IMG/VR virus record: IMGVR_UViG_3300049827_000124
Length of the DNA: 64,000 nucleotides
Reading direction: 5' to 3' (one strand)
Source: an uncultured virus (IMG/VR IMGVR_UViG_3300049827_000124)
Taxonomy: Duplodnaviria > Heunggongvirae > Uroviricota > Caudoviricetes
Part shown: positions 1 through 64,000 of the stretch, piece by piece
How positions within the stretch are numbered: position 1 is the first letter of the stretch
Layout: the number at the start of each line of letters is the position of its first letter
Notes under the pieces: generated by a model
Databases searched by the model: none
Told to the model about the DNA's origin: nothing
The model's input: only the letters and a program-made list of their open reading frames with translations
Position numbers and translations under genes: made by a program

Positions 1-2
1 CT

Positions 3-305
3 GAAGGTCCTATCGTATTAACGGTAACAGGAATCATTAATGACTTAAACGACGGTATCGATCGTGATGGCATTGCAACTAAGTACAACTTGACTAAAGC
101 TGAGGTAACTGAGCTATTCAAGCACCCAAAGCTTGCTGGCCTACGTGCTCGTAAGAAGATTCCAGTACGTTTTACATTGGTAGATGACACAATCGTTACT
201 AAGTCTGATCTTAATCAATTAGAGCAGCATGGAGATGTTAATCAAATGGATTTGCTAGATGCTATCCAAGATCATCAAGCAGCTGAAGAATCAATTAGCA
301 ACTGA
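3..305 (+). CDS. 5'-truncated hypothetical protein, possible helix-turn-helix DNA-binding protein
   Basis: Frame is open from position 3 (EGPIVLTVTGIINDLNDGIDRDGIATKYNLTKAEVTELFKHP...), so the true start lies outside the window; RDGIATKYNLTKAEV is HTH-like. Confidence 0.6.
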   Translation, partial: EGPIVLTVTGIINDLNDGIDRDGIATKYNLTKAEVTELFKHPKLAGLRARKKIPVRFTLVDDTIVTKSDLNQLEQHGDVNQMDLLDAIQDHQAAEESISN

Positions 306-370
306 GAGTTCCGTCAGCAACAGGACATCGTTTATAGAACATATTTTCGTTAATTTAAATTCAAAACAAA

Positions 371-1135
371 ATGGCAATTGAGTCAAACAATTCAGAAGAA
401 GTAGTAGCAGGTGGTTATCAGTTATATACTGGTATCGCAGCTGTTAGTGTAGTAGCAGTTAATCCAACTCAATCAGAGTTGCAAGCTATTGGTATTAATG
501 CTAAGGAAGATCCTAAGTATAACGTAGAAATCAATGGAGAAGAGTACAATAAGATTGTATTCTATCTTCGTCACGATGATCCAAACATTACTGTAAGATT
601 TGATATCTTGGCTAAGCCTGAGCACCGTATGTCAAAGAACGGTAAGGCAATGTGGATTAACAACGTTGGTCAGATGACTTGGAGTGGAGACGTTCCTTCT
701 TACGACTGGTGGAAGAATTCAGAATCAAGCCGTAAAGCTTATGTTGGAGAAGATACTCTTATCAACTTCACTAAAGCTTGGGCTAACGTAGCAAATGGTG
801 GAAAGATTTCTTTCGATACTATTGATGCTATTGCTAAAGGTGATGTACGTGAGTTGAAAGAGCTTGTGAAAGCTTTGTCAGCTAACAAACTTCGTGTACT
901 TATCGGTGTTAAAGACGAGAAGTATCAGACAGTTTACAACCGTCACTTTGGTCGATTGAAGCCAGCTAACGATAGCTTGTTTGTTAAAGCTTTGAATGAG
1001 GACTACGGTTCTTTCAATGCTGAGTATAGCAAAGACCTTAAGTTTGGGGTTTATTCACCAACTTTAATTACGGCTGATACAGCGTCAGAAGAGACTCCTT
1101 TCAAGGACGACTCTAAGGACGAGTGGGATGCATAA
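371..1135 (+). CDS. putative single-stranded DNA-binding / replication protein
   Basis: 254 aa with acidic-aromatic C-terminal tail (PFKDDSKDEWDA); directly upstream of primase; followed by a terminator. Confidence 0.55.
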   Translation: MAIESNNSEEVVAGGYQLYTGIAAVSVVAVNPTQSELQAIGINAKEDPKYNVEINGEEYNKIVFYLRHDDPNITVRFDILAKPEHRMSKNGKAMWINNVGQMTWSGDVPSYDWWKNSESSRKAYVGEDTLINFTKAWANVANGGKISFDTIDAIAKGDVRELKELVKALSANKLRVLIGVKDEKYQTVYNRHFGRLKPANDSLFVKALNEDYGSFNAEYSKDLKFGVYSPTLITADTASEETPFKDDSKDEWDA

Positions 1136-1150
1136 TTGAAACCTTAACCA

Positions 1151-1192
1151 AAAAACAAACAGGGGTTACAGAAATGTGCCCCTTTTGTTTTT
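1151..1192 (+). terminator. intrinsic terminator
   Basis: AAAAACAAAC-AGGGG-TTACA GAAA TGTG-CCCCT-TTTGTTTTT hairpin plus T tract after 371..1135. Confidence 0.8.
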
Positions 1193-1206
1193 AATTTAGC
1201 CTCCTT

Positions 1207-2193
1207 ATGATTGAATCAAGAAGCAGTGATGCATACTTGCATAAGGATTCTATTTTGTGTAAGATATCTGAGTACGATATATTCAGATATTATTGTCACA
1301 ATTTTAAGAATTTTGGTGACAAGTTTTGCAGTGAGTTAAGAGAGGACAGATCTCCTACATGTTCGATAGTTCCTTGGAAAGGAAGAGTTATCTATAAAGA
1401 TTTTGGAAGTGGGGAAAGCCATGATTGCTTTTCGTATGTACAAGCCAAATTCAATTTAACTTTCTCAGAAGCCATGAGAGTTATTGACACAGATTTTGGG
1501 TTAGGTTTACAAAGTGGGTCCGTTATAAAGAATCAAGTAGCTATTACATATGGTACTCAAGAGATTATCGAGAGACGTCCAACTAAGCTTGCAAAGAGAG
1601 CAAGAAGGTGGTCATTGGAAGATAAAGAATTCTGGGAAAAGTACTATATCACTAAGAGTTTATTGATTAAATTTGATGTCGAACCAATAGATTACTTTTG
1701 GATTAATGAAGCACGTTACGTTTGTCACACTCCTAGTTATGTATATAACATCAATGGTCGTTATAAAATCTATAGACCATATGAAACTGAGGGTAAATGG
1801 TATAGCAACACTTCTAAAGATGACATTCAAGGGTGGAGTCAGCTAAAAGATAATGGAGACATTGTCATATTAGCTTCTTCTCTCAAGGATGTCATGTGCC
1901 TTAATGTATTGGGGTATCAGGCAGTAGCCTTGCAGAGTGAGATGCAGATGCCCGATCCAAAGTTAATCAGTAATTTGCAAAAGAGATTTAGCATTGTAGC
2001 TGTACTATACGATAATGATTTTGAAAAGGAAGCAAATCCAGGTCAGACAATGGCCAATAAAATTTGTACAGAATTCAATTTAATTAATGTAATTTTACCA
2101 GCACATTACAAATCGAAAGACATCTCTGACTTAATGAAGAATCATGGAATCGAGATAGCTCAGAAAATTGTGCAAATACAACTACCACTTTAA
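1207..2193 (+). CDS. dnaG: DnaG-type DNA primase
   Basis: N-terminal zinc-finger-like region (FCSELREDRSPTC..YKDFG..DCF); TOPRIM-like SSLKDVMCL, YDND and KDISD motifs. Confidence 0.85.
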   Translation: MIESRSSDAYLHKDSILCKISEYDIFRYYCHNFKNFGDKFCSELREDRSPTCSIVPWKGRVIYKDFGSGESHDCFSYVQAKFNLTFSEAMRVIDTDFGLGLQSGSVIKNQVAITYGTQEIIERRPTKLAKRARRWSLEDKEFWEKYYITKSLLIKFDVEPIDYFWINEARYVCHTPSYVYNINGRYKIYRPYETEGKWYSNTSKDDIQGWSQLKDNGDIVILASSLKDVMCLNVLGYQAVALQSEMQMPDPKLISNLQKRFSIVAVLYDNDFEKEANPGQTMANKICTEFNLINVILPAHYKSKDISDLMKNHGIEIAQKIVQIQLPL

Positions 2194-2676
2194 ATGGCCA
2201 AACGACGAAACCCTAGATCTAGTATCAAATCCAAAGGATTAACTAAAGGAAAAATACAAGCTATAAAAACACAAGTAGATGGAATTAAATTCAAGTCAAT
2301 GCTTGAAGTATTCTGCTACAAGAAACTGAAAGAGCTTGGAGTATCTTTTACTTATGAGGAACACTCGTATCAATTGACTGATGCCTTCTACTATCCTTGT
2401 CCAATATTTGAGACCAAAGGAACAAGTAAAGAGTTTGTCGATAAGAGTAAGGATAAGATTCGTGGGATTTCGTATACACCAGACTTTGTGAGTCATGATG
2501 CAGATGGTAAGCTGCTATGGGTAATAGAATGTAAAGGTTTTGCTAACGACAGGTTTCCAAACACTTGGAAGAACTTTAAGAAGCATCTAATCGATACTGA
2601 TTCTGTCTGTCCGTTATTCTTACCAAAAGATCAAAAACAAATTTTACAAGTAATTCAGCTCATTTCTGAGCTATAA
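2194..2676 (+). CDS. PD-(D/E)XK endonuclease, T7 endonuclease I-like Holliday junction resolvase
   Basis: FKSMLE...YTPDF...IECKG motif pattern. Confidence 0.75.
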   Translation: MAKRRNPRSSIKSKGLTKGKIQAIKTQVDGIKFKSMLEVFCYKKLKELGVSFTYEEHSYQLTDAFYYPCPIFETKGTSKEFVDKSKDKIRGISYTPDFVSHDADGKLLWVIECKGFANDRFPNTWKNFKKHLIDTDSVCPLFLPKDQKQILQVIQLISEL

Positions 2677-2687
2677 ATTTAAACTTC

Positions 2688-3053
2688 ATGAGCCTAACTA
2701 TTAATGAAGGCTCTGATTATCTTAAACCACATACTTTTCAAAGAGGGGATTTAATTTTTATTTCTATTGCTAATGGATTGCATTACGGTATCTATGATGG
2801 CATGAGAGATGAAGACAAGGTGTACTATTATCATATAGCAGGTCCTTGGCATAGTCGTAATATATATGAAAAAAATGCTAAAAATGGAGATTCCTCATGG
2901 TTGTATAAGAAAATTAACGATCCTAAACAAGGATCTGTTGATTATACTAACACCGATGGAAATAAAAGAATACTCCCTATCCCACAAGAAATGTGTACTA
3001 AGATGTTATTAGAGATTCAACACGATTTTAAAAAAGCTAGAAACTTATTATGA
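2688..3053 (+). CDS. hypothetical protein
   Basis: 121-aa ORF in the operon; stop overlaps the next start (ATGA). Confidence 0.7.
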   Translation: MSLTINEGSDYLKPHTFQRGDLIFISIANGLHYGIYDGMRDEDKVYYYHIAGPWHSRNIYEKNAKNGDSSWLYKKINDPKQGSVDYTNTDGNKRILPIPQEMCTKMLLEIQHDFKKARNLL

Positions 3054-5872
3054 GTATCAAACAGATTGACAATGAATTTGTCGGTTCAGACACTGGTGTT
3101 GCTAAACGAATTAATCGTGGTGCAGAGAAACTAGTGTTTGACATATTACAAGCCACACAGTATTCTACTCCAATCCCTTCAACCGTCAGAGAGCTGGTAA
3201 CAAATGCCTGCGATTCTCAACGAGAGAAGGAGATTGCCATAGAGATATTGACTGGCCAGAAAACTGTGGAAGATTATTACATCAATCGAGAAGGTGAGCA
3301 GTACGAAGACAGTAACTTCGATCCTAGTTATTACAGCATAACTAATCTTGATGTAGTAAACAAACACATTGACGTTATCTACAAGCACAATGCTGGAGTT
3401 GGATATTGTGATCAGTTCACAATTAAAGACTATGGTGTTGGTATCGGAGGTAGACGTTTAGAAGGTATCCTAGAATTAGGTTATTCAACTAAACGTAATA
3501 CCTCAGAGAATTTTGGTGCCTTCGGTTTAGGTGCTAAAGTTGCATTATCTACGGGTGTAGACTTCTACACTATTGAAACCATTTATAATGGGAAACGATT
3601 CAAAGCAAATTGCTTTAATTACAAGACTGATTTCTTAATTCCACGATTTAATCTTAGTACTGGCCAAGAGAATCCATACATCGAATTTACCGATGGGACT
3701 AAAGTTTATTACGAGCCAACTGTTGAATTGAATACAACTGAGATTTCATTTAAAATAAAGAAGCACAATGCAGATCGTTTCTTAGATGCAGTCAGTGAGC
3801 AATTAACTTACTTGAGCAATGTTAGATTTCATGTGATTGAAGAGAACGGTCATCAAAGAGAGATCGACTTCAAACCTAGTGTAATCTACAACTCAAAGCA
3901 TTTGATTATCACTGAGAGTAACTACTATGCACGTCCACACATTGTCATTGTTAAAGCAGAGGGAGCAACCACTGGTATTAACTATGGTCACGTGGATTTC
4001 CGAGAGTTGGAGATGGAGCAGTTATATGGGGCAGTTGGTCTGAAGTGTCCTATACGACAAGTGTACAAGAATGAACAGGGGGAAGAAGTAGTTATTCAAG
4101 ATGGAGTCGATGTTACTCCGAGCCGTGAAAAAGTAATCTGGTCTGATCATACTAAACAGTTTGTGCAGAACTTGATTCTTAAAGCAGGTAAGGAAGCAAC
4201 AGAGCTTGTGCAAGAGAAGCTGAACGAAACAGATTTCTTGAAGTGGGTAGATGCATGTAAGAATGTAGTATTCTCAGGAAGGATAAACGAAGATTATTCT
4301 GCTAATGGTAGAGTATTACAAGCCATGAGTAGAATCATTGACACGAAGTCTTTAAAGCCGGTATATCCAGTGAACAAACGAATTAAGTTTGAGCACATGG
4401 GAAAGGTATTTGAAGGGTTTAACGTCAGACTTCATACTCTGTCTAACAAGCTTGAGAACGGAGAGTTTAAGATAGTTTCTAATACTACTGATGTTGATAC
4501 TTGGGAAAAGTTTGACATTGCTAAAGTGTATTTTAGAAAAGAAGGATTTACCAGACTTAAAGATGCATATCTTATGAAAGAGAATGGTGGTTCTTTTATA
4601 TCTATCAGAAAGAAATCCACTCAAGATTTAGAAGACAAGTGTGATAATCCTGCTACACGACCAGAAGATTTAGTATTGTATGAAGCTGAGTTAGGGAAGA
4701 TTAAGAGAAACCAATTAGAAGTTGAGAAGTATTTATCAGAGTCAGAAAGCTACAGAGTTTATGATGATGTGATAGTTCCTGATGACTTTGAGGCTAGTCT
4801 TAAAGAGGAGGAAGAAGTATTAGCTGCTACAGGTGGAGGAACTCAAAGGTTAACTCCTGCTGAACTTCGTGAGTTGAACAAGCAGATTGTAGGTTACACT
4901 GTTCGTCCTGGTACTGCAAGAAGTGCTGTTGAATGGAATGATTCTGTATGGGATAAGGTAGAGCCAAAGTTATCTGAACTTAGAGCTACTGAAACTATTA
5001 TCTACTATGGTACAGATGAAGATGCAGATAAGCTTAAGTTAGCTGCTGAGATTTTAAGTGACTTTTCTCCTAGAATTGATCATGTTTATCCTGGCTGCAC
5101 TTATACTCCTCCTTATTCTAATGGTAGAAATGACCCTATGCATTTCTATATGTGTCATCCTACAAGATTTACTGATAGTAAAGGAGAGCTTAGTCAATAT
5201 CCTATGGGGACTAAAGTCAATAGAGACTTTAAAACTCCACAGTTAATTAAGCTCAGTGAGGCTAATGTAAAACAGGTGAAGAATGTTGAGAATATCCGAC
5301 ATATCGATGAGTTTTTCTACAGTGTGACTGAGAATGACTACATTACTTGTAGCCCATATCTTAGAATATACTATGCTGCTCATCGTCTTGAAACTTGTGA
5401 TCTTAAGCATTTCTTTGATCATCTGCAATCTATCAATCCTTTGTTTGGTAAGATGTATGATCAGATTATGGAAATTACAGGTAAGATATCTTTTAAGTTA
5501 AAGAATAGCTCTCATCCATTACTTGATGAAGTGTTTACAAGACTGAATAAGATGTATGCTTTAGAGTATGTATGCAAGACTTCTCCTGATGATAAGGAGA
5601 CTATTGCTAATACAGCAAGCAACTTGTTTATGCTAGCAGACATTCCAGGAGCTGAGATTCGTATTCCAGGGTTTGAAGCTGTGTATTCTTTCTATAAAGA
5701 TTTCATAGAAACTTCTCAACATATCCTAAGTCAGATTTCTAGTTATAAGTTTGATGAAGAAGATACGAAACGTGAGATTCAGCTGTATCTAAAAGCAAAA
5801 GGGTTACTCGAAATGACCATTCCTGTTGATGAAATTAATGAGTTCGAGTCATTTATTTCAGTAAATTTGTAA
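3050..5872 (+). CDS. rIIA: rIIA-like protein with N-terminal GHKL (HATPase_c) ATPase
   Basis: GHKL motifs VRELVTNACDS, IKDYGVG, STKR..GAFGLGAK; VDVTPSRE motif; followed by an rIIB-like gene. Confidence 0.8.
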   Translation: MSIKQIDNEFVGSDTGVAKRINRGAEKLVFDILQATQYSTPIPSTVRELVTNACDSQREKEIAIEILTGQKTVEDYYINREGEQYEDSNFDPSYYSITNLDVVNKHIDVIYKHNAGVGYCDQFTIKDYGVGIGGRRLEGILELGYSTKRNTSENFGAFGLGAKVALSTGVDFYTIETIYNGKRFKANCFNYKTDFLIPRFNLSTGQENPYIEFTDGTKVYYEPTVELNTTEISFKIKKHNADRFLDAVSEQLTYLSNVRFHVIEENGHQREIDFKPSVIYNSKHLIITESNYYARPHIVIVKAEGATTGINYGHVDFRELEMEQLYGAVGLKCPIRQVYKNEQGEEVVIQDGVDVTPSREKVIWSDHTKQFVQNLILKAGKEATELVQEKLNETDFLKWVDACKNVVFSGRINEDYSANGRVLQAMSRIIDTKSLKPVYPVNKRIKFEHMGKVFEGFNVRLHTLSNKLENGEFKIVSNTTDVDTWEKFDIAKVYFRKEGFTRLKDAYLMKENGGSFISIRKKSTQDLEDKCDNPATRPEDLVLYEAELGKIKRNQLEVEKYLSESESYRVYDDVIVPDDFEASLKEEEEVLAATGGGTQRLTPAELRELNKQIVGYTVRPGTARSAVEWNDSVWDKVEPKLSELRATETIIYYGTDEDADKLKLAAEILSDFSPRIDHVYPGCTYTPPYSNGRNDPMHFYMCHPTRFTDSKGELSQYPMGTKVNRDFKTPQLIKLSEANVKQVKNVENIRHIDEFFYSVTENDYITCSPYLRIYYAAHRLETCDLKHFFDHLQSINPLFGKMYDQIMEITGKISFKLKNSSHPLLDEVFTRLNKMYALEYVCKTSPDDKETIANTASNLFMLADIPGAEIRIPGFEAVYSFYKDFIETSQHILSQISSYKFDEEDTKREIQLYLKAKGLLEMTIPVDEINEFESFISVNL
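5862..5869 (+). promoter_or_regulatory. Bacteroidota-type -7 promoter box (TAAATTTG)
   Basis: Matches TAnnTTTG, 26 nt before the rIIB ATG. Confidence 0.45.
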
Positions 5873-5895
5873 TACAAATAATAACAAAATCTTAT

Positions 5896-7065
5896 ATGAT
5901 TAGTTTAAATGTAATCGATGGAAACATCGTAGGATCTTATGGAGAGAAGTCATTCTCTGTAAAGTACAAGGAAGAGTTGTACAAACAAATGCAAGAGTTA
6001 GCTGCAAAGGCTGACAAAGCAGAAACAATGGACGAGTTGAGAGGTATCTTAGATACTTTCGATGGCTTGGCTGTTGAGGATTACACTGAGCTTATCCAAG
6101 ATAAGTGTGAGCACATCTTTGTTAACAGTACTACTGGAGAGTTCTTCTTGAAGACTGGTGAGGTAGTATCTAACATTCCAATGCCAGCGGCTTTAGTAGA
6201 GAGAATCTATGAGTCTATGGACATGGGGTTAGATTTCATGCCACTTATCAAGATGTGGACTCGTTGGCTACGTAATCCAATTCTTTGGAAGAAGATGAAG
6301 GCTGGTACAGGAGAAGAGTTCTCTGAGAGATTCTTCAACTTCATCAATCTAAAGTATGTTCACCCTGTTCTATTCAAAGAACTTGTTGAAGAGAAGGGAT
6401 TGAATGAAGACGTAGCTGCAAAGAAGGCTACTATGTATCAGATGAAGATTACCAAGGAAGGTTTATTGAATGGTTACAAAGTTTCTTCTGAAGTTTTGCA
6501 CAAGTTCGATGCTGAAACTGGAGAGGTAGTGGATCGTTATGCACGTACATTCAATGTAGACACTGGAGAAATTGAGTCAGAAGGCTTACCAGAGTTTGTA
6601 GAGGATCGTGTGTTCCAACCTGCTATTATGGGAGAAGGTGGAGATGCATTCTATTGTGAAGGTCCTAACGGTTATGCTAACCCTGGCCACTTCATTAAAG
6701 TAGGATGTACTCATCGTCTTGCATCTTGGGATCAGGTTAATACTAATGACCATCAAGCATGTGTACCTGGCTTACACTTCGGAGGTCTTGAGTATATTAA
6801 CCGTATCTCAGGTGAGATTCACAACATCTTTGTAGACCCGATGCACATCGGAGCCGTTCCAGATGATAACACTGGAGCTATCCGTTGTCTTCAGTATTTT
6901 GTGCATTCAAGTTTGGCAGGTGTAAATGGTTCCATTTATCACTCTTCAACTTATGCAGCAAAGACTGATGCTGAATGGGCTACAGCTCGTAAAGAGGCAG
7001 TAGAGAAATCTTTCTCTCGTATTGAAGAAATAAAAGCAGCCGTTGCTAGAATAAACAACTTGTAA
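5896..7065 (+). CDS. rIIB: rIIB-like protein
   Basis: PLIKMWTRWLRNP, KITKEGLLNGYK, ACVPGLHFGGLEY, VDPMHIGAVP, IRCLQY pattern typical of rIIB; adjacent to rIIA. Confidence 0.8.
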   Translation: MISLNVIDGNIVGSYGEKSFSVKYKEELYKQMQELAAKADKAETMDELRGILDTFDGLAVEDYTELIQDKCEHIFVNSTTGEFFLKTGEVVSNIPMPAALVERIYESMDMGLDFMPLIKMWTRWLRNPILWKKMKAGTGEEFSERFFNFINLKYVHPVLFKELVEEKGLNEDVAAKKATMYQMKITKEGLLNGYKVSSEVLHKFDAETGEVVDRYARTFNVDTGEIESEGLPEFVEDRVFQPAIMGEGGDAFYCEGPNGYANPGHFIKVGCTHRLASWDQVNTNDHQACVPGLHFGGLEYINRISGEIHNIFVDPMHIGAVPDDNTGAIRCLQYFVHSSLAGVNGSIYHSSTYAAKTDAEWATARKEAVEKSFSRIEEIKAAVARINNL

Positions 7066-7076
7066 ATTAAGCTAAG

Positions 7077-7850
7077 ATGGAAGAAATATTAGACCAGAGT
7101 GTAGGACCAGTGGAACCGATATGTCTAATTGATGGAGATAGCTTAATTTATTATGAGATGGACAAGACAACCCTGGAGGAAGCCTTACAAGGGCTAGACT
7201 CCAGGATCTTGACCATTCTTGAACAATGCAAAACCCCTACATATGTTGGCTTTCTTACAGATCATAATTGTTTCCGTTACCAAGTTAGTAAAGACTATAA
7301 AGCTAATCGGAAACATAGACCCAAACCTGTCATCTTCCCTGCCCTTCGAGAATACCTCAAACAAAAATGGGGATTCTACGGAGTTGAAGGATTAGAGGCT
7401 GACGATTTGGTAAGCTATTATGCTAAGAACGAACCACGTAAAACGATTATCTGCTCACCAGATAAGGATGTTCTTCATCAATGCCCAGGCATGCATTTCA
7501 ATTATCGTACTTGTGAATTCCTGCATACATCACCAGATGATGCATATCAATTCTTGTGGAAGCAAGTGTTGATGGGAGATAGTACAGATAATATTACAGG
7601 CATACCAGGAGTTGGTATTAAGACAGCCGAGAATTGGTTGATGGGGAGAACTAATGATGTTGAAGCATTTGTTTTGAAGAAATATATCGAGAAGTTTGGA
7701 AGTACAGAAGGCATTATGCAGTTCTATACTAACTTTAAACTTGTATATTTACTTCAAAGTCCTGAGGATATTCTCAGAGAGCTTCAGAATAATTTAGAAC
7801 CCTTAAAACCAATAACTCACTATGAGCCAGCAGATAACGACGGATGGTAA
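7077..7850 (+). CDS. 5'-3' exonuclease / flap endonuclease (T7 gp6, T4 RNase H family)
   Basis: LIDGD, YKANR, EADD, SPDKD and GDSTDNITGIPGVGIKTA motifs. Confidence 0.9.
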   Translation: MEEILDQSVGPVEPICLIDGDSLIYYEMDKTTLEEALQGLDSRILTILEQCKTPTYVGFLTDHNCFRYQVSKDYKANRKHRPKPVIFPALREYLKQKWGFYGVEGLEADDLVSYYAKNEPRKTIICSPDKDVLHQCPGMHFNYRTCEFLHTSPDDAYQFLWKQVLMGDSTDNITGIPGVGIKTAENWLMGRTNDVEAFVLKKYIEKFGSTEGIMQFYTNFKLVYLLQSPEDILRELQNNLEPLKPITHYEPADNDGW

Positions 7851-8625
7851 GATAATCTTTGCCCCCGTGAATGGAAGAACCATTCGTATGACAGGGAGTG
7901 TTGCAGACTATTCTAGAGTTTATGATGAAGAAGGGAAAACGATTACTGCTTTGGTAAATGGGAAATTAAAACATGATATAGGCTCTATTGTTAGAGGCCG
8001 TACAAAGAATCCCTACAAAGTAAATCATATTACCCCACTTTATAATGCTGTAAATCTTTTAGCTGGATATGATCTATCAGTCGCTAGACAAACTAAGTCT
8101 ACAATCTTTTTATGCCCAATGCTTGGAGGAAGGAGGGAGTTGTTTTATTGGGATAAGCTTTTAGTTAATGCATTCTTTGCTATACCGAACGAGGAGAATG
8201 TGATTGCATTACTATATAGATTTTCAGGAGATGCAGAATTCACAAAATTTGAACATGCTCTTGAACAATTTAGAAACTTTAAGTATAAGATTGATACTGA
8301 CCCGTACCATGTGTTGTTTGTGTTCGAGGTTCCTGAGGAAACTCGTGCATCTTATGAACATTTTGTTAACGGTCGGTACTCAGAGATAGATGATATTGTA
8401 AAACTTAAGATTTTGGATTATCATGGATTTAATATGGATGGGTCAACAGCTAAAATCCTATTCAAGTCTCCTTCGTTGAAGAAAGAGCTTGAGGAACAAT
8501 TAGACGTAACGATACCAGAAGAGAATGAACTCCATTCTCCACCAAAATTAAATGAAGAAACATTCGATCCAGAACTATATCATACAAGTAAATTAAAATT
8601 CGATAATACAAAATTCTTAAAATGA
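7822..8625 (+). CDS. hypothetical protein
   Basis: 267-aa ORF overlapping both neighbours; no recognised motif. Confidence 0.7.
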   Translation: MSQQITTDGKIIFAPVNGRTIRMTGSVADYSRVYDEEGKTITALVNGKLKHDIGSIVRGRTKNPYKVNHITPLYNAVNLLAGYDLSVARQTKSTIFLCPMLGGRRELFYWDKLLVNAFFAIPNEENVIALLYRFSGDAEFTKFEHALEQFRNFKYKIDTDPYHVLFVFEVPEETRASYEHFVNGRYSEIDDIVKLKILDYHGFNMDGSTAKILFKSPSLKKELEEQLDVTIPEENELHSPPKLNEETFDPELYHTSKLKFDNTKFLK

Positions 8626-8828
8626 GTAAACTGCTTGAACAGATCGGGGATTGGGGACCTATCCACACTAAGTTGGTAGAAGACCACCCCGGTCTTTACG
8701 GGCAGCTCAAAGAGTTCATTAAATTTCACAGAACAAATTACACTGTATATCCTGCTAGTCCAGAGGTGTACAAGGCGTTTGAGTTGTGTCAGATGAAGGA
8801 CCTTCGAGTTGTCATCATAGGGCAGGAT
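8622..8828 (+). CDS. ung: uracil-DNA glycosylase (family 1), exon 1
   Basis: VYPASPEVYKAF...LRVVIIGQD; ends on the catalytic Asp codon GAT (8826-8828). Confidence 0.9.
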
Positions 8829-8838
8829 TGAACAATAA

Positions 8839-8870
8839 CTTGCTTAATTGGATAATACTATGTATATTTG
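8839..8870 (+). promoter_or_regulatory. intron-internal promoter for the homing endonuclease
   Basis: CTTG (8839-8842), 20 nt, TATATTTG (8863-8870), 4 nt, ATG (8875). Confidence 0.6.
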
Positions 8871-8874
8871 TACT

Positions 8875-9534
8875 ATGAGAAAAGTAAATTACGTAGATAT
8901 TCCAGAAGCAAAGTTAGATAAGCTTGAGCAGTTTATTAGAGGATCTTTATTAGGAGATGGATCTATTCCAAAGAAAGATAGAGCATCTAGAAATTATAGA
9001 ATGACTTTTGGGCATGGGGAGAAGCAAAAAGAGTATTTAAAATGGAAACATGATTTTCTTGAAGAGTACCTTTTGTCAGGAGCTATTGTAAAAGTAATAG
9101 CTAAATCTGATCGATACATATCAGGACAATGTGTATCATACCATTCTAAAAGTAAAGCTCATCCTATATTTTCTAAGTATAGAGAACTTTATTACAAAGA
9201 CAAACGAGAAATTAATAGAGAGGACATAGTTAATTTAGATCTATTTGGATTAGCTATTTGGTATATGGATGATGGTAATATTTCTAAAGGAAAGAAAAGA
9301 TCTCCACATATTGAGTTAAACACTCAATCTTTTATGTCTGAAGATGTTACTTTTTTAGCACAACTACTTAGAGATAAGTGGGGAATTAAATGTGCTAGAA
9401 TGGCACATAGTAACATAATTAGGATTAGCTCGTATGATTGTAAAAAGTTTTTAAACTTAATAGAACCTTATAAAATAAATTGCATAGCTTATAAATGGGT
9501 CCTGGGTAAAGAGGAAGAATTGCTGGAAAGCTAA
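8875..9534 (+). CDS. intron-encoded LAGLIDADG homing endonuclease (two-motif)
   Basis: GSLLGDGSI and LAIWYMDDG motifs, ELNTQSF. The track start 8848 is TTG; ATG 8875 is preferred because of the promoter position. Confidence 0.9.
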   Translation: MRKVNYVDIPEAKLDKLEQFIRGSLLGDGSIPKKDRASRNYRMTFGHGEKQKEYLKWKHDFLEEYLLSGAIVKVIAKSDRYISGQCVSYHSKSKAHPIFSKYRELYYKDKREINREDIVNLDLFGLAIWYMDDGNISKGKKRSPHIELNTQSFMSEDVTFLAQLLRDKWGIKCARMAHSNIIRISSYDCKKFLNLIEPYKINCIAYKWVLGKEEELLES

Positions 9535-9694
9535 GTCAGAGATGATATGCCAATCAGCAGCCGAGCTTCAAGGAAGATTGAAGAAGGTTCAGAGACTAGG
9601 GACACTACGGTGAGCCCAAAGCATCCTCCACTTACAATAAAAGTAAGTGATGATATAGTCCGACCCTTATGGAAACATAAGTAAAATGTGATAG

Positions 9695-10243
9695 CCATAT
9701 CACAATGGAGCTGCTACCGGCCTTGCATTTGGAGTTAAAGAGGGAATGAAAATTAATCCAAGTCTACGAGTGATACAGAGAGAAATCTGTAGATCTCACG
9801 GTATAGATGAATCAGATGCCAAAACAACTGAGTTTGATTATTCATTGTCTCATCTGGCCAAGCAAGGTGTATTGCTATTAAACACTACTCTTACTGTTAC
9901 TAAAGGTAAGCCAAATTCCCATGAGCAAATCTGGGGCTGGTACACCAAAGGAATTGTTAGAGAGATATGTAATGAGTTAGATGGAGTCATCTTTTTGTTA
10001 TGGGGTAAGTTTGCACAGCATGCTTTCGGAGCCATAATCAAAGAAGTGAATTCTTTCCACGACAAATCACATATCATATTTGCTGCATCACATCCTGCAG
10101 CAGAAGTCTATGGAGGTAATGCCAGATTCATTGGGTGTAATCATTTCATTAAAGTTAATGAGATAATTGCAGAGCCAATTGATTGGTTTAAGTTACCAGA
10201 GAAAAAGGAGGATGAGTTAGAATCTCAATTTAATTTACTATGA
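9695..10243 (+). CDS. ung: uracil-DNA glycosylase, exon 2
   Basis: Begins CCA TAT CAC = PYHNGAATGLAF, in frame with track ORF 9746..10243 (NPSL, QGVLLLN, FLLWG, SHPA). Spliced product is 251 aa with GQDPYH restored. Confidence 0.9.
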   Translation, partial: PYHNGAATGLAFGVKEGMKINPSLRVIQREICRSHGIDESDAKTTEFDYSLSHLAKQGVLLLNTTLTVTKGKPNSHEQIWGWYTKGIVREICNELDGVIFLLWGKFAQHAFGAIIKEVNSFHDKSHIIFAASHPAAEVYGGNARFIGCNHFIKVNEIIAEPIDWFKLPEKKEDELESQFNLL

Positions 10244-10653
10244 ACGATACTGAACAACAGATTAATGCTGTATGCAATCAAATCAAAACACTCTTACTTT
10301 TAAAGAACAAAGCTTACGGGGACTCAGCACTTGAGCCCGTAAGAATCTTTTCGAAGAATAGTTCTATCGATGGACTACTTGTACGAATTGATGATAAGCT
10401 ATCTCGAATCAAGAATATGGGGGTTTCTTCAGCAAGTGAAGATACTCTTATGGATTTGATTGGGTACTTAGTTCTTTTGAAGATTCAATTGAATAAAAGT
10501 ATGAGCAGTGGTTTTGAAGCTATGGCTAAAGAAACTCAGAAGAAAATAGTAGATCAGTTAGGGTTACCAAAGATGCCACCTACCTATTGGCAAGGTACTC
10601 ATCATGATATCGATAAGATTCGATACACTAACGGTACTATGACAGGGTATTAA
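10240..10653 (+). CDS. DUF1599 / nucleotide-modification-associated domain 1-like protein
   Basis: KNKAYGDS...VRIDDKLSRI...EDTLMDLIGY pattern. Confidence 0.7.
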   Translation: MNDTEQQINAVCNQIKTLLLLKNKAYGDSALEPVRIFSKNSSIDGLLVRIDDKLSRIKNMGVSSASEDTLMDLIGYLVLLKIQLNKSMSSGFEAMAKETQKKIVDQLGLPKMPPTYWQGTHHDIDKIRYTNGTMTGY

Positions 10654-10680
10654 AAAGAAAGGGGCTAACGCCCCTTTTTT
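10652..10680. terminator. bidirectional intrinsic terminator between the convergent blocks
   Basis: AAAAAGAAA-GGGGC-TAAC-GCCCC-TTTTTT between stops at 10653 (+) and 10691 (-). Confidence 0.85.
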
Positions 10681-10690
10681 ATTGCCGTGT

Positions 10691-13600
10691 TTATTGTGTG
10701 AAAAACTTGAGTGCTTCTTCTGGACTAAAAGATTTAGAAAGACCATTAGATATTGGTAAAAGCTTGTTACCCATAGCAGCTGTTTTAGATTCACCTTTTA
10801 AATGTCCATTACTATTTTTTTGGTAGAAAATCTGCTTAGTATCTTCATCGTCTAACTCTACATCAAGTGCTAGTTTTATTCTGTATGGAAGCTCTTCTGT
10901 TAGAAGTTGATCTATCAACAATGCTGCATCTACGATTGGTCGGCTAAGTGCTGTTGGAGATGCAATGAATCTGTAGAATTCTGCTGGATTCCAAAACTGA
11001 GCTAACTCTGCTTGCATTCTCAAAGCTTGATAGGCAAAAAATGCTGTTGCAAATTGATCATCTTCTTCATCGTCGTCATCTAACATTCCAAGTAGAATGG
11101 TACCTATTACAGTTACTGCAACTAACATTGATATTTCTGCAGTAGTTCTTTTAACATTAGGCTTTTCAAAATCTTCAGAAAGCATCTGGTATACAGATCC
11201 AAATTTAAAACCTTTACTTATTGACTCTCTCATGTACCGTACAAAACTTGTGTACATACCTTCTGTAATCGTATCAGTCTCTGTGTCAATGTGTAAGCCA
11301 GTACCAATGCCGTATCCGAATCTTCTACGAAGACCTGGTTGGAAATATCTTCTGTACATAGCAAGAGCTTTACCCCACCATCTTCTGTTGATTAATGGGT
11401 CATCAAAGTCTGTTTTGATTTGGTTAGTCTTCTTGTATACTCCAGATATTAAGTTGATGATGTTTATTTTTTTGTAGTTAGCTACTCTAGAATCTAGATC
11501 CCACTTACCTGTTTTCTCATCTTGTTTGTACAAGTCCCACAGGTTAGCTTCAGAACCATCTTCATTCTTAATAACTTCTCCATTAACATCTTTCAATTTT
11601 CCTTTCAAAGAATCTGCAATTGCTAATCCACGAGTAACAGCAGTTTCATGTTCAGCCATGTGCTGTGCAAAGAATAATGCATCTCTACCCATAGCTTTAA
11701 AAGCTCTGTTACCAGTCTTTTTAGTTTTGTAGTCATTTAAGGCATCCCCTAAAATATCAAACTCAGCTATGAATCTAGAAAGTTTTGTATCCGGGGAGAA
11801 CTTACCCATATCCTTAACTGTGTCTCCACTAAGAAGCAGCTTTCCGTATGTAAGTTTAGCCCAAGTTAAATTCTTAGCATTAAAGAACTGCCCAGCTACT
11901 GCTTCCTCCATCAACTTTTCGTTATCAATCAAGTACTGGTTACCTGCTTGCAAGAAGTTAAGAGACAATTGATTTAAAGCTGTAAAGGTAGTAAGCTTGT
12001 TAATGATTTTATTACCACTAATAGTTGCATTACCTATGTTGATACTAGATTTGATTTCAGATTCCCCAAAGAAAATCTTATCAATGAATTCTGATAAGTG
12101 TTGGAAGTTATTAGACACTTCTCCTTTACGTCTAGTATGTCTTGTAACTCCTGCTTTACGTGCAGCAGCACTTAAGAATGGAACATTGTTAGCATTAACT
12201 TCAAGCACTTCACGTCGTTCAACGATGTCTCTCATCATGATAACAGCCCCAGTAATCTCAGACTTTCTCTTAAACATGTTTGCCATTCCTGCATAAAGTA
12301 CAATAGTACTTCCTATGTCATGGCTTACAAATTTTGCATCTGTAGGGTTGCTGTAAAATACAGGTACAATTTTATTTCGTTGCTCTTTGTTAGCATTGAT
12401 AGACATTCCATAAGAGTCGTCCGTTTCTAAGAAACTAAATTCTCTTTTGGCAAAGTGAACAGCTGATTTGAAAACATTATAACTATCCTGCTGTATTTTT
12501 TCTAATCCTTGTGATTCAACAGATGGTACTACGTAAGACACGTCATCCCAATCATTTTTTAAAGGAGTTTGTTTACCTACTATTCTTTGCTGTCTATGAT
12601 ATACATCTAAGAATCCTTTGTAATATGCACCAGCGGCTCCTATAGGATTTCCTGATGCATCAATTAATTGGCTGTATCTAGGATTAGCATAGTTAGAGTT
12701 AGGACGTACTGCCATACCCTTGTACTGATCATTCACAGAGTCATAGATTCTTCCAATCTGACTTTTTAAATCGATTATCTGAGCTTCGTATGCAATATAC
12801 AAATCAGGATTAGTACCTTCTACAAGTTTGGCTTTAGCACTTACATCTCTCAATCGTGCAGTCAGCTTATCTTTAAGCAAAGCTCCTTCTTCAGTTCTTA
12901 CTGTGTTTCTGTTATACCACTTAGCTACTTCTCTAAAATATGAAACTCCTTTATCGGATTTTTTCCACTCTTTGAATACTTCGTAGTCTACGTTCTTAGG
13001 CATCTCATATTTTTCAGCCAACGTTTTCCTCATGCTATATTCGTCCTCGTGGAATTTAGTAACATCATAAGGTTGAACAAATGATAAGATTTCCATTCGT
13101 TTTTTAAATCCTGTTTTAGGATCATCTACGTAGTAAACTTGAGTCTCTAAAATTTCAGAGTTAAACTTCTTAGGATCTATATCAGTTCCTTTGTAGTTTG
13201 CGTACTCTCTATAGATTGGAGCAAGCTCGTCTATTATTTCTCTTGTATCAGCTGAAGCTTGGTACAGTTTATTTTTAACCATGCTTCCGAATAACTGCAG
13301 AGTAACTTGAGTAGAGTACATCAATGGGTCCATGTAGACAGAGTAGCCACTCTTGTCTGTCTGAGCTTCACGTAATTCATTTAATAGAGTTTCTCTTCCA
13401 AGTTTTTTGTTTTCAAGTTGCTCTATGTTTAACTCTATAAGTTCGTTTTCGTACTCTTCTTTAGTCAGCTCATCTTCTTGGAATCTTTTCTTTAAAGCAT
13501 CATACTTTTCATCTTTTATAATTGATATCAATCTTCGATTGGTCTTTATATTATCAATTGTATTTTGAAGTAAGCTGTCAATTTCTGGAGTAACATAGTC

Positions 13601-15184
13601 AAGTAAAATATCTACTTGTACTTCTAATCCAATCTTGTTGTAGATCTTCTGTTGTCTCTTTAAGCTTTTAATTAAGTCTGCAACTTTCTCCTCCATCTCA
13701 GTAAGCTTAGAGCTTTCTTTACCTTGTCTACCTAAAGTATCTTTCTTTTCTAGAATAGACTCTTCAATCTGAGATAGGACACTTCTTTCCCCACCCCCAA
13801 GTAAATCTTTAATAAGGTTACCTACATTGAGCATGTCTCTTTGGATAGCAAATTTATCGTCTTCTGATAAATCTTTAATGGTATCTTTTTGAGCCACTAC
13901 AGCATTCAAGGATTCTCTGTTCAATTTAACAGCTCGATTCAAGTAGTCTAAGAAGTTTGAGAAGTCTTCAATCTTTTTAACTTCTCTCATTGTCTTAATG
14001 TGAGCTCGTAAGTTAGCAATGACTTCGTCATTCTTAACAGGCATCGACTCAAACTTATCTAACTGTACTTGCAAAGTTTCTGACACAGCTCCTACCATGT
14101 CTCTGAAGTCTTTAAGCTTTGCATCTATAGCTCTACTCTCTTGTATCTCTTCACTTAGTTCTCCAGTAAGTTCTCTAGTATCCAGCTTTTTGCTTAACAG
14201 TTTGTCTACTAAAAGTTCTAAGGCATCATCGTTTAGCTTAAACTCATTTTTTATAGCTCTGAGTAACTTTCTAATGATAGTAAGTAACTTATCTTTAGAA
14301 TTTGCTGGAGCTGTTCTTAAAGCAGCTTTCATACCGATAGCAGTTACCAAAGCTTCTTTTAAAATAAACTCGTCAGACTTGTCTGAGTACAATTCTCTAA
14401 TTTGTCTGTAAAGTTCTGTCTCCAGTATCATCTTGGAAGCTTCCTTTACAAGCTTGTTGTTCTCTCCTAATAAATCTATAAGTATGTGTGCAAACTCATG
14501 GTAGTGAGTATCTTCTGCCATTATTGTGGGGTTAAGTTTTATCTCAACAAGATTATCCTCTACCTTTTCCACCGTTCCTTTTTGACTCATCTTTGAATCA
14601 AACCTTACTTTTACATTTATTCCAGCTGATGCAAAAGTTTCTTTCAAATGCTTAAGCTGTTCTTCAACAGTAGGGGTTACTGTAAATTTATCTCTCTTAG
14701 CTTCTGCAGCTGATTGTTCTACGGTTCTTAAAGATGTATCTCTTTCTGGCCTTGCAATAGTTTTGTTTGCTCGATTCTGTCTAACTACTTCTTTTAATCT
14801 GTCATCAGACATTGTAGGGATAGTAATTTCTCTGGCAGCTGAGTATACTTCAGTGTTAAGTATATCATCATTAAACTCTAGAGATATTCTATTATTTGAT
14901 AATTGAGAAGCTGAAAACAATGGCATACCAAAGTGTCTAGCAATAGTGCTATTCACAATGTTTACCATGTTATTAGGGTCAGACAATTTACCCTTTGCTA
15001 TAAACGTACCGTTAGCCGTTACTGTAAAAGTCTCTGGGAACCCATCAAGTAAAGCATACTTAACGATCTTTTCATTAGAACTTTGAGTAGTTTTTTCAGC
15101 CTCTACAGCATTGAATAGATTTTCAAATCTAATAGATCTAGTAGGATGCTCTTGTCCAAAGGTTTCGTAAACTTTACAGGCCAT
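10691..15184 (-). CDS. giant virion cargo/ejection protein with zincin-like domain and C-terminal hydrophobic helix
   Basis: ~1497 aa from ATG 15184 (MACKV); HEFAH (14486-14500) with downstream KEAL; coiled coils; ISMLVAVTVIGTILLGML; follows the RNAP gene. Confidence 0.75.
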   Translation of the reverse strand: MACKVYETFGQEHPTRSIRFENLFNAVEAEKTTQSSNEKIVKYALLDGFPETFTVTANGTFIAKGKLSDPNNMVNIVNSTIARHFGMPLFSASQLSNNRISLEFNDDILNTEVYSAAREITIPTMSDDRLKEVVRQNRANKTIARPERDTSLRTVEQSAAEAKRDKFTVTPTVEEQLKHLKETFASAGINVKVRFDSKMSQKGTVEKVEDNLVEIKLNPTIMAEDTHYHEFAHILIDLLGENNKLVKEASKMILETELYRQIRELYSDKSDEFILKEALVTAIGMKAALRTAPANSKDKLLTIIRKLLRAIKNEFKLNDDALELLVDKLLSKKLDTRELTGELSEEIQESRAIDAKLKDFRDMVGAVSETLQVQLDKFESMPVKNDEVIANLRAHIKTMREVKKIEDFSNFLDYLNRAVKLNRESLNAVVAQKDTIKDLSEDDKFAIQRDMLNVGNLIKDLLGGGERSVLSQIEESILEKKDTLGRQGKESSKLTEMEEKVADLIKSLKRQQKIYNKIGLEVQVDILLDYVTPEIDSLLQNTIDNIKTNRRLISIIKDEKYDALKKRFQEDELTKEEYENELIELNIEQLENKKLGRETLLNELREAQTDKSGYSVYMDPLMYSTQVTLQLFGSMVKNKLYQASADTREIIDELAPIYREYANYKGTDIDPKKFNSEILETQVYYVDDPKTGFKKRMEILSFVQPYDVTKFHEDEYSMRKTLAEKYEMPKNVDYEVFKEWKKSDKGVSYFREVAKWYNRNTVRTEEGALLKDKLTARLRDVSAKAKLVEGTNPDLYIAYEAQIIDLKSQIGRIYDSVNDQYKGMAVRPNSNYANPRYSQLIDASGNPIGAAGAYYKGFLDVYHRQQRIVGKQTPLKNDWDDVSYVVPSVESQGLEKIQQDSYNVFKSAVHFAKREFSFLETDDSYGMSINANKEQRNKIVPVFYSNPTDAKFVSHDIGSTIVLYAGMANMFKRKSEITGAVIMMRDIVERREVLEVNANNVPFLSAAARKAGVTRHTRRKGEVSNNFQHLSEFIDKIFFGESEIKSSINIGNATISGNKIINKLTTFTALNQLSLNFLQAGNQYLIDNEKLMEEAVAGQFFNAKNLTWAKLTYGKLLLSGDTVKDMGKFSPDTKLSRFIAEFDILGDALNDYKTKKTGNRAFKAMGRDALFFAQHMAEHETAVTRGLAIADSLKGKLKDVNGEVIKNEDGSEANLWDLYKQDEKTGKWDLDSRVANYKKINIINLISGVYKKTNQIKTDFDDPLINRRWWGKALAMYRRYFQPGLRRRFGYGIGTGLHIDTETDTITEGMYTSFVRYMRESISKGFKFGSVYQMLSEDFEKPNVKRTTAEISMLVAVTVIGTILLGMLDDDDEEDDQFATAFFAYQALRMQAELAQFWNPAEFYRFIASPTALSRPIVDAALLIDQLLTEELPYRIKLALDVELDDEDTKQIFYQKNSNGHLKGESKTAAMGNKLLPISNGLSKSFSPEEALKFFTQ

Positions 15185-15196
15185 ATTCACTTATTT

Positions 15197-18100
15197 TTAT
15201 AACATACATAGCTGAGCTACATCATTAGTTGATTCTTTATTAACAGAAGCATCGTAAATTAACTGAGCTAAACTAAGAGCTTCGTTTATTGGAACGTCGT
15301 TACCAATAGTTTTTATATTCAAGAAGTCTCCACCTACGATATGCTTTTTGTTATTATTAACTTTTCGTAAAGATAGGTATTTTGCAGTAGAATTTTTATT
15401 ACTGTAGGTGCTATCATCCATAATATATACATCAGTCTTACCTTTATCATCTCTAAGGATTAATATTTTAGGTACGTTTTTTCCGTATTTCTTAATGGGA
15501 ACATTAACTTCAGGTTTCAAAAGTTTACCTGCTGCTAAATTACTTCTTTCTACTAAGTTACTTCCTCCAGGACGTATTTCACCAAAAATTCTGAAGAATC
15601 TTATCAAATCTTCCCCTGTAAAGTATGAACTGTTTTGCATCTTCATGCTTTGCTCATGCATATACTCAGCAATGCTTATAGGTTTTAACTCTTTTCCTTG
15701 TGTATCTAATTTCCCTATACGATCTAAAGGTTGGGTATAGAAATTTGCAGGAAGTAAATCTGCAAAGTTATATGCAGAAGTTCTAAATCCGTTGCTGATA
15801 AAGGTGTGCATAGCTATCTTGAATCCAAAAGTTCTGATTTGATCTGCTTTTGCTTTGTAAGATTTCTTTTCTTCTTCTGATGCAGTTCTGCTTAACTTCC
15901 CTAAGTAAGCTTCTGGTCTGTACAAAAGATTAGTTAAGTCATCTTTTATACGTTGCTTTTCTTTTGGGGCATATTGTTGAGTAGCATCAAAGTTTAGAGT
16001 TCTGAATCCTTTAAACTTAACATTATCATTGTCAGCTTTAATTTTAGATAGAAACTCGTTAGCTCTTAGGTTTGGGAATTTTTTAACAATGTTATCTAGT
16101 TCCCCTAAAAGTGTAAGACTATTTTTACTTGGCTTGTAGGTAGCATCGCTGTAAGCTTTATCAAAGTAAACTCGTAATGGAGAGTCTGGTCTAGATAAGA
16201 CGGTAAACATGATTGCAGGATTAACTTCTCTGTGCATATCTGCTGTGAGATTTTCCTTACCTATCATAGCTTTTACAGTTTTCTTAAAGCTCTTTACTTG
16301 AGAAGATAAAGTCATTGGGAACAATATGCTTGCTACATCCAATGTTTCTTGTATCATTTTGTAATAGCCTCTTGAAAGTCCGTATGCAGAATCTTCATCT
16401 AAAATTTGTTCTACTACATTCTCATCCATAGATCTACCATAGAATGCAATAGGAGCTCTTTGGAATTTACCTTCTGCAGGATTCATGAATCTATCTTTTC
16501 TTTCTAAGAAAGCTTGCATAGATTCAATTCTATTCAAACCATCCATAGTATCAGGAGTAATTACTTTAAAGAATTCTTTAAGCTGTTGACCAGCTGCATA
16601 GAATTTCATAAAGTTTGACAATGCAGTTGCTGGACTTACTTTAAAATCCGTAATAGCTTGTCTATTCATTGATTTAGTTTTCTCAATGTCCTTGTAGTTA
16701 GGAGGAAGTGTAGTACCTGTGGTATCTATATTAAACTCTTCTGCAACTGCACGGTATGCATTGTTGATTTGAGTTAAATTTGAACCATAGTTAATTGACA
16801 TGATATCTACAAATCTTCTTATGATTGGTTGATTTAAGAAATCATGTAAAAGCTTTGTATCCCCAAAAAAGTTAATCCAATAGTTCTCTACAGGGAATGT
16901 AATTATGTTGTCATTGATAACATATTGCAATGGATCTTTTGTGGTATCTACAGCAGCTGATAAATAACGGCTGACAATTTTATCTGTAACAACGTTATTA
17001 TCATAAGTAGCATTTTCATTTTTAACTTTAGATAGCAACTTTGTATTTATAACTTCTCCTTCAATCTTTACTGCAAAACTGTCAAAGACATTTACTTCTA
17101 AGTTTGTAGCTACGTTACGACCGGCCAGTGCATTTGCCCATAGTCCTCTTAGTTTAACCCCTAAAAGATTTCTGATTGAACTTTGAGTTTCATATTCTCC
17201 TCCTGTCCACAATCGGCTAATAGCTAGCTCTGGTCTTCTTTCTATTAATGAATTACGAATAGATGGAAGAGCTGTTGAATCCAAAGGACTTAAAGTTTCT
17301 AAGAAGTGATGAGAGCTAGATAAAACAGCTTCTATTGTATCTAGCATTACATTGTTTAGTTGAGCATCTGATATACCTTTTAGCTTACTTAAATCTCTGT
17401 ATACTTCCTCGTAATCAGCAGTTGCTTTAGCCATTACAGTAGTAGTGATAGTGCTTCCGTCAGGGTTTGTAATTGTAACTTGTCTCTCCTCTAACTCTGG
17501 GAAAAGCAAAAACATTTTATCGACGTCAAAGTCAGATCCCATTAACTGTGCTAGCTGTGGTGGAACTATTATCGATTTCTCATGATTCTTTGGCAAGATA
17601 GCTTTGATCCTAAACATGATCATAGATGCCTTATCTTGGTTAGGGATACGGTAGGCAAATAACTTTCTTAAAGATTCTGGAATTTCATCAAGTGAATATT
17701 CTCCTTCAGGAAGGTTAAACTTTCTTAGTACATCTTCACGAACCATTATTTCAGCAGACGATAATCTTAGTCCACTTTTATTCTTAGGATTGTTATGAGG
17801 TACAATTTCTAAGAACTGCAAAGTATCTAAAGTTCCAACATCATCTTTAGTAATTTTCATAGCTCCTAGAGTACTTGCTTGAACAGCCTCGTAGCCTGGG
17901 AGTCTTTGCTTAAATACATTGTTGTTGTATATGCTAAGCAATGATGATTGGAACTTTCTTCCAAATACTGGGAAGTCTAACGGTATAGAGAACTTAGGTA
18001 TTCCTGTAGTCGGATCGATAGTAATGTTTAAAGCTTCAAGATAGTTTTCACTTACATCTGCTTCTACTACTTGTCTTTCTATAATACCTCTAAGCCTCTG

Positions 18101-21100
18101 CATAAGCTTCAACTTAGCATCTTTGAATTCCTGAGTTTTTAAAATCTCATCTATTACAACTTTGCCCTTTTTATTTGTAGCATTTTTAAGTTGCTCAACG
18201 ATCTTTTTAAATTCTGTTAATCCGATCTCTTCGTTTACTGTTGCTATGTCTCTGTTGATTCTTTCTTCAATAGCTGCATGATACATGGCAAGCATTGACT
18301 TTCCAGAGATAGTAGTCTCCTTCAAAAAGTTTCTAGGATCTTCTTCCATACCAGCATTTAAGAAGTATATGTTAGAAGGATCTACGTTAGCAATAGCATT
18401 CTTCTTTGCTTGTCTATTGAATATTGCAGTTAGCTCTTTCTTAGATTCTGGGATGATTTGTGGGAATCTAAGTTTACTTGTATCATGAGTAGCAAGAACA
18501 ATATCAGTTAGGCTTCCTGGTACATGCTGACCTTTTGCATCTAGCTTTGTTTTAAAGTCGTACACATTAGCAACTAATGTTTTCTTAGCAGAAAGAGCAT
18601 GTGCTACTGATATTTTAGGAAGACCTGTATTTGCATATGGACTGCCAATCTCCAAAGGATTCATTTCCAATCTTTGTCTTAAGTCGTCAAGGATTGGGAA
18701 TCTTTCTGTGTGTTCTTTTAATGCTACGAAGTAAGCAGTTTTATGAGTTTCAGCAACAGTAACTCCACTTACATTTTTTAAATCTTCAAAGTAAGGTTTC
18801 ATAGGAAGTACAGGCACATGATCTCCAATAGATGCTCCTGGAGGAAGTTTCTTTGCATATTGTGCAAGACCTTCTTCACTCATAGGAACTCTAGGCCCAT
18901 AGATAAATCTTCCTGTTTTATTATAGTTAAGGTAAGCATCTTCATGATACTCTTTCCATAACCCACGTCCTTGCATTATACTTCTATAAAAATCCATAGA
19001 GATTATTGCAAAAGCATTTGTCTCTTCAAATTCACCTGGATTATATCCGTATAAATCTTTAAGATCTTCTTCAGTATAAAGTCTTTGACCTTTAGAGTTT
19101 ACCATGTTTCTTAAAGTGTTCACAGTTCTTGACACATAGTCTTGAGCTGCTTCTTTAATTGCTTGAGTAATATCTAATCTAGGGTCTAAGAATGTAAAGT
19201 CAGTAAAAGTAGGATCGGCTCCATAAGATTCTGACATCCATGTAACTTTGTTCCCTGCCTCTTTAGCTGATAGTGTATTTTTAATTCCCAATTTTACCCC
19301 AGGAGTAGAAAGCAATCTTTGACGTTTTGTAAAGTCATCATTGTTTTTAAACAATGCTCTGTTACCTCTAGTCATTTTGATTATCTCATTTCTTCCTAAG
19401 TCTTCGTGAACTAAAAAGTCTTTCATCATTTTTACCATTGCTTCTCTTCTAGACTCTCTGGTAATTCCTTTTCCTTTATCTACTAATGTTCCCCACTTCT
19501 GCAAATCTTTCTTTCCAATTTCTAACCCTCTATCAGCCTCTAATATTTTATCAGCTAGAGATTCTGCCATGTTGTTGTAAAATTTACCCAAGTCAGCAGT
19601 CATTCTCTTCAACTCGATTTCATACAGCTTTAAAGTTTTATCTAAAGGAATATTGTTCTTCTTGTATTCAAGATATCTTTTAGTCTCTCCTGACATTTTT
19701 TTAATTACACCGTCAGTCTTTAAGACTACGTCTGTAACAATTCTTTCATTGTTCTCGTAGATACCGTCAAACTGCATGTACTCACTTGAGATACCTCTAT
19801 TAGCTCCAGATGTATATCCTTCTAATTTTACTGCATTAGGATCATCAATGATCTGTTGAGCTTTATCTATACGTAAAAAGTCTTCTAAGATTCCTCTTTG
19901 AAATACTTCAGCATAGCTTTTAAGATTTAAATTAGGATCGTCATGCCCTTTGATTCTAGGCATAGGTAAGAAGTCTGTACTAGTTCTATCTCCTGCTGCA
20001 GGGATTACTACTTTACAATATTTCTTATCTCCATTGTTTAGATACTCTTGAATTCTAGCTAACACAGCTGTTATTTCATCAAAGTCTTCATAATCTGTTG
20101 CATCGTCGTGACGATCTTTAACAGCATCTACAGTAGGTACTTTAAAATTTTGTGCAAACTCTGGGTTGTGAAGCAAGTGTCTAAACAAATGGCTTAACCC
20201 TAGCTCGTTGCTGTATACAAAAACATCTTGTTTATAAAATTGCAAAGCATCTGTACCATTCTTTTCAATATCTCTTTTAATATTCTGAACAATATCATCC
20301 AAAGGTCTGGTTAAGTTGGTAGGATTCATTAATGAACCTGTAGCACTTACAAAACTTTCTGACGTTTTACTTAAAAATAATGGAGTAAGTTCTGATAAAA
20401 ATTTAACCCCTGATCCTTCAATATCAAAATAAGGAATAACTGGAGCAGGTGAATTTCCAAATGTAAGTTGATTCTTTAAAACAGAAAAGTTTACTACTCC
20501 TTTACGTACCATTGAGAATAAACTACCATTAGTTACAATGTAATCGTACAAGTCTTTACCATCTCTTAGTACTGTCTTGGATTTTGTTTTTACATAGATA
20601 CCCTTGTCAATAATGTTTTGTAGATTTTTGATAGTATCTTGTATATCAGATTTGTTACCTAGGTTCATACCTAACTCCCAAATCAAACTTGCTAAACTAA
20701 TTACTGCTCTAGACGGAGTCCCATCTTCATTTGATTTAAATCTTACTTGTTCTTTAGAAGATATTGCAGATTGTACTCTTTCAAGAGCAACTTTAATTCT
20801 TTCTACTTTTGCTTTTTTAAGACTGAATGTAGCTATCTCAGACTCTTCATCAAAGTTCTTTACATACAAAGCTCTATTTAATTCTGAAGTATCATACTCT
20901 TGGCCCCCTACTTCCACTGCTTGCTCTCTCCATTGAGATGCAAGTTTAGACTGTGTTGTTAGGGTATTGGCATTTATTACTTTAGAATCTTCCCCAAGTA
21001 TAATTAAATCAAAGTCTCGTATTGTATTAGAGAATGCACTGAACAAAAGTGCTCTATCATCAGCAGGTAATGTGTCAATTTTTGTACTAATAGATAGGTA

Positions 21101-22741
21101 GTCTGGACGATGTCTTGCATAGTTCTTCAACTTTATCTCCATATCTATGAAGTCTTGAGAATCTGCCCACAACTCTAAAAGCTGCTTATAAACAAATGGA
21201 AGTTCGTGGTAGATAGGTTGATTTGTAATGTATTTATTTTTAACATTCTTTGTAAATACTTTTCCATCTACTTCAATCTGTTCAGTTACAGGTATTCTTC
21301 TTAGTACAGTTTTTGCTCGTTGACTTAATCTTTTAGAGATAGCTACAGCATAGTGTACTTGAGAGTGCTTCTTTTCTTCTACTCCGTCTAATGCTTCAAG
21401 TGTAGAATCATCTGCGGCATCAAAAGTATCATCCTCTTCGTAAGTTACTTTACTCGTTTTAGAGCTTACAACATATCCAAAATCTTTTAACTCTCTTGTT
21501 ACAAAATCTCTCCAAGCCGGTACGATTGTATTGCCTGTTTTAGCTTCAAACTTACCGTTCCAGTTTTCAATTATGTCAAATATATAGTCTCTTCTTTGTC
21601 TAGTTTCTGCAACTAATTTAAGGTCTCTAGGACTAGGATCTACTGGTACAGCAGGGAAGTTATTTAGGCTAACTTTGTTTGCTAAGTTATGAGCTTTGAA
21701 TGCTTTTACAGCATCATCATATTTCTGCTTGTACTCTGGCTTTGGGTTATTTTTTAAAGCCGTGGCATACCTCTTAGTCTCTCTTTCTAGAATAAATGAC
21801 TTTAATAAGATAGGAATCTCTACAGTTTTATTGCTTGGATTTTCTTTTGGAAAAGAATATAATGAATACAAAAGACCATTTACTATAGAACCATTTGTTT
21901 TAGTGTTACCTAAAATAGATCCCATGTTCACATTATCCCCACGATCATTAATCTCATCTATGACTTTGTGAACTAATCCATCAGTAAGTTCATCGACAAC
22001 AGCACTTGGTATCCCGTCTCTATATCTATTAGGGTTAATGTTAGACTGCATCTTTTCAGAATTCCTTAGTACCCCTCTGCCAAACAATGTTTTATTAACA
22101 TTATTAGACTTCAATAGTGAATAAGTTTGACGTAATGTCAAATCATTAGAGATGATAGCTTTAATCCACTCTAGCAAATCTTGGAACCATTGAAGAATAC
22201 CTTTAGTTGCAGACGTCTTTTCAGATAGCATAAACGTTCTGAAATCTGTAGCCATCTTTTCTTCAAGAACTAGGTTAGAAGCTTCTTGATCAGATATTTT
22301 TATTTCTGGGAATTCTTTTTTAATGTCTTCAACTTCAGCAGCTGTAGGTTTTCCGTACATTTTTAGAGCTTCTTTGTACAAGCCTTCTCTTTGCTTTTCC
22401 GAAAGCATTGTTCTAAACATCAAGTGGTACCCTTCATGGAATTCTGTACCAACTTCTGCCTGTCTCCAAATATTTATAGCAGCATTAGCTACATATCCAT
22501 GTTGAGATCTATTGCCTATTTGATTAGCAATATTGTAAAACTTAACTTCTTTACCAGGGAAAGTTTTAGAAAGCCAGTTTTTAGCTTTCTCTTCATTTAT
22601 CTTTTCGTAGTCAAAAGAATCTTTGATGTATTCTTCTACATTTCCTTTTGTATCGTTCCAAACTGTATAAGGATACTTAACATTCTTATTAGCTACTAAG
22701 GCTTTCCACTCTGGTAAATTTTTATTAGGGCAAAACGTCAT
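15197..22741 (-). CDS. virion-packaged single-chain double-psi-beta-barrel RNA polymerase (phi14:2 gp66-like) with N-terminal zincin-like domain
   Basis: 2514 aa; catalytic GSDFDVDK (DFDVD 17519-17533) preceded by YRIPNQ; HEGYH (22424-22438) with LEEKMA. Confidence 0.9.
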   Translation of the reverse strand: MTFCPNKNLPEWKALVANKNVKYPYTVWNDTKGNVEEYIKDSFDYEKINEEKAKNWLSKTFPGKEVKFYNIANQIGNRSQHGYVANAAINIWRQAEVGTEFHEGYHLMFRTMLSEKQREGLYKEALKMYGKPTAAEVEDIKKEFPEIKISDQEASNLVLEEKMATDFRTFMLSEKTSATKGILQWFQDLLEWIKAIISNDLTLRQTYSLLKSNNVNKTLFGRGVLRNSEKMQSNINPNRYRDGIPSAVVDELTDGLVHKVIDEINDRGDNVNMGSILGNTKTNGSIVNGLLYSLYSFPKENPSNKTVEIPILLKSFILERETKRYATALKNNPKPEYKQKYDDAVKAFKAHNLANKVSLNNFPAVPVDPSPRDLKLVAETRQRRDYIFDIIENWNGKFEAKTGNTIVPAWRDFVTRELKDFGYVVSSKTSKVTYEEDDTFDAADDSTLEALDGVEEKKHSQVHYAVAISKRLSQRAKTVLRRIPVTEQIEVDGKVFTKNVKNKYITNQPIYHELPFVYKQLLELWADSQDFIDMEIKLKNYARHRPDYLSISTKIDTLPADDRALLFSAFSNTIRDFDLIILGEDSKVINANTLTTQSKLASQWREQAVEVGGQEYDTSELNRALYVKNFDEESEIATFSLKKAKVERIKVALERVQSAISSKEQVRFKSNEDGTPSRAVISLASLIWELGMNLGNKSDIQDTIKNLQNIIDKGIYVKTKSKTVLRDGKDLYDYIVTNGSLFSMVRKGVVNFSVLKNQLTFGNSPAPVIPYFDIEGSGVKFLSELTPLFLSKTSESFVSATGSLMNPTNLTRPLDDIVQNIKRDIEKNGTDALQFYKQDVFVYSNELGLSHLFRHLLHNPEFAQNFKVPTVDAVKDRHDDATDYEDFDEITAVLARIQEYLNNGDKKYCKVVIPAAGDRTSTDFLPMPRIKGHDDPNLNLKSYAEVFQRGILEDFLRIDKAQQIIDDPNAVKLEGYTSGANRGISSEYMQFDGIYENNERIVTDVVLKTDGVIKKMSGETKRYLEYKKNNIPLDKTLKLYEIELKRMTADLGKFYNNMAESLADKILEADRGLEIGKKDLQKWGTLVDKGKGITRESRREAMVKMMKDFLVHEDLGRNEIIKMTRGNRALFKNNDDFTKRQRLLSTPGVKLGIKNTLSAKEAGNKVTWMSESYGADPTFTDFTFLDPRLDITQAIKEAAQDYVSRTVNTLRNMVNSKGQRLYTEEDLKDLYGYNPGEFEETNAFAIISMDFYRSIMQGRGLWKEYHEDAYLNYNKTGRFIYGPRVPMSEEGLAQYAKKLPPGASIGDHVPVLPMKPYFEDLKNVSGVTVAETHKTAYFVALKEHTERFPILDDLRQRLEMNPLEIGSPYANTGLPKISVAHALSAKKTLVANVYDFKTKLDAKGQHVPGSLTDIVLATHDTSKLRFPQIIPESKKELTAIFNRQAKKNAIANVDPSNIYFLNAGMEEDPRNFLKETTISGKSMLAMYHAAIEERINRDIATVNEEIGLTEFKKIVEQLKNATNKKGKVVIDEILKTQEFKDAKLKLMQRLRGIIERQVVEADVSENYLEALNITIDPTTGIPKFSIPLDFPVFGRKFQSSLLSIYNNNVFKQRLPGYEAVQASTLGAMKITKDDVGTLDTLQFLEIVPHNNPKNKSGLRLSSAEIMVREDVLRKFNLPEGEYSLDEIPESLRKLFAYRIPNQDKASMIMFRIKAILPKNHEKSIIVPPQLAQLMGSDFDVDKMFLLFPELEERQVTITNPDGSTITTTVMAKATADYEEVYRDLSKLKGISDAQLNNVMLDTIEAVLSSSHHFLETLSPLDSTALPSIRNSLIERRPELAISRLWTGGEYETQSSIRNLLGVKLRGLWANALAGRNVATNLEVNVFDSFAVKIEGEVINTKLLSKVKNENATYDNNVVTDKIVSRYLSAAVDTTKDPLQYVINDNIITFPVENYWINFFGDTKLLHDFLNQPIIRRFVDIMSINYGSNLTQINNAYRAVAEEFNIDTTGTTLPPNYKDIEKTKSMNRQAITDFKVSPATALSNFMKFYAAGQQLKEFFKVITPDTMDGLNRIESMQAFLERKDRFMNPAEGKFQRAPIAFYGRSMDENVVEQILDEDSAYGLSRGYYKMIQETLDVASILFPMTLSSQVKSFKKTVKAMIGKENLTADMHREVNPAIMFTVLSRPDSPLRVYFDKAYSDATYKPSKNSLTLLGELDNIVKKFPNLRANEFLSKIKADNDNVKFKGFRTLNFDATQQYAPKEKQRIKDDLTNLLYRPEAYLGKLSRTASEEEKKSYKAKADQIRTFGFKIAMHTFISNGFRTSAYNFADLLPANFYTQPLDRIGKLDTQGKELKPISIAEYMHEQSMKMQNSSYFTGEDLIRFFRIFGEIRPGGSNLVERSNLAAGKLLKPEVNVPIKKYGKNVPKILILRDDKGKTDVYIMDDSTYSNKNSTAKYLSLRKVNNNKKHIVGGDFLNIKTIGNDVPINEALSLAQLIYDASVNKESTNDVAQLCML

Positions 22742-22744
22742 ACT

Positions 22745-25700
22745 CTAGTCAGTGTTACAAGTTTCTTCATGTTCTTTTTCTTGATCTTGAATCTCTTTTA
22801 TCATTTTTTCAGCCTCTGCCAAAGTAATGGTTTTTCCTTCAGCTTTAAACAGATTCACAACTCCTTCAGCATCTATGGCATCCATCATAATAGCAGCTTT
22901 TACTCCTGCTCCTAGAACGGTTCCTTTTACAAACCCTTCTTTTACTTTACCATTCTTTACAATAGTTGCTTCTTCCTCTTCTAGTTCATCTTCTGCAGGC
23001 TTAACCACTGTCTTACCTTTTTCCTCAGTTGTTGTACTTGCTTTTTTCTTACCACTATTTTTGATAGCTGGGTCAGAATTTGTGCTAGTAGTCTTTCTTT
23101 CAAAGGTAACTTTGCCTGCTAAGACTTCAGAAATTTTAAAGCTTAGCTCGAAATCCTTCTTAGCAAATGTACTAACTTTTTGAATGTTTCCAACTTCATC
23201 ATAAGCAATTGGAATATATAATACGTGACCTGATGAAATTCTAACCTTAGTGTTATTCTCCATCCCATGCCCAACTAGCATGTATGCATATGCACTAAGT
23301 TGAGAACCATGCTGTTGACGTTTACTCTTACTCTTAATCTTTGTTTCTGGGTCTACGTATCCTACATCATACTTTTCTAATCCAGCTTCTGATCCAGTTT
23401 TAATATCGTAGATACTGTACGAGTTGTCTTTATTTTTTACAAGGATGTCAAATTTACCTGCAAGCTTATATTGAGACGTGTATACAACTTTCTCTACTGC
23501 AATTACCTTTCCTCCATTTTTAGTTAAGATTTTATTCATACCTCTTAGCTGAGTCATCAAATCTAAAAATGCTACTGGTTTCATTCCAGGAGGCCTCTTT
23601 ACAAGTTTAGGATTCTGCACGTACACTTCAGCTACCTTGTGAACACTTGTACCGGCCTTACTAGAAGCTACTTGTTTCTCTTTTGGACCATTGAATGGGT
23701 CAGAAGTTCTACTTGTTGTTCTGTCAAATTTCTTAGCAGCTAAATCGTCAGCAGTTTGAATTAAGTAATGTGTTTCTTCTCCTGTAATAGGATCTTTGTA
23801 CATTCCTTTAAACTCTTCCTTTTCGATATTGTCTAATATGTTAACAAGGACGTCTTTAGTTACTTCCCCATCTGCATCTACAGTAGAAGTTTTACCACTT
23901 AGTCCTTCATTTTTGTCAGACACTTCAGCTGATACTTCTTCCTCTTCTTCTAATCCTGCTTTCTTTTCAAGTTCTTCAATAGAGTTTCTGTTTCTATTTT
24001 GAGCAGGAGGAGCTTCAACCTCTTCTTCTTGCTCTACTGGTGTTAGAGTTTCTTCTTCAGGTTGAATAGTATTCCCTAATTCATTTTCATTCAATAGGTC
24101 ATTAGACAAATCAACATCGTCATACTCAGCATTTGTGTCATCGTCCTCTACATATTCTTCTTCCTGTTGAGAAAGTTGTTTATCAATAGGAGTGATTACA
24201 GCAGGCTTGGCCGGTGTCTCAGTAAATGGATTTTCTAATGCCTTTCCATCTACTAACATTGGTCCATAGGTAATTCCTACATCAAAAAATGGTGATCCAG
24301 TTTTTGAATTAAATACTTTATCAGTACTTAATATCCCAGAGTGCCCTAAACTTTCTTCAGCTATATCAGGAATAGCAGCTTCATCCCCAAGATAATCTAA
24401 GTATGTTGCATAAGTAACAGTTGGATCTATTGGACTAGTAAAAGGTTCGTCACTTCCTAATCTGTTTACATCTACTTGATATCTACGTTTTAAGATAGCA
24501 GATGTGAAAGCTTTGTTGATATCATTTTCAAATAGCTTTTGATCTTTTCTTGTAGTGTCGTTTACAAAATCAATTGCTCCTTTTTCAGTTCTCTCTGCTG
24601 TTACAAATCCGTATTTGAATGAAGATGTTCCTGTAAAAGCTAAGAACAAATCTTGAGCACTTATTTGAATGTAACTTTCTGCAGATGGAACATAGAAAAT
24701 GTAGGTAGAAACTTGTTCATCTCCACGATTTATAATATCATGGAAAAGTAAATCTCTATTTTCAAGACCTATAGCAGCTTCTTTACGAACATTAAATCCG
24801 ACAATATCATTTACTCTATCAAAGTCTTGGTCATTAATTGCTGTAACTACTTTTTGTACTCCAATAGTAGTCATCATTTTAGTAGTCATTCTTAGGTGCT
24901 TGTATCCTCCTAGTGGATCCTCCACTACCATTGCAACTTTACCTAAGTCTCTATCACTGATGTCCCATGCAGTTGTATCTATCTCTACTCCTTTTGCAAC
25001 GTTATCTCCATATCTATAGATGGTCCATCTAAGCATTCCTTTAACTGTAGTAGCTACTGCTAGGGTAGGAACAACCTTAGATCCATCTTCTCTTTTTATA
25101 AATGGATTATAGAAATATACTTCTCCGGCTTTTGTTCTAGCATTGGTTATTCCTTTATTAGAATTATATCGTTTTCCTGCAACGGTAGATGTAACTTTCT
25201 TACCACTTATAATATTCTTGTAGATCTCTTCTCTACTAGAATTTGTTTCTACATTGCCAGGCTTATACCCTTCTAACAATCCAATTCGTACAACTCGGCC
25301 ATCAGCTTGGTAAGCCTTTACAAGAATAGGAATAGACTTCCACATGTCTTCTGGTGTTATTCTTCCAGAAGCTACTTCTTTTTGAAACCAAACTGAATCA
25401 CCTATTAGCTCAAATTCTAATGTAGTATTTAATGGGATTAACTCATTACTTGCTAAGTTAAATTGCTCAATTCCTAATCGTACTTCTTTTCCAACAGAGT
25501 TAATTACTGTCGGGGCTACTCTAAGATACTCAGGATTTGATTGAGGTTTTCCATTATCATCAACTTCTATGTGATCAAATCCTCCTTCTTCGTATTTATA
25601 TTCACTAGATACAAGTCTAGCATTTATGGCACCACCTTCATTCTCTTTAACAGGAGCTGTAACAGAAGCAGACATTTCTTCATTGTCATCTTCAACTACT

Positions 25701-28700
25701 GGATACTCTACTTCTTCTTCATCATCTTGTATAAAGTTAGAAGAGTCTGTTATCTGTGGAATTTCAGTATCTTCTTCACTTCCTTCTATAAAGTCTGCAT
25801 TTGAAATTATTTCAGCAGTTAATATTAAACCTTCTTCTTCACCTAGTCCAGTTTCATTTACATCCACCGTGCCATCTTCAGGTGCTTGAACAGCTCCTTC
25901 AGTCTCTGGTTGATTTCCTTGTTCTTGAGTGTATTCCGTAGCTCCTTCGGGAGTTTGTAAATCTTGGCTAGCTTGACTTGACTTTCTACTTTCATATTCT
26001 TCGTTTATTCTAGTTAGTTCTTCTTGTATAAATTCTTTTTGAGCTTCTGCTGCATTTAAAAGTCTATTTAGCTCTTCAAGATTATTCACATCTTCGTCTG
26101 AAGCTATACCATTTCTTACAGCTCCTTCGATAGCATTGATTTCATTAGAAAGATTCTTGATCTCTAAATTTACATCGTCAAGCTTTGCTTGTGCTTGTCC
26201 TGATAAGTCTTCAAGATTTACTTCTTCGTCTACAGTTATTCCGGCTGGAACACTAGTTGACGGAGTTGTTTCTGCAGGTGTTTCAGTTTTAGAGTGTAAT
26301 GCATCTACGAACTTTTTGTAATTAGCCTTAGCATCTTTTAAAAGTTTCTGTAATGCAAGTACTTGTGGATCTTTGTTAAACTCTTCTCCAGACATTTGCT
26401 GTCTTAGATAAGATTCTTTTAAGAAACTGTAACTGCTTAATATGTTGTAGATAAAAGTTTTGTACTCTTTAGCAGCTCTTTCAATTGATGTATTTGAAGA
26501 GGTCTTAAGATTTATATCAGTAGTAACTTCTACAGCTTCTGCTTGTTGAGTTAAGGCATCTATCTGAGCATCTACTTTATTTTTTACTTCTACTTCACTG
26601 AGGGCAGCTGTATTAATTGTACCTTGAGAAGCTGCACTTGTAGCTATTATTTCTGCAAGTTCTAATACTAATGTATTATTTTCTTCAGCTCTAAATATAA
26701 CTGTTTGCCCAAGTTCGTTTGTAAGCTTTACAGATTTTATAAAAGATATAGACTCATCTTCTGCAGCTAATTGCATAGCTTCTTGATCAATGTCAATAGC
26801 AGCTAATGGATCTTCTTCTAGATTTTCATAGTTTACTCCATTGACTCTGAGCAATCTACCATTAGTAGATCGTAGTACAATATTATTAGAGTACGATGTT
26901 GTAATACTTTCTTCGTCAACTTCTTGGCTATCTCTTAAAGCATTTGCTGCTTCTTCTGCCTCATCTTCTGCTTCTCTGTCTGCCTTATTCTTTGCTCTAT
27001 TTGCTATCTCAGATTCCTCCTGAGTCTCTCCTTTTAGGTCGGCTATAACTTCTCTTAGGGCTAAAGCTTTTTGTGGATCAGCCTCTTCGATCTCATCCAT
27101 GTTCTTAGCTAGATCTTCTAACTCTTCTAAGGATAAAACAATATAGTCTTTTTTAAGCTCTGACTCTATCTTCTTAAGCTCGTCATATTTTTTATTAACA
27201 GCTGCTTGCACTTCTGGATCAAGGGTTTCATATTTCCCTTTTACCATATCGTCTAACTCTTTACTAGTTCTAGCTTCTGAAATTGCAAATCCTGCAGCTT
27301 TGTTTGCTTTAGCTAATTCAGCTTGACGTGCTATAGATTGCTTAGCAGCTATTGCTAAATCTCTTTTCTCTGGAGATTTTACTAATTCGTCAAAAGCAGC
27401 TAGAGCCTCTTCTCGTAAAGCTATAGTGTTAAATAAATTAGTGTAAGCATTTTTAAATTTCTGTCTATTGATAGGATCTAAACTTTCTGCTTCTTCTAAA
27501 GCTTTGTCTAATCCTTGTAAGAATTCAATATCTTCTTTAGCTTTCCCCTCCTTAGTAATAGTTTTGAATGTAGGCCCAGTTTTCTCTGACTCTGCAACCA
27601 TACCAGCATCAGAAAGCTTAGTGTCTGTTAAAGTAGGTGGCATTGTAATGTTACCATTCTCATCTACACTTACTTTATTTCTTTTTACTAATGCTACTAA
27701 CTTATTGAAATCGTAATTTCCAAATGCCTTTTTTAAGGCATCAGAACTGTTCAACGATATTTCTTGAAGTTCTTTAAGTGATGCATCAATTTCCTTTTCT
27801 CTTGATTTAATACCTACCATTGATGACAACAGTACAGTCTTAAGTCTTTGATTATAAAGGTTTTGTATTGCAGCCTCTTGCTTAGATTCTTTTGACATCA
27901 GCATTGCACCAAGGCCTTGCTTCTCTGGTTGCATCATTGTAATGATACTATCAATATCATCACTAAGTTTTGCAAACTCTTTTAGTCTTTCTTTCTTCTC
28001 GTTTATTAATTCTAAATGATTTTTACCACCTGTCTGCTCTTTTAGAGGAGTAGTCAAATCGTAACCACCACGTTTCATAAACTCTTCTTCAGATAAACTT
28101 CCTAAGTCATCTAGCTCTTCAAGACCTAAACTCATGGCTCCTAGTGACTGCAGCTTTGAAGCTCTAGCAGCATCTAGGTTCATTCTCAATTCTTCTGCAA
28201 GTTTAAAGTTACCTACAGCATTAGCATCTTGAATATTTTTAATAAGCTTTAACTGCTCTACGTTAGCTTCTGCAGAAGCCATCATGTTGGCAAAAGATCC
28301 AGAGTTTTTTATCTCTAATAACTTTTCAGTGTTAGCTTTTAATTGCTTACGTTGTTGAGATTCTGCTCCAGAGATTGTTGAAGAAGCTCCCATCATTCCT
28401 CCAGTGATAGCCCCTAAAAGCATAGACTCTAATCCTTCGGTTGTCCCAAAAGTATTAGATAATCCTTCTACAACAGATTGTGTAATATCAGCAACACCAT
28501 CATCAAATTTGTTTCTGAAGTAGCTATTACCTACATCTCCAATCATAAACTGAGCACCTTCTTGGAAAGCTTCAGTTAATGCATTTTCATATATAGGTTT
28601 TGCAAATCTATTAGCATTTCTAAAAGTTCTTCCAAATGCAGTTTTAGCAGTTGCTTCTACAAACTTTTCCCCATCATTTACTATGGCATTGGTAAGAGTA

Positions 28701-29815
28701 GGTTTACCATACTTTCCTCCCATGATATGCTTTCCAAACATTAAAAGGTTTGTAGGCATAAGTACTGCTAAGTTCCATCCAAATGTAGTATTTTCTAAAG
28801 CTTTAGCAGAGTCATTGATGCTTTTTCTAACATCTTCTGGCATATCGTCTTTAGCACTTTTTCCTGGGTTTTGTTGTTCCCAAGCTTCGTACATTTCTTC
28901 CGTAAACATTTTAGATTTTTCACGGGCTTCTACAGATGCTTCTCCAAGAGACATCATAGCCCCCATCTCTAAGTGTCTAGTAGCATTTAATAATTTAGCA
29001 GCATTGGCATATGCAGCTACATCTCCTGTTAATGCTGTACCGGTTTTAATAAGTTTAGAAGCTTGGTAGATATTTTTAAGCTTCTCTCCAGTGCTAATTA
29101 TTTTACCAGCATTTAATACTTCTCCAGCACCCATGATAGCTCTGGCTCCTACACCTGCTCCTCTAGCAAGTAGTCCAGAACCTCCTGTAAGCCATACGGT
29201 TGCTATAGATCCTAAGCTATATCCTAGTCCGTTAGCAACTTTATCTGTCCAAAAGTTAGCATTTAAACTAACTTCTCTTCCTGGCTCAAGTTCTTTATTT
29301 GTGTAGTAGTGAGGCAAGTTTTTAGACATCCACTCGTTGGTGTCATCTACTGCTCTTCCTACAAAGTTATCTGCATATGAATCTCCCCCAATACCAGCAG
29401 CAGAGAATAACCCAGCTACAACTCCTAAGGTATTTTCAGCAACTGCTCCAGTACCTGTAGTAAGTAATTTTAAAGTTCCGTAACCTAATTTTTCAAGAGT
29501 GCCTTGGTTTTTTGCACGAATGTCATTCCAATCAGCATATGGATTTAAAGGGACACCGTATCCCACATAGTTTCCAATTGGATCAGTATATACATTTGTT
29601 AAATCTACAGCACTTCTAGATCTAGATAATGGATCTTTACCAGTTGCAACAGAAGTTTCTTTTATCCTTACCTGCCCTACTCCTGCGATACTCCCCAAAT
29701 CATCTGCAGCCCCATTTCCTGAAGGCTTAGATTTATCAACAATGTTAGATTTAGGAAGCCCTGTAATACTGCTTAAATCGTCAAGAGCTGTTGTAGATTC
29801 TACTGTTTGGTCCAT
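22745..29815 (-). CDS. giant virion cargo/ejection protein with N-terminal membrane-helix region and C-terminal PD-(D/E)XK nuclease
   Basis: 2356 aa; Gly/Ala-rich hydrophobic helices in the first ~480 aa; acidic linkers; AGTSVH...EKVV...AGKFDILV...IYDIKTG...QLSAY near the C-terminus. Confidence 0.75.
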   Translation of the reverse strand: MDQTVESTTALDDLSSITGLPKSNIVDKSKPSGNGAADDLGSIAGVGQVRIKETSVATGKDPLSRSRSAVDLTNVYTDPIGNYVGYGVPLNPYADWNDIRAKNQGTLEKLGYGTLKLLTTGTGAVAENTLGVVAGLFSAAGIGGDSYADNFVGRAVDDTNEWMSKNLPHYYTNKELEPGREVSLNANFWTDKVANGLGYSLGSIATVWLTGGSGLLARGAGVGARAIMGAGEVLNAGKIISTGEKLKNIYQASKLIKTGTALTGDVAAYANAAKLLNATRHLEMGAMMSLGEASVEAREKSKMFTEEMYEAWEQQNPGKSAKDDMPEDVRKSINDSAKALENTTFGWNLAVLMPTNLLMFGKHIMGGKYGKPTLTNAIVNDGEKFVEATAKTAFGRTFRNANRFAKPIYENALTEAFQEGAQFMIGDVGNSYFRNKFDDGVADITQSVVEGLSNTFGTTEGLESMLLGAITGGMMGASSTISGAESQQRKQLKANTEKLLEIKNSGSFANMMASAEANVEQLKLIKNIQDANAVGNFKLAEELRMNLDAARASKLQSLGAMSLGLEELDDLGSLSEEEFMKRGGYDLTTPLKEQTGGKNHLELINEKKERLKEFAKLSDDIDSIITMMQPEKQGLGAMLMSKESKQEAAIQNLYNQRLKTVLLSSMVGIKSREKEIDASLKELQEISLNSSDALKKAFGNYDFNKLVALVKRNKVSVDENGNITMPPTLTDTKLSDAGMVAESEKTGPTFKTITKEGKAKEDIEFLQGLDKALEEAESLDPINRQKFKNAYTNLFNTIALREEALAAFDELVKSPEKRDLAIAAKQSIARQAELAKANKAAGFAISEARTSKELDDMVKGKYETLDPEVQAAVNKKYDELKKIESELKKDYIVLSLEELEDLAKNMDEIEEADPQKALALREVIADLKGETQEESEIANRAKNKADREAEDEAEEAANALRDSQEVDEESITTSYSNNIVLRSTNGRLLRVNGVNYENLEEDPLAAIDIDQEAMQLAAEDESISFIKSVKLTNELGQTVIFRAEENNTLVLELAEIIATSAASQGTINTAALSEVEVKNKVDAQIDALTQQAEAVEVTTDINLKTSSNTSIERAAKEYKTFIYNILSSYSFLKESYLRQQMSGEEFNKDPQVLALQKLLKDAKANYKKFVDALHSKTETPAETTPSTSVPAGITVDEEVNLEDLSGQAQAKLDDVNLEIKNLSNEINAIEGAVRNGIASDEDVNNLEELNRLLNAAEAQKEFIQEELTRINEEYESRKSSQASQDLQTPEGATEYTQEQGNQPETEGAVQAPEDGTVDVNETGLGEEEGLILTAEIISNADFIEGSEEDTEIPQITDSSNFIQDDEEEVEYPVVEDDNEEMSASVTAPVKENEGGAINARLVSSEYKYEEGGFDHIEVDDNGKPQSNPEYLRVAPTVINSVGKEVRLGIEQFNLASNELIPLNTTLEFELIGDSVWFQKEVASGRITPEDMWKSIPILVKAYQADGRVVRIGLLEGYKPGNVETNSSREEIYKNIISGKKVTSTVAGKRYNSNKGITNARTKAGEVYFYNPFIKREDGSKVVPTLAVATTVKGMLRWTIYRYGDNVAKGVEIDTTAWDISDRDLGKVAMVVEDPLGGYKHLRMTTKMMTTIGVQKVVTAINDQDFDRVNDIVGFNVRKEAAIGLENRDLLFHDIINRGDEQVSTYIFYVPSAESYIQISAQDLFLAFTGTSSFKYGFVTAERTEKGAIDFVNDTTRKDQKLFENDINKAFTSAILKRRYQVDVNRLGSDEPFTSPIDPTVTYATYLDYLGDEAAIPDIAEESLGHSGILSTDKVFNSKTGSPFFDVGITYGPMLVDGKALENPFTETPAKPAVITPIDKQLSQQEEEYVEDDDTNAEYDDVDLSNDLLNENELGNTIQPEEETLTPVEQEEEVEAPPAQNRNRNSIEELEKKAGLEEEEEVSAEVSDKNEGLSGKTSTVDADGEVTKDVLVNILDNIEKEEFKGMYKDPITGEETHYLIQTADDLAAKKFDRTTSRTSDPFNGPKEKQVASSKAGTSVHKVAEVYVQNPKLVKRPPGMKPVAFLDLMTQLRGMNKILTKNGGKVIAVEKVVYTSQYKLAGKFDILVKNKDNSYSIYDIKTGSEAGLEKYDVGYVDPETKIKSKSKRQQHGSQLSAYAYMLVGHGMENNTKVRISSGHVLYIPIAYDEVGNIQKVSTFAKKDFELSFKISEVLAGKVTFERKTTSTNSDPAIKNSGKKKASTTTEEKGKTVVKPAEDELEEEEATIVKNGKVKEGFVKGTVLGAGVKAAIMMDAIDAEGVVNLFKAEGKTITLAEAEKMIKEIQDQEKEHEETCNTD

Positions 29816-29820
29816 AGTAA

Positions 29821-29828
29821 CAAAGATA
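29821..29828 (-). promoter_or_regulatory. -7 promoter box TATCTTTG, 5 nt before ATG
   Basis: Minus strand TATCTTTG-TTACT-ATG(29815). Confidence 0.6.
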
Positions 29829-29841
29829 CGTAAAATTTATT

Positions 29842-32178
29842 TTAGAATTCTACCAAAGGAAGACCAAAGTTTGCTTTGCTTGGGTCTTTTCCTACAGCAT
29901 TTACAAGTTGCTTCATGTACGGCTCATTCATCTTCATTTTTTTAGGGGCAACTATATCCTTTCCATTAGCATCTTTTCCTATAACAACTGAAGCACTATT
30001 TGGGCCGGCTGTGCCAAATGGATTTCCATTAACATCAGTTATAGTTAAATATGAATCTCCATATGTATCTCCAGCTTCTACTGTAAGAGTGTAAGGTTTT
30101 TGTACAAGAACTCCATTTTCGTCGGCATTTATAAAAATAGTACGTCTTGATAATTCTCCAGGTTTTGCTCCAAGGTTTATTGCATATATAGCTCCAGCTA
30201 ATCTATTTTCAGGAGTGTTTAATGCTTCTATGCTACTGCTAGTAATTCTTCTACCATCCATTTTAACAGTTTTAGCATTTTTACCTTTAGAATCTACCAT
30301 GTTAATTTCAAATATTTTAGATGTTGGATCGTAACCAACACTTGACACTTTGTAATCTTCATAATCAGATCCAACTTTTTGCTCTACTCCATCTTCCGTA
30401 ACTTCTGTTACTTGGTCAGAAGCTCTTAATGGTTTGCCTACAAAGTATTGGTCAATAGATTTTCTAATTATTACCCCCTCTTGCACGGTAGCAGCAGGGA
30501 TTACTCCATATTCAAACGGAGTAGCAACCTTAGTCTCTCCAAAGTTTTGATTAATCTTATCTCTAAACCCATTAAATGCAGCAGGAATTAATGAAAGATC
30601 TTCTTTTCCACCTGGTACTCCTCCTGAAGGTGCTCCAATTACAGACCCTCCTCCAATTGTCAACCCTTGCATAGTGTTTCGTTTGAATTCTCCACCATGC
30701 ATTTCAGTGTAAACCTTTTGGAAATCCATGTAATCTTGGTCTTTATTATTATCAAAGGTTTCTGTAAGCTTCATGTACAATTCTCCTGCACCTGCCCAAG
30801 GATAAAGCTTTTGTAAAGCATCTACAACTTTTGGATCTGCTTTTTTAAGATCATCTACACTAAATGCTCTATCTCCTGCTCTTACAATTTGAGCTCTAAT
30901 CTCATCCATTTGAGCACGGTAGCTTATTACTTTTTGTCTAGCTTCATCTTTAGATTGTTGAGATAGATTAGGCTGATTCATTATCTCTTGCTGCCTTGTC
31001 ATTTCTGCATAGGCATTTTTATAATTATCAATCTTAGCAGTAAAGTTACTTCCGTAAGTATCACTAGCTGTTACATCTCCTATAACTGTTAAGTCTCCTC
31101 CTGAAGCTATTTTAGCTTCTCTATCAGCTAGATATTTAGCACTCCAACTTTCAATGTGCTCCTGCTCTACAGATCTATAAGCTTTCTTAAGACCATATTG
31201 AGTTACTGGTGCTAATAAGGCTTCTTTATATTTACCTTTAAGATATTGATGTGCAGTATTTTCATCACCAATAGTTCCTAATTGATTTAGCTCTTCTTGG
31301 TACTTGTTAATCTGCAACTGCATGGTAGCTTTATCTGACTTTGTAAAGTTGCCAGTACTCATCTGCTCAGTAAGCTTATTGATAGCTTCTTGATAAGCAT
31401 TAGCTTGAGTTCCAATAACTGTTTGAAAATCACCATTTTTTCCTACTGCATTAACAGCTTTCATGTCTGCCAATTGATCTATGTAGGCTCTTACATCTGG
31501 TTCTTGATAAACAGCTTCTAATACCTCTCTAATACTTTCAGGACTGATTGTTTCAACTGTTGAACCTGTTTGAACTTCTATAGCTCCTGCTTCTCCTTCT
31601 GCCCAGTTTACTCTTTTAATTTTGTTTCCGTATTTTTCTGGGTGAAGAATCTCCAATCTTTCTTTTACAAGATCCATTAACTTAGGATCTTTTACAATGG
31701 TAGGGGCACTAAACATTGTACCTTCTTTTACCTTGGTGCCAGTTTCATCGGTTTCAAATCCTTTATATCCTTTAGTAATGTACCCAGCACTTAATGCATA
31801 TTGCTCAGAATTAATATCTCCTTTCTCATATCGTTCTTTTAATCCTGCTAACTCTGATTGATATCTAGTGTAGTTTTCTTTAATCGGGGCATAAGCTTTA
31901 GCAAAATCTTTAGAAGCTCTATGCACAGCAAATCCAAGATTTTCATAATCTCCTTGCTCAGCTAACTTTCCTAAATTCTCTTCTAATTGTCTTTGAATTT
32001 CTTTTTTTCTTACAACATCATTTTCAAAAGGTAAAGCAGCCTGCATTTGATCTACAGCCATAGCTAGTTGATCATTTGCTTGAAAGTTTTGCATAAATCT
32101 ATCTCTAAGGGTTTCAGAGATTTTAACAGATTGTGGGTCAACGTATGTACTTACATACTCTCCAAACTTATACGGCAT
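29842..32178 (-). CDS. virion cargo protein
   Basis: 778 aa, helical, no Cys seen; lies between cargo protein 1 and the giant cargo genes. Confidence 0.65.
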   Translation of the reverse strand: MPYKFGEYVSTYVDPQSVKISETLRDRFMQNFQANDQLAMAVDQMQAALPFENDVVRKKEIQRQLEENLGKLAEQGDYENLGFAVHRASKDFAKAYAPIKENYTRYQSELAGLKERYEKGDINSEQYALSAGYITKGYKGFETDETGTKVKEGTMFSAPTIVKDPKLMDLVKERLEILHPEKYGNKIKRVNWAEGEAGAIEVQTGSTVETISPESIREVLEAVYQEPDVRAYIDQLADMKAVNAVGKNGDFQTVIGTQANAYQEAINKLTEQMSTGNFTKSDKATMQLQINKYQEELNQLGTIGDENTAHQYLKGKYKEALLAPVTQYGLKKAYRSVEQEHIESWSAKYLADREAKIASGGDLTVIGDVTASDTYGSNFTAKIDNYKNAYAEMTRQQEIMNQPNLSQQSKDEARQKVISYRAQMDEIRAQIVRAGDRAFSVDDLKKADPKVVDALQKLYPWAGAGELYMKLTETFDNNKDQDYMDFQKVYTEMHGGEFKRNTMQGLTIGGGSVIGAPSGGVPGGKEDLSLIPAAFNGFRDKINQNFGETKVATPFEYGVIPAATVQEGVIIRKSIDQYFVGKPLRASDQVTEVTEDGVEQKVGSDYEDYKVSSVGYDPTSKIFEINMVDSKGKNAKTVKMDGRRITSSSIEALNTPENRLAGAIYAINLGAKPGELSRRTIFINADENGVLVQKPYTLTVEAGDTYGDSYLTITDVNGNPFGTAGPNSASVVIGKDANGKDIVAPKKMKMNEPYMKQLVNAVGKDPSKANFGLPLVEF

Positions 32179-32196
32179 AATTTTTAAAATTAAATG

Positions 32197-35100
32197 TTAT
32201 TTTTTTGCTTGCAATCCTCGAACATTTTTCAAGTCTCCAAGTCTTGATACATATTGTCTTGCTCCTCCCATTTTTGCTTTTGGGGTTTCTTTCTCTTTTT
32301 TAGCTTTTTCTAATTCTGCTTGAATTTTTTCATAGTCAATTCTAGATACATATCCTTCTGGGAATAGTTCTTTGCTATATTGAGCAGCCATTTTTCTAAG
32401 CTCTGTATCGTTCATTCCATAATACGGAGATTTTTTATTTTTAGATTGCTTTCTAAGGTCTTCTAAAACTTTTAATCTTTCGTATGAATGAGTTTCATCC
32501 ATAGCATTTGCTAATCTTTCAGTTGCTTTATATTTTAAATTGTCAGTTACAACTCCTGCAACACCTCTCATAGCTGCGTCTAATGCTCCTAATTTATCTT
32601 CACGGCTGTATCGACGTTCATCTTTATTAAGTTCAGTATTGAACATTTGTCTTTTCTGTTCTGTCTCAGCATTGAACATGCTAGCCTTCATTTGGTTCTC
32701 ACCTTCTTGAGCTAGTAAACCTTTGTTAGCATCTTTTTCCTGATTAGCAATTTTAAGCATTTGCTCATTTAATGCATTATTAGCTCCTTGTAAAACAGCT
32801 AATGATCCAGGACCAGCATTTTGATTGATGACTGCATTTCTCATTGCAACAGCGTTTTTAGTTGCAGCATCACGTTCTGGATTAAGATTTACACGTGGCA
32901 TCAATGATCCTTTAATTCCCGGAGTACCTGCAATAGGAGCAGCAATTTTGTAAGGATTAAGTAGAGCAGCTCCCATCGGGATCAGCTGTCCAAATCCTGC
33001 CAGCATTGCTCCATTTAAAGCTTTTCCAGGTTTATATGGAATTTTAGTATCAGTAGTATTTTGAGTAGTTTGGGTAGTAGTGCCAGCATCTACTGCAGTA
33101 GTGCCAGTATCTGTTGGAGTTGTTCCAGAAGTAGTTGCTCCACCAGTTGTAGGTTTAGCTGGATCATTCATGTATAAAGCAGCTGTTCTAGTCTGTTCTC
33201 CAAGTTTTCCATCTACCTTTAATGTAAATCCTTGTCCAACTCTTTTATTAAATTCTGTTTGGAATCTACTTACATCTGTTTTGCTTTTGGGATTAAAACC
33301 GGTAAAATCAAACCAAGGATTATTTTTAACCATTGCTTGGAAGTCAGTTTCTGAAGCTGAGCCATAGTAGCCATCTTTTTGTCTTTGACCTTGTGGTACT
33401 TTTTCAATAGCTACACTTCTTCCTTTTTGACCTTCATCAGTTTTAGTATAAAATCTATCAGTTCCAGCAGCAGTTTGTGTTCCACTAGTAGGAGTTCCTG
33501 TAGTTGTAGTTCCGGCAGCAGGAGTTCCTGTACCAGTAACTGTTTGAGATGAAACAGCTGATTGAGCTCCTGCAGGTGCATTAGATGGAGCAGTACTACT
33601 AACAATAGTTTGGCCTGCAGTAGTTACGGGACCAGCTTGAGCATTTGGAGCAGAGCCAGCAACACCAGCAGGTGCCATATATCCAGTTGATCCAGTGGCA
33701 GTTCCCTGAGCACTAGCAACTGGTGGAGGAGTAGCTCCAGGGGGTCTACGATATTGAGCCCCATCTGGAATACTATCCATTGGTCCTGCAGCAGCTAACT
33801 CTTCATCAGTCATTAAACCTACACCTTGTTTTCTCCAAGCTTCTCTGTCGTATGCTGGTTTGCTTTTTTTAGTGCTACCTTTAGAAGGGGTTGAAGGTGC
33901 TTTGTAGTTAGGCCCAAATCCAAATTCAGATCTAATGTATCCTTCTACATCATCACCCCATCCCATAGCTCTTGCATTAGCTGCAGTGTTGTATGGATCA
34001 GATTGGCTTTGACCCTGTCCTTGACCCTGTCCTATATTGTTAAAGTATTGCTGACCTTCTCCTTGGCCTGTTGGACCAGTATATGTAGCAGAAGAACCAC
34101 TTTGAGGTTGAGCACCTGAAGCCGATAATGCTGCTGCTTGTTTAATCATTGCAGGATAATTACCAAAGACATTAAAAGATTCAGTCTGAGGTTTAGCTGC
34201 AAATACGTTACCACCGTAGTTACCAACAGCTGAAGTGTTACCAGAAGGTAATGCTCTTGTCGATCCACTACTACCCGAAGGAAGAGCTTTATCGTTTATC
34301 ATGTTATACCCTAAACGAGCAGCCCCTGCAAGGCCTGAAGTAACTCCTTGAGCTATAGCTCCTGGAGCAGCAAATAAAGCTCCTTCAACTTCAGCTCCTT
34401 CTCTTTGAACACTTTGAATCTTTTGATTCATATTGTTGGGATCATAGGTCGATCCATCAGGAAATTGATAAACTTGATATCTAGACCCACTTGGACCATT
34501 TACTGTAATAAGTTTAGCATTAGTTAAATCTGGGGCTCCAAATTTACCTACTTGTTGATAACTTCCAGATCCCGGAGTATTTTGTGGTGGATCAGTTACT
34601 CCTCCATCAACATACTTATGGATTCCTCCATATCTAGCAATTTGCTGTGGATTACGGCCAGCCATCTTTTCTTGCATTGCTGCAAGTTGTTGAATCTCAG
34701 CTTGTGAGCCATTGCCTTTTAGAATTTCTTTATGCCTTTGGGCAAATGATTTTCCACCAAGCTTTAAGTACTTAGAGAAAATGTAATCTTTTTTATTGTT
34801 GTCTTCCATAATTACTTGATCTTCTGTTTCACCACCCTCTACCTCAATGCTTCCTTTATCTTTTATTTTTCCACCTTGTTTTTTAGCTTCTGGGAACATG
34901 CCACCTTCTTCGTGAGAACGGCCTACATATTCTACAGCATCAGTTCCCTCAATGGGAACTATTTTACCACCAGGGATATATTTAGTCCTTCTATCTTCTT
35001 GGATACTAGTTACTCCCCCAGTTCTTGCAACTTGGTAAGCATTAGTGAATAAGTTTTGAGTATCACTTCCAGCATATGCATATCCAGGATCTGCTGATCC

Positions 35101-36039
35101 GAGACGAGAATTAATAAAAGCTGATTGATATGCTCCACGTTGTGCAGCTGAATCTCTTTGTAAATTTTGAGCTAATTCTGTATTAGCTTTATTTTCCTTA
35201 CGACCTTTAAGAGCTCCAACACCTGCTGCCACTGGAATTGCTAAAGCAGATAATCCTGATGTAGCTGCTAATACAGCTGGGTTTAAAGCTAATGGAGTTA
35301 CTGTTCCTGCTGCTTTTAAAGCTTCTCCTGCTACATTACCTCTACGTTCTCTTTGATTATTGTAAAAGTCAGTTTTATCATCAGTCTTTCTTTCAGTAAT
35401 CATTCCTGCAGCAGTTAATCCAATTCCTATTCCTGCAGTGGCAGCTGATGACAACCCTGCTTTAGTAGCTGTAGATGCTGCTGCTCCTACATCAGCAACA
35501 TTTGCTGAGCCAGTAACTGCTTGACCAACAGTAGACATAGTAGGGGCTGCTTGCCCAACTACCATTTGAGTGGCAGGGGATGCAGCTGTAGAAATTGTTT
35601 GAAGACCGGCTGTAGATGCAGTAGGAGCAACAACTGCTCCTGTATTATATGCATAAGGAAGAGCATTAGTAGCTGCAACCTCTGTCATTTTAGTAACTCC
35701 TGGAGTAATTCCTGGAGCCCCTCTTCTAAAAAATCTTCCTAAGTCTCCAGTTTTTCTGTCTTCTATTCCAGCATCTAATAAACTTTGTGCTGAGTTTTTT
35801 GCAAATTGATCGTTCTGCTCTTTAACCTGCTCTTCTGCAACTCTCTTGTTCTCAAGCTCTTGCATTCTAGTTCTAGCTAGCGCATTGGTACTTGCTTCTA
35901 ATTGGTCTTGAGCTTGATTGGCTTCAACCTGTCCTAAGTAATAAGGGGTTTGTTTCATCTGTGCTACAGACCCCATATTAGAACCACCTTGAAGATACTT
36001 CTTAGGTTGATTTACTTTCTTAAGTTGTTTCTTTGCCAT
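32197..36039 (-). CDS. cargo protein 1-like internal virion protein with membrane helices and a peptidoglycan-binding-like motif
   Basis: 1280 aa; GRSHEEGG...IEVEGGE...IFS motif; hydrophobic Ala/Gly helices; DVSRFQ...LKVDGKLGEQT; long T/G/A/P low-complexity tracts; follows the muzzle gene. Confidence 0.7.
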   Translation of the reverse strand: MAKKQLKKVNQPKKYLQGGSNMGSVAQMKQTPYYLGQVEANQAQDQLEASTNALARTRMQELENKRVAEEQVKEQNDQFAKNSAQSLLDAGIEDRKTGDLGRFFRRGAPGITPGVTKMTEVAATNALPYAYNTGAVVAPTASTAGLQTISTAASPATQMVVGQAAPTMSTVGQAVTGSANVADVGAAASTATKAGLSSAATAGIGIGLTAAGMITERKTDDKTDFYNNQRERRGNVAGEALKAAGTVTPLALNPAVLAATSGLSALAIPVAAGVGALKGRKENKANTELAQNLQRDSAAQRGAYQSAFINSRLGSADPGYAYAGSDTQNLFTNAYQVARTGGVTSIQEDRRTKYIPGGKIVPIEGTDAVEYVGRSHEEGGMFPEAKKQGGKIKDKGSIEVEGGETEDQVIMEDNNKKDYIFSKYLKLGGKSFAQRHKEILKGNGSQAEIQQLAAMQEKMAGRNPQQIARYGGIHKYVDGGVTDPPQNTPGSGSYQQVGKFGAPDLTNAKLITVNGPSGSRYQVYQFPDGSTYDPNNMNQKIQSVQREGAEVEGALFAAPGAIAQGVTSGLAGAARLGYNMINDKALPSGSSGSTRALPSGNTSAVGNYGGNVFAAKPQTESFNVFGNYPAMIKQAAALSASGAQPQSGSSATYTGPTGQGEGQQYFNNIGQGQGQGQSQSDPYNTAANARAMGWGDDVEGYIRSEFGFGPNYKAPSTPSKGSTKKSKPAYDREAWRKQGVGLMTDEELAAAGPMDSIPDGAQYRRPPGATPPPVASAQGTATGSTGYMAPAGVAGSAPNAQAGPVTTAGQTIVSSTAPSNAPAGAQSAVSSQTVTGTGTPAAGTTTTGTPTSGTQTAAGTDRFYTKTDEGQKGRSVAIEKVPQGQRQKDGYYGSASETDFQAMVKNNPWFDFTGFNPKSKTDVSRFQTEFNKRVGQGFTLKVDGKLGEQTRTAALYMNDPAKPTTGGATTSGTTPTDTGTTAVDAGTTTQTTQNTTDTKIPYKPGKALNGAMLAGFGQLIPMGAALLNPYKIAAPIAGTPGIKGSLMPRVNLNPERDAATKNAVAMRNAVINQNAGPGSLAVLQGANNALNEQMLKIANQEKDANKGLLAQEGENQMKASMFNAETEQKRQMFNTELNKDERRYSREDKLGALDAAMRGVAGVVTDNLKYKATERLANAMDETHSYERLKVLEDLRKQSKNKKSPYYGMNDTELRKMAAQYSKELFPEGYVSRIDYEKIQAELEKAKKEKETPKAKMGGARQYVSRLGDLKNVRGLQAKK

Positions 36040-36044
36040 AGTGG

Positions 36045-39000
36045 TTATCGGTTAGAGATTCTGTAAGCAGCTTTAGCCGTATACAAATTTATCAAATTTT
36101 TAGCTTGGTTGTTAGAAATTAAACGGATTCCTAAGAATTTGTCTACAAACTTTCTTTGCTCATACCAAGGCTTGTTAGCATCTAAGTAATTAGGGTTAAG
36201 AACACCTTCAGATAAGAACATAGTTTCTGTACTTGAAGTTGTGTACGTTCCAGTGTACAAATTTCCTTGGACATTGATTTGGCCTTGTACAAGATTAGTA
36301 TTAAAACTAATTGCAGATAAGTCACGGAAAGCATTAGTAACCCAAGAGTTATCGACCTTACGAATGTTTGATAAGTAAGAGAAAACTACTTCCCCTGAGT
36401 TTTGAGTTGTGTTGTAAACGTAGAAGCTTGTAAATCCAGTATCAAATCTATTGTCGAACTGACGTAAACTTGTTGCTTCTTTTTTGAATATGTCTGCAAC
36501 GTATGAAATAGAAGTGAAGATTTTGTTTACAGCCTTAGTCGAAGAAACAGCACCTGTAGTAGTTGTAGTAGTCTCTCCAGTATATATAAACTCAAATTCA
36601 AAGTTAGAAAGCTGACCGTAAAAATTACCAGGGTTACTGTAATTATCGTGTACATAAATATCTTGACCATTTTCCGGGTCAAAGCTGAATAGATCATGTG
36701 AATTGAATGCATACAATGGTGGTATGTATGAGTGACGACTAGCCCATACTGTGAAGTCGTTAGAAAATGATAATGTCCAGCCACCTTTTTGGAAGTAGTT
36801 TCCTTCAACAATTCCAATAGTCTTTGTAGTTTTCTTATCAATGAAACTATTAGTAGCTGCATTATAATAAATATTTCCACTGTTAAACTGATTTATAAAT
36901 AATGTTGTCGGTACTAATTCTCGTTTAGTTACCAATGTACGTTTGAACAATGGGTCATATGTCACTAAAAATCCAAATCTTCCTGTAGGAGCATCTAAAT
37001 TAATGTCTGTGTCATCTAGGTCTACTCCATATCCTTCTAAAGCAAATGGAATAAAATCACGGCTCCAAGTTCCTAATCCTATATCACTAAGCTCTAAAGG
37101 CTTTTGATTCATTAAGAATATTTTACGAGACTTTCTTGATACAAATACATAGCCATCTTTAGTTACTAACGATCCTAATTTATTGTAACTTCCAAAGTGA
37201 CCTTCCAAAGACTGAATGATTTCATCAGGCTCTTGAGCAAATAAGTCTCCAGATCCAATGTAAGCTTGAGTAGTATCTCCAAGTTCCATTGTTTGCTTCC
37301 CTTTAGTTCTGAATAAACTCCTTTCTGTGTGTATCCACAACAAGCTGTTCATTGCAAAGACATTGGTAATCTGCCCCTTGTTTTGAGCAAAGTCTTTATA
37401 TTCTAATGCTAAGAAGTAATGGTAAGTATCATTAAAGTTACCGTCTTGTATGTTAGATCTAATTACACGATTAGGGTAAAGGTTTGTAGATCTTTCTTTT
37501 TTAGGGAATGGAACTGTAACTCTTTTATCTTGTAAAGCAGAATACTGATCTTCATAAAGAAGATTGTCCATTTTAGTTAAATCGTAAAGTGGAGATTTGT
37601 AAAGTACATCTGCTGCAGTAAACTTATCAAAGTAAACTGAAGCTGCTGGACTTACTCCCTTCTCTACATCTCCACAGTGACGGAAGTTGATGTTGTCATC
37701 CGATTCTACCATAAATTGATAGAGAGTTGTATCTGGATTCACATTTCCTCTTTGCCAGTTATTTACCTGTGCAATTGTAGCTTCTCTTTGCTCTTCATTA
37801 CCATCTTCTAAAACAGGCTCATCACCAGTTCTACCAGTAAATATATTGAAAGGAATGTCTCCGTAAATTGAATTAATAAAATCTCCAGGCTCTTGGTTAA
37901 CCCCTTTTTTAAAGTAAGTCAGTGCAAAACTTTGAGCAGTAGTTCTATATCCGTATCTTACGATATAAGTATCTCCTCCAAATATGTCATCACTACTTGC
38001 ACCTACGTAAAAGTTTTTACCTGTTACAGAATCAACTCCTGTTTCTGTATTTACATTTAGCAACGATTCATAGTAACCGGTTGATACAAGTTGTTGTTGA
38101 TCGAATGGTTCAAAGACATCTGTCTTAGCAGAGCATAAGTTTGCTAAGTAAACATTAGGACGGCCATAAGCAATAGGAACTTTAGATATAAATGAATTAT
38201 CTAGTGTATTCCAAAGATCTTCATAGTACCCATACAACACAGGCAAGCCGGAAGTAAGCCCTATTGTAATATTACTTTCCCCACTATTATTAACAATGTA
38301 GCTAGCACCTTTAAATCCAGTTGCAGATATGTTTTTGAGGAACGTAAGTCCTTGTACATATGTTGCACTTTCAGGGGCGACAGTAAATATTGTTTGTAAG
38401 TTTGATAGTAGCTCTTGGTTTGGAAAAGATTTAGCATCTACTCCAGTAGTTCCTGGTACACTGTATTGAGCTCCAATTAAAATATTACCCTTCATTGCAG
38501 TAGGACCCCAAACATCATAATCAGAAGCTGCTGGGTCTGGTTGGTCAAAGTTAATTGTATTCCCTAAATCAGGGTGAATCCAAGCATGTTCATCGTCTCC
38601 GTGACCTGCTCTGAATGTAGCAAATACATCCCCATATCCAGGAATGTCTTGCAATTGAGCTCCTTTATATCTTCCCTCCCAGTTTTGCATAGTTACTACA
38701 TACTGCAGATCTACGTGAGTAACTGTAGCTAGTGTATGCTTTTTACGAAGAAGATTGAAATCATGGAATTTAAATACAGAATGTGATACATAGTCTATAT
38801 CTATCCACAAAGCATCTTTTTGAGTTAAACCTCCTTTTTGTGGAGAACCTGTTAAATACCAAAGGTTAAAGAATGGGCCTTTACTAGCATCTACTGTATT
38901 TTGTGAAAGATTACCAGCAAGTATAGCAGTAGCTGGATGCAGCCCACTTTGGCCTATGATAGTTTTATTTCCTTGAGTTCTTTTTGCATAGTACACTTTA

Positions 39001-40931
39001 TATCCTTGTACTTGCTCTAAGATGAACTTGGGGATGTTGATATTTCTTAACTTAATCCCTAGAATTCTTACTTGTTCTTCAAAGGCTATTTCTCCATTAT
39101 TATTGGTGTCAAATGCAATTCCAGGACTAGAGAAATCTTGGTTTCTAACAACATAAGAGAAGTAGTCATTGTGGTTAGATGGCATCTTATGATGTCTAAC
39201 ATTTAACCCTCTTAATGATCCTGTTTGAACTGGATTACCTAACGAGTCTGATTCCCATGTATCAAAGTCATCTGTGTTAGGGTAGACCTCATTTTGGTTC
39301 TCCCAATATCCAGTTGTACTCATTATTGCAGGAAATACAGAAGTATCTAAGTATTGGTAGATTCTAGCATTTGAATCTGCAGCCATTACTTCACCTGCAT
39401 TAAATCCTATTGTAGATGGGTTAGAAGGGAATCCAAGATTTTCATAAACCTCTCTTCCAGGAATTATTGATTTAAAGTTTCTCCCTGGGATGTGATAAGC
39501 AAATGTTTCTCCACCATCTCTTAAAACAAATGAGATGTAAAAAGAATATACTTCTCCTCTACGATAAGTTTTCTTTTTAAATAACAATTCTTCTACATCT
39601 CTATAACCTTTACTTGTATTTTCTTGTACAGGTCTTATTACAGAATCTATATAAGGGTATATTCTACCTAATTGGTAGCCATCAGGATTAATGATTTTTG
39701 TATAACCTTCATTAAGGTTAAATATGTCGTATTTTCTAGGATCAAATGGAGTGTCAATTAATTCTGCTACAGCATCTAATTGAATACTATTTGCAAATCT
39801 TTGAAACCCTAAATCTTTACGTGCAGTTAAATTAGCTGCATACATTCTATTATCTAATTGAGTAATAGCTTTTGCAGTTAAGTATTTAACTTTATCAATT
39901 ACTGCTTCTTGAACAGATGATTGAGCAGCGTTTTCTAATCCACTGTATACAACTTCTACTTCATTTGGAAGCAAGTTACCAACAGCTTGTGTATTTACTT
40001 CTACTGGTTCCAGTTTATATGCAAATTCTGCTTCCCCGATTCTTTGGATAATGTATGGTACTACGTATCTGTAGTCAGAATTTACATTATATAAAGTCCA
40101 TCGAATTGACTTATTAGTTTGAAACTCATTAGGAGATCCACTGATGATTTCTCTGGGGATTGTGTCTTCAGGGGATGGGACAATGTATACAGGGTTTGAT
40201 AAAGTGAGAACATTAGTCTCTGTAAAGTCTTTGTCTGCATAAGCTATTCCTAAAAAATAAGTTCCACTTTCTACTCCACCACCTTGTAGGATCTTAACTG
40301 ATTTGAATTCAGGGATTCTTCCAGAGTCTAAGAATAAATTAAGTGTTGAAATATTAAAAGATGTGTCTGAGTAAAGCTTAGATGGCACTCCAGGAGGGGT
40401 TCCTTCTAAATATTCTAGCTGTCTAGTTACATTAAATACTCGTGGAGGATTGTACTCACTAATATATTTAATATTTGTAGCAGGCTCAGTAGTTTCTGTG
40501 TACTTGTTATCTGTAAAATAAACTATAACTTCACCTGTTGGTGAAATTCTGTACTCTCCAGTAATAGGGTACTCTAAATCAAAATTTAAATCTCCAATTG
40601 TGCTACCAGGGTTTGTAACAAGTAATGGAGTTACAATGTTTGTAATTGGATTGACATTGAAAATAGCAGAATATGGAAATCCTGCTACTGCATTGTCTAC
40701 CCCAAATATAATAAACGTGTCATCTGGAAGAGCTATTTGACCATTAGGCTCAAACGATTGAGTAAGTATTTTAAGGCTTTCAACAAAAGTATTACCGTGC
40801 TCACTAGTAACTGCTCCTTTATCGGAGTCAATTGCTGCATTCAAAGCATCTCTATAGGTACCGTCAATCTGATCGATTCGACCGGTATCTTTATTCATTC
40901 CTTTAATAAACTTCTCTGCCTGTCCTGCCAT
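36045..40931 (-). CDS. muzzle / tail stabilization protein (P22 gp10-like)
   Basis: 1628 aa; N-terminal FIKGMNKD...YRDALN, YRRGEVYSF, FGGDTYI, WTLSFS..WASRHSYIP; position matches the crAss tail cluster. Confidence 0.8.
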   Translation of the reverse strand: MAGQAEKFIKGMNKDTGRIDQIDGTYRDALNAAIDSDKGAVTSEHGNTFVESLKILTQSFEPNGQIALPDDTFIIFGVDNAVAGFPYSAIFNVNPITNIVTPLLVTNPGSTIGDLNFDLEYPITGEYRISPTGEVIVYFTDNKYTETTEPATNIKYISEYNPPRVFNVTRQLEYLEGTPPGVPSKLYSDTSFNISTLNLFLDSGRIPEFKSVKILQGGGVESGTYFLGIAYADKDFTETNVLTLSNPVYIVPSPEDTIPREIISGSPNEFQTNKSIRWTLYNVNSDYRYVVPYIIQRIGEAEFAYKLEPVEVNTQAVGNLLPNEVEVVYSGLENAAQSSVQEAVIDKVKYLTAKAITQLDNRMYAANLTARKDLGFQRFANSIQLDAVAELIDTPFDPRKYDIFNLNEGYTKIINPDGYQLGRIYPYIDSVIRPVQENTSKGYRDVEELLFKKKTYRRGEVYSFYISFVLRDGGETFAYHIPGRNFKSIIPGREVYENLGFPSNPSTIGFNAGEVMAADSNARIYQYLDTSVFPAIMSTTGYWENQNEVYPNTDDFDTWESDSLGNPVQTGSLRGLNVRHHKMPSNHNDYFSYVVRNQDFSSPGIAFDTNNNGEIAFEEQVRILGIKLRNINIPKFILEQVQGYKVYYAKRTQGNKTIIGQSGLHPATAILAGNLSQNTVDASKGPFFNLWYLTGSPQKGGLTQKDALWIDIDYVSHSVFKFHDFNLLRKKHTLATVTHVDLQYVVTMQNWEGRYKGAQLQDIPGYGDVFATFRAGHGDDEHAWIHPDLGNTINFDQPDPAASDYDVWGPTAMKGNILIGAQYSVPGTTGVDAKSFPNQELLSNLQTIFTVAPESATYVQGLTFLKNISATGFKGASYIVNNSGESNITIGLTSGLPVLYGYYEDLWNTLDNSFISKVPIAYGRPNVYLANLCSAKTDVFEPFDQQQLVSTGYYESLLNVNTETGVDSVTGKNFYVGASSDDIFGGDTYIVRYGYRTTAQSFALTYFKKGVNQEPGDFINSIYGDIPFNIFTGRTGDEPVLEDGNEEQREATIAQVNNWQRGNVNPDTTLYQFMVESDDNINFRHCGDVEKGVSPAASVYFDKFTAADVLYKSPLYDLTKMDNLLYEDQYSALQDKRVTVPFPKKERSTNLYPNRVIRSNIQDGNFNDTYHYFLALEYKDFAQNKGQITNVFAMNSLLWIHTERSLFRTKGKQTMELGDTTQAYIGSGDLFAQEPDEIIQSLEGHFGSYNKLGSLVTKDGYVFVSRKSRKIFLMNQKPLELSDIGLGTWSRDFIPFALEGYGVDLDDTDINLDAPTGRFGFLVTYDPLFKRTLVTKRELVPTTLFINQFNSGNIYYNAATNSFIDKKTTKTIGIVEGNYFQKGGWTLSFSNDFTVWASRHSYIPPLYAFNSHDLFSFDPENGQDIYVHDNYSNPGNFYGQLSNFEFEFIYTGETTTTTTGAVSSTKAVNKIFTSISYVADIFKKEATSLRQFDNRFDTGFTSFYVYNTTQNSGEVVFSYLSNIRKVDNSWVTNAFRDLSAISFNTNLVQGQINVQGNLYTGTYTTSSTETMFLSEGVLNPNYLDANKPWYEQRKFVDKFLGIRLISNNQAKNLINLYTAKAAYRISNR

Positions 40932-40943
40932 TGCTCTTAATTA

Positions 40944-41837
40944 TTAATAGTATCCTCTTCCGTATGATCCACGGTTCAATTCTTCTCTTGACCCTAAGTT
41001 TTCGAAGAAGTTTGCATGCCTGTTCAAGTTTGGGATAAGTCTTACCCACTGGTTCATGAACGACTCGTACTTGTCGATGCTTGGGAAGTTAGCAGCATTT
41101 CTTGCTTGAGTGCAATAGAATCTCCATTTGTTATCAGCAAAGTCATACCCAATTCCATTCATAGAAGGAATATACCCCCCTAGCAACATTTGCTTGTAGA
41201 TGTACCAAAACATAGCCTCTTTGTAACTAATGTTGTCTGGAACCATTGGGTAACAGTCCTCATCTACTGGAAAAGCTGTATAGCTTAAACAGATAAATCC
41301 TTCTTGGAAAGAGGTCTTAATGTAATCTCCATCTACAACATAAGTTTCTTTTGACTTAGCAAATTGGTTTGAACATTTATCACAGTGGATATGCCCAGGG
41401 AATGTGCTAGTGCCGTATTGAAGTGGAGTTAGTGGTTGAGTAGCATTCATGTAGACATTTTCTACAACTGCTAATCTTGCATTGATTTCACGAAGTTGAT
41501 AGTTGTATCCAATGGCATCATTAGGATTAGCTTCTACAAACTCGTTGAGAGTTTTAACTTCAGCCAATAGCTCAGTGAGTTCGGTAGAAACTGATGGATT
41601 AGCTGCATTGTTTACAGCAACTTGATTAATAAAGTAAAGATCAGATGGCATTATGGCCTTCCAATCTTTAATTTGAAGAACACAGCCCTTGGTGCTAAGT
41701 TGAGGTGTGGCCCCAATATGCTCAAGTGCTTCTCCAGTCCATTCAATTGCATCATCGATCCAGTTATCTCCAGGAGGTTTTAAATCCCTCATAACCTTAC
41801 GGATGATTGCTTTACTAGATACAAGTTTGTAGATCAT
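40944..41837 (-). CDS. tail ring / tubular protein (R1-like)
   Basis: DAIEWTGEALEHIG...YIKTSF...YPMVPD...WRFYCTQA pattern; directly upstream of muzzle. Confidence 0.7.
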   Translation of the reverse strand: MIYKLVSSKAIIRKVMRDLKPPGDNWIDDAIEWTGEALEHIGATPQLSTKGCVLQIKDWKAIMPSDLYFINQVAVNNAANPSVSTELTELLAEVKTLNEFVEANPNDAIGYNYQLREINARLAVVENVYMNATQPLTPLQYGTSTFPGHIHCDKCSNQFAKSKETYVVDGDYIKTSFQEGFICLSYTAFPVDEDCYPMVPDNISYKEAMFWYIYKQMLLGGYIPSMNGIGYDFADNKWRFYCTQARNAANFPSIDKYESFMNQWVRLIPNLNRHANFFENLGSREELNRGSYGRGYY

Positions 41838-42319
41838 CGTTTCTTAAATTTCAAATATGCTATATCGTTTGTTTTTAGCAGTGCTATCAACTTCTCTTTG
41901 TTTCCCTTCTTGCCTCTAGTGGCGTCAAATCTGTAAGCAGACTTGTTCTTCACTTTAGCTTTGTATTTACTCCAATGATATTTACAGTAGTATTTATCAG
42001 TGTAATAAACTTGCCACTTTTCTCCTTCTCCTGTTGCACTATCGTACAACTTTACTCCTTTTTCAAGAAGTTCTTTCTTGTACTTGTTCGTTTCCAACCA
42101 ATCAACTGTCAAGTTTCTTGGGTCCCGTTCTACTCTTTTAATCGATAATGTTCCGAGATTACTTTGCATGTTAAACTCATACCCGTCAAGGAGAGCTTCA
42201 ACTATTGCTAGGTTAAACTCGGAACATATATCAGAAAACGTGTTGAAACTTATTTCGTCTTCAGTTTCAGTTATGTAGTCTTTATGAACGGCTTTTAAAG
42301 TGTGTGATTTGGCTTGCAT
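41834..42319 (-). CDS. IHF/HU-like DNA-binding protein of the tail cluster
   Basis: FNLAIVEALLDGYEFNMQSNLGTLSIK resembles the HU/IHF core; conserved position in crAss-like genomes. Confidence 0.65.
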   Translation of the reverse strand: MQAKSHTLKAVHKDYITETEDEISFNTFSDICSEFNLAIVEALLDGYEFNMQSNLGTLSIKRVERDPRNLTVDWLETNKYKKELLEKGVKLYDSATGEGEKWQVYYTDKYYCKYHWSKYKAKVKNKSAYRFDATRGKKGNKEKLIALLKTNDIAYLKFKKR

Positions 42320-42323
42320 TCAA

Positions 42324-42986
42324 TCAACACTTTTTGCCACCCATCATTTTCTTTTTACCTGCAGCGGCCATAGCTTGGAAACGTGATTTACCATATTTCT
42401 TACGGCCAGCAGATGCAGCAATAGCTTCAGCAGATTCTTCAGATTTACCTTTGCTTTTTAGTTTACCAACCATAGCAGCAAATCTTCCACCACCACCTGG
42501 CTCCATTGTTTTCTTCCCACCTTTTTTGTACATCTTTCCACCCATCATCTTTTCTTCTACACCTCTTCCTTTTAGTACATCAGCAAAACTTGTTTTACCG
42601 TCTTTATTAAGATCTGGGAATCCACCTTTTTTATATTTTCCTCCCATCATTTTTTTACCAGCCATAGTAGCTTTACCTTCTGCACGATTTTGACGAGCAT
42701 TAGCTTCCATTCCAGTTTCAAGACCTCCCATCATATATTTCATAGGAGCTTTAACACCTGGGGCTTGAAAGTCAATTTCTTTAGACTCTTCCATGAAAGA
42801 CTCCCCTTTCATTTTTTTGCCACCTTTCTTATACATTGATTTCATGTTTTCTTCTTTTTTAATTTTAGATTCTTGCTTAAGCATTTCTTTAGTAGGCTTC
42901 TTTCCTGAGCCTTTGTTGGCACGGATGTTATCCCAAAGTCCTCTCTTAGAGTATGAACCGTCTTTTCTTTTAATCAGCTTGCTCAT
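42324..42986 (-). CDS. highly basic K/G/M-rich modular protein, putative internal core protein
   Basis: 220 aa; seven YKKGG/xMMGG repeats separating short modules (GLWDNIRA.., FPDLNKDGKTSFADVL.., GGGGRFAAM..GRKKYG). Confidence 0.7.
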   Translation of the reverse strand: MSKLIKRKDGSYSKRGLWDNIRANKGSGKKPTKEMLKQESKIKKEENMKSMYKKGGKKMKGESFMEESKEIDFQAPGVKAPMKYMMGGLETGMEANARQNRAEGKATMAGKKMMGGKYKKGGFPDLNKDGKTSFADVLKGRGVEEKMMGGKMYKKGGKKTMEPGGGGRFAAMVGKLKSKGKSEESAEAIAASAGRKKYGKSRFQAMAAAGKKKMMGGKKC

Positions 42987-43197
42987 CTTCTTTTGGTTTA
43001 TTTAGCATGTGTCTTTCTTGACGTGCTTTAAGTGCTCTTTCAACATTGAACCAAATCAGGGTTATACCCCCTACTATTCCTATGATCCAAGTTATACTGT
43101 TTGTGAACATTGCATATGATATTGTAGCCCATGCTACATTTAATCCTGCCCATTCTCCGTATTCGGTTATCTTGTTTGTGTCAATGTTAAAAGCCAT
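42970..43197 (-). CDS. putative holin / small membrane protein
   Basis: 75 aa; two hydrophobic segments and a charged C-terminal tail. Confidence 0.5.
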   Translation of the reverse strand: MAFNIDTNKITEYGEWAGLNVAWATISYAMFTNSITWIIGIVGGITLIWFNVERALKARQERHMLNKPKEDEQAD

Positions 43198-43208
43198 TTT
43201 ATTAAGTA

Positions 43209-43469
43209 TTACCAGTTACTGCAACTTCCACAGTTCCAGATTCTAAGTGATTTGTTAATTCTTGATTGAGGATCGTTAGCAGTCTTTGAACTTGTAAGTT
43301 TGGCTTTCATTCCACACATTCTAGAACAGAATGAGTTTCTTCTTTTACCACCTTTAGGCTGAGGAGCCTTTAAGTCTGACCCAGGGTTCTGACTTTCGTA
43401 AGACTTTCTGCCTTTTTCGTTAAGACCCCCTTTTGGATTTTTTCCTGCTTTATTTTGCCAAGCTGCCAT
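43209..43469 (-). CDS. small basic phage protein (DUF6321-like)
   Basis: AWQNKAGKNPKGGLNEKGRKSY...RRNSFCSRMCG...SRINKSLRIWNC; ATG 43469 lies 5 nt after a -7 box. Confidence 0.7.
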   Translation of the reverse strand: MAAWQNKAGKNPKGGLNEKGRKSYESQNPGSDLKAPQPKGGKRRNSFCSRMCGMKAKLTSSKTANDPQSRINKSLRIWNCGSCSNW

Positions 43470-43474
43470 AGTCA

Positions 43475-43482
43475 CAAAGTTA
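43475..43482 (-). promoter_or_regulatory. -7 promoter box TAACTTTG, 5 nt before ATG
   Basis: Minus strand TAACTTTG-TGACT-ATG(43469). Confidence 0.6.
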
Positions 43483-43493
43483 GTTAAAAATTG

Positions 43494-44192
43494 TTATTCT
43501 TTTGAAGATTGTTGTGGAGTTCCTGGAGACAAATCTTGACCACGGTCTAGGACAGTATCTGTAAATGTTCCAGCTAATAATCTAAGTTCTCCTTGCATCA
43601 TTCCTTGAGTAATACCTTGAACCATATCCATAGGCATTGGGAAGATATCTGAACCTGAATAGCAAGGCTGTCCTGCACAATCGATGAATTCTGCAACCTC
43701 TTCTGGGTCTTCGAATATTCCACGTACATTCACATAATCAGCACCTTTTGGGTTGAGGACATATAAATAGTCTTCAATCATAAATGCTTTAGTATTGTTT
43801 TTAGTAAACTTCTCAGCTGAGATGTAATTAGCCTCAAAAGGCTTAATCATTTGAATACGGCCTAGTCCAGATACATCTCCTACATATGTAATAGCTTCTT
43901 CAAAATTAAATCTTACTGTTCTTGGGATTTTCTTTTTGCTACGGTAAGCAGGACAGTTTAAGTTGATATTGCAGCATTTAGAAAGATCTACTTTCTCTAA
44001 TTGTACACACTTTAAGTCTTGTTCTAAATGACGAGTTACTAAGCCATTTCTTGCATAGTCTCTACGTATAAATACAGCACGATAGTGCTTAACGTTAAAT
44101 TTGATTTGGCTCAAGGATATTACCTCATCCTGAGAGCTACGTCCACCTCTAAATAGATTTAAAAGGTTAAATGAAATTTCATCTAAAGTCAT
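43494..44192 (-). CDS. tail ring protein (R2-like)
   Basis: MTLDEISFNL...SQDEVISLSQIKFNVKHYRA...VRGIFEDP...FPMP pattern of crAss ring proteins. Confidence 0.7.
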   Translation of the reverse strand: MTLDEISFNLLNLFRGGRSSQDEVISLSQIKFNVKHYRAVFIRRDYARNGLVTRHLEQDLKCVQLEKVDLSKCCNINLNCPAYRSKKKIPRTVRFNFEEAITYVGDVSGLGRIQMIKPFEANYISAEKFTKNNTKAFMIEDYLYVLNPKGADYVNVRGIFEDPEEVAEFIDCAGQPCYSGSDIFPMPMDMVQGITQGMMQGELRLLAGTFTDTVLDRGQDLSPGTPQQSSKE

Positions 44193-44203
44193 CTTTCTGT
44201 ATT

Positions 44204-45364
44204 TTATCTAACATTGCTTTGTAAATATCCTTCAAGTCCTTCGTCGTGATTCCAAATGAATGCCTGAGCTGCCCTGAGTGATCCGTATCCCATCTTCTTA
44301 TGCCATTCATCTAATGCACATATTGAGGGCAGGAATCTCACTTTAACACCTCGGTATTCGTTTACCTGTTCTTTGTGGTAATGTCCACAGTGAGCTTCTC
44401 TAAACTCAGTTGTTGCAAACATTTCCGGTTGCTCAGTAGCCATTATTAGTGGCATATCAGCAGGTTTTTCGTTATCTCCGTGGGTAAACATTATCATGTT
44501 TTTCCCATACTTGTAATACTTTCTAGGCATTGTAGAGTTATCTACAGTTACACTTGGGTCATTTCTGAACCATCCGGCCAGGACATCCCCAGCATAATAC
44601 ATTCTCTCGTAGTCATGGTTTCCCGATACAACAATAATATCAACGGGAGCCACACTTTTCAAGAAATCTACTGCTCTAACTATTAGAGTCCAGTATCCTT
44701 TAAATGATTCTTTCCATCCTACAGTGTCATGTTGAGGAGTACCCTTTGTTGTAGCCATCTTCATTCCATCTGTATTCATGCCATCGTTTCCGATTGGGAG
44801 AAGAATCTTCTCGATATTTAATCCTCTTCCTTTGTTAACCAAATCCTCGATTGTATCAAGGAATTGTTTCTCCATCTCTTCTAGGGTAATATCTGTTAAC
44901 TTTCCATAGTGAATATCAGGGAGAGAAATCTCAAGAGTAGACTTTGTTTTGTAGTCAACTCCTCTGCCTTTGGTTATAACTCTAGCTTTAGGGCTATAAC
45001 TAGCTGCAAATTCTTCAATGTCTTTTTGAATTTCCTCTGCCGTTCTTTCATTTTTGGTAACTACAGAGAACCGTTGTTCTCCTTTCATATTTTGCCAGTA
45101 TTTAACGGAATTGACCATTGAATGATCAATCCCGTTTTTATCTAAATACTGTTCAAACTCTGTGATAACATTATCAGAATCGTTAGTAAGTGTTTCAACT
45201 TTTACGACCTTTCTGTTAATCTCTCTTTGTTTTGCTCTTACAATCTTTAATGCTGCAGCAGCATCTTGCAAACTAACTTTAAATTTTCTAGCTACTAAAC
45301 CAGGTCCTTTCTTTAAGAACCATGGTCTGGCTGTTAATGTCTGAGTTAGTTCTAGAAGTGTCAT
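44204..45364 (-). CDS. calcineurin-like metallophosphoesterase with N-terminal HTH-like extension
   Basis: DIHYG, GND, SGNHD, THGD and GHYH metal-binding motifs. Confidence 0.85.
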   Translation of the reverse strand: MTLLELTQTLTARPWFLKKGPGLVARKFKVSLQDAAAALKIVRAKQREINRKVVKVETLTNDSDNVITEFEQYLDKNGIDHSMVNSVKYWQNMKGEQRFSVVTKNERTAEEIQKDIEEFAASYSPKARVITKGRGVDYKTKSTLEISLPDIHYGKLTDITLEEMEKQFLDTIEDLVNKGRGLNIEKILLPIGNDGMNTDGMKMATTKGTPQHDTVGWKESFKGYWTLIVRAVDFLKSVAPVDIIVVSGNHDYERMYYAGDVLAGWFRNDPSVTVDNSTMPRKYYKYGKNMIMFTHGDNEKPADMPLIMATEQPEMFATTEFREAHCGHYHKEQVNEYRGVKVRFLPSICALDEWHKKMGYGSLRAAQAFIWNHDEGLEGYLQSNVR

Positions 45365-45561
45365 GCAGTAAGTGTTGCAATTATATCATCAGCATTTGTT
45401 TGTACAACCCCGTTAATTTCTGTATCTCCCCCTACAAATGCATAGCACCCATCACTCATTAGGATGTGCACCATCATTGAATCTATTTTTTCAAATCCTT
45501 GGTAAATAAAGACTTTATCTTTCCAAGTGATTTCACCGTCTACGAATGTTAATACTTGCAT
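45361..45561 (-). CDS. hypothetical protein
   Basis: 66 aa; overlaps both neighbours. Confidence 0.6.
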   Translation of the reverse strand: MQVLTFVDGEITWKDKVFIYQGFEKIDSMMVHILMSDGCYAFVGGDTEINGVVQTNADDIIATLTA

Positions 45562-46079
45562 TATTTGTAAATTTTAAAAATTATACCTGATCCAATAGTT
45601 GAGTCTGCAGTACTTCCATTTTGAACTGCTAAAATGATGTATTGATTTGCTGCCCAATCTATTGCTACAGAAGTTTCAGCTCCTGTAAAGTTGGTAATAT
45701 CATCATAGGCATTTCCACCTACTTGCATTAATTTTGTGTTTATAGGTGGTTTTCCTATAAATGCAGTTCTACTTATTTGTACGTACAAACTAACTGCAGT
45801 AGCAATAGGAGAAGTTCCTATTAAAGTAGCCCCACTTAAACTATCAGTTGTGTTAGCATAAATACGAATCTGTAAAGTTCCAGCAGTTCCTGTTTTAACA
45901 GCTCTAGCAACTATATCTATAGCATTTCCAGTTGCAATATTACCATCAACGGTATTAGCAGGAATTAATACACTTCCAGTTTGCTGATTAGTGGTTACAC
46001 CTGTAACAGCAGTAAATCCAGTTACTACAAAAACAGGAGTAACTTTAGTTAAAGGAGCAGAAGAAATTATTGTTCCCAT
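45561..46079 (-). CDS. putative virion fibre/decoration protein
   Basis: T/G/A/V-rich beta-type sequence (SVLIPANT..., AIDWAANQYII); ATG 46079 preferred over TTG 46097. Confidence 0.55.
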   Translation of the reverse strand: MGTIISSAPLTKVTPVFVVTGFTAVTGVTTNQQTGSVLIPANTVDGNIATGNAIDIVARAVKTGTAGTLQIRIYANTTDSLSGATLIGTSPIATAVSLYVQISRTAFIGKPPINTKLMQVGGNAYDDITNFTGAETSVAIDWAANQYIILAVQNGSTADSTIGSGIIFKIYK

Positions 46080-46080
46080 A

Positions 46081-46383
46081 TTACCAAGTGTAAGCAATTA
46101 ATAAGATTCCACCAGAGGTATCATAAGCAAAAGTGTTTGATGGAAAACGATTGTCACCTCCTCCTGCATCAAATGCTACTGAAGAACCTGCAGGTAATCC
46201 ATAAGTTCCACCATTAACAGTTAATGTTATTTCAGTAATTCCTACATTAGAAAACGATACACTGTTCACTGCAACATCTAATGTTTCATAACCGTTATCG
46301 TTAATGTTAAGGTACCCTGCTTTTTTAAGTTGATTGTTTAAACCATCGTTTAACAATACTTCGACACCACTATTGTAGCTCAT
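46081..46383 (-). CDS. hypothetical beta-rich structural protein
   Basis: 100 aa within the fibre cluster. Confidence 0.55.
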   Translation of the reverse strand: MSYNSGVEVLLNDGLNNQLKKAGYLNINDNGYETLDVAVNSVSFSNVGITEITLTVNGGTYGLPAGSSVAFDAGGGDNRFPSNTFAYDTSGGILLIAYTW

Positions 46384-46384
46384 G

Positions 46385-46819
46385 TTAGTTAATTATTTTG
46401 ATTAAAGTTTCTATCTGATCTGCAGATAAGCTTTCAGGGAGAAGTTTTTCATTAATCATCTTGAGTTCTAGAGTTACCTCTTTGTCAAGCTCAATGTTTA
46501 CTTCTGCAATCTGTTGCTTACGAGCATTAATTTCATCCATGTGTTCTGCCTCCATTGCTTTCAAACCTTCTTCGTTTTCAGCCTGCATTAACTCTTGAGC
46601 TTTTCTTGACAACTCAATAAATGCTTCAGTAGGAGCAGCTTTAGCTTCTAAGAAATCAAGTTCTTTTTTAATGACGTCACAATTCTTTAGGACGATCATT
46701 GCATACTTAACTCCTTTTTCTCCACGAGTTTCATGTAATACTTTGTACATTTCTAGAAACTCTCTACGAGTAGCAGTGATGTTCATACCGTACCCTTCTT
46801 CTTTTTTAATCACGTTCAT
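46385..46819 (-). CDS. putative tail-fibre assembly chaperone (helical)
   Basis: KYAMIVLKN..IKKEL...EVTLELKMI...LSADQIETL pattern; directly downstream of the fibre gene. Confidence 0.5.
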   Translation of the reverse strand: MNVIKKEEGYGMNITATRREFLEMYKVLHETRGEKGVKYAMIVLKNCDVIKKELDFLEAKAAPTEAFIELSRKAQELMQAENEEGLKAMEAEHMDEINARKQQIAEVNIELDKEVTLELKMINEKLLPESLSADQIETLIKIIN

Positions 46820-46850
46820 AACTATTTGTTGTTTGGTTTATACTTATTTA

Positions 46851-48608
46851 TTATTCAGCTGTAGCATACACTCTGATCCATGCATCTATACCGTTAACTT
46901 GAATTTTAATTGCTCCAGTCTTAGCTCCAGTTGATGTAGTTGAACTTGATAGTGAGTTAGCTGAAGCTCCTGTTTGAGTACCTATAAAGTTAGTAAATGG
47001 TTTTGCGGCTGATGAAGCAGTTTGAACTACCAGTCCTCCAATTCCAGAAGTTGCCACTCCTGGTGTAATATTAATATCTCCACCATACCCTGTAGTAGAA
47101 GACCCTCCATTAAGAGTTAAGTCTCCACCATTTTGACTAGGAGACGGTCCTGGAGTCAATATTATATTTCCACCATCTCCAGTACCAGCTGTATTACCTC
47201 CAGCTGTAATATTTATGGGACCTCCATTAAAAGTTCCTCCTGAAGTTCCTGAAAATAAGTTTAGAGTTCCACCACCTGTTGGTGATATTACTCCTGATAC
47301 AGTAATAGCATTTGATGCTCTAACTGTTACACTTCCAGCAGTACTTGAAACAGAGGTTCCTGAGCTTATAGATACATTTCCTCCGGTTCCTGCTCCATTA
47401 CTGCCACCTCCCCCTATTGTCACACCCCCACCATTACCCGAAAAAGACGTTGCTCCACTAATAACAACTCCTCCTCCAGTACTTGATGAATTTGATGCTC
47501 CACCCTGCATTACTAAATTTCCTCCAGATCCAGTTGATGAACTTCCTGCACTAATTGTTACTGTTCCTCCTGATGATGAATTTGAAGCACCTGCTAATAC
47601 TTGAACATTTCCACCTTGGCCTGTATTTGATGTTCCCCCATAAACAAGGGCAGCTCCTCCAGCTCCACTTCCAGTAGCACCTGCTCCAAAGATTCCTGCA
47701 TATCCTGCTGCACCAGTTCCTGATGCACTCCCCCCTGTTAATGAAATAAATCCCCCATTAACGTTAGCTACTGAAGCACTAGCTGCAGAAATTCCCATAG
47801 TACCAGGAGTTGCACTAGAAGCCATTTGAAGCACTTGTGTAATTGACCCATTAAATGTAATACCATTATTGATATTAAGATCAGAGGTATAAAAAGCAGT
47901 TGGAATAGAACTACCTATAAATACTCTACCTGCAGAATTAATTGCAATACCTTCATTTTCACCATCACCACTTAACCACCCTAAGCCATAGATATTATAT
48001 CCAGCTCCGTTTAGGTTTTGAGTAAGAGTTGTTAAGCTTGCAGCAATTGTGATAGATCCTGCACCATTTGTAACTGATACATTAGTCCCTGCAGTCAATG
48101 TTGCAAGTACTGGAGATAAACCTGTACGGCCGATTGGAATCTGACCGTTAGTTGCAGCACCTAATGCTGTTAAAGATGCAGTTCCGTTACCAATAAATAA
48201 ACTATTAGCTAATAAACTTGTCAAACCTGTACCACCACTGGCAACGGGTAATGTACCTGCTACCCCGGATGAAAGGCTAATAGGACCTGTTAAAAATTGA
48301 GATGTCGTGTTGTCACAGTTTGATAAATCTATATTGTTTTCATTAACTTGTAAAACAATATTGTTACTTACAGTTGCTACAGTTAATAAAGCATCAAAAG
48401 ACTTAATTCCTTTAAAATTTAAAGTATTCTTATTTGTTATATTTACATATAACAGTTCACTACTTGTCCCTATTGTATTAAAATTTGGAAACAAATCTTG
48501 AATTAACAGCTTATAGTTAGCTGCTGTTCCGTCTGCTAATGGAAGATAATGAGTAGCTCCTATGCTAGTTTTAGCAATTGCTGTTAATGCACTTATAGGT
48601 AATGACAT
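46851..48608 (-). CDS. tail fibre/spike with Gly-rich beta-solenoid repeats
   Basis: N-terminal PISAL attachment-like motif, GTLPVASGGTG, repeated GGxVxIxxG units, C-terminal IKIQVNGIDAWIRVY. Confidence 0.75.
   Translation of the reverse strand: MSLPISALTAIAKTSIGATHYLPLADGTAANYKLLIQDLFPNFNTIGTSSELLYVNITNKNTLNFKGIKSFDALLTVATVSNNIVLQVNENNIDLSNCDNTTSQFLTGPISLSSGVAGTLPVASGGTGLTSLLANSLFIGNGTASLTALGAATNGQIPIGRTGLSPVLATLTAGTNVSVTNGAGSITIAASLTTLTQNLNGAGYNIYGLGWLSGDGENEGIAINSAGRVFIGSSIPTAFYTSDLNINNGITFNGSITQVLQMASSATPGTMGISAASASVANVNGGFISLTGGSASGTGAAGYAGIFGAGATGSGAGGAALVYGGTSNTGQGGNVQVLAGASNSSSGGTVTISAGSSSTGSGGNLVMQGGASNSSSTGGGVVISGATSFSGNGGGVTIGGGGSNGAGTGGNVSISSGTSVSSTAGSVTVRASNAITVSGVISPTGGGTLNLFSGTSGGTFNGGPINITAGGNTAGTGDGGNIILTPGPSPSQNGGDLTLNGGSSTTGYGGDINITPGVATSGIGGLVVQTASSAAKPFTNFIGTQTGASANSLSSSTTSTGAKTGAIKIQVNGIDAWIRVYATAE
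47040..47770 (-). repeat. ~15-16-aa GG-x-[VIL]-x-[ILM]-x-x-G peptide repeats
   Basis: e.g. QGGNVQVLAG, SGGTVTISAG, SGGNLVMQGG, TGGGVVISGA, NGGGVTIGGG, TGGNVSISSG, NGGPINITAG, DGGNIILTPG, NGGDLTLNGG, YGGDINITPG. Confidence 0.75.
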
Positions 48609-48609
48609 G

Positions 48610-49095
48610 TTATTCTAATTTTATTTTTGAAGAGTCTTCTAGGTAAATAAAGCTTAAATCTTCTAACAACAAGTATGGAGCAGTATCTACTACAGGTGTT
48701 GTTGCAGTTGAATTTGAGGTAATACAATCTTTACAAAAATTAAGTGTAAAGTAATTTACAAATGTTTGAATGTATGGAACATTGCTTGATGGAGTTACAG
48801 TACCTGTATACGATACTCCTGGCATTGTAGCCCCATTAAATATACAGTCTAAAGAGGATGTTGCATCTTTTCTGTTTAGAAGATAAAGAACTAATTCTAA
48901 TTTTTTAAGTTCTAGGGTAGAACATTTCATTCCCCCTACAATCTTGTTGTAGAAGCCAGTACCTTTAGTAGCAAGACATAGCCCTAAAGTGCTCAACATT
49001 TGGTCGAACGTTACATTATTTATTCTATTTGGAACGTATGCCATACTTTCTATGCCAAACTCTAAATTATTTCTTTTATCTGGAACATCTCCCAT
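48610..49095 (-). CDS. putative tail hub protein B / fibre adaptor
   Basis: Cys-containing helical protein ending YLLLEDLSFIYLEDSSKIKLE; call rests on gene order. Confidence 0.5.
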   Translation of the reverse strand: MGDVPDKRNNLEFGIESMAYVPNRINNVTFDQMLSTLGLCLATKGTGFYNKIVGGMKCSTLELKKLELVLYLLNRKDATSSLDCIFNGATMPGVSYTGTVTPSSNVPYIQTFVNYFTLNFCKDCITSNSTATTPVVDTAPYLLLEDLSFIYLEDSSKIKLE

Positions 49096-49104
49096 ATTCC
49101 CTGT

Positions 49105-49599
49105 TTAACATCCACAAGCACAAACTTCTGTACAGAATTCTTTGGCTTTGGTGTATTTATTAATTGCATCAGTTACATTGTCGTTAATTGCACTATACTT
49201 AGCAGATTCTGCTAGTAAGTGAACTTTTTCTGCTCTATGCAGATCCTCATCACAACGATCACAATTACATGTGCAATTAATTGCATCATTTACTAAATTT
49301 GCTATGCAGCAGTCTAGTTCACAGGTTCCTACTGAATATTTTTCAATGCTTACAGATGATCCATTTAGAGAGTCAATTGTAATAACTCCAGTAAAGGTTT
49401 CATTGGCTTGTACAGATGTAATCACCCATTGCCATGTTGTACCACTTGGGTTAGTCAAAGTACCTACAGTATTTGAATTAAAAGTAGTAGTGGTAATCTC
49501 GTTAGTAAAATTAGCAGGGGTTGGTTGCCCTTGAAATACTGCAGTTAATGTTTTGCAGTCAGCAGAGATTGTAACACTGGTAATTGAGGTAATTGCCAT
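49105..49599 (-). CDS. putative tail hub protein A (Cys-rich C-terminus)
   Basis: CELDCC...CTCNCDRC...FCTEVCACGC; downstream of the auxiliary capsid gene. Confidence 0.55.
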   Translation of the reverse strand: MAITSITSVTISADCKTLTAVFQGQPTPANFTNEITTTTFNSNTVGTLTNPSGTTWQWVITSVQANETFTGVITIDSLNGSSVSIEKYSVGTCELDCCIANLVNDAINCTCNCDRCDEDLHRAEKVHLLAESAKYSAINDNVTDAINKYTKAKEFCTEVCACGC

Positions 49600-49628
49600 T
49601 AGAACTTAAATTATATGGTAAAGATAAT

Positions 49629-49660
49629 AAAAAGTAGGGGATTTGACTCCCCCACTTTTT
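49629..49660 (-). terminator. intrinsic terminator after the auxiliary capsid gene
   Basis: Plus strand AAAAAGT-A-GGGGA-TTTGAC-TCCCC-C-ACTTTTT hairpin. Confidence 0.8.
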
Positions 49661-49675
49661 AAATTTAGTTTAAGA

Positions 49676-50965
49676 TTACACGTTAGGTTGTAACACAACG
49701 TCAGTTGCTTGCTCTTCGTCAGTTGTAATTGCAATTCCAAATGCAGTAGCAAAGTCTGCAGCAGTTGATAATGCAGTTGAAGAACTACCGAAGAATACTT
49801 TCAAAGTGTTAATTTCACCTGCACGAGCAATACCAGTAGAAGCTGGCCAGTCATGCTTGTATTGAATTTCCAACATATCATATGCATATCCAGGTTGAGC
49901 ATAATCAACTTGTGGAGTTGCAAAATACATACGGTTGAAGTTACCATAACGAGCACGTTGAGATTTCTCTGCAGAAATAACTTGAGTGTAGTTAGTACCA
50001 GGAGTAAAACGAGTTGCAGCAACTGTTCCCGGAGGTGTTGCAGTTCCATCAGAGTACTGAGCAATCAAATCAAATTCAACACCTTGGTGACGTGCAGTCA
50101 AAGCTAAAGTAGCTGAACTAGTAGCGTTGTAAGAGAAGATAGAACTCAAAGTTGGGTTAGCCAAAATTGCAGCTTTAGCAAAATCACAAGCAGCAGTAGC
50201 ACTAGCAGTGTTAACACCAGCTGGGATTTCGATGTTGAAGATCATACGACCTGCAGCAAAGTTACCAACCAATGGGAATACTTTAGGAACGTTTGGAAGA
50301 CCAGATGTACCAATAACATCCAAGTTAAGGTTGTTAGGGTTAGCAAAAGACTCGTAGCTAGTAGGAGCAGTACGAAGTGCAATACGAAGCATTACGTTCT
50401 TGGTAGTAACCATAGCAGTACCACCTGCAGGGTTCCAAGTTTGAATTGGATGTTGTTGAACGTCAGATGCAAAACCGTTGTAGTTAATACGAACGATGTT
50501 AGCTACATCAATGATTGGAGTAGAGATAATGTTACCCAAAGTAGATTGAGTAAATTGAACTCTTCTCAAGTCTGTCAAACCAGCTACAGTATACGATCCC
50601 CCAGATACTGCTGCAGTAGCAGTCAGAGCTGCCCCAGACAAATCAGTTGTAGGTGCAGCTGATAATACAAACTGTGTAGCGTTAGTTATGCTACTAACAG
50701 TTGTACCTCCAGGAATTACTCCTGCTCCAGCAGTTTTAACAACAGTCATTCCTGCAACCAATCCAGCAGTGCTTGTTACAGTAACTGTAGTTCCAAGGCT
50801 AGTAGTAGAAGCATTAGCTAAGTTAATTGAAGTTATACCTGCATCAATGTTCCAGATACCAAATCTGCTAGCATTAGCAGTTGCTGCAGAAGTGTTAAAA
50901 TTACTTCCAGTTAACATACTTACGTTGTTAACTACAAATACTTGATTTAAATTAGACGGTCCCAT
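49676..50965 (-). CDS. auxiliary capsid protein-like structural protein
   Basis: 429 aa; position after the ring gene, own terminator, codon style similar to the major capsid gene. Confidence 0.6.
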   Translation of the reverse strand: MGPSNLNQVFVVNNVSMLTGSNFNTSAATANASRFGIWNIDAGITSINLANASTTSLGTTVTVTSTAGLVAGMTVVKTAGAGVIPGGTTVSSITNATQFVLSAAPTTDLSGAALTATAAVSGGSYTVAGLTDLRRVQFTQSTLGNIISTPIIDVANIVRINYNGFASDVQQHPIQTWNPAGGTAMVTTKNVMLRIALRTAPTSYESFANPNNLNLDVIGTSGLPNVPKVFPLVGNFAAGRMIFNIEIPAGVNTASATAACDFAKAAILANPTLSSIFSYNATSSATLALTARHQGVEFDLIAQYSDGTATPPGTVAATRFTPGTNYTQVISAEKSQRARYGNFNRMYFATPQVDYAQPGYAYDMLEIQYKHDWPASTGIARAGEINTLKVFFGSSSTALSTAADFATAFGIAITTDEEQATDVVLQPNV

Positions 50966-51002
50966 TTTTTTAATTTTTAGGGGTTAAACACACATTATTT
51001 AA

Positions 51003-52139
51003 TTATTCACTCTCAAATGTTTCCATTGTTTGAGTTTGATACCTTGGGTCTTGAATACCTTCCAGTATACTTTTTACAGCCATCTCAACTATTTCATGGT
51101 GAGTGTGAACAGCTAATTCACAACCTACTCCATTAGTATATGAGATTTCTACAGGTTTCCGAATGTATTTTATTTTAACACTCGGTACTACAAATTCTTG
51201 ATCGGTGTAAACATCGATGTAATTTTCTTCAATTGTATATGTTGGCTCTTTGTACCAAGCTCTATTGAATGGATCGTCCATCATATACAGAATATCGTCA
51301 TGTTGTCCAAATGATGCTAGAGATATTCTATAGCTTCCTGTTGGATACGTTCTAGTTGTCTTAGTAATTGTTTCAGTTACAGCATGTTGCAAATAAATTG
51401 CACTTGCCATGTTTCCTGGTAAAATCCAAGTTGATTGTACTGAAACAGGATTTCCACTTCCCCAAATTGTACCGTCCCAAGAGTTATTAACTAAATAAAC
51501 TTGGTTGCTATCTAAGTATGGGTTTTGTTGAGAAGTTGCCCCAGCTGTTCCTTCAGGGAAAGACATTGCAGGTCTTATACCGAAGTTATAGTTGTTGCTA
51601 TCATACAGCTGATCTGTTGTAATAGTTTCCCCGATAGGAAGATTCATTATTCCTTCCCATTCTGCCATTGAACTGCTCCATCTGTCAAAGGTAGTTAATA
51701 CATACCCAGGTGCAGGAGGAGTTAAATCAATTCTAACACCACTTACTACGTTAGTTTGTGGTACTATTAAGCTTTGAATGTTTACATTACATGTGTAATA
51801 AACATTAGCTCTTACTGATATTAAAAACAAATAGTCTAGTGGCAGGGTATACCTGTCCACATAGACATTTGAATAATTTGAAGTATAGACAAGACCTTCA
51901 CTTGCAGTAGCACCTGAGTTTTCTACTAATAAGTTACGAAGATCGTCTATTCTTTTCTGTGACTGCTCGAAACCTTTCCCCAAACGATTAGACGTGTAGT
52001 TGAATCTTTGCTTGATGAATCTCATCATAGCAAGGTTTAACTCATGGTCTATCTCCTGAGGTAACAAGTTATCAACCTGGAAGGATGCAATTTTTTGCAC
52101 CCCTTGGTTGACAGCTATATGCATTTCGTTAACAGTCAT
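51003..52139 (-). CDS. tail ring protein (R3-like)
   Basis: MTVNEMH...LPQEIDHELN...GFEQSQKRIDDLRNL...YIRKP...CEL..HTHHEIVEMAV pattern. Confidence 0.75.
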   Translation of the reverse strand: MTVNEMHIAVNQGVQKIASFQVDNLLPQEIDHELNLAMMRFIKQRFNYTSNRLGKGFEQSQKRIDDLRNLLVENSGATASEGLVYTSNYSNVYVDRYTLPLDYLFLISVRANVYYTCNVNIQSLIVPQTNVVSGVRIDLTPPAPGYVLTTFDRWSSSMAEWEGIMNLPIGETITTDQLYDSNNYNFGIRPAMSFPEGTAGATSQQNPYLDSNQVYLVNNSWDGTIWGSGNPVSVQSTWILPGNMASAIYLQHAVTETITKTTRTYPTGSYRISLASFGQHDDILYMMDDPFNRAWYKEPTYTIEENYIDVYTDQEFVVPSVKIKYIRKPVEISYTNGVGCELAVHTHHEIVEMAVKSILEGIQDPRYQTQTMETFESE

Positions 52140-52152
52140 TGACTAGTTAGTT

Positions 52153-52959
52153 TTAGTGTTGTACTTCTTTCAAACGAGCTCTCATAGTATTCACTGCTCC
52201 AGAGTTCTTCTTGTTTTTGAAGTAGATGATTGTATCCTTAATATCCTCTCCCAAAGTCTCGTCTTCAAAGATAACTTGATTTCCGATTCTTCTAAGCACA
52301 GATTGCTCAATCATTTCTTCAATTTCTGCACGTAGTTCTAGATCTGCATCTAAAGCATAACGTAAGAATCTTTCTGGACTAGCTTCTTTAAGCTCGTACA
52401 AATTGTTTTCGAGTTCAATTTCAGACAATCTTGAAGGATCTCCTGAAGTTAATACTCTTGTAATTGCTCTCATCTTGTCGAAGTTTCCAGTAAGCTTGAT
52501 AAATTCCTTATCAGCATCCTTTTTAACTTGGACTCTAGCATGTTTCTTCAACAAGTCTTTAGCTGGATCGTAGATGTAGAATCTCTTTTCAGAGTTGCTT
52601 CTCATCTCTTCCTCGTTTGCTGCAACTTGTCTATGCTTTCTACACCATTGGTAATGAATAAAATCCATTACATTCTCCGGCATTCCATTTTCATCTGTGT
52701 CAATATTTAGCTCAACTCCTTCGAAAGGAACTTTTAATGCTAAACTTGCCCAGAAGTCTTTGGTCTTCTCTGGCCATTTCTCATGTCCAGGTGGTACGTC
52801 AATTACTTTTGCAAGAATTTTGTTTTCTTCTTCTCCATCCAATCCTTTGAGTGGCTGACGGTTCACATAAATTGAACCGATTTTGATCTTTGCTCCTGCT
52901 CGGATCTCTTTTGGTAAGTGGTTTAAAACCTCTAACCTTCTGATAATAACTGTCTTCAT
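52153..52959 (-). CDS. conserved crAss-like protein downstream of the major capsid gene
   Basis: 268 aa; position in the capsid module; function unknown. Confidence 0.65.
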   Translation of the reverse strand: MKTVIIRRLEVLNHLPKEIRAGAKIKIGSIYVNRQPLKGLDGEEENKILAKVIDVPPGHEKWPEKTKDFWASLALKVPFEGVELNIDTDENGMPENVMDFIHYQWCRKHRQVAANEEEMRSNSEKRFYIYDPAKDLLKKHARVQVKKDADKEFIKLTGNFDKMRAITRVLTSGDPSRLSEIELENNLYELKEASPERFLRYALDADLELRAEIEEMIEQSVLRRIGNQVIFEDETLGEDIKDTIIYFKNKKNSGAVNTMRARLKEVQH

Positions 52960-53032
52960 TTTTTTTATTGTTCTTTTTGTTTTAGTAAGTATTAGGGGAA
53001 AGAATAACCTAATATTTTAAAGCTATAAAGAT

Positions 53033-53064
53033 AAAAAGGAGCAGGCAGAACCTGCCCCTTTTTT
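53033..53064 (-). terminator. intrinsic terminator after the major capsid gene
   Basis: Plus strand AAAAAGGAGCAGG-CAGAA-CCTGCCCCTTTTTT. Confidence 0.8.
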
Positions 53065-53083
53065 AGTGCAAACCAAACACAAA

Positions 53084-54505
53084 TTACGATGCAATACACT
53101 TAAGATCTAAGCTTGTATCGAAACGACGAAGTAAGATACCAGCAGTCTTAAGCATATGAACAGATGCACCGTCTATATCACTAGCACGGCTATCGTTAGC
53201 AGTAAATCCTTTTGGAACTACTGAACCAGCAACACACCAACGAAGTAACTCACGACCTTTTTTATTGATCATTTGCAAGTTGTTTTCTCCGTCATAAGTT
53301 GATTGGTCAACGAATACCATACGGTAAGATTCAAGTGGAAGACCTGATACTGGGTGCTTCATAGAAGCTTGAGCAACAGGACCGTGATCAAACAAGTGAG
53401 ACTTAACTACATTCACTGAGTAACCATCAACGTGTTGGTAGCTAGTGAAGTAACCGGTGATTCCCAAGTTACGACCAGATCCAGTGATGAAGTATGGTTG
53501 AGTTGTTTGTAGGAAAGTGTTAGCACCATAGTAAGACTTAAGAGCTTTGTCAAACTCACGAGCTCCACCAATACCAGTGTAAAGGGTAACTTGCTTGTCT
53601 GTAGCATCAGTCATACCATAGAACAAATCTCCAATTGTTTCTTCAAGTTTAGTTTGAGTCAACGTAGAGTAAGTGTCTTTGTTGATGATTTGCTCAAGAA
53701 GACCAGGACCTGAAATAACTGGCTGACCGTTCTCATCCAACATGGTAGAAGTACCAGATGAATCATGAGTTTTTTGACCGTACCAGTAGTACATTTCACA
53801 CTCTTCTTTGAACTTCAACATGTGACGGTACTCTTCGTAATCCATCCACAACTTAGTTTTGCTACCTTCTTTCAAAGGAAGTTCGAATTGTGCAACATAG
53901 TCTTTAGCATTTCCAGAGAAGTGGTAAGACTTACGGATAGTTCCAATCTTAGAACGAACTAAACCTGGAGCAGTCCAGTTAGAAGCATTTCCACGAGAGA
54001 AATCTACACCTACGTTAGCATACAATTGACCCCAAAGAGCACCAGCAGTTACATCAGCCAAAGGAACGTTAGCAACGTCAGGAGATACAATTTTCAAAGT
54101 ATACTTCCAACCAGCTCCGTCAATTACAGGCTCATCCATGATACGTGCCAATACACCTGATTGAGAAACAAGAGTGTAAGGGAATACAAACCATTTGTCT
54201 GGGAAAGTGATGAAGAATGGAGCTCCACCTGCACCAGCAGCTGCACCCAATCCAACAACAACAGGACGAACATTAATTTCGTGTGTTTTAACACGGTACT
54301 CATACTCGAAACGATCGATAGATTTAGTGTTTCCAACACCTTCAGTTAAGAAAGACAATGGGAACTTTTTCTCTTCACGACCTGCTAAGTGAGTAATAAT
54401 AGGAGACAACTCCTCTGGACGTTCCATAAGTGCATTAACCAACGAGTTAGTGTCGGTCATTTGACTATCATTATAGTACGTCTTTAAAACTTGCATTACT
54501 GACAT
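53084..54505 (-). CDS. major capsid protein (crAss-type HK97 fold)
   Basis: 473 aa; MTDTNSL..., KEECEMYYWYG, SGPGLLEQI, YTGIGGAREF, YQHVDGYSV, HPVSGLPLESYRMVFVD motifs. Confidence 0.9.
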   Translation of the reverse strand: MSVMQVLKTYYNDSQMTDTNSLVNALMERPEELSPIITHLAGREEKKFPLSFLTEGVGNTKSIDRFEYEYRVKTHEINVRPVVVGLGAAAGAGGAPFFITFPDKWFVFPYTLVSQSGVLARIMDEPVIDGAGWKYTLKIVSPDVANVPLADVTAGALWGQLYANVGVDFSRGNASNWTAPGLVRSKIGTIRKSYHFSGNAKDYVAQFELPLKEGSKTKLWMDYEEYRHMLKFKEECEMYYWYGQKTHDSSGTSTMLDENGQPVISGPGLLEQIINKDTYSTLTQTKLEETIGDLFYGMTDATDKQVTLYTGIGGAREFDKALKSYYGANTFLQTTQPYFITGSGRNLGITGYFTSYQHVDGYSVNVVKSHLFDHGPVAQASMKHPVSGLPLESYRMVFVDQSTYDGENNLQMINKKGRELLRWCVAGSVVPKGFTANDSRASDIDGASVHMLKTAGILLRRFDTSLDLKCIAS

Positions 54506-54533
54506 GATTCTTAGTTTTTAAAGTTAATTTGCG

Positions 54534-55667
54534 TTATTTTTCAAACAGCCTCTTTACATCCAGTTGGTCTGGATCAAATGTTTTTATTTTTCCTTTCTCA
54601 GCCTTTCCGAAATTCTTAATTCTTTCTTGATTGCTTTGAATTTTTTGTCTTAAGTTTTGAGCACTTGCTGTCTTAACTTTTGTTGAGATAATATCACTCA
54701 ACTGTAGTTTCTTATACATCAAGTAGTCCAATGCTAATTTAGCTTCCATTTCTGCAGAAGCATAGTCAACGTCTCTTTTAGTACGTCCCTGCTTATCTAC
54801 AGGCTTAGAGATGTAGTCAAAGAATTTTGCTTTTTCACGATCTGGAATTTTAATCCCAGCAAATTCTTTTCCTTGCTCAATTGTAGCTGCAACATTCTCC
54901 CAAAACTCTTCAGTTTGCTCTTGTTGTTGCTTTTGCAATTCTCTTTGACGAGCTACAATCTCTTCTCTTTCTTTAGCTTGTCCAGCTGCAAGATGTTTTT
55001 GAGCATTCAAAGCTCTGTCGTATAATTTACCAGAGTCTTCGTAATCCTCAATCATATCTTTGATGAAATCATCATCATGTCCTTTCTCTCTTAAGTATTC
55101 CGTTAAGAAACCTTTTTGAGTTCTAGCATCATCTCTGTCAATTTCAACTTGGCTATAATCCAATGCTGGATTGTAAGTTTGGAAGAATTTGTCAGGATCT
55201 CCACCAGCAAGAACATAATCAAGATGTTTCTGTACAGTAGGGAACTGCTCAAACAATGCTTGAAGTTGATCTTCTGCAATCTCTTTAGCAACGTCTTTAG
55301 TAAATTCTGCTAACCCTTCTTCAGTATCAGCATACTCTTTATCTAATTCGTAGCCTAAAGCTTTTGCAATTGAATCTGTGATAGAACCTTCACCGTCATC
55401 CTCAATGTCATCATCATCTACTTCATCATCAGAGTCATCAAAGACTCCTTTCTTAGTAGACGATTTACGAGGTGCAGGATCATTGTCCTCATCATCTTCA
55501 TCATCATTGTTATTATCATCGATGTCGTCATCTTGATCTTCAAGATCGTCATCATTTTCAATGTTTTCAGCTTTATCCTCTTTTGGATCAGCTGCCTCAA
55601 GACCATCACCAATAAAGTCGTCGAAAGTGATGTCTGAGAAATCTAATTTGTCGTTTGGTTTACTCAT
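54534..55667 (-). CDS. putative scaffolding protein (very acidic N-terminus)
   Basis: D/E-rich tract then coiled coil; directly upstream of the capsid gene; ATG 55667 (MSKPND) follows a -7 box. Confidence 0.7.
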   Translation of the reverse strand: MSKPNDKLDFSDITFDDFIGDGLEAADPKEDKAENIENDDDLEDQDDDIDDNNNDDEDDEDNDPAPRKSSTKKGVFDDSDDEVDDDDIEDDGEGSITDSIAKALGYELDKEYADTEEGLAEFTKDVAKEIAEDQLQALFEQFPTVQKHLDYVLAGGDPDKFFQTYNPALDYSQVEIDRDDARTQKGFLTEYLREKGHDDDFIKDMIEDYEDSGKLYDRALNAQKHLAAGQAKEREEIVARQRELQKQQQEQTEEFWENVAATIEQGKEFAGIKIPDREKAKFFDYISKPVDKQGRTKRDVDYASAEMEAKLALDYLMYKKLQLSDIISTKVKTASAQNLRQKIQSNQERIKNFGKAEKGKIKTFDPDQLDVKRLFEK

Positions 55668-55672
55668 AGATA

Positions 55673-55744
55673 CAAAGTTATTACTTGTTTTCAATCAAAA
55701 AGCATAAATTTTATTTTTATACTTTGCTTTATTATATCACACTC
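55673..55744 (-). promoter_or_regulatory. late promoter: 17-bp upstream element plus -7 box TAACTTTG
   Basis: GAGTGTGATATAATAAA (55744-55728) ... TAACTTTG (55680-55673)-TATCT-ATG. Confidence 0.65.
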
Positions 55745-56978
55745 GTCGTTTTCTGCCTACACAAGTGTAACATATTGGGCCTCCTAATTTTTTAAAAGTA
55801 GGTTTATAGTTAGGCCCGTATTTATCCCACCCTTTTAAAAATCTTTGGTATTCTTCTTCCTCTGTATTATGCTTTGCAGATCCTGCTTTATTATATACAT
55901 TGTAATGATAGTTAAATACTTCCTTAGGGTTATTTGGATTTGGTTCTCCTAATTTACTTGTTTCTTTATAATATAACTTAGAAGCTAAAAGAGCTGCTTT
56001 AGGATCATCTTCTCTTAGAGCTTTTTCTAATTGCTGCCTGTTATTGTATCCGTTTCTTTCTAGTATATCTAAGACCTCTTTCTGCTTTGTCATATATCTA
56101 CCTTTATCTCCTTTCGGAATATAGAAGTCATCTAAAGCAGTTTTATCTAACGACATAAAAGAATTTGTGTACCTTCGATTGTAGGCTTTTGGATTATTTC
56201 CATATGTACTTTCCATCCAGGCTGTCATTCTCATAGGAACTTCTGCCCCTGGTTTAAATGTTGGATCATGATACTTTAAGTATTCTATTCCATAGTCTAT
56301 CTGATCTTGCTTATTAAGATTTTTCCAATCGTAATTTGCTAATTCATTTTGTTTATTTCGAATAGCTTCATCAGCAACTTTATTTGTTAATTCTGAGACT
56401 ACTGGAATTTTTTGAAAACTTTCAGGAATTACTTGTTTTTTTATGTTCTCAGTGAGACCTTTTATATCATTAAAAGTTGATTTGTTTTTACCATACCCCC
56501 AATTAGATGCTTTATATTCTTCTATAGAATTATGGCCCATAGCTTTTGCTTTTGCAAATAGTTCTGGATTTTCACTAAATTTTATAGCATCTTCAATTGG
56601 ACCTCCTTCTTTATACTTAAATCCACCAGTAGCAAATATAGCTCTGCCTTGATTGGGACCTGATTGCCCTGATACCATACCCATTGGAGAATTCTGTGAT
56701 TGAACTCCTATTGGAGCAGGAGGCTGTGGAGGAGTAAAGTTAGGGGCAGGAGTTGGGGAACTAGGAATAGCAGGTATTTGTGGACCCTGCTGCATCTGTT
56801 GTTGAGGCATTTGCATAGGCATTTGCTCTTGCTGCATTTGCTGCAATTGCATTTGCTGCTCATATTCTCCAATTAAATCTTTACCTTGGTTGTAGTTAGC
56901 AAAGACATCTAATATGCTGCCAGGATATCCAACAGCTCTTGCTCTATACAGTAGCTCTTTCCTAGTAGCGTTATCCAT
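55737..56978 (-). CDS. putative virion protein with Q/P-rich linker and lysozyme/transglycosylase-like domain
   Basis: QQMQ repeats; TAWMESTYG (candidate catalytic Glu)...SFMSL...ALLASKLYY...YNVYN. Confidence 0.5.
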   Translation of the reverse strand: MDNATRKELLYRARAVGYPGSILDVFANYNQGKDLIGEYEQQMQLQQMQQEQMPMQMPQQQMQQGPQIPAIPSSPTPAPNFTPPQPPAPIGVQSQNSPMGMVSGQSGPNQGRAIFATGGFKYKEGGPIEDAIKFSENPELFAKAKAMGHNSIEEYKASNWGYGKNKSTFNDIKGLTENIKKQVIPESFQKIPVVSELTNKVADEAIRNKQNELANYDWKNLNKQDQIDYGIEYLKYHDPTFKPGAEVPMRMTAWMESTYGNNPKAYNRRYTNSFMSLDKTALDDFYIPKGDKGRYMTKQKEVLDILERNGYNNRQQLEKALREDDPKAALLASKLYYKETSKLGEPNPNNPKEVFNYHYNVYNKAGSAKHNTEEEEYQRFLKGWDKYGPNYKPTFKKLGGPICYTCVGRKRRV

Positions 56979-56983
56979 AAGAT

Positions 56984-57409
56984 TTATGATAAGAATTTAA
57001 GCTTATACTTAGCTGAGTTTAAAGTAGACTTAATAGCATCTAAATCATTTACAATTTCTGTGTAAGGCACAGCATCTTGTAATTTAGAAATTTTAGAATG
57101 AAGTTCTTCAATGTAACTAATTGCTTCTTTAACACTTGACATTGCAGGGGCACAAACATTTGCTGGCATATCTGCAGGATACTTTGGGATCTCTCCAGTT
57201 GCACCTTGATAGCCTTCTGCAATATTATCTGCAAGTCCTGGCAATGCATCATACAATTCGTTAAGGGCTTTATGGGCAGCATAGCTTCCAGGTCCTGTAA
57301 TTGTTAAGTGTAGGATGTGGAACTTAGTCGATGCATCCATTAATTCTACTACTAAGCCTGGCACGGTTACTTTACCTTTAGCTGAGGCTACTTTGTCCAT
57401 GTACTTCAT
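56984..57409 (-). CDS. ferritin/Dps-like four-helix protein
   Basis: HILHL...SYAAHKALNELYD...ADNIAEGYQG...YKLKFL. Confidence 0.75.
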   Translation of the reverse strand: MKYMDKVASAKGKVTVPGLVVELMDASTKFHILHLTITGPGSYAAHKALNELYDALPGLADNIAEGYQGATGEIPKYPADMPANVCAPAMSSVKEAISYIEELHSKISKLQDAVPYTEIVNDLDAIKSTLNSAKYKLKFLS

Positions 57410-59619
57410 TATTCTGAAATTTGTGAGTTAGCTTTAATATCTAAATCTCTTTCTTTTAAAGCTAACTCTTGTTGTTTAATTTGGAAGTCTTGCATCATTT
57501 TTTCTAATGTTGCACTAGATGATTTATCAGCAGCTTCAGCTCCAATTAATGCCACTTCAATTTGAAGTTGACGATCTTTTTCTTTATCTAAAGCTGCTTG
57601 TTGGATAGCTTGTTGTTGAACTTGAAGTTTAGCCTGCTCTTGCTCTTGCATAGCTTGGTCTTGAGCTTTCTTAAGTTCTTCTTGAGCTTTCTCAGCTTGA
57701 ATGATTTTATCTTTAATTTGACTCAAGCTATCTGATTCGTACATAGCAATTGCTGCAGAAAGTGGAAGACCGTTCTGAACTGCTGCCTGAGCTAGTCCCT
57801 CAATCTTCTGTTTCTTATCAATGTCTTTACCTGCATCAGATACAAAGATTCCATATTCACTTTCCATATGAGTAATTGGGTCAATATCCAATTCATCAAA
57901 TGATCCGTCAGGCATTACGTACGTTGCTTTTTTACCGTTAAGCCAAGCTTCTTTCGAATAGTCAAGTAAACCCTGTAGTTCTCTCTGCTCAAAGTTAGAG
58001 AACTTACGGAAGATATCTTCAGTAATGTGAGAAGATTGAACAATGGATTGCTGGGATGTGGCTTTTCCTTCATAAGTCCCCATTTGCCCTTGTCTCTGTC
58101 TTGTTACCCCGGAAAGTTTTTCCCATTCTAACATGATAGACTCAAGGAGAGTTAAGTATTGTGATATGGTCTTAATTGACATATCTAATACTGACTGGTG
58201 TTGAGGAGACAATTGAATTCCTTCTTTGTTGTAATCAACCCAAGCAATACCTGTACCTTCTACATAGTGCATGAACTTATCCATGTCCCAGTTTTTAGGG
58301 ATCATGTTAATATCAAACTGAGCTACAATGTCTTTACTTCTAGCAATTGCTAATTCGAGACGGTACTTATAGATGTTATAATTAAGCTGATACGGAATAC
58401 CAAGGCTGATCAACGACACGTTCTGTGAGTTGATGTCTGAGTATTTTCTTCCGTTAATCGGAAGTTTGCAAATCGATGGGTTGTCTAAACTGTTTCTTTG
58501 GTTAACGTAAGGTCTCATTTTAATATAGTACAGACCGTCAATACGTGTACCCTCCCAAACTTCGTTAACCCATTCCCACTCCATTTTGGCCCCAAGATCT
58601 TTTAACTCTTTTGGGAGTTTGTATTCTTCATCAACATCAAATGTTTCTTGATTGCCAGTGTTTGGATCGTTGTAAGTTACAAATCCAACTCTCTTTCTTG
58701 ACTTCCAATAAACCGTTACAACTTCTACAAGTCGGTTACGGTAAATGTTATCATCAGCTCCAGCTGCTTCTGCACGATAAAGTAAGTAAGCTTGTGCTGC
58801 TGTATGTGTTGGAGTTTCTAATTGAAGAATTTGATCGTCAGTTAAAAAGTCTCCTAGATTGTCTATGATTGTAGAAGCATGTGCATACTTTCTAAGAATA
58901 GCCCAGTCACCATCTTCTACGAAGTCAATGTCTGGATCTTTATCAAAGTCGACATCTAATGGGTTAATAACTTCGTAGAAAGGTTCATTACGACGTACCC
59001 CTTTATGTGAGTAGCATTCCCCAGTTACTAAGAAGTGGAAGAATTGCTTTTGTAATTTGTCGTAAAACTCTGTGAAGTACATAATGTAGTTTAAAGCAGC
59101 CTGCCCTCTGATTGCTCTAGAGTCTACATAACTTCTATTGAATTCTTCTTGTATTTGCTTTGGAAGTGGAGGCTCTTCAGCTTCCATTCCTTCAGGTAAT
59201 TGCCCTTGTTTAGCTAACTCACTTAAGAACTTTGCTTTAATGTTTGTAAGCATTAATTGCTTAAGTGTCTCTTCTTTGATGCTAATCGAATCAGAGTTTT
59301 GCACTGTAACAGTAAACTCTAATGGACGTTTAGATTTTTCTCCTAATAGAAGATCGATAACTGGCTTGATGATAGGATAGTTACGTAGCTTAGATGGAAA
59401 ATTCTTTCTAGTCTTTCCGTAAGGTTTAAGTACGTAGTTGTAATCCTCTTCATCAATTACACCATTGTAATAATCGTAAAGAGATTTAAGATATGTACGA
59501 CGTTCACTAATACCAAACTTAGAAAGATTGATAAATGCATCTACACATGATTTCTGCCATGCCTCATTTTTTTGAGACAATGGGATTCGTTGTTTTGGGA
59601 TATGGGCTTGTCCGTACAT
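57409..59619 (-). CDS. portal protein
   Basis: 736 aa; PKQRIP..K...W, NYPII.P.IDLLLGE, YWKS, WVNEVWEG, SGVTRQRQG motifs; downstream of terminase. Confidence 0.9.
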   Translation of the reverse strand: MYGQAHIPKQRIPLSQKNEAWQKSCVDAFINLSKFGISERRTYLKSLYDYYNGVIDEEDYNYVLKPYGKTRKNFPSKLRNYPIIKPVIDLLLGEKSKRPLEFTVTVQNSDSISIKEETLKQLMLTNIKAKFLSELAKQGQLPEGMEAEEPPLPKQIQEEFNRSYVDSRAIRGQAALNYIMYFTEFYDKLQKQFFHFLVTGECYSHKGVRRNEPFYEVINPLDVDFDKDPDIDFVEDGDWAILRKYAHASTIIDNLGDFLTDDQILQLETPTHTAAQAYLLYRAEAAGADDNIYRNRLVEVVTVYWKSRKRVGFVTYNDPNTGNQETFDVDEEYKLPKELKDLGAKMEWEWVNEVWEGTRIDGLYYIKMRPYVNQRNSLDNPSICKLPINGRKYSDINSQNVSLISLGIPYQLNYNIYKYRLELAIARSKDIVAQFDINMIPKNWDMDKFMHYVEGTGIAWVDYNKEGIQLSPQHQSVLDMSIKTISQYLTLLESIMLEWEKLSGVTRQRQGQMGTYEGKATSQQSIVQSSHITEDIFRKFSNFEQRELQGLLDYSKEAWLNGKKATYVMPDGSFDELDIDPITHMESEYGIFVSDAGKDIDKKQKIEGLAQAAVQNGLPLSAAIAMYESDSLSQIKDKIIQAEKAQEELKKAQDQAMQEQEQAKLQVQQQAIQQAALDKEKDRQLQIEVALIGAEAADKSSSATLEKMMQDFQIKQQELALKERDLDIKANSQISE

Positions 59620-59624
59620 TAATA

Positions 59625-59696
59625 CAAAATTAGTGTCGTTTTACTTACGGGTATAAAGATAATGATTTTTAGTTGATTATTTATTATATCTCACTC
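59625..59696 (-). promoter_or_regulatory. late promoter: 17-bp upstream element plus -7 box TAATTTTG
   Basis: GAGTGAGATATAATAAA (59696-59680) ... TAATTTTG (59632-59625)-TATTA-ATG(59619). Confidence 0.65.
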
Positions 59697-59700
59697 AGTA

Positions 59701-61674
59701 TTAACCGTAGTTTTTGTCAAACCAGTCATTTTTAGAGTTATCGTGGTCATCAAACTTAAGTTCCTTATTGTATAACTCTCGTGTGTGATACATCCCAATC
59801 ATGAATGCCATGGCACGGTCAAAGTTGCCCTGCCTGTTAAATTTGATTAACTCTAGTAATAAAGCTGGGTCATAAATCTTGTGCATATTGAGAGTTACGT
59901 CCCCATCTTCGTTTACCCCTCTACCACTAACTAACCAGTCTCTGATATACAATTCACCTTGAGCTTTACGTTGTTCGGTCATGTGCATACCGTACTGTCG
60001 TTTTACTGTCTTACTTCTAAGATCTCTCTTATCCAGCATTTCGAACTCTTCCTGTAGCATATGCATTTTTCTAAATCGTTTTGCATAGGCAATAACTTCT
60101 CCTCGGTCATTCTCAAATCCAATCTTTGCATTGTAGTATTCAGCCAGCATAAATAGATTTCTATTGTAGTCATCTTGGGTCTGAGGCCTTCCGACATACG
60201 AAGCCACAATGATATCATCAGGCTTAGAAATGTTGTTCGGGACTTTAATAACATATGCTGCACCGAGAGATGTAGCTGATGCTGACTTTCCTTGTGCATA
60301 TGGGTCATGGCAAATTATGTATAAGTTCTTTGGGGTGATATCTTCTATCTCTGTTTTAAATGGAGGTTCGTAAATAACTATGGCCCCGGTTAAATTGTCG
60401 TCCTTTCTGTGTGGAAACTTAACAATAGGTTTAAGGTTGAAGTCAGGTCTGAAACTAACTTTACCTTTACTATCGTAGTACATCTCACCTGCTACCCCAA
60501 TCTTTTGGAGATCGTTAGCAATTACTCTGTTGTACTGTTCTTTTAAAGATGATACGTCAAAGGTATTTGCAGTAACTTGAAGTGTAGCTTCTTGTGGAGT
60601 GAACGGCATCTCGGCAATGTACTGGTCAAATGCTTTTGGATCGTTACCTTTCTTTTTCTTCTCCCTTTGAGCTTCTTCGTAAGCAATTGCTTCCTCGATT
60701 AAGCTGTTACCATTCTCGTCAATAAAACCATCTAAGTTTTTGTAGATGGGGACAAAATATCCACAGGTAGTCCCCATAGCCCCAGCATCCCAATCGTTTT
60801 CAAATCCAAGGCAGTCATAAGCTTCAGGGTGGTAAAACAATTCCTCCATACCTTCAAAACCTGGACCTTCTTCTCCACCTGTTCCAAATGCAACCATTGT
60901 CCCAAGAGTTTTAGAACCTTGTCTCATTGTAGGCATTGCTACCTCCCAAGCTTTTAACAGTCCTGCAAAAGATCCTGCTTCTTCAAAGAAGATCAATTCA
61001 CCTGCTTTACCACGGATTTTATCTGGATCATCTTTTAAGGATACCCCGATAATCTGTGATTTAAAGCCTAAGGTAACGTCGGCTCCGTTTACATTCTTTT
61101 TGTAACCAGACTGCTTGTGCATCTCTCTATCGATAAGTCTAGGCTGAGTCCAAGCTGTGTTGTCATCTATGAATGAGACAATGTCCCAAGCTTTAGATAA
61201 CATTCCATCTCCAGTTAAGTATTGCTTGTCAGAAGCAAATACAAAATTCTTAGAATTCCTAATATGGAAGTAGTTACGGCAAAGCATAGCTGCAGCCTTG
61301 TAGGAGAATCCTTTTCGACGAGCCTTGAGAACCACGAGATGTTTGTTTTCTCTACGTGCTCTATCAACCGAGTTAAAGTATTCGAAGTCACCGTCATAAA
61401 ATGCTGGGAAGCTTCTATCACGTCGTGAGATAATTTCACCATCAGGTTGTTCTTCATCTATAATCCTATCTATTGGACAATAATTTAAGTAAAAGTAGTG
61501 AAATCCAGAAATCTTTATTCCATTAACTTCGTACCCATGCATGCATCTATTCTGCTCTTCATCCCAATACTCATAGTATTGCTTTGTACCAGGAAGAGCA
61601 TCAGTATAAAAGCCATACTCAATGTAATGAGCTGCAGCTGGGGCAAATAAATGTGTGTCTTTAAGCTTACTCAC
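59701..61674 (-). CDS. terL: terminase large subunit
   Basis: Walker A LKARRKGFS, Walker B IFFEEAG, coupling motif FGTGG, nuclease HDPY...NFDR; no intein or intron evident. Confidence 0.92.
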   Translation of the reverse strand: MSKLKDTHLFAPAAAHYIEYGFYTDALPGTKQYYEYWDEEQNRCMHGYEVNGIKISGFHYFYLNYCPIDRIIDEEQPDGEIISRRDRSFPAFYDGDFEYFNSVDRARRENKHLVVLKARRKGFSYKAAAMLCRNYFHIRNSKNFVFASDKQYLTGDGMLSKAWDIVSFIDDNTAWTQPRLIDREMHKQSGYKKNVNGADVTLGFKSQIIGVSLKDDPDKIRGKAGELIFFEEAGSFAGLLKAWEVAMPTMRQGSKTLGTMVAFGTGGEEGPGFEGMEELFYHPEAYDCLGFENDWDAGAMGTTCGYFVPIYKNLDGFIDENGNSLIEEAIAYEEAQREKKKKGNDPKAFDQYIAEMPFTPQEATLQVTANTFDVSSLKEQYNRVIANDLQKIGVAGEMYYDSKGKVSFRPDFNLKPIVKFPHRKDDNLTGAIVIYEPPFKTEIEDITPKNLYIICHDPYAQGKSASATSLGAAYVIKVPNNISKPDDIIVASYVGRPQTQDDYNRNLFMLAEYYNAKIGFENDRGEVIAYAKRFRKMHMLQEEFEMLDKRDLRSKTVKRQYGMHMTEQRKAQGELYIRDWLVSGRGVNEDGDVTLNMHKIYDPALLLELIKFNRQGNFDRAMAFMIGMYHTRELYNKELKFDDHDNSKNDWFDKNYG

Positions 61675-62164
61675 TGTACTTATTAGTTTTTACTCCTGCT
61701 CTGTTTGGACTATCCTTGGCTTGTTGCTTTTGAATCAACTCTTCTAGTCTATCTAGGCCTTCGATTACCTCTCCAACCTTTGAAAGGTTTGATAGAAGGT
61801 CTTTTGCTTGATATACTAACTTTCCATTTTCATCCAGAGCTGTAAGGTCAATTGTTTTAAAGTAGTTCTCTAGTTTGTTCACAGACAAACGTGCAGATTT
61901 AAGAAGTTTAGTAGCATGAGTGTCAGATAGTTCCTTGTACTTATCTACTCCGGCCGTTAATTTAGGGGTTATCTTCACCCCTAAGTCTTTCATTAAAACT
62001 TCTTGACGTTCTTCATCGTCATATGCTGCATAACTAGATCTGTGGTCCACAAAGAAGTAGATAAAGCTTAGTTCTTTAACTGTAAGCTTTTCAAATTCAG
62101 GGATAGTCAGGGCATACACTGATGGTATGACCATGTTATTATTTACCGTTAGCAAGTCTTTCAT
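61667..62164 (-). CDS. conserved protein upstream of terL (candidate small terminase subunit)
   Basis: 165 aa; ELSFIYFFVDHRSSY; overlaps the terL start. Confidence 0.55.
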   Translation of the reverse strand: MKDLLTVNNNMVIPSVYALTIPEFEKLTVKELSFIYFFVDHRSSYAAYDDEERQEVLMKDLGVKITPKLTAGVDKYKELSDTHATKLLKSARLSVNKLENYFKTIDLTALDENGKLVYQAKDLLSNLSKVGEVIEGLDRLEELIQKQQAKDSPNRAGVKTNKYSE

Positions 62165-62372
62165 TTTTCCTTCTTTTTAGTTCGTTTATGTGGGCAATCC
62201 TAGACTTCTTTGCATGAAATTTTCCAAAATATGGGAGCCTAATTGTTTCAAAATCTCCAAGCTTGATAATCTTAGCAGCATACTTGAATTGGTGGTACAC
62301 CATATCTTCTACTTTGTTAAGAGGAAGATTATACTTAGTTGCCAGCTTCTGGATTATCGTCTTTTCTTTCAT
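62139..62372 (-). CDS. HU/IHF-like DNA-binding protein
   Basis: IIQKLATKYNL...IRLPYFGKF HU signature. Confidence 0.8.
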   Translation of the reverse strand: MKEKTIIQKLATKYNLPLNKVEDMVYHQFKYAAKIIKLGDFETIRLPYFGKFHAKKSRIAHINELKRRKNERLANGK

Positions 62373-62664
62373 CTTTTAATTTTAAAGGTTTTCCACTTTC
62401 CCCAACTTTAATTTTTGGCCATCTAGATGGTTTGTCTGGACATGCTTGACTTTGCCAAGCTCCTTTAGCTTCTACCCAACATCCACACAGACTGCAACGT
62501 CCGTCTTTCTTTTCGTCTAAAACTAAGTTTGGACATGTGTTGCATGCATCCATTCTTTCTAAGAATTGTGCTTCGGTTACAGGCTTCATTCCTGAAGCTG
62601 CATGCTTGATTACTGCTACTGTAAAGTTAGCTAGCATTTTAAGTCTTGATGGTAATTTACTCAT
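62335..62664 (-). CDS. Cys-rich metal-binding protein (DUF6171-like)
   Basis: ERMDACNTCP...CSLCGC...ACP...W. Confidence 0.65.
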   Translation of the reverse strand: MSKLPSRLKMLANFTVAVIKHAASGMKPVTEAQFLERMDACNTCPNLVLDEKKDGRCSLCGCWVEAKGAWQSQACPDKPSRWPKIKVGESGKPLKLKDERKDDNPEAGN

Positions 62665-62782
62665 GTGGAACTTCTGTTAATTGCAATAATAATACTTTAC
62701 CTTTTCCATCCTGCACAACTGATAAGCACATGTTTTCAATGTAAAAGTATGTGATTACTTTATTTGAGTTGAATGTTATCAT
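62657..62782 (-). CDS. 41-aa hypothetical protein not in the ORF track
   Basis: MITFNSNKVITYFYIENMCLSVVQDGKGKVLLLQLTEVPHE; ATG overlaps the upstream TGA (ATGA) and the end overlaps the next ATG, filling the gap. Confidence 0.6.
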   Translation of the reverse strand: MITFNSNKVITYFYIENMCLSVVQDGKGKVLLLQLTEVPHE

Positions 62783-63090
62783 TGTGGGGTGATGTTGATT
62801 TGCACTTGCTCTTTCTTAAGTAGTGGGACCAAAGCATATCCGTTTGCTGTCTGCACGATAGCTTTTTTATCCTTCAATCGTTTAACGTAATTGTTTAACG
62901 TGTTGTGATCTTTGATTTCCATTGCATCTGCTACTTTCTTTTTATTAGCAGGAGAGCATAAGTTTACAGTTTCACTTAAGTCAATTAGGTTAGCTAGAAC
63001 TCTTAACTCTGTGTCTGTTAGTTCTAGAATTCCGTTAAATACTTGAAGAAACTTAAGGGTGTTGTTTGTTTTGATGTTAATCTTCCTCAT
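62779..63090 (-). CDS. winged-helix DNA-binding protein
   Basis: LTDTELRVL...KKVADAMEI...TLNNYVKRLKDKKAI...NGYAL.P pattern. Confidence 0.7.
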   Translation of the reverse strand: MRKINIKTNNTLKFLQVFNGILELTDTELRVLANLIDLSETVNLCSPANKKKVADAMEIKDHNTLNNYVKRLKDKKAIVQTANGYALVPLLKKEQVQINITPQ

Positions 63091-63346
63091 CTTCTTCTAT
63101 TTGTTTTCCGTTATCTAAAAGCTCAATTTTAGCTCGACCATCAACGATACGAACTTTGCATGTTGTGGAGTATGAGTTGAATTCATCTAGATGCTCGTCA
63201 ATGTTTTCTCTTGTAATCAAGAAAGTTAGGAATACCTCAAGCTCTTTTGCAGCTTTCAGTAATCCTGTTCTTTCTATTTTTGAGGCTTGGGCACCTAGTT
63301 TCAATGTCTCATAGTCTTCTATGGTCATTGTAACTGTTCCTGTCAT
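63077..63346 (-). CDS. hypothetical protein
   Basis: 89 aa; overlaps both neighbours. Confidence 0.65.
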   Translation of the reverse strand: MTGTVTMTIEDYETLKLGAQASKIERTGLLKAAKELEVFLTFLITRENIDEHLDEFNSYSTTCKVRIVDGRAKIELLDNGKQIEEDEED

Positions 63347-63618
63347 TTTACTATTCCAAGAACTGCCATTGATTCGTTAATCATAACGTACTCTGAGTCG
63401 TTTAACTCAACGATTACTCCATCACTAGACGGATGAATGTAAACCACATCCCCAACTTTGCATTTGCAATCTGGGCCTGCAGCTAATACTGGAAGTACGT
63501 TAGAACGTAATTGTGATGCTGATCGATCTGATAAGATGATACCTGCATCTGTAACTTTTTTGTCCGGCTTTGGGACTACCAACCAGTCACGTGTTGGCTC
63601 GAAATTTAATTTTTCCAT
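63343..63618 (-). CDS. groES: co-chaperonin GroES
   Basis: FEPTRDWLVV...TDAGIIL...VLAAGP...KVGDVV...EYVMINES..LGIV. Confidence 0.88.
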   Translation of the reverse strand: MEKLNFEPTRDWLVVPKPDKKVTDAGIILSDRSASQLRSNVLPVLAAGPDCKCKVGDVVYIHPSSDGVIVELNDSEYVMINESMAVLGIVK

Positions 63619-63638
63619 TTGTTTTGATTTGCTTAATG

Positions 63639-63671
63639 CAAATGTATAACAAATGATCTTATATAAGCAAA
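63639..63671 (-). promoter_or_regulatory. canonical Bacteroidota -33/-7 promoter ahead of the groES-terL operon
   Basis: TTTG (63671-63668), 21 nt, TACATTTG (63646-63639). Confidence 0.65.
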
Positions 63672-63675
63672 CTTT

Positions 63676-63999
63676 TTATTTAAACACTGCAACTATAGTA
63701 GTAGCAATGAATACAGAGGTAGTTAAGACAAATACTCCTGTTGAAACCTTATAAGTTCGTAGCTCTTCTTTGGTGTTATCAAGCTCAAGATTTAAGTTGT
63801 CGACATCTAGTTGTAGTGTCCCAATGTTCTCAAGGTTTATTTTATTTGAATTCTGACATTTAACATATGCATCATTTAAAGTCTTGATAGCCAAGTCTTT
63901 ATCTTTCAATCTTATTTCATAAGAATTAACGTTTTGATTTAACAGGAATTCACTTTTCTTACAAGCATCTAAGTCTACTAATGCTTTTAGTAGAATCTC
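63676..63999 (-). CDS. 5'-truncated coiled-coil protein with C-terminal transmembrane helix (spanin-like)
   Basis: Frame is open to the window edge (EILLKALVDLDACKKSEF...); ends GVFVLTTSVFIATTIVAVFK. Confidence 0.5.
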   Translation of the reverse strand, partial: EILLKALVDLDACKKSEFLLNQNVNSYEIRLKDKDLAIKTLNDAYVKCQNSNKINLENIGTLQLDVDNLNLELDNTKEELRTYKVSTGVFVLTTSVFIATTIVAVFK

Positions 64000-64000
64000 T

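Follow-up and report, generated by a model that had tools for sequence, protein, structure and literature searches.

Facing cysteines at the breaks of a crassvirus RNA-polymerase cargo module as probable head-to-tail tethers between giant proteins

Introduction

A disulfide between ejection proteins has been described in cyanopodophage A4 (Anabaena phage A-4L, Saffermanviridae), whose gp27 and gp26 are pre-ejectosome proteins (PNAS 2025, PMC12002296). In the A4 cryo-EM structure, Cys1715 of gp27 is bonded to Cys5 of gp26 and the C-terminal helix of gp27 lies in a cleft of gp26; according to the authors the bond stabilises a "mortise-and-tenon" pre-ejectosome (PMC12002296). The Schitoviridae ejection operon (N4 gp50, DEV gp71-73) shows cysteine suppression, which has been ascribed to passage through the periplasm (PMC11445570). 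Like the module studied here, it encodes a giant ejected virion RNA polymerase and partners nearly free of Cys, but that polymerase is of an unrelated type, and the available part of the paper describes Cys-free proteins and reports no terminal Cys pairs.

Among cultured crassviruses, the records of phi14:2 mark gp67, gp66 and gp65 as found in the virion by mass spectrometry, and recombinant gp66 is by itself active in transcription in vitro. For crAss001, the paper assigns gp47, gp49 and gp50 to the cargo; none of the three is resolved in the cryo-EM structure. Disulfides between subunits have been modelled in crAss001 virions, and the atlas discusses them only for tail and portal-vertex proteins. 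The Cys pattern of the cargo is not mentioned in the atlas, and the Drobysheva preprint has no match for "cysteine" or "disulfide".

Results

Cysteines of three giant proteins

We analysed a stretch of 64,000 nucleotides from an uncultured virus (the window), in which three neighbouring genes encode giant proteins, here called A, RNAP and B. The genes and their Cys codons are:

22745..29815, minus strand: protein A, 2356 aa, first member of the putative chain (ORF and Cys count)
15197..22741, minus strand: virion RNA polymerase (RNAP) protein, 2514 aa, middle member (ORF and Cys count)
10691..15184, minus strand: protein B, 1497 aa from the ATG at 15184, last member (Cys count and motif scan)
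22757-22759, minus strand: TGT codon of Cys2353 at the tail tip of A (C-terminus ...ETCNTD)
22730-22732, minus strand: TGC codon of Cys4 of RNAP (N-terminus MTFCPNK)
20015..20017, minus strand: internal Cys909 of RNAP, the sole Cys away from the junctions (Cys count)
15206-15208, minus strand: TGT codon of Cys2512 of RNAP, tail tip of the second junction (C-terminus ...QLCML)
15176-15178, minus strand: TGT codon of Cys3 of B (N-terminus MACKV, counted from the ATG at 15184)

Protein A has one Cys in total, at residue 2353 of 2356 (-4), the RNAP protein has three, at residues 4, 909 and 2512 (-3), and protein B has one, at residue 3; in the ORF list B extends to a GTG at 15190, and the Cys is then residue 5 of 1499. 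Five Cys are thus present in 6367 residues and four of them sit at the two junctions, while the outer ends (the N-terminus of A and the C-terminus of B) have none. These Cys counts agree with the initial annotation, and re-reading the codons on the minus strand placed all four junction Cys exactly where it had put them. Neighbouring genes are separated by 3 and 12 nt. Under uniform placement of five Cys, four of them would fill the four junction-facing windows of five residues with a probability of about 5e-11. Hydrophobic helices had also been assigned to both outer members. A Kyte-Doolittle scan (19 residues, mean 1.6 or more) found one segment in B (residues 1347-1365) and none in A, so this holds for B only.

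Identity of the module

Proteins A, RNAP and B very probably make up a crassvirus RNA-polymerase cargo module: a DFDxD giant homologous to crAss001 gp50 is set in a block of crassvirus structural genes, including Crass_capsid (PF23898, E 3e-80), CrAss_Ring_1 and CrAss_Ring_2 (Pfam). Two motifs of the RNAP protein are used below:

17519..17533, minus strand: catalytic DFDVD motif, RNAP residues 1737-1741 (pattern match and alignment)
22424..22438, minus strand: HEGYH (HExxH) motif, RNAP residues 102-106, in the domain directly behind the N-terminal head described below (alignment)

The RNAP protein is 36% identical to crAss001 gp50 over residues 1583-1751 (tblastn, E 2e-16). It contains GSDFDVDK at residues 1735-1742, and this pattern occurs in the window and in one giant protein per locus in 65 related loci, crAss001 and phi14:2 (68 rows), with D1737, D1739 and D1741 invariant in the alignment. 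H102, E103 and H106 of the HExxH motif are also invariant. The HExxH domain matches residues 2090-2223 of crAss001 gp47 (E 4e-9), so the link to gp47 is the N-terminal HExxH domain of the window RNAP, which matches the end of gp47. Protein B has HEFAH at residue 229, comparable with the HExxH of phi14:2 gp65 at 245. Four B homologues of other loci were compared; they are similar to crAss001 gp49 and phi14:2 gp65, and three of the four also match the window B.

The homologous modules of the cultured phages, phi14:2 gp67-gp66-gp65 and crAss001 gp47-gp50-gp49, likewise consist of a DFDxD protein flanked by two giants. The three phi14:2 proteins show the same terminal Cys pattern. In crAss001, gp47 has a Cys at -3, gp50 at 5 and -9, and gp49 at 5; gp50 is a loose case on its C side. 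The HExxH domain follows the break in the window but precedes it in crAss001, where gp47 is encoded on the strand opposite to gp50 and gp49. Packing in the virion and ejection are known only for the module proteins of the cultured relatives.

Comparison with cyanophage A4

The Cys of A4 gp27 at -3 and that of A4 gp26 at residue 5 are the only ones in these proteins, and three A4 relatives at 23-27% identity (Pf-WMP3, Pf-WMP4 and TR020) keep the pattern. As in A4, consecutive giant ejection proteins are involved here, and both window junctions fit the pattern of a tail Cys, a head Cys near residue 5 and few other Cys. A4 differs in having one junction, and the available part of its paper reports no polymerase in the chain; it treats a single stabilising bond and formulates no rule on how bonds track the splitting and fusing of genes (PMC12002296). 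A blastp search, the one method used here, found no similarity at E 0.01 or better between A4 gp27/gp26 and the crassvirus module proteins. The initial annotation was not aware of any description of such a pattern. This stands for Crassvirales, for which a literature search found no description of the Cys pairs, but not for phages in general, since the gp27-gp26 disulfide is a precedent (PMC12002296).

Conserved tails and heads

The sequences next to the first junction contain three elements:

22913..23110, minus strand: linker of A predicted to be disordered, residues 2236-2301, joining the nuclease domain to the tail helices (AF2)
22757..22822, minus strand: helix predicted at the C-terminal end of A, residues 2332-2353, with the Cys as its last residue (AF2)
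22607..22741, minus strand: "CPN head" of RNAP, residues 1-45 (MTFCPNKNLPEWK...), carrying Cys4 (alignment and AF2)

Protein A has a PD-(D/E)XK nuclease domain at residues 2093-2203 (PF12705, E 1.2e-5). In an AF2 model of its last 260 residues, whose mean pLDDT is only 62.8, the linker (model residues 140-205) has pLDDT 26-40 and the terminal helix (236-257) has 64-82. The linker region is of low complexity and variable across the alignment. C2353 is an invariant column across 16 aligned homologues, and of eight database matches of A, the window's own protein counted among them, seven carry a single Cys, located at -1, -2 or -4; the exception is a partial sequence of 1839 aa.

In the CPN head, M1, C4, P5, L15 and W28 are invariant (n = 12 sequences), and RNAP residues 1-40 have pLDDT 73-84 (AF2). 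The head is found on RNAP in the window, yet on B homologues in other clades, and it has no counterpart in the fused forms. At the other end of RNAP, all 32 closer homologues have a Cys within the last five residues, an invariant column; some homologues also have a Cys at 915-936. Of 63 RNAP database matches, 50 have a Cys in the first seven residues and 62 in the last ten. The 13 N-side misses are nine proteins with a long N-terminal extension of at least 1,300 residues (three of these extensions are homologous to protein A by blastp), two fragments, and the two proteins P0032 and P0049; the only C-side miss, P0033, is an RNAP+B fusion. Among 45 matches of protein B, 40 have a Cys in the first seven residues and none in the last ten.

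Junctions in related loci

In 65 non-redundant related loci we counted the tight junctions at which both ORFs have at least 400 aa; each ORF was taken to start at its first ATG rather than at a gene-caller start. There were 110 junctions: 67 had a Cys on both sides, 43 on neither and none on one side only (Fisher 1e-31, phylogeny not corrected for). This tabulation had been proposed as a check, and the terminal Cys are both conserved and co-varying. The facing Cys are kept down to about 21-25% identity. In these loci plus the window, the 270 complete ORFs of 100-899 aa contain 1.11% Cys overall, and 7.0% of them have a Cys within the first eight residues and 5.6% within the last eight. In ORFs of 900 aa or more (n = 125) these figures are 59% and 54%, interior Cys is 0.028%, and 142 of 222 Cys lie within the terminal 8+8 residues.

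At 81 junctions, 0-5 residues follow the tail Cys and 2-5 precede the head Cys. No His, Asp or additional Cys that could serve as an extra ligand is conserved around the tips, where conservation is limited to the Cys itself. Split inteins and trans-splicing were considered and rejected because they need tens of flanking residues; Pfam found no intein family in A, RNAP or B.

In 11 loci the Cys pair spans an inserted gene of about 160 aa at the break. The inserted gene is a ferritin in all three copies scanned with Pfam (L044, L038 and L053's own copy), and neither the window nor its nearest record encodes a ferritin. L053 is a loose case, in which the nearest Cys are at -27 and -29. The pair skips the inserted gene and the crAss001 partners lie on opposite strands, and thus it is not an artefact of gene adjacency.

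Fusions and splits

The module is a single huge polypeptide in some phages and is divided over two to four genes in others. Three A+RNAP fusions (P0035, P0037, P0038) and the RNAP+B fusion P0033 each have a total of one Cys, at the end that still faces a junction. No Cys at all occurs in the complete triple fusions of 5005-5555 aa (L027/28, L029/31, L032, L037, L062), and break points elsewhere in other lineages again carry a Cys pair. The initial annotation had predicted that the pair would be lost upon gene fusion, and it is indeed absent wherever genes are fused. On a tree of the core, the Cys state changed at least 12 times on the N side and at least eight times on the C side. Among nine independent split/fused pairs on the N side, eight change in the same way and none in the opposite way (p 0.008). 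The five independent pairs on the C side are under-powered; three change in the same way and two show no difference.

Discussion

The facing cysteines almost certainly function in pairs, each pair belonging to a break at which the module is made as separate proteins. The window genes are only 3 and 12 nt apart and many of the loci are mutually related, so chance, shared ancestry or a nucleotide constraint of start and stop context at tightly coupled junctions might be invoked. We regard this as refuted, with a likelihood close to nil, by the chance estimate, the eight-to-none contrasts, the low rate of terminal Cys in other ORFs (5.6-7%), and the fact that the pair persists when another gene is inserted at the break or when the partner genes lie on opposite strands. 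It is very improbable that each Cys binds a third partner (portal, tail, a capsid Cys or a small molecule) rather than the other tip. Inter-subunit disulfides do occur among crAss001 structural proteins, and a Cys near one end is also present in several further virion proteins of the window, but tail and head Cys come and go jointly (no mixed junction among 110), fully fused modules have no Cys and the outer module ends never have one. A metal ion or iron-sulfur cluster bridged by the tip thiols, a reading that the initial annotation had allowed for, could form in a reducing cytoplasm, and a ferritin at the very break in the scanned loci would suit it. It is nevertheless improbable, as the tips lack further conserved ligands, no ferritin gene is present in the window or its nearest record, and the sole solved case, in the available part of the A4 paper, is a disulfide (PMC12002296).

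We think that head-to-tail disulfide tethers probably join A, RNAP and B, as the initial annotation proposed; the pairing of the tips is supported here directly, and the disulfide itself by analogy with the A4 structure and the crAss001 virion. At every break, the upstream piece would carry a short helical tail tipped with Cys and the downstream piece a head of about 40 residues with Cys at position 3-7, the rest of the proteins being nearly purged of Cys. The tail most likely docks on the head, and after assembly or release of the particle the two thiols would bond to each other as a disulfide between proteins; A, RNAP and B would thereby again be one covalent linear chain, about 6,370 residues long. 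Assembly in the reducing cytoplasm and the anoxic life of gut phages count against a disulfide; the disulfides between crAss001 virion subunits ease the former caveat. The tether is not needed for catalysis, since fused forms work without Cys and recombinant gp66 transcribes alone. It also counts against a chain of fixed order that the RNAP piece, having a Cys at both of its ends, could instead cyclise or concatenate.

As to purpose, ordered co-ejection as one chain threaded through the tail, with the reducing cytoplasm of the host then freeing the polymerase, is a serious candidate that falls a little short of being favoured; we infer both the threading order and the release by reduction. Anchoring of the RNAP by the outer members, which the initial annotation also raised, would be a further conjecture. 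In AB toxins, an interchain disulfide holds the unfolded translocating cargo chain and is reduced in the target cytosol. They would work alike if release by reduction is right, but they are unrelated proteins whose chains come from a nicked single precursor, with no head-to-tail geometry. A real disulfide might instead serve assembly, giving a stable pre-ejectosome with fixed 1:1:1 stoichiometry in the capsid and no role in threading order or redox release. The available part of the A4 paper treats the bond in this way (PMC12002296), and the crAss001 paper estimates, as an example, equal copies of the three RNAP-associated proteins. We consider such a purely structural role rather unlikely, because a staple could sit anywhere on the surfaces, while end-to-end placement of Cys and their purge elsewhere suit a chain passing a narrow channel. 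Service in assembly and service in ejection are compatible with each other.

We also suggest, tentatively and with some doubt, that the Cys-tipped tail and the head of about 40 residues are portable docking modules, a natural cut-and-relink kit. A giant ejected polyprotein would then be splittable at any linker and rejoined after translation into a linear chain. Distinct tail and head classes, helical ...I/N-C tails with CPN heads and ...ICML-type tails with MAC heads, would set the order of the pieces, host reduction would be the release switch, and the break-encoded ferritin might supply the oxidant in one clade.

Crassviruses are among the most abundant human gut phages, and the question addressed here is how their polymerase cargo of about 700 kDa exits in order and is activated. 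The rule of one cysteine pair per break, and none when fused, is a concrete hypothesis that can be tested in phi14:2 and crAss001. If it holds, it would explain why evolution could cut the module so freely, tie crassviruses to cyanophage A4 under a wider principle of podophage ejectosomes, and offer a natural means of linking proteins head to tail by disulfides.

Cysteines of the three giant proteins

The proposed RNA polymerase cargo module is encoded by three giant genes packed tightly on the minus strand, in the order A, RNAP, and B:

22745-29815, - strand, protein A, ORF of 2356 aa
15197-22741, - strand, RNAP protein, ORF of 2514 aa
10691-15184, - strand, protein B, ORF of 1497 aa counted from ATG (an alternative GTG lies two codons upstream)

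Matches to Crass_capsid, CrAss_Ring_1, and CrAss_Ring_2 (Pfam) identified the window as crassviral. The RNAP protein contains the motif GSDFDVDK and is 36% identical to gp50 of phage crAss001 across 170 residues (E 2e-16), and a PD-(D/E)XK nuclease domain is located near the C-terminal end of A. An invariant HExxH motif is found at RNAP residues 102-106 (codons at 22424-22438) and another at residue 229 of B, comparable to residue 245 of gp65 in phage phi14:2. PHROGs assigned no family to RNAP or B.

Protein A has one cysteine (at -4, counted from the C-terminus), the RNAP protein has three (4, 909, and -3), and B has one (residue 3). The initial annotation had placed four of them at the two gene junctions and none at the outer ends of the module. 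All four codon positions were confirmed, and the A N-terminus and the B C-terminus contained zero cysteines. For five uniformly placed cysteines, the chance of such a placement is ~5e-11. The virion proteins of the window are cysteine-poor overall (two upstream proteins of 778 and 1280 aa have none), in contrast to the products of the replication-type genes on the + strand, which contain 1-2.5% cysteine. Among these replication-type genes is a LAGLIDADG homing endonuclease gene (8860-9534, + strand; PF03161, E 1.6e-34).

Conservation in homologs

Database searches with each protein as the query gave 63 (RNAP), 8 (A), and 45 (B) matches, and their cysteines were tallied by script. A cysteine was present within the first 7 residues of 50 of the 63 RNAP matches and within the last 10 residues of 62. 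In the 32 closer RNAP matches, the N-side cysteine was found in 29, the misses being two N-terminally truncated fragments and P0032, and the C-side cysteine (last 5 residues) in all 32. Seven of the eight A matches, which include the window's own protein, have their sole cysteine at -1, -2, or -4; the single miss is a partial sequence of 1839 aa, and none of the eight has an N-terminal cysteine. B matches have the cysteine among the first 7 residues (40/45) and never among the last 10 (0/45). The five misses are three fragments, P0089, which has a cysteine at position 10 behind an upstream-extended start, and P0087, which lacks the N-terminal cysteine, probably as its start was called too late.

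Junctions in related loci

Querying with an alignment yielded 78 viral loci, of which 65 remained after 13 near-duplicates were removed on the basis of shared 15-mers. No related loci were retrieved when the single RNAP protein served as the locus query. Since many distant loci escaped an hmmsearch based on the A1 profile, the catalytic protein was located by motif instead. Each ORF was taken to start at its first ATG; in module genes this codon was found 0-22 codons past the preceding stop. A junction was defined by complete + strand ORFs of at least 400 aa separated by a gap of at most 60 nt, and cysteines were scored in the last 8 and first 8 residues. The 65 loci contained 110 such junctions: 67 had a cysteine on both sides, 43 on neither side, and 0 on one side only (Fisher 1e-31, on loci that are related to one another). 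The total number of Cys/Cys junctions listed was 81.

When the ORF cut-off was lowered to at least 100 aa, 27 of 167 junctions were mixed. Twenty-two of these, from 11 loci, adjoin a ~160-aa gene that separates a giant ending in Cys from one with Cys at its start, two adjoin another small ORF in L070, and three involve unrelated small ORFs. The inserted gene (157-172 aa) is located exactly between the two giants, and the cysteine pair persists on either side of it. The Pfam scan covered three copies, from L044, L038, and L053, and the remaining copies were judged alike by eye:

L038:14115-14606, inserted gene, Ferritin PF00210 (Pfam)
L044:9276-9752, inserted gene, Ferritin PF00210 (Pfam)
L053:14277-14795, inserted gene, Ferritin PF00210 (Pfam)
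L042:8839-9327, inserted gene, ferritin-like by eye
L046:9328-9801, inserted gene, ferritin-like by eye
L051:9193-9678, inserted gene, ferritin-like by eye
L052:9243-9740, inserted gene, ferritin-like by eye
L057:9267-9749, inserted gene, ferritin-like by eye
L058:9432-9905, inserted gene, ferritin-like by eye
L065:9276-9752, inserted gene, ferritin-like by eye
L066:9334-9807, inserted gene, ferritin-like by eye
L067:9378-9866, inserted gene, ferritin-like by eye

The ferritin gene is absent from G001, the nearest record to the window.

The loosest fit to the cysteine rule is the 2502-aa catalytic protein of one ferritin-containing locus (L053:6782-14290). Its last 12 residues contain no cysteine, the nearest being at -27 and -29 (AKCGC), and the ferritin gene and a 345-aa ORF stand between it and the next Cys-headed giant. 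In L022, a B homolog is divided between two overlapping ORFs (968 aa, L022:3238-6144; 521 aa, L022:6126-7691) with no cysteine pair at the break. Instead of a genuine split, this may reflect a frameshift or misassembly.

Fused modules

The initial annotation had proposed a test for loss of the cysteines where the genes are fused, and both fusion proteins and single-gene modules have fused junctions without the pair. Comparison with the window proteins by blastp identified P0033 as a fusion of RNAP and B, and P0035, P0037, and P0038 as fusions of A and RNAP. Each has one cysteine, located at whichever end is still adjacent to an unfused partner. Six further matches (P0042-45, P0047, and P0063), with N-terminal extensions of at least 1,300 residues, have no N-terminal cysteine and retain the C-terminal one. 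Complete single-gene modules (5005-5555 aa) and 3'-open ones (up to 6678 aa) have 0 Cys, and a 5'-open giant of 5081 aa (L045) has one, away from its C-terminal end. Residue-by-residue alignment of fused and split forms across the junction failed, as 40-200 flanking residues on either side were unalignable. No counterpart of the ~40-residue N-terminal head of window-clade RNAPs was found in the fused forms, where low-complexity linkers occupy the junction region instead. A search for natural proteins in which both tail and head are retained inside one fused chain gave no example; its only match was unrelated.

A quick IQ-TREE phylogeny of the catalytic core (67 rows) was used as a control for relatedness. 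The minimum number of changes was 12 for the N-terminal cysteine state and 8 for the C-terminal state. On the N side, nine independent split/fused pairs (starred branches) were available: eight changed in the same direction, none in the opposite direction, and one, L060, was unchanged, having been misclassified by the length threshold (sign test p 0.008). The C side offered only five independent pairs (three in the same direction, none opposite, two without difference), and its criterion for a following module protein was too loose, so that L050, L053, L070, and L077 were misclassified. In one sister pair, L037 is fused and has 0 Cys, whereas L039 is split and has the cysteine pair. The terminal cysteines had been expected to covary across homologs, and they did so both in the junction counts (67/43/0) and in the N-side pairs (8 versus 0).

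Position of the break and of the tips

The break is not at a fixed place. RNAP residues 45-230, the HExxH domain behind the head, match residues 2090-2223 of the 2341-residue crAss001 gp47 (E 4e-9). The domain is N-terminal in the RNAP of the window clade; in crAss001 it forms the C-terminal part of the A homolog, and the break comes after it. In one clade the break is ~265 residues before the catalytic motif, and this is the position in most of the ferritin-insert loci. The HExxH domain could be the protease that processes fused polyproteins. Because the AF2 model of RNAP 1-260 (mean pLDDT 56) was too poor for a fold search, the domain is called zincin-like on its motif.

Within the ~40 N-terminal residues of RNAPs from the window's clade (the CPN head), C4, P5, L15, and W28 are invariant. 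The same head is also found on B-homolog bodies in L042, L038, L061, and L044, where segments of 22-42 residues, all inside positions 1-46, are 48-64% identical. In L008:8231-17137 and L014:4908-12611, insertions of ~545 and ~200 residues separate a ~45-residue cysteine head from the HExxH domain, and therefore the head is a separable unit. The tail of A is variable except for its cysteine. AF2 predicted a disordered linker followed by helices, the last one ending at the cysteine (mean pLDDT 62.8).

Nature of the proposed link

In crAss001, the gene for gp47 (sole cysteine at -3) lies on one strand, and those for gp50 (Cys 5, 1334, and -9) and gp49 (sole cysteine at 5) lie on the other. The pattern is also found in phi14:2, where gp67 has one cysteine (-1), gp66 has Cys 3 and -2, and gp65 has one (3). 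The cysteine pairing is not a nucleic-acid artifact. A recoding or read-through signal at the break was ruled out because the crAss001 partner genes are on opposite strands. An intein was rejected as well, since the stretch beyond the cysteine is too short for one. Lipidation of a lipobox or CaaX type was rejected by reasoning, given the lack of a signal peptide, the variable spacing, and the bacterial host.

As far as sequences can tell, the pairing of a tail cysteine with a head cysteine at every break is established. The link between them is likely to be a disulfide, on grounds of analogy and simple chemistry. Such a link might serve to make one injectable thread, to fix stoichiometry, or to release a self-inhibited polymerase by a change in redox state.

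The closest analogy is cyanophage A4, for which the available part of the report describes a Cys1715-Cys5 disulfide joining gp27 to gp26 (PMC12002296). We confirmed in the A4 genome that gp27 has one cysteine (-3) and gp26 has one (5), a pattern like that of the crAss junctions, and it is retained in three relatives (Pf-WMP3, Pf-WMP4, and TR020; L082-L084). BLAST detected no similarity between A4 gp27/gp26 and the crAss module. The gp26-like heads of Saffermanviridae (A-4L, L081, and L082-L084) have MxxxC at position 5, as in MTLNCPTPNP of TR020; they resemble the crAss 'CP' heads with no detectable homology.

According to the available sections of the crAss001 structure paper (PMC10172136), the cargo consists of gp45, gp46, gp47, gp49, and gp50, of which gp47, gp49, and gp50 were unresolved; partial unfolding on ejection was proposed, and inter-subunit disulfides were modeled only in portal-vertex and tail proteins. 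Its masses for the three giant proteins, 262.5, 276.9, and 154.5 kDa, add up to ~694 kDa, and its data sets include reduced (R) and untreated (NR) ones. Cysteine suppression is documented for Schitoviridae ejection proteins in the accessible part of the DEV paper (PMC11445570). The available portion of the phi14:2 preprint (10.1101/2020.03.07.982082) mentions neither cysteine nor disulfide and calls the fused polyprotein 'likely cleaved', and PMC7886860 mentions neither of these nor fusion. We found no published description of the pairing rule for Crassvirales in a search confined to listings and openly accessible main texts.

Other cysteine-ended proteins

Several further proteins of the window have cysteines at or near their C-termini:

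42324-42986, - strand, 220-aa virion-block protein, C-terminal residue Cys
43209-43469, - strand, DUF6321 protein, ends NCGSCSNW
49105-49599, - strand, 164-aa virion-block protein, 12 Cys, ends CACGC
53084-54505, - strand, major capsid protein, Cys at -4
55737-56978, - strand, 413-aa virion-block protein, CxxC at -11 and -8

The end cysteines of these virion-block proteins may form additional disulfides between subunits, like those of the crAss001 tail.
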